NCBI GenBank assembly: GCA_026992595.1
Contig: JALWZW010000050.1
Location: 1 to 41,227 of the forward strand
Direction of reading: 5' to 3'
Length of the DNA: 41,227 bases
Origin: Candidatus Micrarchaeota archaeon
GTDB lineage: Archaea; Micrarchaeota; Micrarchaeia; Anstonellales; Bilamarchaeaceae
Position 1 is the first letter of the stretch, and each line of letters begins with the position of its first letter. The notes under the pieces were generated by a model. That model saw nothing but the letters and a program-made list of their open reading frames with translations. It made no database searches and was not told the DNA's origin. Both the position numbers and the translations under genes were made by a program. Below are positions 1 to 41,227 of this stretch, one piece after another.

Positions 1-11
1 TGTGGAGGTCT

Positions 12-635
12 TTGGAGAAAGAGGAGGAATATTGGAAAAAGGAGTTAAAAACAGGTAAGGCAAGGTATCTGCTCTATAAACCACTAAAAATCCTTAATAT
101 GTTTCTTATCTCTGTCATGATGGCCGGCGCTTTAGTCAGTTACTACTATCTCGCTCTTTTATTGGGCCGCAATATTTTTGATTTAAACTCATGGGCATGG
201 ACTGTAGGAGGAGCGGCTGTTTTTTATGCTTCTCTAAATGTTGCAAGCCGCATATCTAGGTGGTTATGGAAGGTAGAGTACTGTGAGGCGAATAGAGATA
301 AATATTGGTGTATAGATTTTCCTTCTATGAGGTTGCGCTCTTTGAGAGCGATCCGGCGCATTGCGGAAGGCGAGGTTACAAAGGAGAATTTAGAGGCCCT
401 CGAGATCTACAATCATACCTTGGATTTTAAATTGGAAGACGGCACCTCTCTTTTTGAGCGCGCCTATCAGAACAACAATGTAGAGGCGATGAGGATTTTG
501 CTTATCCTTTCCTTTTGGCCTCCTTATGAAAAGGTTATCTCCTATTTCTTATCACGCCTAGAAGAAAAGGCGCGCACAGAGGGAGGGGGAAAGGGGGAGT
601 GCGCAGAGGCTAAGAACGCAAACAATCCCTCTTAA
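12..635 (+). CDS. Hypothetical membrane protein: two TM helices plus an ankyrin-like C-terminal module (paralog of 11294-12646)
   Basis: ORF track. Two hydrophobic helices (FLISVMMAGALVSYYYLALLL, WTVGGAAVFYASL). The segment LEDGTSLFERAYQNNNVEAMRILLILSFW...SYFLSRLEEKARTE aligns by eye with LEDGTPLFVRAYERRNRRAMELLLLLSW...NYLLHALEEEARRE of the 450-aa ORF. Start is uncertain: TTG at 12 lies at the window edge, and an internal ATG sits near 99. Confidence 0.45.
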   Translation: MEKEEEYWKKELKTGKARYLLYKPLKILNMFLISVMMAGALVSYYYLALLLGRNIFDLNSWAWTVGGAAVFYASLNVASRISRWLWKVEYCEANRDKYWCIDFPSMRLRSLRAIRRIAEGEVTKENLEALEIYNHTLDFKLEDGTSLFERAYQNNNVEAMRILLILSFWPPYEKVISYFLSRLEEKARTEGGGKGECAEAKNANNPS

Positions 636-2106
636 CTCTTTCCACACCTATTGCAACCAACAACTTTCCTAAACGCGGCCCTCTCTCTTTCCCTAACAAG
701 GTTTTGTAAATCTCTGCAAAAAGTTTTTTTGGCTCCACCCCTTTTTCCCGCGCAAAATCAAACACTGCGTTATGAATGGTAAGCGCATCATCTCCTGCCT
801 TTAACCTATTTAAAAATTCCGCAACCAGCCCCTCTGCTTTAGATGGCCGGTAGGAGAAGGCATACTCCTCTGGCACAATGCCTTTTTTCACCCATTCTTC
901 TACATAGCCCGCAATGCTCATCACGCTTTCCTCTCCTGTTCTTTCCTTCACCTCTTCCCAGTTTTTGTAAAGTTGGTAATAAACCAGCGCATCTGCAAAT
1001 GCCACTCCCCACTCCCTCTCCCCGCTTAAATTATATGCTTCCAGCATCTTCTCCTCTGCTCTTATCAACTCTGGCTTTTCAGGAAGACGGGATGCCCTTT
1101 CATATTCTTCTATTGCTCTTAAGAGGCGCGGCGGTGTAAGGTCCACATTTAGGTTTTCCTCCAAATCAGGGCGGAGAAGCATATATTTTATGGTTTGGGG
1201 AGGCATTATTTTTATCAACTCTCGCACGCTTAGACCTATTCCTTTAGATTTAGAGAACTTCTTCCCTCTCAAAAGCACAAAGCCATATTTATAGGAGAGG
1301 GGGTGTTTTTTGCCTATAATCTGCTCGGTAATTTGCTTGCAACTATCCTCTGAGCCGCCGCGCGTATGATGATCCACTCCAGCCCCTTCAATGCAGGTGC
1401 TGAATATCTGCTTCCATGCAGGCCAATGCAACCGCCACACCAATTTCCACTTATGCTCACTTATGCTGCTCTCTCCTTCTTCCCCACACCCTTTGGTGTA
1501 CCCAACATCTACATCGCACACATATCTAAACCTCTCCCCATCATGCCACACCACCCGTGTGGTTGCTATTTTACCGCAATGGGCGCACACCGCCATTAAA
1601 GGCGACCAGTTTTTCAATTTCCTTCCGCTCACGCGCTCTAAAATCTCCTTAACTTCCTTCTCCTTCCTTAAAAACAACCGCGCCCATTCATCAAACCTCC
1701 CCTGCTCATAATACTCATTTATCCTCACAATCTCTGGACGCACCCCTAATTTATCCATTATTCTCTTTGCTTCATCTAAATAATGGTCTCCAAAACTTTC
1801 GCTCTCTCCTGTAGGGTCTGGGACATTGCACAGCGGCTTTCCTAAATGCGCTTTTAACTCCCCCTCCCATTCCTTCATCTCTGCAGGGATGCTGTCAAAC
1901 GCATCAAAAATATCCGCGATAAAATAGAACTTTACTTGGCGCCCTTTCCGCTTTAGTTGTTGGGCAATTACCCAAGGAAAAAGAAATTCGCATATTGTTC
2001 CCAAATGCGCGGGCCCAGAAGTGGTCATTCCCCCTGTCACCACTAGCTCTTCCCTATCTTTATATTCCGCTATCACCCTTTCTGCAAGCATTTCTGACCA
2101 GTGCAT
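610..2106 (-). CDS. lysK: Lysyl-tRNA synthetase, class I (archaeal type)
   Basis: 498 aa. N-terminal MHWSE...TSGPAHLGT is a HIGH-like class I signature and KFSKSKG is a KMSKS-like loop. Length and layout fit archaeal class I LysRS. Confidence 0.85.
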   Translation of the reverse strand: MHWSEMLAERVIAEYKDREELVVTGGMTTSGPAHLGTICEFLFPWVIAQQLKRKGRQVKFYFIADIFDAFDSIPAEMKEWEGELKAHLGKPLCNVPDPTGESESFGDHYLDEAKRIMDKLGVRPEIVRINEYYEQGRFDEWARLFLRKEKEVKEILERVSGRKLKNWSPLMAVCAHCGKIATTRVVWHDGERFRYVCDVDVGYTKGCGEEGESSISEHKWKLVWRLHWPAWKQIFSTCIEGAGVDHHTRGGSEDSCKQITEQIIGKKHPLSYKYGFVLLRGKKFSKSKGIGLSVRELIKIMPPQTIKYMLLRPDLEENLNVDLTPPRLLRAIEEYERASRLPEKPELIRAEEKMLEAYNLSGEREWGVAFADALVYYQLYKNWEEVKERTGEESVMSIAGYVEEWVKKGIVPEEYAFSYRPSKAEGLVAEFLNRLKAGDDALTIHNAVFDFAREKGVEPKKLFAEIYKTLLGKERGPRLGKLLVAIGVERVKRDCLRS

Positions 2107-2167
2107 GAGGATTTATAAGAGGAAGAGGATTATAAGTTTTTGGGAAGGGCGCGCCTGTTAGTCAAAG

Positions 2168-2180
2168 TTAAAAATAAAAA
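2168..2180 (+). promoter_or_regulatory. TATA-like box upstream of the six-paralog operon
   Basis: TTAAAAATAAAAA lies about 25-30 nt upstream of the ATG at 2203, which would give a leaderless or short-leader transcript. Supported by sequence and spacing only. Confidence 0.25.
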
Positions 2181-2202
2181 CCTTAAAGTGCTTTATCTTC
2201 TG

Positions 2203-3375
2203 ATGGCTTTGGACCTAATGCCCGCCGTGCCTATGCTTGCGGTAGCAGTTTCTATTTTTCTCGCCCTCGCTTATTTACTCTCCCGCGCTCTTCAGAACGA
2301 GCAGTTAGCGCTTTGGGTGAAGATTGAGTTGGCTGAATTGATTGTTTCTGCAGTGCTCATCGCCATTATAACGGGCATGTTTGCGAGCGCACCCCAAATT
2401 TTAAGAGATTATACCGGGGAGGCGGGTGATTTTAGAGAAATAACGCTTGCTGTTGTAGATGGTTGGATTGATGGTTTTTATGCTTCTTATAAAGGGCTGG
2501 TAAAACTCTCTAACTTCATAGGTCAAATGTCCTCGCTAACCTTCGGAGTTTCCATACCTGTTTATGTTTTTACTTTTGGTTTTGGCGGCTCCACTTATGG
2601 GGGAGTGAGCATACTTTTAGGGATGCTTAGCCGCCTTTCCACTTCTTTAACCACCCTTGTTTTTTTGTATGAAGGGTTGAGAGCGCTACTTGAATTTATC
2701 TTTATCACCGTTCCCCCTATTCTCCTCCCCCTCTCTTTCATGGCGCGCCTCATCCCCTTTTTAAGAAAAACAGGGAGCGCTCTTATTGCCTTATCTATAA
2801 CTGCCTATTTGCTTTTACCCTTTGCAATAATCTTCACCAACGCCCTTAATGAAGCGTTGGGAGAGGAAAAGCCAGAGGCAGTGGAAAATGTCTCAAGCCC
2901 CTTCTACTCCCTTTCTGCGGCAAGCGTGATGAAGGGGGTGGTGTGTAGTGAAGTAGGGCGCGTCCCTATAGATACAATAAGAGGACTAAGAAACATGGGG
3001 GAGCAATTATTTGGTTTTATTTCTTGCATTTGGGCGATCCCTTTTGGCTGGTTTCCCGGCTGCTATGCTACTGTGACTCTTAGTATTTATCCCTTCCTCA
3101 ACATAGCTTTTGACCTATTCATGTCTGCCCTCTTTTTGGCGTTTGTTATGGAATATGTTTTTGAATCTGCGGCTGCGGCGGCTGGGGGAGGCGGCTCAGC
3201 ACCCACAGTGATCTTTGAAAGCGCGCAATATTATGCAACAGAAACCACAAAACTGATTGTTTTAGGGAATGTAAATCTTGTTCTAATAGCGCTTATTGTG
3301 CTGGTAGGCGCTCGCTCTATCTCTACAGCGCTTGGCGGTGATTGGTATATGGCAGGAATTCAGAGGTTGATATGA
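2203..3375 (+). CDS. Polytopic membrane protein, paralog 1 of 6 (function unknown)
   Basis: The ORF track gives 2140-3375 from a TTG. The in-frame ATG at 2203 (MALDLMPAVPML...) matches the N-termini of paralogs 5 and 6. Family motifs present: WVKIELAELIVSAVLIA, MARLIPFLRKTGSALIALSITAYLLLPF, C-terminal tail ALGGDWYMAGIQRLI. Multiple TM helices. Confidence 0.8.
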   Translation: MALDLMPAVPMLAVAVSIFLALAYLLSRALQNEQLALWVKIELAELIVSAVLIAIITGMFASAPQILRDYTGEAGDFREITLAVVDGWIDGFYASYKGLVKLSNFIGQMSSLTFGVSIPVYVFTFGFGGSTYGGVSILLGMLSRLSTSLTTLVFLYEGLRALLEFIFITVPPILLPLSFMARLIPFLRKTGSALIALSITAYLLLPFAIIFTNALNEALGEEKPEAVENVSSPFYSLSAASVMKGVVCSEVGRVPIDTIRGLRNMGEQLFGFISCIWAIPFGWFPGCYATVTLSIYPFLNIAFDLFMSALFLAFVMEYVFESAAAAAGGGGSAPTVIFESAQYYATETTKLIVLGNVNLVLIALIVLVGARSISTALGGDWYMAGIQRLI

Positions 3376-4379
3376 TGAAAAAGGCACTTCTCTTTTTGTT
3401 TTTCATTTCTCTTTCTTATGCGCTTCAATGCGTTGATTTGGGGGAACTTTCCGATTTTATGATTGCAGAGGCCGGCGTCTATTTAGCCCCTCTTATAATG
3501 CTCCTTATAGTGGTAATAGCGCTTTTATATGCAGGAGGCACTGTGCTCAACAGGCCTGACCTTATAATAATTGCAAAAGATGAACTTTACCACTTATTTA
3601 TTTCTGTAATAATTCTTATCTCGTTTGGAGGTGTTGCGGTTTTCTCTTGTTTAGCGCTTGATTTCTTCTATCAAAACCTATTTTCCACCCTTTTTGAAAG
3701 CAGAGATTCTTATTGCTATACCCTCTCCTCTTCAGTGTACGATACCGCTTTTTGCTATGCTGATATGTTGGAGCGTGATGCACTCAAACTTGCAGAAGAA
3801 TATACGCGCTTATATATATCAAAGTTAAGAGAATCTGCTTTTGCCGTGACTATGGGGCTGCTCATCACCGATACTTACACTGTGGCTTCCTCTGCCTACA
3901 ATCGCGTTATTGCAAACCAATATAACTTCCTCCTTAACACTTTTATTATCCCTATTCTTACCAGCATCCGCGTTCAAAAGCTTGCATTGGGCTTTATTCA
4001 AAATGAACTTATAAAATATGCGCTTCCCGCAGCCATCATTGCGCGCTTTATCCCATTCTTGCGCCAATCAGGCAATATGGGGTTGGTGATGGTTCTTTCC
4101 ATTTATGTAATAGTTCCCTTCTTCTATGTGCTTGGTTTATCTACTTTTGAATATATTCTCACCCCTCAAGAGTGCGCAGAAAATGCGTTGCTTCAGCAAG
4201 CGCTTTATGACCCGCCTTTTGATAACTCTGAGATAGCAAACAGTTGCAACCCTGATCAACTAAGTTTTTTAGCAATAGCACGGCTGCTACCGCAAGCGGT
4301 ATTTTTGCCAAACCTAACGCTTACGGTAAGTATTTTATTCATATTAGGCGTTAATAGGGCTTTGAGAGGGATAGGATGA
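3372..4379 (+). CDS. Polytopic membrane protein, paralog 2 of 6 (function unknown)
   Basis: The ATG at 3372 overlaps the stop of paralog 1 (ATGA), with GAGGT upstream. Signal-peptide-like MMKKALLFLFFISLSYA. Motifs IAKDELYHLFISVIILI and IARFIPFLRQSGNMGLVMVLSIYVIVPF. It ends at ...NRALRGIG and lacks the extended tail. Confidence 0.8.
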   Translation: MMKKALLFLFFISLSYALQCVDLGELSDFMIAEAGVYLAPLIMLLIVVIALLYAGGTVLNRPDLIIIAKDELYHLFISVIILISFGGVAVFSCLALDFFYQNLFSTLFESRDSYCYTLSSSVYDTAFCYADMLERDALKLAEEYTRLYISKLRESAFAVTMGLLITDTYTVASSAYNRVIANQYNFLLNTFIIPILTSIRVQKLALGFIQNELIKYALPAAIIARFIPFLRQSGNMGLVMVLSIYVIVPFFYVLGLSTFEYILTPQECAENALLQQALYDPPFDNSEIANSCNPDQLSFLAIARLLPQAVFLPNLTLTVSILFILGVNRALRGIG

Positions 4380-6457
4380 AGCGCTTGTTGCTTTTATTTT
4401 TATTGTTTGTTTCTTTTGCCTCCTCTCCTGCTCAAACCCAGTTTGAGGAGGCCACTTCATCCTTTGCTTTAGAATTGGTGCGCGATTGGAAAGCAATTTC
4501 CATCGCCGTCCTTCTCCTCTCCACTGTTATTGTAGCGCTTGCTTACGGTTTCGGTATCGCTTTTGAACTTCCTCAAGTAAAAGCGTGGGCTAATTTGGAG
4601 TTAAGGCAGATTATCGCAAACGCGCTCATCATCGCTTTTCTCATTGCTTCCATTGCTTTTATTGACAATTTGGCGCGCGCGCTTGTGGAGGAAAGCGGAA
4701 TTGCAGTTCCTGAATGCGCTGCAGGCCGCGCTGACTGCTTGCAAGGGGTTGCAAAAACATACATTCAGCAATACTACCAAATGGCTGAAAACGAGTTAAA
4801 GGCGGTTTATTTAGAAAATGTGGCTGATTCGCGTCTTGCTTCTTTAAGAACCTCTGCTTCCTGCTACAGCATCATTGTTCCTGTCCCCTGTTTCCAATTT
4901 GCTATCAACGCTCTCCCATTTGCTATACTTTATTTAGATGTTGATTATAACATGGTGGTGTTTGAGCATTTGCTCAACATTGCCGCTTCCCTTAAGTCAC
5001 AAGAATTTTTTGTAACCGTTATTGGCTACAATTGGGGCCCCATTCTCTTGGCGCTGGGAGTGGTGGCGCGCTCCTTTTATTTAACAAGAAGGTTGGGCGG
5101 CCTTTTAATCGCTGCCTCCATTGGCATCCTCTTTTTCCTCCCCTTTATGTATCTCTTCAATTGGCTTACTTTGGACACCGTTCTAACCTCTTCTTTAGAA
5201 GGGCGCGGCGCTTCTGCAACCTGCCCTTCAGAGTGTATGAAACGCTACCCTGTTGCTTTCAGCGGCTCTCAATCATTTACAGATGAGGACCTGGCAGGGT
5301 TGGGCTTTTCAGAAAATGAGATTAACGCGCTTTCTAATGGAAGCGCCTCTTCGCTCAGCAAAGAGGGCCGCACCTATTATTCCTGCTTTGTGGATGAAAA
5401 CGGCGCGAAATCTGAGGAACAGTGCCCGCGCACCTGCAGAGAGATTCCTTACCCTCAAACCACAGTGTGTGCTGATGAAGATGTGCAAAAGGCATGTGGG
5501 GAGTTGATAAAGGAGTGTAAGGTTGAAAGAGTGGTGGAGGGAGAGGATAGGGATGCGCTTCTGAGCGGCGCTGCGGCTGCTCAATGCCCTGATGCCTGCA
5601 AAATCACCCCCCCGCTTAAGGATGATTGCGGCGCCACTGATTGCAGAACGGTACCTTTTGCGTGCCGCCTTGCCTATAAGCAATATGTGCTTGATGAGGA
5701 TGGGGTGGGCTTCATACCTACTTATTCTTTCCCTGTTAGGTTAGATGATGAAGGAGAGAATATTTGCAGGGATGCGGAAAAGTGCTTTGAGGGGTTGGAA
5801 GATGGCACTTATTTAAGCGCTTATTCTTCCTGCGGCTATATTGTGCCTAAAGAGCAGTCCTGCAGCGAACTTTGTGCTGACTGCCCCCCTCCCTGCCGCA
5901 TTGTTTATATTCCTGCCAGCGAGTCAGACCCTTGGTATATAATGTGCAGGGATTATAGCGTAGAGTGCGTTTCCTGCCCTGTTACTTGCAAAGCAGATGT
6001 CACTTATGATAATTTGAGAAAACTTAAATCTTGCGGCTCTTGCCCTGATTATAAGCGTGTGGTGGGGTTTGGACTTCCTGAAGATTATTTTGAGGGCGCT
6101 TGCTCTTTAGACCAGTGCCCTGCTGATTTAGAGCACAGGGTGCTTATCCCCTCTTCCTCATGCGAAGGGTGTATGTTTAGCGATGAACGCGCCTACTTCA
6201 ACCCGCCCATCACTCCCAATTGCGCTGAGGTGTGCTCTCCTGAGCAGACCACTTATGCCAAATCGCCTGGCCGCTACTCTCAATTGGGCGGAGAGGGGAT
6301 GGCAGGGCCTGAGGAGGTTAAAAACATTTCAAAACTTATGCTTCCCGGCTATCTCTTACCGCTTTTCAATTTAATCGCTACCCTTGTATTTGTAAAAGGG
6401 CTTTCAGAGTTGTTAGGCGGGGATATTGAGATTCCGGGTATTAGGAGGTTGGTGTGA
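4376..6457 (+). CDS. Polytopic membrane protein, paralog 3 of 6, with a large Cys-rich ectodomain insertion
   Basis: ATGA overlap with paralog 2. Signal-like MKRLLLLFLLFVSFASS. Motifs WANLELRQIIANALIIAF and VARSFYLTRRLGGLLIAASIGILFFLPF. A roughly 340-aa insert holds about 32 Cys by hand count, including CPSEC, CPRTC, CPDAC, CPPPC and CPVTC. Final TM plus tail LLGGDIEIPGIRRLV. Confidence 0.85.
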   Translation: MKRLLLLFLLFVSFASSPAQTQFEEATSSFALELVRDWKAISIAVLLLSTVIVALAYGFGIAFELPQVKAWANLELRQIIANALIIAFLIASIAFIDNLARALVEESGIAVPECAAGRADCLQGVAKTYIQQYYQMAENELKAVYLENVADSRLASLRTSASCYSIIVPVPCFQFAINALPFAILYLDVDYNMVVFEHLLNIAASLKSQEFFVTVIGYNWGPILLALGVVARSFYLTRRLGGLLIAASIGILFFLPFMYLFNWLTLDTVLTSSLEGRGASATCPSECMKRYPVAFSGSQSFTDEDLAGLGFSENEINALSNGSASSLSKEGRTYYSCFVDENGAKSEEQCPRTCREIPYPQTTVCADEDVQKACGELIKECKVERVVEGEDRDALLSGAAAAQCPDACKITPPLKDDCGATDCRTVPFACRLAYKQYVLDEDGVGFIPTYSFPVRLDDEGENICRDAEKCFEGLEDGTYLSAYSSCGYIVPKEQSCSELCADCPPPCRIVYIPASESDPWYIMCRDYSVECVSCPVTCKADVTYDNLRKLKSCGSCPDYKRVVGFGLPEDYFEGACSLDQCPADLEHRVLIPSSSCEGCMFSDERAYFNPPITPNCAEVCSPEQTTYAKSPGRYSQLGGEGMAGPEEVKNISKLMLPGYLLPLFNLIATLVFVKGLSELLGGDIEIPGIRRLV

Positions 6458-7443
6458 TGAGAGCGCTTATCTTTTTATTTGTGATTTCCGCTGTTTTTGC
6501 GGCTTGGCAGTCCTTTGCGCTATTAGCGCTCACCACCTCTGTGGTTTTGTTAGCGCTTATATATGGCATTGCCATCGCCTTTTCTGTAAATGAATTGAAG
6601 TTGGTGGCTAAAGAGGAACTTTATCAAATTATCGCCACTGCCCTTATCATCGCTTTGTTGATGGGAAGCGACGGGCTGCTTAATGCAATCTCCACCAACG
6701 CAGACCTCTTGGTGGAAGGCACTACCACTGTGCAGGGAAGCGCTTTAGCCATTCTTTCTAACTACGCAGAACGCTTAGAAAATGCGTTAGAGCGAATAAA
6801 AGAGTTGGACCTTGAGGCAGGTATTGCGGGCTCTACCACTCGCAGTTGCTATGGTGCTTCCTCCACCGCTTACCTTACTTTTAGAGATTGCGGCGGCTTT
6901 TCTATGTACAACCCTGCTTTTTCTGTTGCTGGGGGTGTGGTAGGTGCTGCTTTAGGAGTCATATACTCCATCAAAAATTTAATTCGCTTAGGGGTTGGCT
7001 TTGGCTTCACTATCCTCTTGCCGGTGGGCATCATTTTAAGGACTTTTAAGTTTACGCGAGGTGCCGGAGGGTTGGTTATTGCTTTTGGTATAGCCCTTTA
7101 TTTAATTATTCCTTTGGCAGTTTTATTCGGCGACATGTTGGTTAAAGAGTTTGAGGAAAACTCTTCCACTTATTCTACAGAACCTTCTTCTGTAAGTGTG
7201 GAATTTGATTGCGGGGGCTTTGACCTGAAAGATCTCTATAGAACCCCTACCATGGCTGCTAACAGGGCTGCTTCACAGGTGGATGGGTTAAGACAACTTT
7301 TAAGAGCTTATACTAAAGATGTTTTAATGAGGGGGATTTTAGTGCCTGCTATCGCCCTGCTCTCTTTTGCCAGTTCTCTAAGTGCTTTGGCGGCTTTAGG
7401 AGGGGCAGAGATTAATGTCTCTGCATTGGCGAGGTTTATATGA
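6454..7443 (+). CDS. Polytopic membrane protein, paralog 4 of 6 (function unknown)
   Basis: GTG at 6454 or ATG at 6457 overlaps the paralog 3 stop, with AGGAGG at 6443-6448. Signal-like MMRALIFLFVISAVFA. Motifs VAKEELYQIIATALIIAL and ILRTFKFTRGAGGLVIAFGIALYLIIPL. Tail ALGGAEINVSALARFI. Confidence 0.8.
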   Translation: MMRALIFLFVISAVFAAWQSFALLALTTSVVLLALIYGIAIAFSVNELKLVAKEELYQIIATALIIALLMGSDGLLNAISTNADLLVEGTTTVQGSALAILSNYAERLENALERIKELDLEAGIAGSTTRSCYGASSTAYLTFRDCGGFSMYNPAFSVAGGVVGAALGVIYSIKNLIRLGVGFGFTILLPVGIILRTFKFTRGAGGLVIAFGIALYLIIPLAVLFGDMLVKEFEENSSTYSTEPSSVSVEFDCGGFDLKDLYRTPTMAANRAASQVDGLRQLLRAYTKDVLMRGILVPAIALLSFASSLSALAALGGAEINVSALARFI

Positions 7444-8504
7444 TGCTGTGCGAACAGTTTAATGATTTCTTGCTCACCTCTCTCCTGCCTTTAATCGCCA
7501 CCGCCTCTATGGCCACCGGCATTATAATTGCTTTAGTGCTGTTATTGGGAAGGGCGATAGGCAATTCTCGTTTAAGCGTTTGGGCTAAAGATGAGGTGGT
7601 GCAACTCTTCTTCTCCCTTGCCTTTATCTCCTTTGTCCCTCTTTTGGTTAATTTAAGTTGCACCCTAAACGCCAACGATTTCAGAAACATTTTGCTCGAA
7701 GAAACCTCTTCAGAGGTGGTAAATCTCTATGATGCGGCTGAACTTTATGTGCTTTCTGCAGCGCGCTATTCGCATGAGGCGTTGGCAGCGGTGAGGTATC
7801 ATTTAGAGGTGTATGCGGTGCTTTCTGCTTCAAGCGGCTTTGAGTGTGCTTTCTCCTTTTTAGGGTGCTTGTTTGGGTATACTGGAGATAGTTTCTCTCT
7901 TTTTGGAGGATACGGAGCCCTTCAATCCGCCCTCTCTCTTTTCTTTAATTTAACTGTTATCTCTCTCATGACTGCCCTTCTTCATTATTTCATCCTTTCT
8001 CTCACCTCTAAAGCATTCTTGTTCTTCTTACTTCCTTTAGGCCTCTTTTTCCGCTCTCTGCCTTACATGAGGATACTTGGCTCTGTTCTCTTTGCCCTCG
8101 CCCTTTCCTTTATTTTCATTTATCCCCTTCTCCTTTCCATATTTTGGATAGGTAGCGATTTTGTTCTCCTTGTGCCTTCAGAGATCGGCGAGGGCGATGC
8201 TTATTTAAGAGCAGAAGAGGATATGGTGGGCCGTGCAGGGGCTGCAGCCGCTTCTTCGGTGGCTGCGTTGGCCAGTTTGGTGCCAGGAGCAGGCACCGAG
8301 TTAGCACAGGCCGCAATAAAGGCGTTTTATTTTGATGATGTGGATGAGAGGCCTTATGCAGTGATGGATTTTGCGGTAAGGGCGCTTTTTGCCGCTGTTA
8401 TCCTACCCACCTTGGCTTTAATAGGCGCGCTTGCTTCCACCGTTTACATTGCAAAATTCTTTGGCCAGCAGGTAGATTTAAGTAGGTTAATGCAGTTGAT
8501 GTGA
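7440..8504 (+). CDS. Polytopic membrane protein, paralog 5 of 6 (function unknown)
   Basis: ATGA overlap with paralog 4. Motifs WAKDEVVQLFFSLAFISF and FFRSLPYMRILGSVLFALALSFIFIYPL. Divergent tail FFGQQVDLSRLMQLM. Confidence 0.8.
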   Translation: MMLCEQFNDFLLTSLLPLIATASMATGIIIALVLLLGRAIGNSRLSVWAKDEVVQLFFSLAFISFVPLLVNLSCTLNANDFRNILLEETSSEVVNLYDAAELYVLSAARYSHEALAAVRYHLEVYAVLSASSGFECAFSFLGCLFGYTGDSFSLFGGYGALQSALSLFFNLTVISLMTALLHYFILSLTSKAFLFFLLPLGLFFRSLPYMRILGSVLFALALSFIFIYPLLLSIFWIGSDFVLLVPSEIGEGDAYLRAEEDMVGRAGAAAASSVAALASLVPGAGTELAQAAIKAFYFDDVDERPYAVMDFAVRALFAAVILPTLALIGALASTVYIAKFFGQQVDLSRLMQLM

Positions 8505-8508
8505 TAGG

Positions 8509-9642
8509 ATGGCGCTTCCAGATATGTTGGCTTCTTGGGAGGTGGGTTATGTTCCTATTATTGCAGTGGTTTCTCTTACCGCCACTGCCATTTATGCAAC
8601 GCTGCTAGGGTTTGCCAAAGCTTTTAACATGCCTAATTTAGAGCGTTTTGCTAAATCTGAGTTAGCGCAGGTTATTGCTACGGTGTTGATGACTGCCTTT
8701 TTGCTCTTTTTTGTGGGCTCTGCGCTTGAAGTGGCTTCTTCTCTTATAGGTGGAAATATTTACTGCGCCGGCGAATTATATACCTTTGGCGGCTATGAGT
8801 TTGACCCTTCTGAAGGTATTGTTTATGAAAACCAACCTTTGAACAAAGCGTTTGAACTTATTAAGTGCAAATTGAGGACAAGGGGTAAAGAAGTGGGCGA
8901 ATTTATTGACTCTATGTTCCCTCAACTAACGCAAACCAGCCCTCTTCCTTCTCTATCGGGCAGGGCGGCAGAACTTTACATGATCTACTTTCTCTACTAC
9001 TTCAGCGCGAGCGTTTTAGGGATTCCTATCTATAATGGGCAGTTTGGTTTAGGTGGTGGATGGGCCGGAGCGGCAGGGGGCGAACTTTTAAGCGTTTATG
9101 GTTTGGTGGAACAGTCCCGCCTTCTCCTCATGTTTGCGGTAAATGTTTTGGTTGCGATTAACAGCCAATATGCTCTTGTGCTCTATATTCAAAAAACCTT
9201 CCTTGCCATTTTCCTGCCTTTGGGTATTCTTTTAAGGTCTTTCTATTTCACAAGAAGTATAGGTGCCCTGTTTATCTCTCTCGCTCTTTCTCTCTATTTT
9301 GTTTATCCTGTTGTTTATATTCTTTTGGACCCTGGATTTGCGCCCTCTTCAACAAGCGAAGAAGAACCCGCCCCTTCTTCTGTTTCCTCTTTAGGTTGTG
9401 TTAATACCATGAACAGTTTTGCTACTGTTATGTCCTCCTTTGCTTCTGTTCAGCAGCAAACTGCCGCGGTAGGAGAAAGTGAAGGGCAAGCGAGCATTAG
9501 CGATTATTCGCGCTTCTATTTAGAACTTTTGATACACCCTCTTGTTTCTCTCTCTATTTCGCTGTTGGTAGCGCGTTATGTGATGCATCTTTTAGGTGGC
9601 GATCCTTATGCGTTTGCCCGCTTTGCGGCAAAAGTAATATAA
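8509..9642 (+). CDS. Polytopic membrane protein, paralog 6 of 6 (function unknown)
   Basis: Starts 4 nt after the paralog 5 stop. Motifs FAKSELAQVIATVLMTAF and LLRSFYFTRSIGALFISLALSLYFVYPV. Tail LLGGDPYAFARFAAKVI. Confidence 0.8.
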   Translation: MALPDMLASWEVGYVPIIAVVSLTATAIYATLLGFAKAFNMPNLERFAKSELAQVIATVLMTAFLLFFVGSALEVASSLIGGNIYCAGELYTFGGYEFDPSEGIVYENQPLNKAFELIKCKLRTRGKEVGEFIDSMFPQLTQTSPLPSLSGRAAELYMIYFLYYFSASVLGIPIYNGQFGLGGGWAGAAGGELLSVYGLVEQSRLLLMFAVNVLVAINSQYALVLYIQKTFLAIFLPLGILLRSFYFTRSIGALFISLALSLYFVYPVVYILLDPGFAPSSTSEEEPAPSSVSSLGCVNTMNSFATVMSSFASVQQQTAAVGESEGQASISDYSRFYLELLIHPLVSLSISLLVARYVMHLLGGDPYAFARFAAKVI

Positions 9643-9665
9643 ATTTCACAGTGGATTAGGAAGTT

Positions 9666-10367
9666 ATGATAACCTTTCACGCTACTGCGGATCTAAAAAA
9701 ACTGAGAGAACCTTTAATAATCGTTGGCTTGCCTGGCACCGGCTTGGTCGGAAGTGTGGCTGCTTCCCATCTTATTGACGCGCTTAAAATGAGGTTTTGC
9801 GGCTACATTTCTAGCCCTGAATTTGCCCCTCTTGCCGCTATCCATAATTATACTCCCATGCCTGCTGCGCGCATCCATTACTCTTCTAAGCATAATTTAG
9901 TAGTTATTCTTTCTGAAATGAGCATTCCTGTTTCCCTCTCTTCGGAGTTGGCTAACAAAATTTTTGATTTTGCGCAAGAACTTAACGCAAGCGGGATAAT
10001 TTCTTTAGGCGGTATCTCTATAGAAGGCGGTAAAAAGGTGTATGTGGTTTCAAGCGATAAAAGGATTATAAGAGATGTGCGGCCTTATGCTCAACCTATT
10101 AGAGAGGGTGCAACCACTGGCGTTACCGCCATTTTGCTCACTAAGGGCACTTTGGAGAAGTTTCCCATCACTACTCTATTGGCAGAATCTGCTGAGGAAT
10201 ATTTGGACCCCGGAGCTGCGGCGCGCGTTTTAAAAACCCTTTCCAAAATTATAGGTGTTCCTATTCCTACAGTGAAGTTAGAGAAAGAGGCAAAAGAGGT
10301 TGCAGAGCGCGCTGGCAAAGGGCGTGTTCGCAGAGGAGTTGGTGAAAGCGGGTCTATGTATGGATAG
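9666..10367 (+). CDS. PAC2-family protein (proteasome assembly chaperone-like, PbaA/PbaB type)
   Basis: 233 aa. N-terminal LIIVGLPGTGLVGSVAASHLID is typical of the PAC2 family. The C-terminus ends ...SMYG, a hydrophobic-Tyr-X (HbYX-like) tripeptide. Located 23 nt downstream of paralog 6. Confidence 0.65.
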   Translation: MITFHATADLKKLREPLIIVGLPGTGLVGSVAASHLIDALKMRFCGYISSPEFAPLAAIHNYTPMPAARIHYSSKHNLVVILSEMSIPVSLSSELANKIFDFAQELNASGIISLGGISIEGGKKVYVVSSDKRIIRDVRPYAQPIREGATTGVTAILLTKGTLEKFPITTLLAESAEEYLDPGAAARVLKTLSKIIGVPIPTVKLEKEAKEVAERAGKGRVRRGVGESGSMYG

Positions 10368-11328
10368 TTTTCTAAAAAGGGCTTTTGAACTTGCTAAAAG
10401 GGCTAACCCTTCTCCCAATCCGCAGGTAGGGGCAGTGGTGGTTAAGGACGGCGAGATTGTGGGGGAAGGTTGGCATAAAAAAGCAGGGGGGCCTCATGCT
10501 GAAGTGGTTGCGCTTGAGGAAGCGGGAAGGGATGCGCAAGGCGCAACTCTCTATGTCTCTTTAGAGCCCTGCGCCCATTTTGGCAAAACCCCTCCCTGCA
10601 CCTATTTTATAAAGCGCAGCGGTATTAAGCGGGTGGTTTTTGGGCTCTCTGATGACCCCATTAGCGGCGGGGCTGATGAGTTGCGGGAGAGCGGCATGGA
10701 AGTGGAAGGACCTTTTAAAACGCGCCCTCTGCCCCCTCAAATAACTGTCAAAATGGCGGCAAGTTTAGATGGGAAAAGTGCTACTTACACAGGTGACTCT
10801 AAATGGATCACTCCTTTGGAGGTTAGGCGCTTGGTGCATAAATTAAGGGCGGTTTTTGACGCGGTGGTGGTAGGTGCAAACACTGTTAAAAAAGATGACC
10901 CAGAACTTACCGCGCACGGCATGGGAAAGGATCCTGTGAAAGTTATTTTAGATAGCGATTTTTGCATTAACCCTCGCGCCAGAGTGTTTAAAAAGGGGCG
11001 GGTTGTGATTGCATCTCCTCGCCCCTCTCCCTCCTCTTATCCTGCTGAAGTTATTTCCTTTACCAGTTTAAAGCAGTTGGTCGCTCTTTTGAGAGAGCGG
11101 GTGGGGGAGCGCATTTTGATTGAGGGGGGTAACAGCGTTAACGCATCTTTTTTCCGCGAGGGTTTGGTGGACCGCTTCATTGTTTTTATAAGCCCTAAAC
11201 TTATCGGCGGCGATGGCTTGCCTTTAATCGGCCCGTTGGGAATAAAGAAAATCGCACAGTGCGAAGAGTTTGAAATAAAAAAGATTAGGTTTTTTAAACG
11301 TCATGTTGTGCTTGACTGTTATCGCTGA
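10360..11328 (+). CDS. ribD: Bifunctional riboflavin biosynthesis protein RibD (pyrimidine deaminase / uracil reductase)
   Basis: Deaminase zinc motifs HAEVVAL and PCAHFGKTPPC are followed by the reductase-domain signature ITVKMAASLDGK...VVVGANTV. The ORF track starts at 10300. The ATG at 10360 (MDSFLKRAFELA) fits the family N-terminus and overlaps the PAC2 stop by 8 nt. Confidence 0.85.
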   Translation: MDSFLKRAFELAKRANPSPNPQVGAVVVKDGEIVGEGWHKKAGGPHAEVVALEEAGRDAQGATLYVSLEPCAHFGKTPPCTYFIKRSGIKRVVFGLSDDPISGGADELRESGMEVEGPFKTRPLPPQITVKMAASLDGKSATYTGDSKWITPLEVRRLVHKLRAVFDAVVVGANTVKKDDPELTAHGMGKDPVKVILDSDFCINPRARVFKKGRVVIASPRPSPSSYPAEVISFTSLKQLVALLRERVGERILIEGGNSVNASFFREGLVDRFIVFISPKLIGGDGLPLIGPLGIKKIAQCEEFEIKKIRFFKRHVVLDCYR

Positions 11329-12646
11329 CATTCACTGCAGCTTTTTCTTCACTTTCTTCTTCACTTCCCTCCTCTTTTTGTTCAACAATTCTTTCTATCT
11401 CACGAAATCTTAGCACTGAACCTATATCATAATCTGCTGGCCTATTACCATAAACATCTAAGGGCCCTTCTCTATTATATCCCAAACTTTCCATTTTTTC
11501 GAGAAACTCGCTAAATTCGGGTGTGTATTCTCCCTGCATAAAGGCATAGTGCATTAATGTTCTCCCCTCTTTATCTACTGTTTGAGGGTTCCAGCTTTTG
11601 GCTATTTCTAACGCTTTTTCATAGTTGCCTAAAGCAAGGGCTTCTTCAAACTTTTTGACCAGTGCCTCACACATGGTATGGAATTTTTCTTCTCTTTTGT
11701 TATCTTCCTGTTGTAGTTTTTTCTTCTCTTCTTCCCTCTTTCTCCTTTCTTCTCTTCGTGCTTCTTCTTCCAAAGCGTGAAGTAAATAGTTATCTATTAT
11801 CGCAGATGTAGGTGTTAGATCTCCCTTCCAACTAAGCAATAAAAGCAATTCCATTGCTCTTCTATTCCTTCTTTCGTATGCTCTTACAAATAAGGGAGTG
11901 CCATCTTCAAGCATGTATCGCGCATGGTCTGTGATGTGTGTGATGTTTGTCTTTTTCCCATTAGCAAGCTTCTTGAGGGCTTTTAAAGAGTTTCTTTTTG
12001 ATGACGCCCCCTTCTCTATTTTAAGGGCCACTCGAGACGACCTTATCATAAACCCGCAAAGGGAAATAAAAACTCCTATTCCCACTGCACCGATAAGAGG
12101 TGCTCCCTGCATTAAGAACATGCCTGTCACTACCAGAGGAATTATTATTGTTCGTGTCAGTAGAGCCCACCTATTGCTTACGCCTCTATAGTGCCTATTG
12201 CTTACGTCTCTATAGTGTCTTTCTAGATCTCTACTTTCTATATCCAGGCTTCTAAACTCCTTCTTTCTATCTTGATATATTCTGAAAAAAACAAGGTAAA
12301 GCTCTTCATTGCTCAACTTGTGGAGATTTGCTATTGCATTCTTCATTGATTGTTCGCTTCCTTCTCTTAACCACTTTTCCATTTTATCTACTAAGCTCTC
12401 TTCTTGCTTTCTTCCTGTTTCTACTCTGTATCTAACTATAGCGGCTCTTTGCTCCATTTCTCCGTCTGTTTGAGGGTTTTTTGCTGCAAAGAGCTTCTTT
12501 ACTTCGTTTAGAGAAGGGGTTGCTCTGGATAGTTTTGGCTCTCTTGGGCGGTATTCTTCGTATCCACAGTAGTACTCGCGGTATGGATCAGAGTAGTCGT
12601 AGCGGTGATAATCTCTTTTTATCCCACGCATTTTTACTTTCCTCAT
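11294..12646 (-). CDS. Hypothetical membrane protein with ankyrin-like repeats and charged coiled-coil regions (paralog of 12-635)
   Basis: 450 aa. Central TM pair (IIIPLVVTGMFLMQGAPLIGAVGIGVFISLCGFMI). Ankyrin-like LEDGTPLFVRAYERRNRRAMELLLLL and DKEGRTLMHYAFMQGE. KE-rich stretch. In-frame 8-aa duplication HYRDVSNR/HYRGVSNR. Confidence 0.6.
   Translation of the reverse strand: MRKVKMRGIKRDYHRYDYSDPYREYYCGYEEYRPREPKLSRATPSLNEVKKLFAAKNPQTDGEMEQRAAIVRYRVETGRKQEESLVDKMEKWLREGSEQSMKNAIANLHKLSNEELYLVFFRIYQDRKKEFRSLDIESRDLERHYRDVSNRHYRGVSNRWALLTRTIIIPLVVTGMFLMQGAPLIGAVGIGVFISLCGFMIRSSRVALKIEKGASSKRNSLKALKKLANGKKTNITHITDHARYMLEDGTPLFVRAYERRNRRAMELLLLLSWKGDLTPTSAIIDNYLLHALEEEARREERRKREEEKKKLQQEDNKREEKFHTMCEALVKKFEEALALGNYEKALEIAKSWNPQTVDKEGRTLMHYAFMQGEYTPEFSEFLEKMESLGYNREGPLDVYGNRPADYDIGSVLRFREIERIVEQKEEGSEEESEEKAAVNVSDNSQAQHDV
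12170..12217. repeat. Perfect-phase 24-bp tandem duplication (2 copies, 1 mismatch) inside the CDS at 11294-12646
   Basis: CCTATTGCTTACGCCTCTATAGTG is followed directly by CCTATTGCTTACGTCTCTATAGTG. On the minus strand this encodes HYRDVSNR-HYRGVSNR. Confidence 0.9.
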
Positions 12647-12660
12647 GTTATTATATATGT

Positions 12661-14964
12661 TTATTTATGTTTAAAAAATCTTTTCTTTAAAGCTGATCGC
12701 ACATGCTTCAAAAGCATTCTTTTCTCTGCAGAGGCCACGATGCGCCTTGTTCTTTCCACTGCGTCGGGATTTACTGAAATGCTGGTTATTCCAAATTCCA
12801 CCAATTTTTCTGCGAACTCGGGATAAACAGAGGGCGCCTGACCGCAAAGCGAGACAGTAACGCCGTGCTTGTTGCAGCGCTCTATCACATGCCTTATTGC
12901 CCTTAAAACCGCTTCATTTCTTTCATCAAAATCGCGCGCCAACTCTCTATTATCTCTATCAATCCCTAAAATCAGTTGCGTCAGGTCGTTGGTGCCTATG
13001 GAAACGCCATCTATACCTTCTTCACAGAACTCATCTATTAAAAATACGGTGCTGGGCACCTCTACCATTATCCACAATTTAAAATCTCTTTTAAACAACC
13101 CTGCCTCTCTTACCATCCCCTTTATTTCTCTCAATTCCTCCACGGTGCGCACAAAAGGTATCATAAGCCATAGATTCTTCAACTTAAACTCTTCGCGCAC
13201 CTTTTTTATTGCCTCCAACTCCATTCTAAACACGTCCGGCTCTCTCGCATAGCGCGAGGCGCCTCTGTAGCCGATCATGGGGTTTTCTTCGTGCGGCTCG
13301 TACTTTTCCCCTCCTTTGAGGTTGCGGTATTCGTTGGTTTTAAAATCAGTTGCGCGATACACCACCGGGCGCGGATAGAAAGCCGCAGCAAATCTGCGCA
13401 GCCCTTCTGCCAACCTTTCTACATACTCTTTCTCCCTCCCTTCTTCTATCACTTTTTTAGGATGTTCGCCTATCTGCGCCAACATAAATTCTGCGCGCAA
13501 AAGCCCTACTCCATCTACAGGATATTTAGCTATTTTCTCTGCCTGCTCCACATCTGCCAAATTCACATATATTTTTGTTCCTGTAATGGGCGCGGACACT
13601 GTTTGCGCCACCACTTTCTTAACCTCCTTTTCCTCGCCTGTCACAAACCCTTCATATACCAACCCTCTCTCTCCATCTACTGTCACTTCCATGCCGTCTT
13701 TAAGCAGTTTGGTTGCTTCTCCTGTGCCCACCACGCAGGGCACCCCCAATTCTCGGGAAACAATGGCTGCATGGCTGGTCATCCCTCCTGTATCTGTTAT
13801 AATAGCCGCCGCTTTTTTCATGGCAGGCACAAAATCAGGGGTGGTCATTTCTGTAACCAGCACCTCTCCGCTTTGCATTTTGCTTATCTCTTTCGCGCTT
13901 TTTATTATTCTCACACGGCCCATTCCTAAGCCCGGGGAAGCGCCCAACCCTTGCAAAAGCACCTTCCCCTCTTTTTTAGCGCTCTTCTGCTTTATCTTTG
14001 CCTCTTTTTTAAGGGTGGTTATGGGGCGCGATTGCACTATGTACAAATTCCCTCCTTCAAACGCATATTCAATATCTTGAGGAAACCTATAATGGTCCTC
14101 AATTTTTTTGCACACCTTTGCCAATTCCTTTATCTCGCTGTCTGAAAGTTTTTGAAGCCCGCGCGCCTCTTCCTTAATCTCCACATGCTGGTTTTTGCCG
14201 TTTACCCGCACAATCATCCAGGGCTGTTTGCTTATTTTTTTATCCACTATCTCAAAAGTTCTCTTGTCTACTTTATAGGTGTCAGGTGTTATCTTGCCGC
14301 TTACCACCACCTCGCCCAGCCCATACGCCGCTTCTATGGACATGATGTTGGGGTCCTGAGAAAGCGGGTCTACCGTAAACACCACCCCCGCCTTCTCGCT
14401 TTGCACCATCTTTTGCACCACTGCGGCCAGAGCCACTTTCATATGGTCAAAACCGTTTTCCTCTCTATAAAAGATGGCGCGCGGCTCAAATAGGGAAGCC
14501 CAGCATTTTTTAACCGCTTCCACCACAGCGTCCGCGCCTTTAACATTAAGGAAAGTGGATTGCTGTCCTGCAAAGGAGGCGTTGGGAAGGTCCTCTGCAG
14601 TTGCTGAACTGCGCACCGCAACATATTCTTCCCTTCCCCCTATTTCATTCAACCGCTTATATGCTTCTCTTATCGCTTTTTCTACTTCCTTGGGTATGGG
14701 AGATTGAAGGATGAGCTCTTTTATTTTCTCAGACGCCTTTACCAACTGCTCATGATCATTAATATCTGTCTCTTTCAATATCTCTGCTATTTTCTCTTTT
14801 ATGTGGTTTTTTTCCAAATGCTTAAAATATGCGCCGCTCGTGGTGCAAAAGCCGTTAGGAATAGGAAAACCATTCTGAAACATCTCTCCCAAATTTGCCC
14901 CTTTCCCTCCAACCTCTGCCACATTTTCTTTACTCAACTCGCTGAACCACATTACATCTTTCAT
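12661..14964 (-). CDS. ppsA: Phosphoenolpyruvate synthase (pyruvate, water dikinase)
   Basis: 767 aa. N-terminal VGGKGANLGEM ATP-grasp signature, phosphohistidine swivel motif GGMTSHAAIVSRELGVPCVVG, and a C-terminal PEP-utilising TIM barrel (GVSIGTNDLTQL). Confidence 0.95.
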   Translation of the reverse strand: MKDVMWFSELSKENVAEVGGKGANLGEMFQNGFPIPNGFCTTSGAYFKHLEKNHIKEKIAEILKETDINDHEQLVKASEKIKELILQSPIPKEVEKAIREAYKRLNEIGGREEYVAVRSSATAEDLPNASFAGQQSTFLNVKGADAVVEAVKKCWASLFEPRAIFYREENGFDHMKVALAAVVQKMVQSEKAGVVFTVDPLSQDPNIMSIEAAYGLGEVVVSGKITPDTYKVDKRTFEIVDKKISKQPWMIVRVNGKNQHVEIKEEARGLQKLSDSEIKELAKVCKKIEDHYRFPQDIEYAFEGGNLYIVQSRPITTLKKEAKIKQKSAKKEGKVLLQGLGASPGLGMGRVRIIKSAKEISKMQSGEVLVTEMTTPDFVPAMKKAAAIITDTGGMTSHAAIVSRELGVPCVVGTGEATKLLKDGMEVTVDGERGLVYEGFVTGEEKEVKKVVAQTVSAPITGTKIYVNLADVEQAEKIAKYPVDGVGLLRAEFMLAQIGEHPKKVIEEGREKEYVERLAEGLRRFAAAFYPRPVVYRATDFKTNEYRNLKGGEKYEPHEENPMIGYRGASRYAREPDVFRMELEAIKKVREEFKLKNLWLMIPFVRTVEELREIKGMVREAGLFKRDFKLWIMVEVPSTVFLIDEFCEEGIDGVSIGTNDLTQLILGIDRDNRELARDFDERNEAVLRAIRHVIERCNKHGVTVSLCGQAPSVYPEFAEKLVEFGITSISVNPDAVERTRRIVASAEKRMLLKHVRSALKKRFFKHK

Positions 14965-15015
14965 GCCATCACCCTATCAAAAAACCAAAAGAAAATTTAA
15001 AAATAAGAGTTTTGA

Positions 15016-15080
15016 TTTAAAGTTTCCTACATCTCCCATTTAAAGGAAACTGTTTCCTAAAAATCTTACTTTTAGGAAAC
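15016..15080. repeat. 65-bp repeat copy A, containing two back-to-back inverted repeats (GTTTCCT-N15-AGGAAAC, twice)
   Basis: By hand alignment, 63 of 65 nt are identical to 16148-16212. Lies 52-116 nt upstream of the ppsA start (minus strand) and 12 nt beyond the stop of the ATPase gene. Confidence 0.9.
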
Positions 15081-15091
15081 AACCTTCTTAT

Positions 15092-16123
15092 TCATAAATT
15101 TTTAAGAGTGGTTCTAACCAATGGGTCTGCAATTATATATTTTCCATCTTTTTCTATGATAAATGAGTGTTCTTTCAATTTCTTCAGCGCTTTTGACAAA
15201 AAGCCGCGCGAGTGCGTAAGTTTTTTAGAAATAAGATAGGAGTTTATCTGCTCCCATGTAGAAAGAGAATAGGTAGCCATCCCTTTCAATATCTCCATAT
15301 ACGCTTTTTTATTCCTCTGTCTCTCCAAGAATTCAAAAAGTTCATCTGCCACTATGCTTTGTGCAAGTTTTTCCACCTCTTCCAGCGCTTCACCATGGCT
15401 TTTTTCCACTCTTTTATGGCCATAAAGGGTAAGCCACCCCATAAACCCACCTAACCTATTTACTGCTTCATTTAATTCCTCCATCGGAACGCTTTTCCCC
15501 ACCTCTTCAAACCCCCTCATGAGAAAGGTAAGCGCTTTGGCGCGGGAAAGGGGGTGGAGGGTAATTTCATAATAGGAACGCCCTTTAAGTGCTTTAGAAC
15601 CGTTGTTTTTCCCTATCAATCTTTCCAACAGCCCTATTTGAGAGCCCGCGATTATGGTGGTTAGCGATGGAAGGCGGTCGTAGATATAGGCGAGCCATCT
15701 ATCAAAGCCGTAAGAGAGCAACAGTTGTGCTTCATCTATAAATAAAAGCGCCTTTATTCTGCTCTTTCTTATTACCTCTTCGCTATCTTCCTCCTCTTTT
15801 AGGGAAAGGGCGATGTGGGGTAAATTTATCTCTTTAATCTCTATGCGCGAGAAAAGGGAAAGTTTGAAAGCAAGGCGCTTCATGGTTTTATTGAGCAGGG
15901 CCGCCATTCCTTCTTTTGAATGAACTGCCCTGCAGTCAATCCATTCGTAAGGCCTGTTTAAGCTATTTGCAACCACCCCCATCAAACTGCTCTTCCCCAC
16001 TCTCCTTAGCCCTTTTATGACTATCAACCGCTCCCTTCTGATTGCTTTAACAACCCCTTCAAACTCCTCTTCATAATTAAAAAAATCCTTTCTATCTGTT
16101 TTGGGCGCAGTGTCAAAGTACAT
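15092..16123 (-). CDS. Archaeal-type AAA ATPase (Arch_ATPase family) with a C-terminal winged-helix-like (DUF234-type) region
   Basis: 343 aa. Walker A-like GLRRVGKSSL and Walker B-like LLFIDEAQ. The C-terminal KKLKEHSFIIEKDGKYIIADPL is typical of the wHTH tail of this family. Confidence 0.75.
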   Translation of the reverse strand: MYFDTAPKTDRKDFFNYEEEFEGVVKAIRRERLIVIKGLRRVGKSSLMGVVANSLNRPYEWIDCRAVHSKEGMAALLNKTMKRLAFKLSLFSRIEIKEINLPHIALSLKEEEDSEEVIRKSRIKALLFIDEAQLLLSYGFDRWLAYIYDRLPSLTTIIAGSQIGLLERLIGKNNGSKALKGRSYYEITLHPLSRAKALTFLMRGFEEVGKSVPMEELNEAVNRLGGFMGWLTLYGHKRVEKSHGEALEEVEKLAQSIVADELFEFLERQRNKKAYMEILKGMATYSLSTWEQINSYLISKKLTHSRGFLSKALKKLKEHSFIIEKDGKYIIADPLVRTTLKNL

Positions 16124-16147
16124 ATTCCTTTTTTCTCCTTAACTCCT

Positions 16148-16212
16148 TTTAAAGTTTCCTACATCTCCCATTTAAAGGAAACTGTTTCCTAAAAATCCTG
16201 CTTTTAGGAAAC
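16148..16212. repeat. 65-bp repeat copy B (double palindrome), in the promoter region of the ATPase gene
   Basis: Same sequence as 15016-15080 apart from 2 mismatches (CTGC versus TTAC). Ends 25 nt upstream of the ATPase ATG. The flanking CTTTAAAAGG is a TATA-like box on the minus strand. Confidence 0.9.
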
Positions 16213-16324
16213 TCTTCTATTCCATTGCTCTTGCCTTGCTTCTTGCCCTTTTTGAACCAACCTTTTTAAACCCTTTTTTATCTTTATTACACAACTACCT
16301 TACTTATCCGCCTGTTATAGCGAA

Positions 16325-16395
16325 GCGACCGTGGTCTACCGGTATGACTCGAGATTGCCAATCTCGCAGACCGGGTTCGATTCCCGGCGGTCGCA
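16325..16395 (+). tRNA. tRNA-Gly (anticodon GCC)
   Basis: Hand-folded cloverleaf. Acceptor GCGACCG/CGGTCGC plus discriminator A; U8, A14, G18G19. Anticodon stem CGAGA/TCTCG with loop TTGCCAA. T arm CCGGG-TTCGATT-CCCGG. 71 nt, no intron, CCA not encoded. A T-run follows at about 16415-16422. Confidence 0.9.
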
Positions 16396-16407
16396 CTTCT
16401 CTCTTCT

Positions 16408-16974
16408 TTATTCTATTTTTTTCAGCCCTTGCCACCAATTATCTGGGTCTGAGTTTTTTATGGCTTGAAGGAGACGCTTTCCCTCTTCTGTTTTTATTCT
16501 TTTAGAAATGTTTGTTAGCCAGGATTGGGCACGCTCCCTGCCCAGATATTCCATTGCCTGAAGAGCGCATTCCAGCAGGTCTGCATCTTTCAGCACCTTC
16601 CCCTCCTCTTCATCCAACTCTAAATTGTCCCACAGTTTTTGGAGGGTGGGTGGGAGAAGCGCTTTTTGTTCTTCCTCTACCTTTGCGGTAGCGTTTTTAT
16701 TATCTATATATCGCGCGGTTATTTTGTTTAAATCTAAAATGCGCGTTTCGTGGATATCGTGGAGCACCGCTGCGCTGCATATTTTCCAACAGCGCTCCTC
16801 TTCAAAGCCGCGCAACCTTGCGAGAAAGAGCGCTATGAGAGCAACCCGCCAACAATGGGATGCCACACATTCAGGCGCCGCCACCCTTTCAATAAGCCAC
16901 CCGCTTCTTACCACTCTTTTGAGCATCCCTGCCTCATAAAAAAAGTCCAACAGTTTTTGCTCCTTTATCTCCAT
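16408..16974 (-). CDS. HD-domain phosphohydrolase (YfbR-like 5'-nucleotidase family)
   Basis: ESVASHCWRVALIA and VLHDIHETR form the H...HD metal-binding motifs. The ORF track extends to 16992, but the ATG at 16974 (MEIKEQKLL) is the more likely start. Confidence 0.75.
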   Translation of the reverse strand: MEIKEQKLLDFFYEAGMLKRVVRSGWLIERVAAPECVASHCWRVALIALFLARLRGFEEERCWKICSAAVLHDIHETRILDLNKITARYIDNKNATAKVEEEQKALLPPTLQKLWDNLELDEEEGKVLKDADLLECALQAMEYLGRERAQSWLTNISKRIKTEEGKRLLQAIKNSDPDNWWQGLKKIE

Positions 16975-17026
16975 GTTGGAACATCTAAACAAACTTTTTA
17001 AAAAACATTTTTACATAAAAGCATAT

Positions 17027-17698
17027 ATGCACAAACAATCCTCCACCGTTCTTCTTACCGACGCCGCCTCGCGCATTTTGGGCGAGTATAAGCGGTTGAG
17101 AAGGACTAAACGATTATATAAGCAAAGGCAGCGCGCATTTTTAAGGGCCGTGGAAAAAGCAGAACAGCGCCTTGCAGCCATGGAGGAAAAAGGCGAGCTG
17201 GACGCAAAGGTTGTCCATCCTGTCCTTTACGCTCTCCAAGCAGCAAAAGACTGCCTTCCTTATAAGCTTTTAGAAGATATTACTGATAGGCAGTTGGCAA
17301 GCGTCCGCCGCCTTTTCTTCCCCCTCTTCTTATCCTTTCTCTCCCCATCTGCCTTTTATTTAAAATTCTGCCGCGCCTTTTTAGAGCACCATTACCGCAT
17401 TTTGGAAGATTATAGAAACTCGGCAGAATGGCTCCACACCTCAAATGTTGCGTTGAAAGAAGCGGAAGTGAAGTTAAGAAGCATGAACGCGCCTTTCTTA
17501 AGCGACATCGCCAATCGCCTTGCAGAGATAGGTGATGAGGTGAGGTACTATAGAAGGCGCTTTGAAGAGGTGGTTAAAGACGAGAGGCGCATGGTACAGG
17601 AAATTAAAAGTTTGATGGGCTTAAAAGCAAAGAGAGGGCTGCTTTATGTGGTGCAGGAGAGGTTGATGCGCTATGGCAACCATAACGAAGTTGATTAG
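17027..17698 (+). CDS. Hypothetical protein, predominantly helical and charged
   Basis: The ORF runs 16973-17698. The ATG at 17027 (MHKQSS...) follows TATA-like TTTAAAAAACATTTTTACATAAAA. No recognisable motif. Overlaps the next ORF by 26 nt. Confidence 0.5.
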   Translation: MHKQSSTVLLTDAASRILGEYKRLRRTKRLYKQRQRAFLRAVEKAEQRLAAMEEKGELDAKVVHPVLYALQAAKDCLPYKLLEDITDRQLASVRRLFFPLFLSFLSPSAFYLKFCRAFLEHHYRILEDYRNSAEWLHTSNVALKEAEVKLRSMNAPFLSDIANRLAEIGDEVRYYRRRFEEVVKDERRMVQEIKSLMGLKAKRGLLYVVQERLMRYGNHNEVD

Positions 17699-18644
17699 TC
17701 AAGAACGCCAATGGAGAAGGTGTTTTAGGGGCCATTATGCGCGTTTTGGCCGCTCTTTCAAGCATTTCACCAAAGCGGAAAATCTTTTAGATGCAGATAT
17801 GAGGTACACCTTTGATAGGATGAGAAATAGGGTTTTGGTTCTTATAGATGAGGAAGAAGACCTGCACAAAAAACATGCGTTGAACCAATATTTGGCGCAT
17901 TTAGACAAGTTTTACTACACTCTTCATATTATGCGGGAAAAAAGCAAGGATAGAGAGATAGGAAAAAGCTTGGTTTCGCTGATCCTTAAAATGGAAATAA
18001 ATACTTCTCTTACTCTAAAGAAGTTTAGGAAAAGTTTGTGGAAAAGCAGTTTGTTGCCTGAGTTTTTGGGTTTTGCGCAGGGATGGAGGGAGCGGTTAGA
18101 TGCTGAGATAAATGAAGTGATGAGAAAAATCGGGGAACATTCTTTATTTGTTTCTTCCATGGAGAGGGAAATCGTAGATGCTGCTAAATCGTTAAGGAGG
18201 TTTTCAGATATTGTGCCAGGGATCTGGGTTGAAGAGGATATGGAGGAAATTAGAAGATTAAGTGGAGTGGTTAGTAAAATATATGAAAAAAGGGCAGAGT
18301 GTGAGTTGGAGCTTTTGGAATGCATCGGCGCTTCCAATTTAGAAATATTAACCAAGAGAAGCGCTACTCTTTCCTCTCCTATAAAAAAGGGTCGGGCTAT
18401 ATTCACCGAACCTTTTGTTTTTATGGGAGAAAAACTTTCCTTTATATGGAAAGGAGTAAAGGCACACCCCTATTTAACCGCATGGATGTTTACCGGCAGC
18501 ACCTTTGCGGTTTCTGCTTTGGGCTACACATTCCTCAATCTTTCCTATCTCTCTCCTCTCATTGATTTTTCTTTAAAAGGTATCGCCTTTCTTTCTCTTG
18601 TAGAGGTAGCGCGCCTTTTATGGAAAACTTCAAAAAACATTTAA
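17673..18644 (+). CDS. Hypothetical protein with a C-terminal TM helix pair
   Basis: 323 aa. Long helical, charged N-terminal part. The C-terminal hydrophobic segments (LTAWMFTGSTFAVSALGYTFL, IAFLSLVEVARLLW) suggest a membrane anchor. No recognisable motif. Confidence 0.55.
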   Translation: MATITKLISQERQWRRCFRGHYARFGRSFKHFTKAENLLDADMRYTFDRMRNRVLVLIDEEEDLHKKHALNQYLAHLDKFYYTLHIMREKSKDREIGKSLVSLILKMEINTSLTLKKFRKSLWKSSLLPEFLGFAQGWRERLDAEINEVMRKIGEHSLFVSSMEREIVDAAKSLRRFSDIVPGIWVEEDMEEIRRLSGVVSKIYEKRAECELELLECIGASNLEILTKRSATLSSPIKKGRAIFTEPFVFMGEKLSFIWKGVKAHPYLTAWMFTGSTFAVSALGYTFLNLSYLSPLIDFSLKGIAFLSLVEVARLLWKTSKNI

Positions 18645-18675
18645 ATGTTAAACGAATAAAGATGTCGGTGGTTGT

Positions 18676-18888
18676 TTGACAGAGTTAAAGCGGTTGTTTA
18701 GGTGTGCGCAATGCGGCAAAGAAGCGTCTTTTTATGTTTCCAGCGACATTCCTCTTTTTGAGGTGATGGTGGCGGGCAGGTGTGAGTGCGGTACCGCTCT
18801 TCAGCTTAATTATAGCGTTGCAGAACTGCAGCAAAAGCCCAATCCAGAGGTTCCGAGCGATGCGCTTAAAGATATTATAGAGGGATAG
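18676..18888 (+). CDS. Small zinc-ribbon-like protein (CxxC...CxC)
   Basis: 70 aa with CAQCGKE ... CECG. TTG start with GGTGG upstream. Same strand as the two preceding hypothetical ORFs. Confidence 0.4.
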   Translation: MTELKRLFRCAQCGKEASFYVSSDIPLFEVMVAGRCECGTALQLNYSVAELQQKPNPEVPSDALKDIIEG

Positions 18889-18920
18889 CGCGGGCGGTTG
18901 ATTGGTGTTAGGATAGATGA

Positions 18921-19679
18921 TTAGGGGCTGGTTGGTGGAGAGAGGTTGAGGTGCGCTAACGAAGGGATTATCTCATCGGGTTTTATTTTGCTCTTTGCTA
19001 TGTCCTCTTTTTTTGCAATACCAGAAAGCACCAAAATGCTTTTCAGCCCGAACCTTTTTGCAAAATATATGTCTGTATCTAACCTATCTCCCACAACCAC
19101 CATTTCTTCCTCCCCCATCATCTGTTTAAGGACTTTGTAAATAAACTCGTATGGTTTCCCTAACACAAGCGCTTTTTTGCCGCTTGCCCTTTCTATTGCA
19201 GCCACAATCGCGCCTGCCCCCGGCCTAATGCCTTCATGCGTTGGATAGGTTGCATCATCATTTGCCGCCACTATTTGAGCACCTTTAAGGGTAAGGGTAA
19301 GCGCATGTGCCAACTTCTCATAATTAAACGCTCTATCCAGGCCTACCGCAACCACTTCTCCCTCTTCGCTTAGCGCCACTCCCTCCTGCGCCAACTCCTT
19401 CCTTAAACTCTCCTCTCCTATAAAATAAACGCGCTTTTTCCTCTCTTTTAAAAACAGTACTAGGGCGTAAGCGGCTGAACATACCTCATCCTCTCTTGCC
19501 TTTACCCCCATTTCTGAGAGTTTTCGCGCTAAATCCTTTCTGCTCCTTGTGGAATTGTTGCTGAAAAAGAGCACTTTGTGCCCCGCTGCCCTTATCTCAT
19601 CAATTTTTTGTGCAGCGCCCTCAATGGTCTTCAGCCCTCTATAAACGGTGCCGTCCAAATCAATTAAATAAACGGTCAT
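18921..19679 (-). CDS. HAD-superfamily hydrolase, subfamily IIA (NagD-like phosphatase)
   Basis: DLDGTVY (motif I), FFSNNSTRSR (motif II region) and VVGDRLDTDI (motif IV), characteristic of HAD-IIA. Confidence 0.85.
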   Translation of the reverse strand: MTVYLIDLDGTVYRGLKTIEGAAQKIDEIRAAGHKVLFFSNNSTRSRKDLARKLSEMGVKAREDEVCSAAYALVLFLKERKKRVYFIGEESLRKELAQEGVALSEEGEVVAVGLDRAFNYEKLAHALTLTLKGAQIVAANDDATYPTHEGIRPGAGAIVAAIERASGKKALVLGKPYEFIYKVLKQMMGEEEMVVVGDRLDTDIYFAKRFGLKSILVLSGIAKKEDIAKSKIKPDEIIPSLAHLNLSPPTSP

Positions 19680-19700
19680 GGATGTATTTAGGGCAACGCA

Positions 19701-19715
19701 ATATAAATTTTTAAA
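19701..19715 (+). promoter_or_regulatory. TATA-like box upstream of the small Sec61beta ORF
   Basis: ATATAAATTTTTAAA lies about 25-35 nt upstream of the ATG at 19738. Confidence 0.3.
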
Positions 19716-19737
19716 GGGGGGTGTTTAAACCATATTT

Positions 19738-19893
19738 ATGGCAAAAAAAATCATGATGCCTTTCAGTTCTGCGGGCATTCTTACCACAGGCGCAGATGTT
19801 AAAAGCGGCGGTATTGAGGTAACACCTATGCAGGTGGTAGCCGCTACCGTCATTCTTGTTATTGTGGTAAAATTAGCGCATGTTTTAATGTGA
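19738..19893 (+). CDS. secG: Preprotein translocase subunit Sec61beta (archaeal SecG)
   Basis: 51-aa ORF, below the track cut-off, translated by hand: MAKKIMMPFSSAGILTTGADVKSGGIEVTPMQVVAATVILVIVVKLAHVLM. The SSAGIL...I.V.P plus single C-terminal TM pattern matches archaeal Sec61beta. Confidence 0.6.
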   Translation: MAKKIMMPFSSAGILTTGADVKSGGIEVTPMQVVAATVILVIVVKLAHVLM

Positions 19894-20763
19894 GGTGCGC
19901 ACCGAACATCCCTTTTCCACCGCGCATTTTGTCCCTTCTTTGTCTATTTGTATGGTGGTGTGAGCCACATTCATATCTTTAAGTATCTCCTCCACTTTAT
20001 GCCTCACCTCTACCGCTTCCTTTACCGATTTTTCGCTTACCACGATGTGCAGAGTTGCGAAAGTAAGGTCAGAGCAGGCGCGCCACACATGCACATCATG
20101 CACATCTTTAACCTCCTTCAACTGCTTCACCCTCCTCTTTATCTCATCTACTGCCAACTCTTTTGGCGCTCTGTCCAAAAGCATCGCGCCTGATTTCCTT
20201 AAAAGGCGGTAAGCGCTTATTGTTATAAGTATAGCGATACCTATGCTCACCAAGACATCCACTTCATACATACCTGTAAATAGTATTATAAAGGCGCTTG
20301 TTATCACACCCACCGAAGAGAGCGCATCCCCCATTGCATGCAGAAAAGCAGAGCGCACGCTTAAATTTTTATGGGTGTGGAGGAGATAGACCACATAGAG
20401 ATTTCCCAAAAGCCCGAAACTTGCGGTTGCAAGCAGTGAAAATGGCTCTATTTTGCGCACATTCTCCCATCTTTCCAATGCTTCTTGCACAATTAAAATG
20501 GCCATTAAAAGCAGGAGGAAGCCGTTAAAAAACGCTGCTAAAACCTCCATTCTGTGGAAGCCGAAGGTTTGCCTGTTGCTGGGTGCAAGAGATGCAAAAT
20601 AGAGCGCGGTTAAAGATGCGCCCAACGCTACCAGATCTGAAAATACATGACCGCTATCGCTCAGCAGCGCCAAACTGCCTGAAAGATAGTATCCTACCAA
20701 CTGCACTATCAGCACGCTTAATGTTATCATAAAGCCATAAGAAAGTGCTTTCAGCCCGCGCAT
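19885..20763 (-). CDS. Cation diffusion facilitator (CDF) family divalent metal efflux transporter
   Basis: 292 aa with six TM helices. Signature LLSDSGHVFSDL plus HAMGDALSSV (HxxxD pairs). C-terminal cytoplasmic domain. Confidence 0.9.
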   Translation of the reverse strand: MRGLKALSYGFMITLSVLIVQLVGYYLSGSLALLSDSGHVFSDLVALGASLTALYFASLAPSNRQTFGFHRMEVLAAFFNGFLLLLMAILIVQEALERWENVRKIEPFSLLATASFGLLGNLYVVYLLHTHKNLSVRSAFLHAMGDALSSVGVITSAFIILFTGMYEVDVLVSIGIAILITISAYRLLRKSGAMLLDRAPKELAVDEIKRRVKQLKEVKDVHDVHVWRACSDLTFATLHIVVSEKSVKEAVEVRHKVEEILKDMNVAHTTIQIDKEGTKCAVEKGCSVRTSH

Positions 20764-20829
20764 AGGTTATATAAAGGTTTAAATAATTTAAAGGTATTTA
20801 ATGTAAGCGATTTTTGTATAGGTGGAATT

Positions 20830-22041
20830 ATGTATGATGTCATTGTGGTGGGTGCAGGACCTGGTGGCTCCTCAACTGCTGGCTTCTTGGCAAAAAAGGG
20901 CTTTAAGGTGCTTTTATTAGATAGGGCTAAATTCCCTCGTGATAAGACCTGCGGCGATGGGATAAGCGGAAGGTCGGTGCAGGTGTTGAGCGAGTTAGGG
21001 GCATTGGAGCATTTTAAGGATGTGGAGCATCAGGATATGTACGGTGTTACTTTCTCTTCACCTGAAGGGGTGGTGGTGCCCATAAGCGCTACCAAATCTA
21101 AGAACAGCCCTCCTCCCGGCTTTGTGTGCCGAAGGTTTGTGTTTGATAATGTGCTTTTTGAACATGCAAAGCGGTTAGGTGCAGAGGCGATAGAGGAATT
21201 TTTAGTAACAGATTTGATCATGGAGAATGGCTATGTGGTGGGGGTGAAAGGAAGGCACGAAGGCAAGGAGAAGGAATTCCGCGCCAAAGTGGTGGTGGGT
21301 GCAGACGGTGCAGGCGGCATTACTGCAAGGAAGTTAGGCGCTTATAATGATGATGAATCTCATCAAGCCGCAGCGGTGCGCGCTTACTATGAGGGCGTGG
21401 AAGGGATGGAAGATAAGATAGAGTTGCATTTTGTAAAAGAAAGCTTGCCCGGCTATTTCTGGATCTTTCCCCTTCCTAATAAAAGGGCTAATGTGGGTAT
21501 AGGGATGCTGGTAAGCGAGATGAAGAAAAAGAAAATAAATTTGGTAAAAACCATGGAGAAGATTATTCAAGAAAACCCTATGTTTAAAGAGCGCTTTAAG
21601 AATGCTAAGAGAATTTCTCCTGTTAAAAGCTGGATTCTTCCCTTAGGTTCAAAGCGCGTGAAGAATTATGGAAATGGTTATGTGCTTGTGGGTGATGCCT
21701 CCTCATTAATAGACCCCTTCTCTGGAGAAGGGATAGGAAACGCCCTCACCAGCGGTAAGATTGCTTCAGAAGTTATAGCAAAGGCGCTGGAAGAAGGAGA
21801 TGTGTCAGAAGCGCGTTTGGCTGAATACCATAAGAGGTTGTTTGATTTAATCGGTGATGAACTTAATACCAATTACAACATGCAGCGTTTGGGCCGCTTT
21901 GAGTTCTTGCTTAATTTGGTGATTAGAAAGGCGCAAAGGAGCAGGGAGATACAGGAAGAAATCTCCCGCGCTCTCCTCAACCCTCAGGAGCATAAGAAGT
22001 TTGTGAAGTTGGACTTCTATTTGAAGGTGCTTTTAGCGTGA
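20830..22041 (+). CDS. Geranylgeranyl reductase family flavoprotein (digeranylgeranylglycerophospholipid reductase-like)
   Basis: YDVIVVGAGPGGSSTAGFLAKKGFKVLLLDR...RDKTCGDGIS N-terminus and the LVGDA...DPFSGEGI motif. Confidence 0.85.
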   Translation: MYDVIVVGAGPGGSSTAGFLAKKGFKVLLLDRAKFPRDKTCGDGISGRSVQVLSELGALEHFKDVEHQDMYGVTFSSPEGVVVPISATKSKNSPPPGFVCRRFVFDNVLFEHAKRLGAEAIEEFLVTDLIMENGYVVGVKGRHEGKEKEFRAKVVVGADGAGGITARKLGAYNDDESHQAAAVRAYYEGVEGMEDKIELHFVKESLPGYFWIFPLPNKRANVGIGMLVSEMKKKKINLVKTMEKIIQENPMFKERFKNAKRISPVKSWILPLGSKRVKNYGNGYVLVGDASSLIDPFSGEGIGNALTSGKIASEVIAKALEEGDVSEARLAEYHKRLFDLIGDELNTNYNMQRLGRFEFLLNLVIRKAQRSREIQEEISRALLNPQEHKKFVKLDFYLKVLLA

Positions 22042-23366
22042 AGGAATATGGGTTAATAGTTATTGGTGCTGGCTCTGGCTTAGATGTTGCTGCGGCCGCT
22101 TCCCGCAAATGGAAGGTTGCATTGGTAGAGGAAGGGCCGTTGGGAGGCACCTGTCTTAATAGAGGGTGCATACCCACCAAAATATTGGCGCACATTGCAG
22201 AAGTCATTGACACTATAAGCAGCGCCCATAAATTTGGCATTAGTGTAGAAAGCGCAGAGGTGGATTTTTTAAAGGCGATGAGCCAAAGTTGGGTGGTAGA
22301 TAGAGAGGCGGCAAAGATTGAGGAAGGGGTAAAAACCAACCCTAATATTGACTTATATAAAGGGAGGGCGGAATTTATAGATGAGCACACTATCGCGGTG
22401 GGTGAGAAGGAAATAAGAGGGGAGCGCATAGTTATTGCTGCAGGCACGCGGCCTGCTGTTCCTCCCATTAAAGGCCTGGAAGAAGTTCCTTATATGACAA
22501 GCAGGGAAATCTTGAGAATAAATTATTTGCCGCGAGAATTGGCGGTGGTTGGCGGGGGATATATAGGCGTGGAGTTAGGTAATTTTTTCCGCGCAGTAGG
22601 TTCAAAAGTAAAGGTGCTTCAAAGAAGGGATGTATTGGTTCCTCATGAAGACAAAGATGTGGCGCGCTTTTTTACCGAAAAATTCTCCGCCCTTCATGAA
22701 GTTTTTCTTAACTTTTCTACTGAAGAGGTTGAGAAAAAGGGGGAAAAGGTGCTTTTGCACTCTAAGGACGGCAGGGTAGTGGAGGCAACCGACCTTTTGG
22801 TGGCAACAGGAAGAAAACCCAATACTGATATTTTAAAGGTGGAGCGCGCTGGTGTGAAGGTAAATGAGCGCGGCTTTGTGGTCTGCGACCAAAGAATGAG
22901 GACCAATAAGGAGCATATTTGGGCGTTGGGAGATATTGTGGGACGCTATCAATTTAAGCATGTTGCCAACGAGGAGGCGGTGTGCGTTATTAGAAATCTT
23001 TTTGGAAGGGAATGCGAAATGGATTATAGAGCGGTCCCTCATGCTATATTCTCCACCCCTCAGGTGGCGGGTGTGGGGAAAACAGAGCAGGAGTTGGAGG
23101 GGGGGAATTATTTAGTGGGCAAATATAATTATGAAAATACAGGCATGGGGTTGGCGCTTAAGGAAGAGGGGTTTGTTAAGATGCTGTGCGATTATGAAGG
23201 CAATATTTTAGGTTGCCATATAGTTGGCCCTCATGCCTCTTTGCTTATTCATGAAGTGCTGGTCTCTTTAAGAAGCGGGAGCGGGAATGTGAAGGACCTT
23301 TTAAACACAATCCATATCCACCCTGCGCTTAATGAGGTGGTGCAGCGGGCGGCGGCAAACATTTAA
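22038..23366 (+). CDS. Class I pyridine nucleotide-disulfide oxidoreductase (dihydrolipoamide dehydrogenase / mycothione reductase-like)
   Basis: GTG start overlaps the GGR stop (GTGA). Contains GAGSG, the redox-active disulfide GGTCLNRGCIPTK, NAD(P) site VVGGGYIGVELG and C-terminal HIHPALNE (His-Glu dyad). Confidence 0.8.
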   Translation: MKEYGLIVIGAGSGLDVAAAASRKWKVALVEEGPLGGTCLNRGCIPTKILAHIAEVIDTISSAHKFGISVESAEVDFLKAMSQSWVVDREAAKIEEGVKTNPNIDLYKGRAEFIDEHTIAVGEKEIRGERIVIAAGTRPAVPPIKGLEEVPYMTSREILRINYLPRELAVVGGGYIGVELGNFFRAVGSKVKVLQRRDVLVPHEDKDVARFFTEKFSALHEVFLNFSTEEVEKKGEKVLLHSKDGRVVEATDLLVATGRKPNTDILKVERAGVKVNERGFVVCDQRMRTNKEHIWALGDIVGRYQFKHVANEEAVCVIRNLFGRECEMDYRAVPHAIFSTPQVAGVGKTEQELEGGNYLVGKYNYENTGMGLALKEEGFVKMLCDYEGNILGCHIVGPHASLLIHEVLVSLRSGSGNVKDLLNTIHIHPALNEVVQRAAANI

Positions 23367-23389
23367 ATGAGAATCTTTCAACTATCTTT

Positions 23390-23632
23390 ATGCCCGAAGC
23401 GCTTTTTGTCCTTTTAGGCGCGGCTGTCCTTATAGTCCTCCTCACTTGGCTTATTTATGTTCTTATAAAAGGATTGGTGCGACTTTTGATAAGTTCGGTT
23501 GCCGCAGTTCTTCTCACCCTTTTACTCCAATTTTTAGGCATTCCTATTAAATTAACGCTGCTCAACATCCTTCTCATCGTTTTTTTAGGTCTGCCCGGCC
23601 TTTTGATTGCGCTTTTTGTTTCCTTGCTTTAG
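23390..23632 (+). CDS. Small 3-TM membrane protein (BofA-like)
   Basis: 80 aa, almost entirely hydrophobic. The LLQFLGIPIKLTLLNILLIVFLGLPGLLIA pattern resembles the BofA family. Confidence 0.45.
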   Translation: MPEALFVLLGAAVLIVLLTWLIYVLIKGLVRLLISSVAAVLLTLLLQFLGIPIKLTLLNILLIVFLGLPGLLIALFVSLL

Positions 23633-23676
23633 GGCGGTGTAAAATATTAAAACCTAAAGCGCGCTATAATTTTTAG

Positions 23677-24375
23677 ATGCTGAGCATTATTATCCCTACT
23701 CTCAACGAAGAAGAATGGATCGGCAAACTTCTCACGCAACTGAAGGAGCAGGTGAGAGAGGGGGATGAAATTATTGTGGTAGATTCTGAGAGCGAGGACC
23801 GCACCGTAGAGATCGCTGAGCGGTTTGGGGCGCGGGTGATAAGGTGTGGGAGGAATGGGAAAGGAGAGGCCTGCACCTTGGGCGCAAAACATGCTAAGAA
23901 CGATATTGTGGTGTTTTTGGATGCTGATTGTATAATTGCAGGGGATTATTTAGAGAGAATTAGAAGTCATTTTAAGAAGGGGGTGGTGGCGGTGGGCGGT
24001 TTAGACCTTTATTTAAGCGAGTCGCGCCCCCGCAAATGGCTTTACGACACTTATTCTAAAGGGGTGTTCTATTTAAGCAAAATCCACAACCGCCTTACCA
24101 AAGAGTGTTGCTTCCCTTCAAACAATGCGGCCTTTAAGCGCGAGGCATTCTTGGCATGCGGCGGCTACCGCTCTGTGGTATGTGAGGAAGCAGATTTAAT
24201 GAGGAGGTTTAAAAGCCACAATGTTATCTATGACCCGCGCTTAGTTGTTCTGCTCTCTGACAGGCGCTTTAAGCAGCACGGCTTTCTAAACACCCTTGCG
24301 TTATGGGCAAAAGGCCATCTCAAACTTATTTTAGAGGACGGCCTTAAGTCCCATGATTATAAAAAGGGGTATTAA
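23677..24375 (+). CDS. Glycosyltransferase family 2
   Basis: LSIIIPTLNEE, VVDSESEDRT and FLDADC (DxD) motifs. Confidence 0.85.
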   Translation: MLSIIIPTLNEEEWIGKLLTQLKEQVREGDEIIVVDSESEDRTVEIAERFGARVIRCGRNGKGEACTLGAKHAKNDIVVFLDADCIIAGDYLERIRSHFKKGVVAVGGLDLYLSESRPRKWLYDTYSKGVFYLSKIHNRLTKECCFPSNNAAFKREAFLACGGYRSVVCEEADLMRRFKSHNVIYDPRLVVLLSDRRFKQHGFLNTLALWAKGHLKLILEDGLKSHDYKKGY

Positions 24376-24385
24376 AAGAGTTAGT

Positions 24386-24394
24386 TTTATAAAT
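24386..24394 (+). promoter_or_regulatory. TATA-like box upstream of the large surface-protein gene
   Basis: TTTATAAAT lies about 26 nt upstream of the ATG at 24416. Confidence 0.25.
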
Positions 24395-24415
24395 CTTCTA
24401 TTTTTTAAACTTGTG

Positions 24416-27343
24416 ATGAGGCCCTATCCTTTAGTTGCGCTTTTATTTCTTTCTCTCTCTTACGCTGCAATTATAAACAGTTGCCAGTCCATCACTGCGT
24501 CTGGATATTATGAATTGGGCAACTCTTTGACAGATGGCGGCACCCCTTTTGGCTCTTTTGATGTTTGTATAAGAATAGCAAGCGATGATGTTACTCTTGA
24601 CTGCAAAGGATATAACATCACCGATAATGCGCCTTCTATAAGCTATGCTGCGGTTGCTATGGATAGCGTAAAAAATATCAACATCCAAAATTGCGTTTTT
24701 GAGCGCTATAACCATACCATCCATATTCAGAACTCTAAGAACATTGTTATACGCAATTCTCTCTTCTACCCTCCTGCGCCCGCTTCGCCTTCTGTGCATT
24801 CACGCTCTATCTATGTGGACGCTTCCTCTTTGGGCGACAATATTTCGGTCTCTAATGTAACATTTAAAGGAAATGAAAGCGCAACCGCTGCCTTTGCTTT
24901 TTATGGGAACGGCGCCAATGTTACCATCACCAACTCTACATTCTATAAATACTTTTTTGCGTTGGAGGTGGTGGGAGGCGTTGAGAATTTGACCATAAGC
25001 CGTAACAGTTTTAATCAAACTTTCCCTGTTCCTACTGTGGTGGAATATCTGCCCATTACAAACTTCAACACCACACGCTTTGTAAGGAACCGCATTTTTA
25101 GTTGCAAAGTTCGTTGTTTGCGGCCTCAAGGGGGAAGGTGGTTCATTGAGCATAATTTGTTTGAACTTGACCCTGTAGGCGCACACCCTATTCTTGCGAT
25201 AAACAACAATCTACTTCTCGTTTACAATAATACTTTTATAATCAAAAACTACACCGCTCTCTCTCCTTTTGCCTTAGCGATAGGTTTGCAGGATGTTAAT
25301 TATACTAATATAACGAAGGCATATATAGAAGGAAATGGGTATGCTGTAGGTGGTGTGGGCAGCGGGCCTGGCAGCTCTATCAACACCACCTATATTGAGC
25401 ATGTAGTTATGAATAATATCACAGGGAGAGGGATTGGGTTGGCTGATGTGAAAAAATTGGTGGTAAATGATGTAAATATAAGCTATGTTACGCCTTTAGG
25501 GCCTTTTGGCATTGGCCTTCTTTTTGCTAATGTGGGCGGGGATGTTGCAAATGTCCGCATTAAGGGCGCTCCTCAGGGTATGGTTTTTGACAAAAACAAC
25601 AACATTACTTTTAATAACATAATTATGGAGAATGGCTCTTTAGGGGTGTGGGTGTTTGAGTTTGCAAGCTCGCCTTCTAATCTTACTTTCAACAACCTCA
25701 CTGCAGCGCATTTTGACACTGCCATGAAGTTGGCTTCTTTCTATAACCTCACAATAAGAAATGGCCACTTTTATAACACTTCCACCGGCATCTGGGTTGC
25801 CTCTTATCCGTTTTTACCTGCCCTTAACCGCAACTTGGTATTTAATATTGCATTTGATAGACCTGCTGACGGCTTCACTGATTACACTAATCTAAGCTTA
25901 GTTGATGTGGTGTCTGGAAGTGAATCCTACAACATTTCCTGGTCCCCTCCTGTGCCTCCACCCCCCAACCTTACATCCTTTAATAACAAGTACATAGAAA
26001 TAATTAATGCCACTCCCACAAGCATAGACACTGTGGAGTGGCATTGGTTAGACAGCGAATTGGGAAGCTTTGATGAAACAGCATTTGAGTTGTGGAGTTA
26101 TAACGGGACAAATTGGACTATGAGGAGCAACACTCCAGACACAGTGCTTAACAAATTCACTTTAGCACCTCTTAACCAATTTAGCATCTTTGCCATTCTT
26201 GCCCCTCCGCCCACGCCCAGCGACGGAGGAGGCGGAGGAGGAGGTTTGGACAATCTTAATGTAGAACTATACACCGAGTGTAATTACAGCTATGTGAATG
26301 TAACATCAGGCGGAAATGCAGTAGATGGGGCATCTGTGCTTATAACAGACCTTTACGGCCTGCCTGTTGCTTCAGGGCAGACAGATAGCAACGGCATTCT
26401 GGGCTTTGCATCCTCCTGTGGTCAGGACCTTTGGATTAGAGTGAGCAAGAGCGGCTATTATCCTGAAAGCATAATAAGAAGCACCATTGACTGCTCTCAA
26501 TGTGTAAGCCCCTGCCCGCCGGGCCAACAGCTTATAAATGGCAGTTGCCAAAGCCCACCCCCGCCAGATTGCGGCTGCGGCTATTTTGATGCTGATTTGC
26601 AGCAATGCGTAGCATTCCAATGCTGCTCTGATGCTGATTGCCCTCAGGGCTATGGCTGTGTGGATAACAGCTGCCAACCCCAGGGCTGTTTAAGCAATGA
26701 GGATTGCAGAGAGGAGGAGTACTGCGATATCCCGCCCAATGCTTTGGTGGGCAGTTGCAAGCAGGTGGAGGGGGTGTGCGGCTATCCCGCTAACCACACT
26801 TGGATTATGTATGAGTGTGGAGAGGAAGAGGGCTGCCCCTCGTGCAGCAGAGGGGTTTGTGAGAACAGGCAATGCATTATTTACAGCATAGAATGCCCTG
26901 AGCAGGTGCAGGAGGGAGAGGAGATTGTGTGCGAGGTGAGGCGGGATGGCAGTTTATGCAGCAACTGTGAGGTGCTGGTTAAAGACCCGGAGCAGGTGAG
27001 GAGAAGCTTTGCTACAGACAGCCAGGGGCTGCTTAGGATTAAGGCAGAAAAGATAGGGGCTTATCTCTTTGAGGTGGGCGGCTCTACTGCAACCACAGAG
27101 GTTTATAGAATAATAAAGGAGAAAGAGGAGGGGGTGCCTTGGCTGCAAATATGCTTAGCGGTGTTGGCGCTGCTGCTGCTTGCGCTCTGGTGCTGGAGGA
27201 GGAAGAAGGCAGAGGAAGAGAGGATAAAGAAGCTTTATAAAGAAGGGAAGATTAGCAAGAGGGCGATGGAGAGGATGCTGGAGGAGTTGAAGAAAAAGCA
27301 CTGCTGGGAGAAGTTTGAGGAGGAGGAAGAAAAATTAAAATAA
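24416..27343 (+). CDS. Large membrane-anchored surface protein: signal peptide, right-handed beta-helix repeats, Gly linker, CarboxypepD_reg-like domain, Cys-rich module, C-terminal TM and charged tail
   Basis: The ORF track starts at 24353. The ATG at 24416 gives signal-like MRPYPLVALLFLSLSYA. PbH1-like repeats (NINIQNCVF..., NIVIRNSLF...). More than 30 N-x-S/T sequons by hand count. A G7 run. VLITDLYGLPVASGQTDSNGILGF...VSKSGYY. A Cys-rich block (CSDADCPQGYGCVDNSCQ...). TM LQICLAVLALLLLALWCW followed by RRKKAEEE.... Confidence 0.8.
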   Translation: MRPYPLVALLFLSLSYAAIINSCQSITASGYYELGNSLTDGGTPFGSFDVCIRIASDDVTLDCKGYNITDNAPSISYAAVAMDSVKNINIQNCVFERYNHTIHIQNSKNIVIRNSLFYPPAPASPSVHSRSIYVDASSLGDNISVSNVTFKGNESATAAFAFYGNGANVTITNSTFYKYFFALEVVGGVENLTISRNSFNQTFPVPTVVEYLPITNFNTTRFVRNRIFSCKVRCLRPQGGRWFIEHNLFELDPVGAHPILAINNNLLLVYNNTFIIKNYTALSPFALAIGLQDVNYTNITKAYIEGNGYAVGGVGSGPGSSINTTYIEHVVMNNITGRGIGLADVKKLVVNDVNISYVTPLGPFGIGLLFANVGGDVANVRIKGAPQGMVFDKNNNITFNNIIMENGSLGVWVFEFASSPSNLTFNNLTAAHFDTAMKLASFYNLTIRNGHFYNTSTGIWVASYPFLPALNRNLVFNIAFDRPADGFTDYTNLSLVDVVSGSESYNISWSPPVPPPPNLTSFNNKYIEIINATPTSIDTVEWHWLDSELGSFDETAFELWSYNGTNWTMRSNTPDTVLNKFTLAPLNQFSIFAILAPPPTPSDGGGGGGGLDNLNVELYTECNYSYVNVTSGGNAVDGASVLITDLYGLPVASGQTDSNGILGFASSCGQDLWIRVSKSGYYPESIIRSTIDCSQCVSPCPPGQQLINGSCQSPPPPDCGCGYFDADLQQCVAFQCCSDADCPQGYGCVDNSCQPQGCLSNEDCREEEYCDIPPNALVGSCKQVEGVCGYPANHTWIMYECGEEEGCPSCSRGVCENRQCIIYSIECPEQVQEGEEIVCEVRRDGSLCSNCEVLVKDPEQVRRSFATDSQGLLRIKAEKIGAYLFEVGGSTATTEVYRIIKEKEEGVPWLQICLAVLALLLLALWCWRRKKAEEERIKKLYKEGKISKRAMERMLEELKKKHCWEKFEEEEEKLK

Positions 27344-27477
27344 AACCACTCCCGCAGGCCATTTAATCAAACCTTTACCCCAAAAACCCCAAACCGTACG
27401 CTCTTCCTCAGGTGTTTTTGATCAAACTTTTGACCTTAGAATAACAGTAGAAAAAAGTTTGAGGGGAAAAGGATAAA

Positions 27478-27575
27478 CATTTTTAAACCCCTCGGGGTAT
27501 ATGAAATATTGCGCGGCCTTTTTAGGCGCCTCATTATGAGGTCCCCGCTGAGCAAAAAAGGGGCGACGCGCGGAG
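27478..27575 (+). promoter_or_regulatory. Promoter (TATA-like CATTTTTAAAC) and structured 5' leader of the uL3 operon
   Basis: TATA-like box at 27478-27488. Downstream, 27511-27573 can fold as GCGCG...CGCGC enclosing hairpins CCTCA-TTA-TGAGG (27529-27541) and CCCC-N13-GGGG (27543-27563). GGAG lies just before the start codons. Confidence 0.3.
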
Positions 27576-28505
27576 TTGGTGTGTGTGGTGGATATTAGAA
27601 GACCGAGAAGAGGTTCAATGGCGTTTAGGCCAAGAAAGAGGGCTGAACATCAGCGCATAAATTGGGTCCCTCATCCTGAAAAAAGAGTGTTGGGATTTGC
27701 TGGTTATAAAGTAGGGATGGTTCAACTTGCTTACATAGATGATAGCAACAGCCCCACTAAGGGACAGGAAGTGGTAGGCGCAGGCACTGTGGTAGAGGTC
27801 CCTCCTTTAACAGTGTATGGAATGCGCCTTTATGCAGGTAAGCGCTCTATAGGGGATGTTCTTACAGAGGATGAAAATATTCTTAAAATGCTTGGCGGCA
27901 AGCATAAGGCGGGCTGTGAGGGAAAGGCAGAAGATGTGCGCCTTCTCGCTTTTACCGCCCCCTCTAAAACAACTATAGGTAAAAAGCATATTGAGCGTTT
28001 AGAGATTGGGTGCGGTGGGGGAAGCGTGGATGAGAAATTAGAGTTGGCGCGCTCCCTTTTAGGAAAGCAATTGCGCTTTTCTGATGTGTTTAAGTCGGGC
28101 GAATATGTGGATGTGGTGAGTATCACTAAAGGAAAAGGTTGGCAGGGCGCAGTTAAAAGGTTTGGTGTAAAAAAGCAACGGAGAAAGGCAACAGGTAGAG
28201 TGAGGCATGTTGGTACTTTAGGTCCTTTCCACCCTCCTTATGTGATGTACACCGTTCCTCAAGCAGGGCAGATGGGCTACCATAAGCGTACAGAATTGAA
28301 TAAAAGAATAATGCTCATGGGTGATGACCCTTCTAAAATAAACAGGCCGGGCGGCTTTGCGCACTATGGAGTGGTGAAAAATGATTATGTGGTGCTTAAG
28401 GGCTCCATTCCTGGCCCTGCCAAGCGGCTTGTTAAAATGCGCCTTGCGGTGAGGCCGCCCACTAAAGATGTGAAAGAGGTTAAGGTGAATGAGGTGATCT
28501 TGTGA
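27576..28505 (+). CDS. rpl3: 50S ribosomal protein uL3
   Basis: RRPRRGSMAFRPRKRA N-terminus, ...GKGWQGAVKRFGV... and FGVKKQRRKA. Start is ambiguous among TTG 27576 and GTG 27579, 27585 and 27588. Confidence 0.93.
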   Translation: MVCVVDIRRPRRGSMAFRPRKRAEHQRINWVPHPEKRVLGFAGYKVGMVQLAYIDDSNSPTKGQEVVGAGTVVEVPPLTVYGMRLYAGKRSIGDVLTEDENILKMLGGKHKAGCEGKAEDVRLLAFTAPSKTTIGKKHIERLEIGCGGGSVDEKLELARSLLGKQLRFSDVFKSGEYVDVVSITKGKGWQGAVKRFGVKKQRRKATGRVRHVGTLGPFHPPYVMYTVPQAGQMGYHKRTELNKRIMLMGDDPSKINRPGGFAHYGVVKNDYVVLKGSIPGPAKRLVKMRLAVRPPTKDVKEVKVNEVIL

Positions 28506-29248
28506 AAGTGCCTTTATATTCTTTAGAGGGAAAAGAGATTGACCAAATAGCGCTTCCCGCCCTATTCCAAACTCCTTTGCGTCCTGATTTGATAAGAAGG
28601 GCGGTGCTAAGCGAAGAAAGTTATGAAAAGCAGCCAAAAGGCAATTATAGATATGCAGGTTTAGAAACCTCTGCTAAATACCGCGGTAGAAAGGACACTT
28701 ACGCAACCATTAAAAATAGAGGTATTCCTCACCTTCCGCATGAGGTGCTTCCTAAAGGGCGCTTTGGTAAAGTTAAAAGGGTGCCTCATGCGGTGAAAGG
28801 AAGACGCGCCCATCCCCCTAAAGTGAATAAAAAGATTCACGAAGAGATTAATAGAAAGGAGTATCGCTTGGCGCTTGCCTCTGCCCTTTCTTACACCGCT
28901 CACAGCGAACAGGTCTCTTCGCGCATGGGTGTAAAATATGAAAAAGCGCTACCCATTGTGGTGGAAGATAAAATAGAAAAACTCTCAAAAACAAAGGAGG
29001 CGGTGGCGCTTTTTAAGGCGTTGGGCTTGGAGCAGTTGTTGGCAAAGGCAAAGGAAAAAGGGTCAAAAGCGCCTTTGATAGTTCTTAAGGAAGGCAACAA
29101 AAAATTTGCACAAAACCTCCCGGGCGTGGATGTGGTTCATGTAGATGAACTTCTTGTAAAGCATTTAGCGCCCGGCACCCATCCAGGGCGTTTAACTGTT
29201 TTTTCTGCTTCTGCGATTAAAGAGATAGAAAGGAGGTTTAAAGAATGA
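28502..29248 (+). CDS. rpl4: 50S ribosomal protein uL4
   Basis: GTGA overlap with rpl3. Archaeal L4/L1e-like sequence (RPDLIRRAVLSE...QPKG) in the conserved gene-order position. Confidence 0.9.
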   Translation: MKVPLYSLEGKEIDQIALPALFQTPLRPDLIRRAVLSEESYEKQPKGNYRYAGLETSAKYRGRKDTYATIKNRGIPHLPHEVLPKGRFGKVKRVPHAVKGRRAHPPKVNKKIHEEINRKEYRLALASALSYTAHSEQVSSRMGVKYEKALPIVVEDKIEKLSKTKEAVALFKALGLEQLLAKAKEKGSKAPLIVLKEGNKKFAQNLPGVDVVHVDELLVKHLAPGTHPGRLTVFSASAIKEIERRFKE

Positions 29249-29496
29249 TTATAATAGAACCTGTTAAAACAGAAAAGGCGATAAAGCAAATTGAGGAGCA
29301 AAACACCCTTACTTTCATAGTGTCTGACAGAGCTACTAAGAAGGAGATAAAGGAAGAAGTGGAGCGTTTGTTTGGCGTAAAAGTAAAAAATGTGCGCACG
29401 CAAATAACTTCTAAAGGCAAAAAGAGGGCTTTTGTGCGCTTGGAGAAGGAGCATAAGGCAGAAGATGTGGCCCTTAAGCTTAAGATGATTGGTTGA
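29245..29496 (+). CDS. rpl23: 50S ribosomal protein uL23
   Basis: ATGA overlap with rpl4. 83 aa. The KEEVERLFGVKVKNVRT pattern is typical of L23. Confidence 0.9.
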   Translation: MIIIEPVKTEKAIKQIEEQNTLTFIVSDRATKKEIKEEVERLFGVKVKNVRTQITSKGKKRAFVRLEKEHKAEDVALKLKMIG

Positions 29497-29508
29497 TGGT
29501 GGTATGTT

Positions 29509-30258
29509 ATGGGTAAAAGATTAAAGCAGCAAAGGAGAGGGAAGGGAACTCCCCGCTACCGTGCCCCTAGCCACAGGTATAAAGCTGATTTAAGGTTTAG
29601 AACTTATGATGATGTGGAAAAGACAGGGATGCTGAGGGCTAAAGTGCTGAGATTTGTGGATGACCCTGCAAGGACCGCGCTTTTAATGGAAGTGCAGTAT
29701 GATAATGGGGAGAAAGGATTTTTGCTTGCCCCTGAAGGCATCGCGATAGGGGATGAATTTGATGTGGGGGCGCAGGGAAAAATAAGGTTGGGAAGCGTCC
29801 TTCCCCTTTATTCCATTCCTGAAGGATTTTATGTGTATAACATTGAGAAGGAGCCGGGAGATGGCGGCAAGTTTGTAAGAAGTTCTGGCTCTTTCGGCAT
29901 TCTTATTTCAAAAGAGGAGGGAAAGGCATACATCCAGTTGCCCAGCAAGAGAAAGATTGTGGTTTCTACAGAATGCAGGGCGCAGATTGGCGTGGTCGCT
30001 GGTGCAGGAAGGGTAGAGCCACCGCTTTTAAAGGCAGGGAATAATTATTATAAAAAGAAGGCACAAAATAAATTGTGGCCTGTTGTGAGAGGTGTCCATC
30101 AGGCCGCTTACAATCACCCTCATGGTGGTAAGCAGCACCATGCAGGTAAGCCCACCACAGTGGCGCGCGGAACTCCGCCCGGCGCAAAAGTTGGTCATAT
30201 TGCTGCTAGGAGAACTGGTAGGAGAAAAGGTAAAAAAAGCAAGGGTGAATCTGCATGA
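29509..30258 (+). CDS. rpl2: 50S ribosomal protein uL2
   Basis: MGKRLKQQRRGKGTPRYRAPSH N-terminus and C-terminal HPHGGG-like HPHGGKQHHAGKPTTV. Confidence 0.95.
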   Translation: MGKRLKQQRRGKGTPRYRAPSHRYKADLRFRTYDDVEKTGMLRAKVLRFVDDPARTALLMEVQYDNGEKGFLLAPEGIAIGDEFDVGAQGKIRLGSVLPLYSIPEGFYVYNIEKEPGDGGKFVRSSGSFGILISKEEGKAYIQLPSKRKIVVSTECRAQIGVVAGAGRVEPPLLKAGNNYYKKKAQNKLWPVVRGVHQAAYNHPHGGKQHHAGKPTTVARGTPPGAKVGHIAARRTGRRKGKKSKGESA

Positions 30259-30662
30259 TTAAGAAAGATGTGTGGAGAGGTATTCCAGAGGAAAAAATCT
30301 CTTCTTTAAGCATTGAGGAGTTTGTTAAATTAATTCCTGCAAGAGAGAGGAGAACGGTTTTAAGGGCCGTAAGCGGTAAGAATAAGCGGTTTAAGCAGTT
30401 GATAGATAAGGTGAGGAAATTGAAGGCACAGGGAAAGGCAAACAAAGTGATAAGAACCCATGTGCGCTCTGCAGTCATTCTTCCTGAATGGTTAGGATTG
30501 ACTTTTGGAGTACACAATGGCAAAGAGTTTAAAAAGGTGGAGATCACCCTTCACCGCATAGGAAAGAGGTTAGGCGACTTCTCACACACCACAGGTAGGG
30601 TGGTCCATTCAGGGCCTGGTGTAGGTGCTACTAGAGGTTCTAAATTTGTGCCCCTGAAGTGA
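30255..30662 (+). CDS. rps19: 30S ribosomal protein uS19
   Basis: ATGA overlap with rpl2. GLTFGVHNGKEF...LGDFSHT motif. Confidence 0.93.
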   Translation: MIKKDVWRGIPEEKISSLSIEEFVKLIPARERRTVLRAVSGKNKRFKQLIDKVRKLKAQGKANKVIRTHVRSAVILPEWLGLTFGVHNGKEFKKVEITLHRIGKRLGDFSHTTGRVVHSGPGVGATRGSKFVPLK

Positions 30663-30666
30663 TAGT

Positions 30667-31131
30667 ATGAAAGGATACACACACGCGCCTGATGAAAAAT
30701 GCGCTTATGCAAGGTTGGAAGGAGTGAATGCCTCTTACAAAGACCTTTCCGAGGTATGCGGAGTGATTAGACGCAAAAGAGTGGAATGGGCAGTTTCCTT
30801 TTTGCAAAAGGCGGCTGCGGGCGAGGTGCCTGTAAGGTACAGGCGCCACAACAAAAAACTTGCTCACAGAAGAGAATTGGGAGGTAAAAAGGGAAGGTAC
30901 CCCAAGAAAGCCGCTAAAATAGTGCTCAAAGTGCTGAAGAGCGCTTTGGCTAATGGGATAAATAAAGGTTTAGGTGAAAAATATGTGGTAAGGTCTGCGG
31001 TGGCCAACAAAAAACACATCTACCCGCGCGTGGCGCCTAAGGGCAGATGGGCAAGGTCTTATTTGGAAACCGCGCGCGTGGAAATTGTTTTGGAGGCGGT
31101 TAATGATGATACATCAAGAAAAGTTGATTGA
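30667..31131 (+). CDS. rpl22: 50S ribosomal protein uL22
   Basis: 154 aa. YKDLSEVCGVIRRKRVEWAVSFL and the gene-order position. Confidence 0.9.
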   Translation: MKGYTHAPDEKCAYARLEGVNASYKDLSEVCGVIRRKRVEWAVSFLQKAAAGEVPVRYRRHNKKLAHRRELGGKKGRYPKKAAKIVLKVLKSALANGINKGLGEKYVVRSAVANKKHIYPRVAPKGRWARSYLETARVEIVLEAVNDDTSRKVD

Positions 31132-31930
31132 AGAGCCGTTTGAGAAGTTGCAGATAATGCGCTATTTGGAGCAGCGTTTAGAGAGGGCAGGATTGGCAAG
31201 CGTGGATATTCAAAGAACGCCTATCATGACAAGGATTGCGGTAGAAGTGGTTAATCCCGCAAGGATTATAGGAAAGAAGGGGCGGTTGATAAATGAGCTT
31301 ACAGAGGAAATAAAGCGGAAGTTTAATTTAGACAACCCTCAAATAACGGTTATTCAGATTAAAAACCCTTATTTAGAGCCGCGCATTGTGGCAAAAAAGG
31401 CGGCGCGCTATATAGAGATGGGTAAAAAGGTGCGCGCTGTTCTCCACTCTATGTTGAGGGAGATTATAAAATCAGGTGCGTTGGGCGCGGAAATTGTGGC
31501 TGCAGGAAAGATAGGTGCAAAAGGTGCAAGGGCGAAGAAATTGAGAGTAAGGGCTGGTTATATTCCTAAAGCAGGGGAGCCGGTAAGGGCGGTAAAGGAG
31601 GCCCACATTGCTGCAAACACGCGTTCTGGTGTGATTGGGGTTTTAGTGAGAATTGTGCCGCCGGGTACCGAGTTCCCGGATAAAAAGGTGGAAAAGGAGG
31701 TTGTGCTTCCTAAGGTGATAGAAAGCGCTCCTTCTATTGAAAAGAGGAAAGAGAGCAGGGAGGTGGAAAAAGGAGAAAGCAAGAAAGAGGAAAGCAAAGA
31801 AGTGAAAGAAGGGGGCGAGAAGGGAGAGGAAAAGGGCAAGGGAGAAAAAAAGGAAGCGGAGAGAAAGGAAGGAAGTAGCGAGGGCAAGGAGGAAAAGGAG
31901 GTAGAGCATGGAAGTGGAAAAGGAAATTGA
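31103..31930 (+). CDS. rps3: 30S ribosomal protein uS3 with a KE-rich C-terminal extension
   Basis: ATG at 31103 after GGAGGCGG (ORF track TTG at 31085). KH-domain region IIGKKGRLINELTEEI. The C-terminal 60-odd residues are Lys/Glu/Gly low-complexity sequence. Confidence 0.9.
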   Translation: MMIHQEKLIEEPFEKLQIMRYLEQRLERAGLASVDIQRTPIMTRIAVEVVNPARIIGKKGRLINELTEEIKRKFNLDNPQITVIQIKNPYLEPRIVAKKAARYIEMGKKVRAVLHSMLREIIKSGALGAEIVAAGKIGAKGARAKKLRVRAGYIPKAGEPVRAVKEAHIAANTRSGVIGVLVRIVPPGTEFPDKKVEKEVVLPKVIESAPSIEKRKESREVEKGESKKEESKEVKEGGEKGEEKGKGEKKEAERKEGSSEGKEEKEVEHGSGKGN

Positions 31931-32075
31931 AAAGTTGGAAAGGGCAATATTGGAATTAAGGGCGCAGGGAGAAAAAAGCAAGATAAAACCGCTCAAAAAG
32001 CGCATAGCAGCGCTTAAACTTCAGTTATCGAGCAGCAAGGGAGGGAAAGGGAGCAATGAAAATAAGAGCGGCTAA
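31908..32075 (+). CDS. rpl29: 50S ribosomal protein uL29 (short form)
   Basis: 55-aa ORF, below the track cut-off, translated by hand: MEVEKEIEKLERAILELRAQGEKSKIKPLKKRIAALKLQLSSSKGGKGSNENKSG. The L29-like ...ELRAQ...IK..KKRIA pattern sits in the expected position after rps3. Overlaps the rps3 3' end by 23 nt. Confidence 0.6.
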   Translation: MEVEKEIEKLERAILELRAQGEKSKIKPLKKRIAALKLQLSSSKGGKGSNENKSG

Positions 32076-32127
32076 CCGAAACATTTAAAAATACTCAAAG
32101 CCACTACTTATATAGGTGATAGCAGAG

Positions 32128-32430
32128 ATGGAGAAATGTTTGAAATGTGGTTTGGATAAGGACCTTTGCGTTTGTGAAGTGCTTGATAAGGAGGCAGCAA
32201 CTAAAATAAAGGTTTACACCACTAAAAAGAAATTTAGAAAATTGGTTACTATTATAGAAGGGATTGATAAATCTCAATTGGCCAAAACCACTAAAGAGTT
32301 GAAGCAAAAGTTGGCATGCGGCGGCACTGCAAAAGACGGCTTAATAATTTTGCAAGGAGACCACAAGGCAAAGGTTAAAGAAGTGCTTAAAAAGTTTGGC
32401 TATCCTTCTGAAAATATAGAAGTGACTTGA
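32128..32430 (+). CDS. sui1: Translation initiation factor aSUI1 (eIF1 homolog)
   Basis: MEKCLKCGLDKDLCVCE zinc-knuckle-like N-terminus, KLVTIIEGID and LKQKLACGGTAKDG...LQGDH. TATA-like ACTTATATAGG lies upstream. The ORF track begins at GTG 32116. Confidence 0.9.
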   Translation: MEKCLKCGLDKDLCVCEVLDKEAATKIKVYTTKKKFRKLVTIIEGIDKSQLAKTTKELKQKLACGGTAKDGLIILQGDHKAKVKEVLKKFGYPSENIEVT

Positions 32431-32714
32431 TGAGAGCAAAACTTCTTCCTTACTCTACTTTTATTGGCTATGAAGTGGAAGTAATAAATGCAACCAACCC
32501 TTCTTTAATAGGGATTAAGGGCAAGGTGGTGGATGAGACAAAAAATCTGCTTATTGTGAAAACTGAAAAAAAAGAGGTGAAGGTCCCTAAAAACAACGCG
32601 GTTTTTAGATTTTATTTAAATAATGAATATGTGGATGTTAGCGGTTGGGCAATCTCTTTCCGTCCCCACGAAAGGCCTAAAAAGGTGAAAGAATGGAGGT
32701 TGTTATCGCCTTAG
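32430..32714 (+). CDS. rnp1: RNase P protein component 1 (Rpp29/Pop4)
   Basis: FIGYEVEVINATNPSLIGIKGKVVDETKNLLIV...VPK...FRF is the Rpp29 signature. Start is TTG 32427 or ATG 32430, overlapping the sui1 stop. Confidence 0.85.
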   Translation: MRAKLLPYSTFIGYEVEVINATNPSLIGIKGKVVDETKNLLIVKTEKKEVKVPKNNAVFRFYLNNEYVDVSGWAISFRPHERPKKVKEWRLLSP

Positions 32715-33238
32715 ATGATTATGAAGATATTTTTGATGATTTTGATATAAGGCCTTATGGAACGCGCAACATCTCGGCTGACTTCCTTCATGAGGTGCTT
32801 TCCAGAATAAAAAACATCCCTACACCTTCTAAACTTATTCTAACTCTCCCTAAATATAAACGCGTAAAAAAAGATGAGAAAAAGATTGCGCAAAGGCTAA
32901 AGCTCTTTTTTAAGGAAAGAGCGGCCTTTTTTAAAGAAAGGCGGGAGGCACTTCTTAAAAAGGCCCTTATTTTCATAGTGATAGGGCTTATTTTTTCTTA
33001 TGTGGGATATGTGGTTTATGCAGGTGAGGAGGCGCTCCAATTTGTGGCAGAACTCTTTTTTGTAGGCACCTATTTTTTTGTATGGAATGGTTTTAGTTAT
33101 ATGTTTTTCTCTTCTCGCAGGTTAGAGGAGAAGAACAGGATTTATGCGGCGCTGGAGCAACTGGAGATTGTTTTTGAGAATGAGGAGAAGATAGAGAAGC
33201 ATTTTAACAATAAACATTCGTCTATTGCCAAAAGATAG
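32693..33238 (+). CDS. Hypothetical 2-TM membrane protein
   Basis: 181 aa. Acidic N-terminus (DDYEDIFDDFDIRPYG) and two TM helices (LIFIVIGLIFSYVGYVVY, FVAELFFVGTYFFVWNGFSYMFF). Overlaps the rnp1 3' end by 22 nt. No recognisable family. Confidence 0.55.
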   Translation: MEVVIALDDYEDIFDDFDIRPYGTRNISADFLHEVLSRIKNIPTPSKLILTLPKYKRVKKDEKKIAQRLKLFFKERAAFFKERREALLKKALIFIVIGLIFSYVGYVVYAGEEALQFVAELFFVGTYFFVWNGFSYMFFSSRRLEEKNRIYAALEQLEIVFENEEKIEKHFNNKHSSIAKR

Positions 33239-33277
33239 TTCGTCTAATTTAAAAGGATTTGCTTCACAAACACAAAC

Positions 33278-34462
33278 ATGGCTCATCGTGCTATTAGAGA
33301 GTATGATGCAAAAAGATTGCTCTCGCGCTTTTTGGGGTTGGATTATAAAGGTGTTTTGATAAAAGGTTGCGATTTTGCGCCTGCCCAATCTTTGCCTTGG
33401 ATAGAGGAGCAAAAGTTGGTTGTAAAAGTGGATCAATTATTTGGCAAGCGCGCTGAATATGGCTTGGTGGGTTTGAACCTTAGTTGGGAGGAGGTTAAGG
33501 AGTGGATAAGGGAGCATTGCGGAAAGGAGGTCTGCATAGGGAGGAAGAAAGGGCGCTTAGAGTATTTTTTGGTAGAGCCCTTTATAGCGCATGAAGAGGA
33601 GCATTATTTGTGCATCCGTTCTACGCGTAATGGCGAGGAGATATTGTACAGCAATAAGGGCGGCACCGGGATTGAGGAGCGCTGGGACGCTGTTAAGAAG
33701 GTGGAGGTGGGGGTTGATGAAGGCGAAGTAAATTTAGGCAATCCTGCCCTTAACACTTACCTTTCCCGTTTATTAACCGCTTTTAGGGAGTTGGATTTTG
33801 CTTCTTTAGAAATCAACCCCTTGGCGCTTCCCGGCTTCTATATGCTGGATGCGGTGGCAGAGGTAGATGATTATGCGCATTTTAAGAATATGAAAGCGTG
33901 GGATTTTGAGTTCCCGCCTCCTTTTGGCAAACATGCATCGCCTGAGGAGCGGAAGGTAGAGGAGTTAGATAAGCGCAGCGGCGCTTCCATGAAGCTTTCT
34001 GTTCTTAATGAAAAAGGCAAGATATGGCTTCTTACTGCTGGAGGAGGAGCAAGCATTGTTTATGCAGATAGCATTAAGGAGTTAGGTTTGGGGGAGCAGT
34101 TGGCGAATTATGGAGAGTACAGCGGCAATCCAAGCGCCCAAGAGATGGAAGAATATTCTTCCACCATTTTCTCTTTAATGGAAAAACACCCTTTCCCTAA
34201 ATATCTTATCATAGGTGGCGCTATCGCTAATTTTACTGATGTGGCCGCTACTTTCAAAGGGGTGGTGGAAGCGATAAGAAAGCACGCCCCTTTCTTCAAA
34301 AAATGGGTTACCGTTATTGTGAGGCGCGGGGGCATCAACGCTGAAAAAGGGCTCGCTTATATAAAATCAGAATTGGACGCGATGGGGATAAAGAATTATG
34401 TTTATTCAGAAGAAAAGGAGATTACCTATCCTGCAAAATTGATAAAGCAGTTGGAGGGTTAG
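33278..34462 (+). CDS. aclB: ATP-citrate lyase, ATP-grasp (beta, SucC-like) subunit
   Basis: 394 aa. The N-terminus MAHRAIREYDAKRLLSRFL resembles the ACL/ACLY N-terminus. ATP-grasp fold features are present. Directly followed (1-nt gap) by the AclA-like gene, the canonical aclBA arrangement. Confidence 0.75.
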   Translation: MAHRAIREYDAKRLLSRFLGLDYKGVLIKGCDFAPAQSLPWIEEQKLVVKVDQLFGKRAEYGLVGLNLSWEEVKEWIREHCGKEVCIGRKKGRLEYFLVEPFIAHEEEHYLCIRSTRNGEEILYSNKGGTGIEERWDAVKKVEVGVDEGEVNLGNPALNTYLSRLLTAFRELDFASLEINPLALPGFYMLDAVAEVDDYAHFKNMKAWDFEFPPPFGKHASPEERKVEELDKRSGASMKLSVLNEKGKIWLLTAGGGASIVYADSIKELGLGEQLANYGEYSGNPSAQEMEEYSSTIFSLMEKHPFPKYLIIGGAIANFTDVAATFKGVVEAIRKHAPFFKKWVTVIVRRGGINAEKGLAYIKSELDAMGIKNYVYSEEKEITYPAKLIKQLEG

Positions 34463-34463
34463 G

Positions 34464-36206
34464 ATGAAGGCAGTGGTGGTAAACCCCAAGGAAAGGTTTG
34501 TGCAAAGCATATTAGATTTTGACTTTCTCTGTTTTAAGGAACCTAGCACAACTGCTTGCGTTTCCTCCTCTCCCTTCCGCGCCTTTTATGGAAACAGGGA
34601 GGTTATCATTCCTTCTTACAGCAGTGTAAGCGATGTGGAAGGCGAAGTGGAGGTGGTGATAAATCTTGCTTCTCAACGAAGCGCCGCGCCTATAACTTTA
34701 GAATCTTTGGAGCGCGATGATGTGAAAGTTGTGGTTATGGTTGCTGAAGGGGTGCGGGAGCAGGAGGTTAAAAAAATTATAAAAAAGGCGAAAGAGAAAG
34801 GGAAAACGGTTATAGGGCCTGCTACTGTTGGCTTTTTAAGAGGGGGCGAGTTTAAAGGTGGGCTGGCAGGAGGAGATATAAGCAATGCGATTAAATCGCG
34901 GCTTTACTTAAAGGGAAGTGTAGGTTTGGTCTCCAAATCTGGCGGAATGCTTAATGAGATGATGAGGATAATTAGCAGATGTGCTGATGGCATTTATGAG
35001 GCGGTTGCGGTGGGCGGAGAGGTTTTTCCCGCCTCCACCATGCTGGACCATATTTTGCGCTTTGAAAAGGAGCCGGGCGTGAAAATGATTGTGGCGCTTG
35101 GCGAGATAGGCAAAGGAGATGAATATGAGATAATAAAGGCAAAAGAAAAAGGGCTTATTACCAAACCGCTTATTATGTATGTAACCGGCTCCTCTGCATC
35201 TCTTTTCCCTTGGAATGTTCAGTTCGGGCATGCTGCGGCTAAGGCCTCTTCTGCTAAGGAAAGCGCGGAGGAGAAGAACAGAGCGCTTAGAGAGGCGGGT
35301 ATTATTGTACCTGAAAGTTTTGACCGGTTTGAGGATGTGATAAGAGCAGAGGCGCGTTCTTTAGGCCTCATACCGCTCAATTGCAGCCCCCTTCGCATCC
35401 CGCCGCGAGATGTAAAGGAACTTATAAAGGAAGGGAAGGCGCGCCATAAATCTGCCTTTGTATGTTCTATCGCTTCTAAAGGAAGGCATGTTTATGCAGG
35501 GGTGCCTGCCAGCAAACTGTTTGAAAAGGGCAGTATAGGTGAAGTTATCGGCTTGCTATGGTTTAAAAGAAAGTTGCCTCCCTTCTTTGTAGAGTTTTTA
35601 GAAAAAGTGGTTATTTTACTTGCAGACCATGGCCCTGCAGTTTCAGGCGCGCACAACGCCATTGTAGCATCGCGCGCTGGAAAGGATGTGATTTCCTCCT
35701 TATGCTCAGGGCTGCTTACTATTGGCCCTCGCTTTGGCGGCGCTATAGATGAGGCAATGAGGAATTGGTGGAGTTATGACATGGATGCTTATGAATTTGT
35801 GGAATTTATGAAAAAGCAGGGGAAAAGGATTGCAGGCATAGGTCATAGAGTGAAATCCAAAAACAATCCTGATGAGCGTGTGGAAATGCTTAAGGCATTT
35901 GCAAAATCCCGCTTCTCTTCAACCCGCTTTTTAGAAAAGGCGCTTGCTGTGGAGCGCATAACCACCCAAAAATCAGAAAAACTTATTCTTAATGTGGATG
36001 GCGCTGTTGCAGCGCTTTTGCTTGATGCAATGGAGTCAAGCGGTTTTTCTAAAAAAGAAATTGAGGAGTTTGTGGAATTGGGCATAGGCAATGCGCTTTT
36101 TGCTTTCTCCCGCTCTTTAGGCATTATAGGTCACGCGATAGACCAAAAGCGCCTTAAGCAGCCGCTGTTTAGAGAGGACGAGGATAACATTCTTTATTTA
36201 GAATAA
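34464..36206 (+). CDS. aclA: ATP-citrate lyase, CoA-binding / citrate synthase-like (alpha) subunit
   Basis: 580 aa. SucD-like part with a phosphohistidine-loop-like FGHAAAKA. C-terminal citrate-synthase-like module with GIGHRVKSKNNPDERV and LNVDGAVAALL. Confidence 0.75.
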   Translation: MKAVVVNPKERFVQSILDFDFLCFKEPSTTACVSSSPFRAFYGNREVIIPSYSSVSDVEGEVEVVINLASQRSAAPITLESLERDDVKVVVMVAEGVREQEVKKIIKKAKEKGKTVIGPATVGFLRGGEFKGGLAGGDISNAIKSRLYLKGSVGLVSKSGGMLNEMMRIISRCADGIYEAVAVGGEVFPASTMLDHILRFEKEPGVKMIVALGEIGKGDEYEIIKAKEKGLITKPLIMYVTGSSASLFPWNVQFGHAAAKASSAKESAEEKNRALREAGIIVPESFDRFEDVIRAEARSLGLIPLNCSPLRIPPRDVKELIKEGKARHKSAFVCSIASKGRHVYAGVPASKLFEKGSIGEVIGLLWFKRKLPPFFVEFLEKVVILLADHGPAVSGAHNAIVASRAGKDVISSLCSGLLTIGPRFGGAIDEAMRNWWSYDMDAYEFVEFMKKQGKRIAGIGHRVKSKNNPDERVEMLKAFAKSRFSSTRFLEKALAVERITTQKSEKLILNVDGAVAALLLDAMESSGFSKKEIEEFVELGIGNALFAFSRSLGIIGHAIDQKRLKQPLFREDEDNILYLE

Positions 36207-36243
36207 GAGCGCTCCTTTGCTTTGCACCTTTGTTTTTCTTTGT

Positions 36244-36801
36244 TTATCTTTTCATTCTTTTTATTTTATTTAGGATTAAATAGAGGGTGGCTATTGCAAA
36301 GAGCAGCCATACCAGTATATTAGCATAAACCAACCCTAAGCCAAAAACATGGATGGCTATTAACAGAAGCGCTAGGTAAACTAAGTTGTGGAGCCGCTTC
36401 CACCATTTTTTAAGTAAAAGCATAGAAAAGCGGTTTGAGGTGATTGTCATTAAAAGCAGGATTAGGAAGGCGAGGGTGGCGGTGGAGTAATAAGCAAGGT
36501 TGTTGCTCACTGCTGTTAGGAACGCATCTATGTTCCAACTAAAAATGTTGTTTAGCACAAATATCAGATGGAAAAGAACATAGAGGAAGGAATGGATGCC
36601 CACCCACATCCTTTGAGCGCTCAACTTTATAAGTATTGACGCCCTGCTCCATTGCGCTATTCTGGGCAGCGCGGTCACAAAAAGCAACATTGCCCACCCC
36701 AATATTCCAAAGGAGGCAGGGATTAGGAGCGGGTCTGAGATGAAGGGGGAGATGAGGAGAAGGAGGATAAGGGGAAGGAGGAGGTAGTGCGCCTCTTTCA
36801 T
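36244..36801 (-). CDS. Ferric-reductase-like transmembrane heme protein (MsrQ/YedZ-like)
   Basis: GIHSFLYVLFHLIFV and KKWWKRLHNLVYLALLLIAIH parallel the heme-ligating His motifs of MsrQ (RWQRLHNFVYL...IH). The ATG at 36801 overlaps the ilvE stop (ATGA). The ORF track extends to 36816. Confidence 0.65.
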   Translation of the reverse strand: MKEAHYLLLPLILLLLISPFISDPLLIPASFGILGWAMLLFVTALPRIAQWSRASILIKLSAQRMWVGIHSFLYVLFHLIFVLNNIFSWNIDAFLTAVSNNLAYYSTATLAFLILLLMTITSNRFSMLLLKKWWKRLHNLVYLALLLIAIHVFGLGLVYANILVWLLFAIATLYLILNKIKRMKR

Positions 36802-37709
36802 ACTCTCTCTAACCATTTTTCATATTTGCGCACTTTACCGCTCACCACATCAAAGAAGCGCTTTTGAAGTTTTTTGGTTATTGTTCCCGGCTTCCCGTCC
36901 CCTATTTTAATTCCATCTATATTTATTACGGGCGTTATTTCTGCTGCCGTTCCTGTTAAAAACACCTCTTCCGCTATATAAAGGTCATCTCTTAAAAGCG
37001 GCCGTTCTCTCACCTCATAACCTAAATCGCGCGCTATGGTTATAACACTGTCCCTTGTTATTCCTTCCAATATGCTTTCATGCACTGGCGGGGTGACCAA
37101 TGCACCATCTAGCACTAAAAATATGTTTTCACCAGAACCTTCCGCCACCCGCCCCCATTCGTTAAGCATAATCGCCTCATCAAACCCGCATTCCCGCGCC
37201 TCTTTTTTAGCAAGCGCTGATGTTAGATAGTTGGCGCTTGCTTTTACATGGGGGCAAAGAAAGCTGTTGTTCATACGCGTCCATGTTGAAACTTTGCATT
37301 TTATACCTGTTTTTATTTTTTCTCCAAAATATTTGCCAAAGGGGACTGGTATAATAGCGCAATGGTATTTTGCCCCTACTATATCCAACCCAATTCCCTT
37401 AAACCCTACAAAACAGAGCGGCCTTATGTAGCATGCCTTTGCTTTATTTGCCTTTAGCACCTTTTTTGTGGCGTTTATTAAATCTTTTAAAGAATATTTA
37501 ATCTCAAAGCCGTAGGTTTTAATGCCGTTAAGGAACCTTTTATAGTGGTCGGTCATTCTGAAGACCGCTAACCCTTTTTTTGTTTGATAGGTGCGCATTC
37601 CTTCAAAAATGGCTGTGGCATAATGAAGCGCATGCGTTAATATTGGCTGCTTCGCCTTCTCCCATTCCACCACTTTGCCGTCAAGCCACACCTTCTCATA
37701 ATACTTCAT
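36798..37709 (-). CDS. ilvE: Branched-chain amino acid aminotransferase (fold type IV)
   Basis: VWLDGKVVEWEKAKQPILTHALHYATAIFEGMRTY, KASANYL and GSGENIFLV...EGITR motifs. Confidence 0.9.
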   Translation of the reverse strand: MKYYEKVWLDGKVVEWEKAKQPILTHALHYATAIFEGMRTYQTKKGLAVFRMTDHYKRFLNGIKTYGFEIKYSLKDLINATKKVLKANKAKACYIRPLCFVGFKGIGLDIVGAKYHCAIIPVPFGKYFGEKIKTGIKCKVSTWTRMNNSFLCPHVKASANYLTSALAKKEARECGFDEAIMLNEWGRVAEGSGENIFLVLDGALVTPPVHESILEGITRDSVITIARDLGYEVRERPLLRDDLYIAEEVFLTGTAAEITPVINIDGIKIGDGKPGTITKKLQKRFFDVVSGKVRKYEKWLERV

Positions 37710-37793
37710 GTGCGTTTATTCTATGGTTAAAAATAAATAGATTATTTTAAGGTTACTATAAGGTTTAATTATTTTTCTTTCTTTTATTGTTTC

Positions 37794-38054
37794 ATGATCG
37801 TGATTGAAATTCTCTCTTCGGCTGAATGCGAAAATTGCTCTATCGCAAAGCGCGTTATTGAGGAGATGGTGAAGGGGATGGAGGATGTGGAGGTGAGAGA
37901 GATAAACATTATTAAAAATCCTGAATATGCGGCAAAATATCAGGTGATGGTCACTCCTGCCATTGTAATAAACGACAAACTTGAATTTAGCGGGGTTCCT
38001 GATGAAAAAAAGCTTTTAGAAAGGTTGGAAGAGATAAGGCGGGAAGATGGGTGA
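37794..38054 (+). CDS. Small thioredoxin-fold protein (glutaredoxin-like, CxxC = CENC)
   Basis: 86 aa. The SSAECENCSIAK active-site-like motif and VTPAIVIND (cis-Pro region) are typical of small archaeal thioredoxin-like proteins. Confidence 0.7.
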   Translation: MIVIEILSSAECENCSIAKRVIEEMVKGMEDVEVREINIIKNPEYAAKYQVMVTPAIVINDKLEFSGVPDEKKLLERLEEIRREDG

Positions 38055-39000
38055 GGAACGCGCTAAGATAGCGCTTGTGTTGTTAGCGTTTTTCCTATTC
38101 TCTTTAATTGTTATAGGCCTTTTATGGCTCTCTTCAGGAGAACATCCTCTCACTTTAGCGCTTGCTTATGCCGCAGGTTTAAGCATGATTTTTCTTCCCT
38201 GTACCCTTCCTTTAGCTTTTGTAATTGTGCCTCTAAGCAGTGGGAAAGGTTATAAAAAAGGTTTTTTAATGGCTTTATTATTTGGCTTAGGATTGTCCAT
38301 CACCCTCACCGCTTATGGGGTGGTGGTTGCTCTTTTAGGCGACTACTTAGGATTGGACAATTTTACGAGGGCGATGTTTTTTGCAGCAGGTATTTTCGCT
38401 TATCTTTTTGGCTTGAGCCAGTTAAATTTATTTAAATTGCATCTTCCGGACTTGCCTCTCCCCTCCTTCATAAATGAGCAGAGAGATTATGCCAAAGCTT
38501 TTCTTATGGGACTTCTTTTAGGCAATGCTGGGGTGGGGTGTCCCAACCCTGCTTTTTATGTGATGCTTCTTTATATTGCCACTACCGGCAGCGTAGTTGA
38601 AGGGGGTGCGTTAGGGTTTATTCATGGAGTGGGGCGTGCAACTCCCCTCATTTTCCTTTCCATTTTGGCCATATTGGGGGTTAATGCCACTAGTTGGCTT
38701 GTTGAAAAAAGAAAGGCAGTGGAGCGCTTTACCGGATGGGCGCTTTTGGTGGTAGGTGTGTTTATTTTTGCTATCGGTCTTTTTGGCATGTATTGGTGGG
38801 AAAAAAGCGTTTTTCATACTGCGTGGAATGAGGTTGCAGCTTCTTTATCTCCCTATTTAGGGGAAACTGAAAAGGCAGCACAGACTTTCAACATTGAGGC
38901 AAACCCCAGCACAGTGGAAAAATACTTCCCTCTTGCTCCTTGGCTCGTTATGTTGGTGTTGCTTCTTATGCCTTTACTTTGGGAGAGGTGTAAAAAATGA
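38047..39000 (+). CDS. ccdA: CcdA/DsbD-family transmembrane thiol-disulfide electron transporter
   Basis: Multi-TM protein with the two family Cys-Pro motifs, FLPCTLPL and VGCPNPAFY. Overlaps the trx-like gene by 8 nt. Confidence 0.7.
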   Translation: MGEERAKIALVLLAFFLFSLIVIGLLWLSSGEHPLTLALAYAAGLSMIFLPCTLPLAFVIVPLSSGKGYKKGFLMALLFGLGLSITLTAYGVVVALLGDYLGLDNFTRAMFFAAGIFAYLFGLSQLNLFKLHLPDLPLPSFINEQRDYAKAFLMGLLLGNAGVGCPNPAFYVMLLYIATTGSVVEGGALGFIHGVGRATPLIFLSILAILGVNATSWLVEKRKAVERFTGWALLVVGVFIFAIGLFGMYWWEKSVFHTAWNEVAASLSPYLGETEKAAQTFNIEANPSTVEKYFPLAPWLVMLVLLLMPLLWERCKK

Positions 39001-39428
39001 GGCCTTTGCTTCTGTTGTTGTTTTTCCCTCTACTCTTTGCCCATGTTGTGGAAAAAGAAAACTTTACTTTTTCAACCCCGCAAACCACTTTAACTATTTC
39101 CCACCAGCCTCGCTTTCCTGTAGTGGGTCAGGAGGTTGTTTTTAGGGTTATTACTGATATAAAGGGAGAGGTTATTTTTGAGATTCACAGCGCTGATTTT
39201 TCGCAGAAGATTGTTCCTTCTTACAACAACTCTTCTTATGTTGCTTCCTATACTTTTAAAGAACCAGGCAACTACTCTCTTCATCTGGTTATCGAGGGTG
39301 TGGAAGTTAATCCCAACTACTCTTTTGAGGTGGATGCTTTAGATTTCTGGGATTTTATGCAGATTTTTATTATAGTGATTTTCGTTGGCTTTTTAGGGTG
39401 GAATATTTACAGCGACTGTAAAAAATAA
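38997..39428 (+). CDS. Secreted, C-terminally anchored small beta-sandwich-like protein (possible YcnI/CopC-like metal binder; speculative)
   Basis: ATGA overlap with ccdA. Signal peptide MRPLLLLLFFPLLFA is followed by His (HVVEK...), which would be the mature N-terminus. About 100 aa of beta-rich sequence, then C-terminal TM IFIIVIFVGFLGW. The function is inference only. Confidence 0.5.
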   Translation: MRPLLLLLFFPLLFAHVVEKENFTFSTPQTTLTISHQPRFPVVGQEVVFRVITDIKGEVIFEIHSADFSQKIVPSYNNSSYVASYTFKEPGNYSLHLVIEGVEVNPNYSFEVDALDFWDFMQIFIIVIFVGFLGWNIYSDCKK

Positions 39429-39452
39429 ATACTTTATTTAAGAAAGAGAGAC

Positions 39453-40019
39453 ATGGACTTGGCATGGAATGATGAGAGGACCAGAAGGTTTGTTACTAAT
39501 GTGGGTCTTATCACTTCCCGCGGGCCGATAGGAGATAATGTGATGGCTGCCGAATGGACGCATCATATCTCCTACGCCCCTTCTCTAATGTCTGTCCATC
39601 TTTCGCTGAAGGATGCGACAGTGGAGAACATCCGCGCCACCAAAGTGTTTGGCATAAACCTCGCGGCAAGCGACCAAGCAACGCTGGTAAGCGTGGCAGG
39701 GAATAATAGCGGAAGAGAGGTGGATAAAATAGCGGCGCTAAAGGAGTTGGGCTTCTCTTTCTACCCTGCAAAAAAGATTGATTGCTTGATGGTAGAGGGT
39801 GCTGCCATGAATGCAGAGTGCGAGGTTTTAGAGGAAAAGCAGTTGGGCGACCACATTATGTTTGTGGGCAGGGTGGTTGAGATAAGCGCTGATGCTGAGA
39901 AAGAGCCGCTTGTCTATCACAACGGCAAGTTTTGGCATTTGGGCGAGCGCGTTTCCAAGCCGCCTGAACCAGAGTTGAAGCGGATAGAAGAAGTGGTGAG
40001 GAAGCATAAGCGGGGTTAA
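39453..40019 (+). CDS. Flavin reductase-like FMN-binding protein (flavoredoxin family)
   Basis: 188 aa. VGLITSRGPIGDNVMAAEWTHHISYAPSLMSV and GDHIMFVGRVVEI are typical of the Flavin_Reduct domain. Confidence 0.7.
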   Translation: MDLAWNDERTRRFVTNVGLITSRGPIGDNVMAAEWTHHISYAPSLMSVHLSLKDATVENIRATKVFGINLAASDQATLVSVAGNNSGREVDKIAALKELGFSFYPAKKIDCLMVEGAAMNAECEVLEEKQLGDHIMFVGRVVEISADAEKEPLVYHNGKFWHLGERVSKPPEPELKRIEEVVRKHKRG

Positions 40020-40933
40020 TCAATTTTTAGATGTTGTTTAAGAGGTCTCATAACTTTTTTCCTTATTATTTCTTCAATCTCGTTGATTAGTGTTATATTT
40101 ACTCTTTCTTCCTTTTCTTCTTTTTCTACTCTCTCCTCAACCTTTTTGCACACCATTTCAACTATTTGGTTTTTTTCTTTGTCTATTTTTGAATAATCTA
40201 GATGTTCCCATTCTGTGTGGGGAGAAGGTAGGTTGTAGGGGACTCTTTTAACATGGATAAATAGTTGGTTTTTATTGTTGTATTTTATAAGTGGCGTTCT
40301 AAAGGCTCTAAATACTGCTTCAAACTGTGAGCCGACCACCAGTGTGTCTTTTTCTTTTATATCCTCATATATTATGGAGTGGTATAATGCATATATAAGA
40401 CATGAACTTAGCTTTTTTTCTCTTTCTTTTATTGAAGAATTGTGTGGTTGAAGAGAGAAAGATATGATTTTTAATAAAGCAAGCGTGCTCAACCTGTGAT
40501 GTAGTATTCTTTCAATTTCAAAACATTCTGCACATCTTTTTAGTTCTTTTATATCTTTCTCCTCATCTCTTAATTCAATCTCTAAAATTTTTTCTCTGTT
40601 AGCAACATCTGCAAGATGGTGGGCAATTCTTTTTAATTTCCAATAATTTTGGTTAAAGGTTTTTGGAACATTTTCAAACTTTATTGTAGAAATCTGCCCG
40701 TAAACTCCTATGTTTATTTTTTCCTCCTCAATTCCTAAGAGATAAGGATAAAGGAGATATCTTATTACTCCTTTAAGGCTAACATAGCCACACCCTACTC
40801 CCACTGCGACCATTGTTTTGGCGTTTTTAGAACGGGAATTAGGTATTTTTAATTCTTGTCGTGTTTTTTCTTCAGTTTGAGTAATTTTTTTTAGGTGCGT
40901 CTTTAATTCCTCTATTTCTATTCTTGCGTTCAA
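40016..40933 (-). CDS. Hypothetical protein in the AT-rich island
   Basis: 305 aa. The TTG start overlaps the stop of the upstream partial ORF (TTGA). KE-rich termini. No motif I recognise. GC is far below that of the neighbouring genes. Confidence 0.55.
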   Translation of the reverse strand: MNARIEIEELKTHLKKITQTEEKTRQELKIPNSRSKNAKTMVAVGVGCGYVSLKGVIRYLLYPYLLGIEEEKINIGVYGQISTIKFENVPKTFNQNYWKLKRIAHHLADVANREKILEIELRDEEKDIKELKRCAECFEIERILHHRLSTLALLKIISFSLQPHNSSIKEREKKLSSCLIYALYHSIIYEDIKEKDTLVVGSQFEAVFRAFRTPLIKYNNKNQLFIHVKRVPYNLPSPHTEWEHLDYSKIDKEKNQIVEMVCKKVEERVEKEEKEERVNITLINEIEEIIRKKVMRPLKQHLKID

Positions 40934-41226
40934 CTCTTCTTTAATTTTCTCTCTCTCTCTCTCTCACTCATTGTAAGGGCTCTTTTCAGAGTGTGCCGCA
41001 AAAGATGGATTTTTTTCCTCCTCATATTTTCTTTATATGGGAGGATTGTGGTCATATTTTTATATATGTGTATTTCTGTTTTAAATATTTTGCGTTTTTT
41101 CCTTTCTACATTTAAAACTTTCCACCAATCTGGAATATTTTTAAGTTTTGTTCCATTATTATTTTTATGCTTTCCAAAAGCGAAATACTCAACTACTCGC
41201 CGCTTAACAGAGGGGAAAAGGAAGAG
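40930..41226 (-). CDS. Hypothetical protein, 3' part only (runs off the window edge)
   Basis: Hand translation of the minus strand gives an open frame from the window end: ...RRVVEYFAFGKHKNNNGTKLKNIPDWWKVLNVERKKRKIFKTEIHIYKNMTTILPYKENMRRKKIHLLRHTLKRALTMSERERERKLKKS*. Not in the track because no start codon lies within the window. Confidence 0.4.
   Translation of the reverse strand, partial: LFLFPSVKRRVVEYFAFGKHKNNNGTKLKNIPDWWKVLNVERKKRKIFKTEIHIYKNMTTILPYKENMRRKKIHLLRHTLKRALTMSERERERKLKKS
40949..40965. repeat. (CT)n dinucleotide microsatellite, 17 nt
   Basis: CTCTCTCTCTCTCTCTC. On the minus strand it encodes ERERER near the C-terminus of the partial ORF. Confidence 0.9.
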
Positions 41227-41227
41227 G

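Follow-up and report, generated by a model that had tools for sequence, protein, structure and literature searches.

Six consecutive genes in a small-genome DPANN archaeon of the Micrarchaeota encode ancient paralogs of an undescribed family of polytopic membrane proteins. In one lineage of related genomes, homologous six-gene arrays sit between VirB2-like pilin genes and a gene for a CedB/CedD/VirB4-like ATPase, suggesting that the array is probably the membrane core of a cell-to-cell transfer or contact machine. We consider a hetero-oligomeric VirB6/CedA-like platform of a T4SS-derived machine to be the best reading, although this is not proven and we hold it with no more than even confidence.

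Six translationally coupled membrane protein paralogs

The DNA analysed, referred to here as the window, is a 41,227-nt stretch of Candidatus Micrarchaeota archaeon (assembly GCA_026992595.1, contig JALWZW010000050.1). To determine if positions 2203-9642 (+) carry a tandem array of paralogs, as an earlier note had claimed, we examined the open reading frames, their junctions and an alignment of their products. All six ORFs (P1-P6) were present on the + strand. Orthologs are given relative to a related array, locus L001.

2167..2183 (+): putative archaeal promoter for a leaderless or short-leader operon transcript; an A/T-rich TATA-like box (gttaaaaataaaaacc) about 28 nt upstream of ATG 2203, read by eye and inferred only.
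2203..3375 (+): P1, 390 aa, no signal peptide in this genome; VKIELAELI (AKxEL-type motif) at nt 2317-2343, R-x5-R-x2-G..P motif at nt 2746-2820, tail GGDWYMAGIQRLI; one-to-one L001 ortholog at 33% identity, 1e-61; homologs P0019-P0029.
3372..4379 (+): P2, 335 aa, signal-peptide-like N-terminus, ATGA overlap with P1; AKDELYHLF at nt 3573-3599, R-x5-R motif at nt 4044-4118, short tail (..RALRGIG); L001 ortholog at 37% identity, 6e-76.
4376..6457 (+): P3, 693 aa, signal-peptide-like N-terminus; ANLELRQII at nt 4589-4615, R-x5-R motif at nt 5069-5143, a Cys-rich insertion of about 390 aa (32 Cys) in ecto-loop 2 between TM4 and TM5, tail GGDIEIPGIRRLV; L001 ortholog at 39% identity, 4e-166.
6454..7443 (+): P4, 329 aa, GTG start with GTGA overlap, signal-peptide-like N-terminus; AKEELYQII at nt 6607-6633, RTFKFTRGAGG..P at nt 7039-7113, conserved Cys pair in ecto-loop 1.
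7440..8504 (+): P5, 354 aa, ATGA overlap with P4; AKDEVVQLF at nt 7584-7610, R-x5-R motif at nt 8052-8126; L001 ortholog at 36% identity, 7e-70.
8509..9642 (+): P6, 377 aa, last gene of the array, 4-nt gap after P5; AKSELAQVI at nt 8650-8676, R-x5-R motif at nt 9235-9309; L001 ortholog at 33% identity, 6e-66.

The junctions are ATGA, ATGA, GTGA and ATGA overlaps plus one 4-nt gap. A GAGG or GGAGG was found 6-8 nt before the next start at the P1/P2, P2/P3, P3/P4 and P4/P5 junctions, whereas none was evident before P6. The P1 ORF extends to TTG 2140, but ATG 2203 is the likelier start; the position of the putative TATA-like box argues for it, and the public gene call for the identical protein P0019 (390 aa) also uses it. 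The six proteins share 19-27% identity and are linked by phmmer E-values of 1e-5 to 1e-15. In the 6-way alignment E42, R182, R188, G191 and P206 (P1 numbering) are invariant. In a 93-sequence family alignment R202 and P220 (P4 numbering) are invariant, and E55, R196 and G205 are at least 90% conserved. R-x5-R-x2-G-x(10-14)-P occurs in 290 of 298 family ORFs, and P4 orthologs have invariant Cys131, Cys145 and Cys252. These results confirm the earlier note's description of a translationally coupled operon of six paralogs with shared motifs.

The predicted topology is N-out with roughly five TM helices, a large loop between TM2 and TM3, and a cytoplasmic C-terminus. Consistent with this, 51 of 55 Cys residues lie in the two predicted ecto-loops, and K+R density is 18-27% in the TM3-TM4 loop against 0-10% in the ecto-loops. 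Some family members also carry N-terminal CARDB or beta-helix ecto-domains, which support an N-out orientation. P1 lacks the signal peptide of its L001 ortholog and has an extra hydrophobic segment (residues 295-319) whose topology is unclear. The AF2 model of P1 is all-helical (pLDDT 65), while that of P4 shows five long TM-plus-extension helices (pLDDT 74, pTM 0.67).

Distribution and gene neighbourhoods of the array

Searches of Pfam, NCBIfam and PDB sequences gave no match to the family, and Foldseek gave no significant match, in agreement with the earlier note, which did not recognise the family. To examine its distribution we searched with a family profile, which found 3,130 representative proteins, 2,536 of them at E<=1e-10. 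Every one carrying an organism name is from Micrarchaeota. Fifty-seven loci come from GTDB species-representative genomes; most are labelled Micrarchaeota, a few say only 'archaeon' and three 'Candidatus ainarchaeum'. Nearly all loci that are long enough show 5-6 consecutive members, and P1-P6 order is collinear in all but one (L038) of the non-type-A loci. The array is thus conserved in related genomes. In contrast, PAC2 and the ankyrin-like 'brackets', which the earlier note had suggested as neighbours to search for, are not conserved neighbours.

In a Fermentimicrarchaeum-type lineage (type A), homologous six-gene arrays lie in one tight operon. Type-A loci and metagenome contigs (L044, 46, 47, 49, 50, 53, 54, 58 and L067, 68, 71, 75, 78, 80, 82) share the order of 2-3 pilin genes, six family genes, two 2-TM proteins and an ATPase. 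In L053, FAM6 ends at 10954, c10a runs 10955-11779, c10b 11780-12604 and the ATPase 12615-14141. The pilins are VirB2-like, as 12 of 12 hit Pfam T4SS_pilin (best E 9.7e-6) and 2 hit TrbC/VirB2. The ATPase is Ced/VirB4-like: Pfam searches matched AAA_10 (3.6e-13), DUF87 (6e-13) and TraG P-loop (6e-10), and the best NCBIfam models were CedD (5e-19), CedB (5e-18) and VirB4-like CD1110 (3e-15). Its longest-spanning PDB match is the VirB4 chain 4ag5 (E 2e-10), although a HerA chain scores better over a shorter stretch. To test whether the window proteins are homologs of the type-A arrays, we built a type-A-only HMM, which scored them at 5e-19 to 5.5e-44. An HMM built only from window and type-C sequences scored type-A members at about 1e-30 to 1e-50. 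The homology is therefore robust, although type-A arrays map only partly onto P1-P6.

No pilin or VirB4-like ATPase is present in the 41-kb window, and the window operon contains no ATPase, pilin, ABC component or glycosyltransferase, as the earlier note had stated. In most Micrarchaeota loci no pilin or ATPase lies within +/-10 kb. Instead, a Cys-rich secreted protein of about 1,330 aa starts 1 nt after P6 in 39 loci, and a protein of about 1,260 aa (N-terminal ecto-domain, TM, long cytoplasmic region) flanks the array in 27 or more loci, including the window's closest relative, L064. P3 carries the 32-Cys ecto-insertion in exactly these lineages, whereas type-A relatives lack it (about 394 aa). 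These observations leave open, as a tentative alternative, a T4SS-independent envelope scaffold in which the six paralogs form a membrane anchor or export platform for the giant surface and cytoskeleton-like proteins (a host-attachment or envelope organelle), with the pilin/ATPase linkage in one lineage being a secondary association. The lack of a significant fold or sequence match to VirB6, described below, also favours this reading. However, the window lacks both giants yet keeps all six genes and all cytoplasmic motifs, the type-A operon is one tight transcription unit, and neither the pilin-like N-terminal hairpin nor the CedA/CedE hits are explained by a scaffold.

Comparison with pilins, CedA/CedE and VirB6

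To determine if the paralogs are related to the pilins, we compared the pilin and family profiles using hhalign. The alignment fell on the N-terminal hairpin with probability 89% and P 2.4e-6 over 56 columns, whereas reversed-sequence controls gave P 0.16-0.22. After the pilins themselves, the next 14 hits of the pilin HMM among 887 ORFs were all family members. The same N-terminal pilin-like relation was reported for CedA/CedA1 and VirB6/VirB2 (PMC9905601). Among 18,950 NCBIfam models, those matched by the most of the 93 family members include CedA (4 members, best 2.1e-4) and CedE (2 members, best 9.7e-4). No member reaches the NCBIfam cut-offs and the six window proteins give no hit at all. 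The CedA/CedE and pilin similarities are sub-threshold and involve hydrophobic helices, where composition can inflate scores.

The pilin-like hairpin could also suggest that the six are pilin-derived structural subunits, namely membrane-anchored stalk, minor-pilin or tip components (VirB5/VirB8-type roles) that nucleate or cap a VirB2-like filament, with a different, unrecognised protein forming the pore. The long helical ecto-extensions in the AF2 models, the variable ecto-loops and the adhesin-type N-terminal domains of some members are in line with this. We consider it unlikely, since three further TM helices and conserved cytoplasmic loops are not expected of filament subunits, no other polytopic candidate for the pore is conserved in type-A operons apart from the 2-TM proteins, and arrays persist where no pilin gene is nearby.

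Direct comparison with VirB6 gave no support. Profile-profile comparison with a TrwI/VirB6 alignment was negative (probability 3%), though that alignment is shallow (Neff 2.3), and there was no Pfam TrbL (PF04610) hit in any of 93 members. In Foldseek searches, TrwI/VirB6 (TrwI of plasmid R388, PDB 7o3v) appeared only at rank 21 for P4 (E 0.31, probability 0.57, TM 0.27/0.32) and not in the top 50 for P1. The conserved motif set (AKxEL; R-x5-R-x2-G...P) is also different. In contrast, the predicted topology appears to equal that of VirB6 (Jakubowski et al. 2004) and matches 5-TM CedE (PMC11868833), and in type-A relatives the array has the same position as VirB6/TrbL in a pilin...ATPase gene cluster. 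The top, non-significant, Foldseek hits for P1 were the TTYH1/2/3 structures (E 0.034, TM about 0.2), which recur for P4. These eukaryotic proteins have the same N-out, 5-TM, C-in topology, with an extracellular helical bundle built from TM extensions with disulfides. A hetero-oligomeric ion or solute channel, or a transporter, unrelated to macromolecule transfer is nevertheless the least likely alternative, as TM-scores of 0.15-0.27 are not evidence of a shared fold, no transporter-family sequence match was found, and the operon context in relatives is pilins plus a VirB4-like ATPase. The resemblance to TTYH, without sequence similarity, is almost certainly convergence.

Among the closest characterised systems are CedA and CedE of the Ced DNA-import system (Sulfolobales) and TedA of the Ted system (Thermoproteales). 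Like the array, these are archaeal, chromosomal and not on a mobile element, and polytopic, and more than one paralog works together (CedA plus CedE); in type-A relatives the array is likewise encoded with a CedB/CedD-like ATPase and SPase-I-type pilins. They differ in that the Micrarchaeota array has six paralogs in fixed order instead of one or two, large Cys-containing ecto-domains, no pilin or ATPase in the window's operon, and a host from a DPANN episymbiont lineage rather than a crenarchaeon. In Rickettsiales (rvh T4SS; PMC2653234, PMC7648143), several VirB6-type polytopic paralogs, some with very large extensions, also lie in tandem in a reduced-genome, host-dependent organism, but they are recognisable TrbL/VirB6 members within a canonical bacterial T4SS, whereas the archaeal family is unrecognisable by standard models and has six fixed orthogroups. 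The chromosomal MPF_FATA-like T4SS of Patescibacteria/CPR (PMC12102498) is a relaxase-free T4SS-like cluster of an ultrasmall episymbiont lineage, with T4SS_pilin-type pilins, a VirB4-like ATPase and VirB6-like proteins, and is proposed to serve the host-dependent lifestyle. That system is bacterial, its VirB6 is detectable with standard profiles and it has no six-paralog array; nothing equivalent has been reported for DPANN Micrarchaeota in the literature searched.

Proposed role of the array

Collectively, these results suggest that the VirB6 comparison, which the earlier note had offered as analogy and not homology, is probably more than analogy, and that its 'undescribed envelope complex' is better described as an undescribed, highly divergent VirB6/CedA-like component set of a T4SS-derived apparatus. 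In the predicted architecture, an extracellular N-terminus (after a cleaved signal peptide in P2-P4) leads into a VirB2-pilin-like TM1-loop-TM2 hairpin and a helical, disulfide-bearing ecto-domain, followed by TM3, a short basic cytoplasmic loop (R-x5-R-x2-G), TM4, a second, variable ecto-region, TM5 and a short cytoplasmic tail. The six orthogroups are non-interchangeable, and overlapping stop/start codons would deliver their products in fixed, probably equimolar amounts. We infer that they assemble into one hetero-oligomeric membrane platform, which would be the functional, and probably evolutionary, counterpart of the VirB6/CedA/CedE/TedA channel subunit of type IV secretion-like machines. 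The three conserved cytoplasmic elements (AKxEL loop, R-x5-R-x2-G loop, GGD...R[LF][IV] tail) would dock a cytoplasmic motor, and the variable Cys-containing ecto-helices would form the extracellular stalk or contact surface.

Since the array is co-operonic with VirB2-like pilins and a CedB/CedD/VirB4-like ATPase in Fermentimicrarchaeum-type relatives, we infer that its ancestral job is to form the membrane channel and pilus-assembly base of a Ced/Ted-like apparatus that moves DNA or other macromolecules between cells. In the window's lineage the array is no longer linked to pilin and ATPase genes, and in most relatives it is coupled to the two giant proteins instead. Here it may work with partners encoded elsewhere, or as a host-contact platform.

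Predicted topology and conserved motifs of the six paralogs

The six + strand ORFs (P1-P6, in array order) lie exactly where the earlier note had placed them. Consecutive genes overlap by ATGA, ATGA, GTGA and ATGA, or are 4 nt apart. For P1, a TTG start at 2140 was rejected in favour of ATG 2203. A GAGG or GGAGG lies 6-8 nt before the next start at the first four junctions, while none is evident before P6. These Shine-Dalgarno-like elements are supplied by an AGG/AGA codon for the conserved Arg (Arg-Gly in P2) in the C-terminal tails of P1-P4, so part of the conserved tail may be under a dual constraint of coding and translational coupling. The tail segments concerned are:
window 3355-3375, tail of P1
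window 4360-4379, tail of P2
window 6437-6457, tail of P3
window 7423-7443, tail of P4

The motifs listed in the earlier note were also confirmed. The Glu of AKxEL, both Arg and the Gly of R-x5-R-x2-G, and the downstream Pro are invariant among the six proteins. In a 93-sequence family alignment, R202 and P220 (P4 numbering) are invariant, and the R-x5-R-x2-G-x(10-14)-P pattern is present in 290 of the 298 family ORFs that we collected. All six window proteins carry both the AKxEL-type and R-x5-R motifs, and all but P2 carry the C-terminal GG[DE]...R[LF][IV] tail.

To predict the membrane topology, we examined hydropathy and AF2 models of P4 (pLDDT 74, pTM 0.67) and P1 (pLDDT 65). The two approaches agreed on a layout in which an optional signal peptide is followed by a TM1-loop-TM2 hairpin, a helical ecto-domain, TM3, a short basic loop, TM4, a second, variable ecto-region, TM5 and a short tail. 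An N-out, C-in orientation was further supported by the distribution of Cys residues, 51 of 55 of which lie in the two predicted ecto-regions, with thirty-two of them in the roughly 390-aa insertion of P3, and by the K+R density, which is 18-27% in the TM3-TM4 loop against 0-10% in the ecto-regions. The conserved elements are therefore predicted to be cytoplasmic or at the membrane interface, and the variable parts to be outside. P1 and its orthologs have an extra strongly hydrophobic helix in the second ecto-region (window 3085-3160, P1 residues 295-319) that the other paralogs lack, and if it spans the membrane the topology of P1 differs from that of its siblings. Some family members from the representative search (P0134, P0161 and P0163) carry long N-terminal extracellular extensions with right-handed beta-helix or CARDB adhesion-type domains, which fits an outside N-terminus and a surface or adhesion role.

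Distribution of the family and neighbours of the array

Pfam, NCBIfam and PDB sequence searches gave nothing meaningful for the six proteins or for family profiles. Foldseek searches of the PDB with the AF2 models of P4 and P1 gave no hit at E<=0.001. The BAR-domain, TTYH and ABC-transporter helices found at TM 0.1-0.3 were rejected as generic long-helix matches, although a TTYH-like solute channel remains a rival reading. A word-indexed search found only 18 and 11 relatives, whereas an exhaustive HMMER search with a 20-sequence profile found 3,130 representative proteins at E<=0.001, of which 2,536 are at E<=1e-10. Every hit that carries an organism name is from Micrarchaeota, including Ca. 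Anstonella. A scan of GTDB species-representative genomes with one P4-specific peptide pattern returned 57 loci, most of them labelled Micrarchaeota, with a few labelled only 'archaeon' and three 'Candidatus ainarchaeum'. The family HMM found 5-6 consecutive family genes in nearly all loci that are long enough. Outside one divergent group, the best-hit order is P1-P2-P3-P4-P5-P6 in all but one locus, and overlap-type junctions are conserved too. The six are thus distinct orthogroups that were fixed before these lineages diverged, as expected of subunits of a single hetero-oligomer. Several Micrarchaeota MAGs carry two separate arrays on different contigs (locus pairs L005/L024, L030/L033, L022/L035 and L038/L056), so the whole six-gene unit has itself been duplicated in some lineages.

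To identify conserved neighbours, all ORFs of the fetched loci were clustered. In most lineages (type C), the commonest partners of the array are two giant proteins, both of which lack any Pfam or NCBIfam domain:
L001 13094-16912 and homologs in 39 loci, a Cys-rich secreted protein of about 1,330 aa that starts 1 nt after P6
L001 1888-5676 (-), L064 1871-5629 and homologs in 27 or more loci, a protein of about 1,260 aa just upstream of the array, with an N-terminal ecto-domain, one TM helix and a long low-complexity cytoplasmic region

The second of these is present in L064, the closest relative of the window, but tblastn searches showed that both are absent from the window itself. These partners raise the rival possibility that the six proteins form a T4SS-independent anchor for the giants. 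The window's own neighbours (LysRS, PAC2, RibD and two ankyrin-like TM proteins) are not conserved next to arrays elsewhere and were not treated as parts of the system. The following features of the window were noted:
12-635 (+) and 11294-12646 (-), two paralogous proteins with TM segments and a shared ankyrin-like C-terminal module (..EDGT[SP]LF.RAY..N..AM.LLL.LS..) that bracket the region and have no Pfam family
9666-10367, a PAC2-family proteasome-assembly-chaperone-like gene that follows P6 by 23 nt
10300-11328, RibD
23677-27343 and 38047-39428, a GT2 glycosyltransferase followed by a 996-aa protein with weak, sub-threshold matches to pectate-lyase/NosD-type beta-helix families and, further along, a DsbD-type membrane thiol-disulfide transporter followed by a filamin-like protein

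The PAC2 gene also follows P6 in a second assembly of the same organism (L063) but is not next to arrays in other genomes. A 'proteasome activator' gene was noted beside the VirB4-domain SPEARE giants of nanohaloarchaea (PMC10266531), which may be coincidence. An extracytoplasmic disulfide system would suit the many Cys-rich ecto-domains. No relatives of the family were found in IMG/VR viral contigs, no integrase or relaxase was found among the flanking proteins scanned, which did not include every flank gene, and synteny with housekeeping genes is conserved. A viral or mobile origin was therefore not favoured.

In a second group (type A), comprising Ca. Fermentimicrarchaeum limneticum CP058998 and relatives (loci L044, L046, L047, L049, L050, L053, L054 and L058), the array sits in one tightly packed operon of 2-3 small pilin genes, six family genes, two paralogous 2-TM proteins of about 275 aa (the c10 proteins), a 510-aa ATPase, and then further genes. 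In L053 the sixth family gene ends at 10954, and the next genes run as follows:
L053 10955-11779
L053 11780-12604
L053 12615-14141

A pilin-based scan of JGI metagenomes gave the same picture. Family genes follow directly on all but one contig that extends past the pilins, and on the longest contigs the c10 proteins and the ATPase follow as well. The exception is L090, in which the 340-aa ORF after the pilins is not recognised as family.

Type-A partners and comparison with VirB6 and CedA

To identify the type-A partners, we compared them with Pfam, NCBIfam and PDB. Each of the small proteins has an SPase-I-type signal peptide and two hydrophobic helices separated by a short basic loop. All 12 hit Pfam T4SS_pilin (best E 9.7e-6) and two also hit TrbC/VirB2, but all these hits are below the gathering thresholds. 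The ATPase matched Pfam AAA_10, DUF87/HerA and TraG P-loop at 1e-10 to 1e-13. Its longest-spanning PDB match is the VirB4 C-terminal domain 4ag5, at 2e-10, while a HerA chain scores better over a shorter stretch. Its best NCBIfam models are CedD (5e-19), CedB (5e-18) and VirB4-like conjugation ATPases, all far below the equivalog cut-offs, so it is a relative and not an ortholog. The two c10 proteins (L050 10955-12608 and equivalents) each have an N-terminal 2-TM hairpin plus a cytoplasmic domain of about 190 aa, and precede an ATPase that has almost no N-terminal domain. This could be a split VirB3/VirB4-NTD arrangement, reminiscent of the CedB and CedD NTDs together making up a VirB4 NTD (PMC11868833). 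No relaxase or coupling protein was found among the partner proteins scanned, and the flanks are housekeeping genes. The cluster therefore looks like a domesticated Ced/Ted-type system rather than a conjugative element.

LAGLIDADG inteins were found in two kinds of ATPase:
L058 12618-15761, the VirB4-like ATPase of one Micrarchaeon
L041 45-3629, a Cdc48-type AAA+ ATPase
L043 149-3421, a Cdc48-type AAA+ ATPase

Long proteins upstream of type-B arrays clustered with the L058 ATPase only through this shared intein. Pfam showed that they are Cdc48-type AAA+ ATPases, although L045 and L052, which clustered with them, were not scanned, and they were not taken as evidence of a T4SS.

To determine if the window proteins belong to the same family as the type-A arrays, we built HMMs from each group separately. 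An HMM built only from type-A proteins scored the six window proteins at 5e-19 to 5.5e-44, and an HMM built only from window and type-C sequences scored type-A proteins at about 1e-30 to 1e-50. All 40 type-A members carry the R-x5-R-x2-G...P motif. The window proteins are thus robustly of the same family, although one-to-one mapping of type-A positions onto P1-P6 is only partial, with positions 2, 3 and 5 tending to map to P2, P3 and P5.

We next asked if the family is VirB6/CedA-like. The family members are the only polytopic proteins in a pilin...ATPase operon. An hhalign comparison of the pilin profile with the family profile aligned the pilin with the N-terminal TM hairpin (P4 residues 17-76), with a probability of 89% and P 2.4e-6 over 56 columns, whereas reversed-sequence controls gave P about 0.2. 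After the pilins themselves, the next 14 hits of a pilin HMM among 887 ORFs are all family members. Exactly this relation was reported for CedA/CedA1 and VirB6/VirB2 (PMC9905601), but a rival reading is that the six are pilin-derived stalk or tip subunits rather than a channel. When 93 family members were scanned against 18,950 NCBIfam models, CedA (NF041796) tied for the most-matched model (4 members, best E 2.1e-4) and CedE (NF053657) ranked just below (2 members, best 9.7e-4), all sub-threshold. The predicted topology equals that of 5-TM CedE and the probable topology of VirB6, apart from the extra hydrophobic segment of P1. In contrast, TrbL/VirB6 (PF04610) gave no hit for the six window proteins at E<=1, nor for any of the 93 members at E<=10. 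An hhalign comparison with an alignment of TrwI and 21 homologs gave a probability of only 3% with 31 columns aligned, although this alignment is shallow (Neff 2.3) and the comparison has limited power. In the Foldseek searches TrwI (7o3v) appeared only at rank 21 for the P4 model (E 0.31, probability 0.57, TM 0.27/0.32) and was not in the top 50 for the P1 model. The six window proteins themselves gave no CedA or CedE hit. No VirB4/CedB-family ATPase was found within the 41-kb window, and the pilin HMM found no VirB2-like pilin in the window or in type-B/C loci. Collectively, these results suggest that homology to VirB6/CedA is likely but unproven. The window's operon is not classed here as a T4SS, because its defining ATPase and pilin are not present in the window.

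Inferred assembly and significance

We infer that the six paralogs are made in fixed ratio and form one hetero-oligomeric platform. The conserved cytoplasmic loops and tail would dock a common partner, which in type-A organisms would be a hexameric VirB4/CedB-like motor, possibly via the two 2-TM proteins. The pilin-like hairpins would provide the site where VirB2-like subunits are extracted and polymerised, or a conduit, and the variable disulfide-bearing ecto-helices would form the external stalk or contact face. In the window's lineage the partners may be encoded elsewhere, or may have been replaced by the giant proteins seen in relatives.

A bolder proposal, which is compatible with the data but which we consider unlikely, is that Micrarchaeota possess a widespread, previously unrecognised envelope machine. 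Its core would be a pseudo-hexameric ring of six distinct pilin-derived VirB6/CedA-like subunits, one of each, matching a hexameric VirB4-type motor. In most lineages this core would have been re-wired from a pilus/ATPase system to the two giant surface and cytoplasmic proteins, making it a DPANN-specific host-contact or transfer organelle, analogous to the T4SS on which CPR epibionts depend.

No description of this family, or of a T4SS-like cluster in Micrarchaeota, was found in the searchable literature. Related concepts are already known, namely the Ced and Ted systems in Crenarchaeota, tandem VirB6 paralogs in Rickettsiales, the chromosomal T4SS of CPR epibionts and VirB4-like domains in nanohaloarchaeal SPEARE giants (PMC10266531). 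What is new here is the protein family, of which about 3,100 representative sequences currently have no Pfam or NCBIfam model.

How DPANN archaea attach to hosts and exchange material with them is largely unknown at the molecular level. If the six-gene array is the membrane core of a T4SS-derived machine, it would be a widely conserved Micrarchaeota candidate for the host-interaction or DNA-exchange apparatus. Ced/Ted-type systems would then extend from Crenarchaeota to DPANN, paralleling the chromosomal T4SS of CPR bacteria. Six fixed VirB6-like paralogs would replace a homo-oligomer, an unusual architecture that would bear on how VirB6 channels and VirB2 pilins evolved from a common TM hairpin.

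Follow-up and report, generated by a model that had tools for sequence, protein, structure and literature searches.

A cysteine-rich, probably extracellular domain in one of six tandem membrane proteins of Micrarchaeota

In a window of 41,227 nucleotides (the whole stretch of DNA analysed here; contig JALWZW010000050.1 of GenBank assembly GCA_026992595.1), six tandem related membrane-protein genes, p1 to p6, lie between positions 2140 and 9642, and the third of them, p3, carries a long cysteine-rich insert. This raises the question of what the insert is, on which side of the membrane it lies and what it does there. The source organism is a Micrarchaeota archaeon (Anstonellales, Bilamarchaeaceae) with a genome of 817 kb. 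Tiny genomes are typical of DPANN archaea, Micrarchaeota included, and most Micrarchaeota are thought to be host-dependent; the way in which they attach to a host or exchange material with it is, to our knowledge, not known. The evidence described below indicates that the insert is probably an independently folding domain at the outer face of the cell, held together by about 16 disulfides, on one subunit of a set of six membrane proteins that is conserved in Micrarchaeota. The p3 gene and its parts are as follows.

4376..6457, + strand: p3 gene, for a polytopic membrane protein of 693 aa; third gene of the six-paralog array
4376..4432, + strand: N-terminal signal peptide MKRLLLLFLLFVSFASSPA, read from the sequence, with a putative cleavage site before the following Q
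4487..4687, + strand: TM1 (aa 38-62) and TM2 (aa 74-104) with a short cytoplasmic turn between them; W71, E75 and Q78 are conserved
4688..5005, + strand: first outer loop (aa 105-210), modelled as long helices with a beta-hairpin
5006..5173, + strand: TM3 (aa 211-231), cytoplasmic basic loop RSFYLTRRLGG (aa 232-243) and TM4 (aa 244-266)
5222..6235, + strand: cysteine-rich ectodomain (aa 283-620): 32 Cys, and the motif CPxxC-[RK]-hydrophobic-x-P-P five times
6335..6454, + strand: last TM helix (aa 654-677) and conserved cytoplasmic tail LGGDIEIPGIRRLV, the best-conserved part of p3 (62% identity)

The ATG of p3 overlaps the stop codon of p2 (ATGA), and its TGA overlaps the start of p4 (GTGATG). 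From one flanking helix to the other, the loop measures approximately 380 aa (267-653). The five sister paralogs contain 3-6 Cys each and have about 50-140 aa at this position; a first-pass annotation of the locus had given 60-120 aa, which was too narrow a range. The same annotation had counted about 32 Cys, an even number, over some 340 aa and five CPxxC motifs, and both counts hold. There are 32 Cys in 338 aa (9.5%), against a genome ORF mean of 1.41%, at which the probability of at least 32 is 6e-17. The motifs are CPSEC 283, CPRTC 350, CPDAC 404, CPPPC 503 and CPVTC 534, where 0.21 would be expected by shuffling and none of 20,000 shuffles reached five. The reported CxxC and CxC pairs were recovered in part: four CxxC are real (CADC 500, CVSC 531, CGSC 553 and CEGC 596), but their number is at chance level for the composition (2.9 expected, P=0.34), and no CxC occurs within the insert. 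Each CPxxC opens one of five copies of a 13-residue motif, C-P-x-x-C-[RK]-hydrophobic-x-P-P, made up of a single helical turn and then a short strand. A tandem domain duplication within the insert was considered and rejected, since the alignment extends over no more than 8-25 columns around the motif. A resemblance had also been noted to a block at 26492-26968. With 26 Cys in 159 aa, this block is indeed Cys-rich, but it lacks CPxxC and gave no BLAST match with the insert at E<=10; the likeness is one of composition only, and kinship was rejected.

On which side of the membrane the insert lies can be approached from the flanking segments. The N-termini are signal-peptide-like in most of the 43 orthologs listed, and in the p3 model pLDDT is approximately 50 over aa 1-30. 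The loop between TM3 and TM4, RSFYLTRRLGG, is a hallmark of the family (R232, R238, G241 and G242 are invariant) and contains a mean of 3.0 K+R and 0 D+E across 44 orthologs. Signal peptide and positive-inside rule, together with the AlphaFold2 layout of five membrane helices behind an unstructured N-terminus, would put the Cys-rich insert outside the cell, as the first-pass annotation had argued, and not in the cytoplasm, the placement it had named as contrary. The loop aa 267-653 is acidic, with an ortholog mean of 57 D+E versus 32 K+R, and nearly all other Cys-rich ORFs in the source genome start with a signal peptide or lipobox.

The way in which cysteines are gained and lost bears on their chemistry. 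The Cys count of the insert ranges from 22 to 36 and is even in 42 of the 44 orthologs. Among the 16 orthologs with a count other than 32, 14 are even (P=0.002 if they are treated as independent, which related orthologs are not); in the largest orthologs, for which domain boundaries are crude, 14 of 25 counts are even and parity is not evident. Gained cysteines come as nearby pairs (452/457, 420/422 and 339/343). The first outer loop has two conserved Cys pairs as well, 114/121 and 163/172, and Cys163 and Cys172 are jointly absent in 10/44 orthologs, with no discordant case, which also speaks for the predicted topology. This pattern of conservation, gain and loss fits the disulfide pairing that had been predicted.

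The source genome has genes for three DsbA-like proteins with membrane anchors; VKOR and DsbB both went undetected in it. DsbA-like genes were found in all six genomes of the source genus, in 53 of 151 sampled Micrarchaeota and in none of the 71 genomes of two families that carry the membrane family. Many Micrarchaeota inhabit anoxic water. With DsbA-like genes so patchily distributed, a dedicated oxidative-folding pathway is not general across Micrarchaeota, and with only 53/151 genomes positive, phylum-wide co-occurrence with DsbA was dropped as support for disulfides. The undetected DsbB and VKOR, and the many array-carrying Micrarchaeota without detected DsbA-like genes, speak for a different reading, in which the cysteines are ligands of a zinc-ribbon-like or iron-sulfur site, in the cytoplasm or outside, and not disulfide partners. 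There is a resemblance to metal knuckles in two CxxC-P-xx-C segments (500-507 and 531-538) and in CGSCP (553), and a confident AlphaFold2 fold cannot separate metal sites from disulfides. However, the signal peptide and basic loop point to the outside, the Cys counts step by two and not by four (34, 30, 26 and 22 all occur), and CxxC stands at chance level. The residues that follow the four CxxC are P, P, P and M, and the insert holds one His and no CxxCH haem-binding motif, so it does not qualify as a multihaem c-type cytochrome. No zinc-ribbon, Fer4 or other Pfam match was obtained in p3 at E<=0.1, NCBIfam gave none either, and a PDB sequence-profile search with the insert returned nothing at E<=1. 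We therefore regard metal binding as distinctly unlikely.

Conservation of the insert differs from that of the membrane core. Twelve of the insert Cys are invariant in the 44 orthologs, and the remaining 20 are each kept in at least 36 of them; the segment is not the unconserved, low-complexity sequence that had been put forward as the contrary case. In the 11 closest orthologs, all from the same genus, the 32 Cys are identical at an insert identity of approximately 35%. Measured against the p3 of the window, the TM core has an identity of 41% and the insert one of 34%, which falls to 26% when Cys are left out; the last TM helix and tail reach 62%. Indels, for which a comparison of insert and core had been proposed, amount to 1.14 columns per residue in the insert versus 0.15 in the core. 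Since even the closest p3 orthologs are only about 40% identical, synonymous sites are saturated and dN/dS is uninformative. The conserved positions of the insert are Cys, Pro and Gly; no conserved polar patch, binding site or catalytic site is evident.

This last observation agrees with a purely structural role, in which the insert is a spacer or cap without an external ligand that holds the six-subunit complex together or sets its height in the envelope (S-layer or pseudo-periplasm). A phylum-wide ectodomain length of 270-1189 aa, a four-fold range with core and tail constant in length, is also spacer-like behaviour. However, a fast-drifting surface on an invariant scaffold with concentrated indels is likewise typical of contact surfaces under changing selection, and 32 conserved Cys are more than a spacer needs. 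The purely structural role is possible but, in our opinion, rather doubtful; a spacer and a contact surface can also be one and the same. The ectodomain in the window is among the smaller versions (338 aa, 5 motifs, 32 Cys); elsewhere it reaches approximately 1,200 aa and 100 Cys.

AlphaFold2 predicts a confident fold for the insert alone (pLDDT 85.3, pTM 0.80), and full-length p3 has a pLDDT of 80.9. Neither the full protein nor the insert alone gave a Foldseek match at E<=0.001 against the PDB, Foldseek against BFVD gave none at the same threshold, and a PDB sequence-profile search with the family profile yielded nothing relevant. No family or fold match to EGF, furin-like, TNFR or VSP modules was obtained with Pfam, Foldseek (PDB and BFVD) or PDB profiles. 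We read the insert as a disulfide-stapled ectodomain with a new fold. That its CPxxC module might exist as a stand-alone domain elsewhere was not borne out; an exhaustive HMMER search with the insert gave p3 orthologs only, with the insert always at the same position.

The insert has a fixed place in the array as well. The gene order p1-p2-p3-p4-p5-p6 was kept in all 19 related loci examined, and in 19/19 the Cys-rich subunit is p3 (26-107 Cys, 672-1431 aa); full-length p3 orthologs are present in 41/41 genomes of the same order. The p1-p6 membrane family has 13 copies in the source genome, occupying approximately 2% of it. A giant Cys-rich protein is the usual neighbour of the array; the 996-aa surface protein of the window was considered for this part and rejected, the homolog of the neighbour being located on contig C74. 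Pfam scans gave no match for the six paralogs of the window (E<=0.1) or for two C23 paralogs (E<=0.01), and NCBIfam gave no match for the paralogs of the p3 family that were searched. In a word-indexed homolog search the insert matched only itself, and the family profile matched eight proteins, none of them with a name; the NCBI label of one p3 ortholog is 'hypothetical protein'. No description of the p3 family was found in the literature on Micrarchaeota and DPANN Cys-rich or extracellular proteins and on Anstonellales. The six-subunit set is so far known from Micrarchaeota only.

The thirteenth family member offers a possible link with type IV secretion. It lies on contig C31 (146-1293), in one run of genes on the same strand whose reading frames abut or overlap, together with two small membrane proteins and then a 477-aa ATPase (DUF87 + AAA_10 + TrwB_AAD_bind). 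The ATPase ortholog was examined at 20 loci of the order, each with a flank of only 1.5 kb, and 10 of them have a family member immediately upstream of it. From this it could be proposed that the insert forms the far end, facing a partner, of a conduit resembling type IV secretion (Ced/Ted-like), in which the family would serve as a VirB6/CedA channel driven by the ATPase. However, the best PDB matches of the ATPase are HerA-type, which makes it HerA/VirB4-like and not clearly VirB4, and HerA-type ATPases also work in unrelated processes. The p1-p6 array of the source genome has no neighbouring ATPase. A six-frame search of the whole genome with PF04610 (TrbL/VirB6) gave nothing at E<=10, hhalign of the family profile (A3) against R388 TrwI (sequence from NC_028464) gave a probability of 0.1%, and no VirB6 entry was among the Foldseek matches of p3 to the PDB at E<=10; membership of VirB6/TrbL is thus not supported by Pfam, profile or fold. 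The Ced system has a comparable layout, consisting of CedA (6-7 TM), two small 2-TM proteins and the VirB4/HerA-like CedB (PMC9905601). On balance we consider a conduit of this kind rather unlikely. A more specific proposal would make the ectodomain the tip, turned towards the host, of a T4SS/Ced-like conduit that is confined to Micrarchaeota, consists of the six subunits and draws its power from the HerA/VirB4-like ATPase, with the Cys-braced, fast-evolving surface setting partner specificity; this seems to us unlikely. If true, the tip would be part of the long-sought apparatus by which DPANN episymbionts dock onto host cells and exchange material with them.

Returning to the outer-face domain that we favour, p3 would be taken into the membrane by a cleavable signal peptide, and TM1 to TM4 would thread so as to leave the basic loop R-x-F-x-F-T-R-[KR]-x-G-G in the cytoplasm. 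With this loop held there, the segment of approximately 380 aa after TM4 would be exported, and the last helix would bring the conserved LGGDIEIPG tail back to the cytoplasm. The exported segment would fold as one compact globule on a scaffold of invariant Cys, Pro and Gly, while the remaining surface would be free to drift fast and absorb indels. Such a rigid, acidic, cross-linked cap would be the outward-facing, lineage-variable part of a p1-p6 complex, and may contact something outside, which could be the envelope layer of the cell itself or another cell, a partner or a host. The p3 ectodomain is thus a putative site of contact with the surroundings or the host. It appears to be the most elaborate outward-facing part of the membrane family, and, if the model is correct, its predicted fold without a PDB analogue extends the disulfide-rich surface modules of prokaryotes by a new class. 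Being small and confidently folded by AlphaFold2, the version in the window is the construct best suited to expression, to the mapping of disulfides, to structural work and to antibodies that would localise the complex in co-cultures.

Several known systems resemble parts of this arrangement. EGF-like, furin-like/growth-factor-receptor and TNFR repeats and the CxxC proteins (VSPs) of Giardia share a Cys content of about 10% with the p3 insert, as well as the outer location predicted for it, an invariant Cys scaffold with variable loops and paired Cys turnover. The unit of p3, however, is C-P-x-x-C-[RK]-hydrophobic-x-P-P and not CxxC; only a motif of approximately 13 residues is repeated and not a whole domain, and the p3 module is a loop within a polytopic archaeal membrane protein. 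To VirB6/TrbL and CedA/TedA, among them 'extended' VirB6 proteins, which carry large additional domains, the likeness is one of context and architecture only, as it was undetected in sequence, profile or fold. It consists of about five TM helices with a large outer domain, the multiplication of paralogs, and an operon on C31 (family member, small TM proteins, HerA/VirB4-like ATPase) that parallels CedA, CedA1, CedA2 and CedB (PMC9905601). The mycobacterial mce operons, in which six tandem paralogous subunits form one hetero-hexamer, differ from p1-p6 in fold and membrane topology, and the latter have no MCE domain; a joint assembly of the six archaeal subunits is presumed. What the two have in common is a fixed order of six paralogs whose reading frames overlap or nearly abut, and a variable outer part in each subunit.

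The cysteine-rich insert of p3, the third of the six tandem membrane-protein paralogs (p1–p6), is probably a disulfide-stapled ectodomain of novel fold, borne by subunit 3 of a six-paralog membrane system of Micrarchaeota. A literature search found no paper describing this ectodomain. The positions are as follows.

2140–9642: p1–p6, six tandem paralogs
4376–6457, + strand: p3, 693 aa
5222–6235, + strand: p3 insert, residues 283–620, with 32 Cys in 338 aa (9.5%)

The first-pass annotation had counted about 32 cysteines and five CPxxC motifs, and both numbers proved exact. With a genome mean of 1.41% Cys (every ORF of 100 aa or more), 32 cysteines are highly unexpected (P = 6e-17); the five sister paralogs contain 3–6 each. 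The CPxxC motifs are located at residues 283, 350, 404, 503 and 534, compared with 0.21 expected, and none of 20,000 shuffles of the insert reached five. Of the further pairs reported, the four CxxC (residues 500, 531, 553 and 596) are present but do not exceed chance (2.9 expected by shuffling, P = 0.34), and CxC is absent from the 338 aa. CPxxC, rather than CxxC, is the informative motif of the insert. Other-frame ORFs of 84–124 aa overlap it (5032–5286, +; 5253–5507, +; 5309–5683, -); these are most likely spurious, being located within a conserved coding region.

AlphaFold2 modelled full-length p3 with a mean pLDDT of 80.9 (44-sequence alignment) and the insert alone with a pLDDT of 85.3 and a pTM of 0.80, indicating that the insert is predicted to form a single compact domain. 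Every CPxxC was modelled within a single helical turn that leads into a short strand. Foldseek with the full p3 and insert models gave no match at E<=0.001 in BFVD or in the PDB, where the lowest E-values were 2.1 and 3.5 and the query-normalised TM-score was <=0.12. Segment-against-segment hhalign within the insert aligned only 8–25 columns around the motif, so the motif is repeated and a repeated domain was ruled out.

The predicted helices of p3 span residues 38–62, 66–107, 183–233, 238–275 and 646–679; the hydrophobic stretch 166–185 is a beta-hairpin in the model, not a membrane helix. Residues 1–30 are unstructured (pLDDT ~50), and the N-terminus reads M-[KR]-hydrophobic run-small residues in most of the 43 listed orthologs (MKRLLLLFLLFVSFASSPA|Q in p3 here). 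Across orthologs, loop 232–243 (RSFYLTRRLGG) carries a mean of 3.0 K+R and zero acidic residues and is therefore taken as cytoplasmic, which would place the 105–210 loop and the insert outside the cell and the LGGDIEIPG tail inside. This topology, with its signal-peptide-like N-termini and acid-free basic loop, supports the extracytoplasmic position first proposed for the insert. It would also put all family-wide invariant residues (E75, R232, R238 and G241) and the conserved tail on the cytoplasmic side; what lies outside varies from paralog to paralog. The tail, LGGDIEIPG-x-[SR]-[KR]-hydrophobic-hydrophobic (6407–6454, and at the paralog C-termini), is the best-conserved part of p3 orthologs phylum-wide and is nearly identical between proteins of 600 and 1,600 aa. 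This conservation suggests a possible cytoplasmic docking or assembly signal.

It had to be considered whether the insert is merely unconserved, low-complexity sequence. This is contradicted by full-length p3 orthologs in all 41 genomes of the order and by 12 invariant insert cysteines among 44 aligned orthologs, each remaining cysteine being retained in at least 36. The 11 closest orthologs, all of the same genus, share every one of the 32 cysteines, although insert identity is just ~35%. Compared with p3 of the window, the orthologs average 41% identity across the membrane core and 62% across the last helix and tail; for the insert the figure is 34%, or 26% without Cys. The comparison of variation between insert and membrane core, proposed in the first-pass annotation, gave 1.14 versus 0.15 indel columns per residue. 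Nearly invariant non-Cys positions of the insert are mostly Pro and Gly. The insert is a fixed scaffold beneath a rapidly changing surface, not low-complexity filler.

Cysteine turnover bears on the alternative that the cysteines form Cys4 metal sites. Of 44 orthologs, 42 have an even insert count (range 22–36); among those with a count other than 32, 14 of 16 are even (P = 0.002 if independent, but the orthologs are kin). Since counts of 34, 30, 26 and 22 occur, cysteines change by twos, not fours. Additional ones come as adjacent pairs (452/457, 420/422 and 339/343), and 10 orthologs lack both Cys163 and Cys172 of the first outer loop, with zero discordant cases. The insert has a single His and no CxxCH. 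In the largest orthologs, where domain boundaries are crude, the count is even in 14 of 25 and no parity is evident. Overall, this turnover is more in keeping with disulfide pairs than with Cys4 metal sites.

When 1.84 billion representative proteins were searched exhaustively with phmmer for the insert as an independent domain, 40 matched at E<=0.001. We read all of them as p3 orthologs, because the aligned region has the same relative position in the full-length matches (~550–870 aa) and the rest (131–421 aa) are apparently fragments; one is named 'hypothetical protein' at NCBI. Phylum-wide the insert loop of p3 expands to ~1,200 aa and 100 Cys, and the CPxxC-[RK] motifs (logo C-P-x-[E]-C-[RK]-[VI]-x-P-P) increase from 5 to 8–15. 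Being among the smaller versions, the window copy offers a good starting point for experiments. Cys-rich outer extensions (21–57 Cys; loci L022, L090 and L091) are also borne by p1, p4 or p5 in some lineages. These lack CPxxC, so Cys-rich heads arose more than once on the scaffold.

Other Cys-rich and putative oxidative folding proteins are listed here.

24353–27343: 996-aa protein, 26 Cys in residues 714–872
C74:3087–6953, - strand: giant Cys-rich protein homolog, 1288 aa, lipobox, 41 Cys
C13:1296–2171, C64:20889–21599 and C1:507–1421: membrane-anchored DsbA-like proteins (Thioredoxin_4)

The block at 26492–26968 had been likened to the insert; its 26 Cys are real, but residues 714–872 have no detectable similarity to the insert and no CPxxC. 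Nor is this protein the giant Cys-rich neighbour that most relatives encode a few kb downstream of p3. The homolog of that neighbour lies on C74, away from the array, and the gene after p6 here is PAC2. Elsewhere in the genome, nearly every Cys-rich ORF starts with a signal peptide or lipobox, so Cys-richness marks the exported proteins of this organism.

Two of the three DsbA-like proteins have a CPFC active site; neither VKOR nor DsbB was found in this genome. In the C1 copy the N-terminal membrane part comprises several helices and carries Cys pairs of its own, so it could be a fused re-oxidising module. DsbA-like genes occur in 53 of 151 Micrarchaeota genomes and in all six of this genus, and in none of 71 sampled genomes of two large families with the membrane family. 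This support for oxidative folding is confined to the genus, and we count it as a weakness.

The six paralogs are an undescribed membrane system of Micrarchaeota. The genome (817 kb, 81 contigs, 94% complete, the window being contig C50) holds further copies.

C23 (locus L107) 2354–9868, - strand: second six-gene array of the family, found by a family-member search of the genome
C31 (locus L108) 146–1293: 13th paralog, split by a run of N
C31 146–4429, one strand: run of genes whose reading frames abut or overlap

In the window, start and stop codons at the p1–p6 junctions overlap (ATGA, GTGATG) or are 4 nt apart, with GAGG-like motifs upstream of the starts. The C23 members have 2–5 Cys each, none being Cys-rich, and neighbour SRP54/FtsY-type GTPase and AspRS genes. 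The p1-p2-p3-p4-p5-p6 order was kept in all 19 classified related loci, p3 being the Cys-rich subunit in each (26–107 Cys, 672–1431 aa). Of the 151 Micrarchaeota genomes sampled, 135 have members by family profile; the usual number of matches per genome is at least 13 in Anstonellales and 5–10 elsewhere. The window also encodes PAC2, class I LysRS and an archaeal ATPase domain, as suits an archaeon; the flanking genes lysK, PAC2 and ribD do not accompany the array in related loci.

Membership of the family in VirB6 was not supported: no sequence of the genome matched the TrbL Pfam model even with the cutoff relaxed to E<=10, aligning the family profile to R388 TrwI with hhalign gave a probability of 0.1%, and neither a PDB profile search nor Foldseek indicated kinship. 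No ATPase gene neighbours the p1–p6 array in this genome. The C31 run contains, besides the 13th paralog, membrane proteins of 102 and 242 aa, a 477-aa ATPase (DUF87, AAA_10 and TrwB_AAD_bind; PDB relatives HerA and VirB4) and a 232-aa coiled-coil protein. All 41 genomes of the order have an ortholog of the ATPase; of 20 loci, each with only 1.5 kb of flank, 10 have a family member immediately upstream of it. As a contextual lead for the whole family, not evidence on the p3 array, this layout of paralog, small membrane proteins and ATPase may be compared with CedA/CedA1/CedA2/CedB (PMC9905601), which it parallels.
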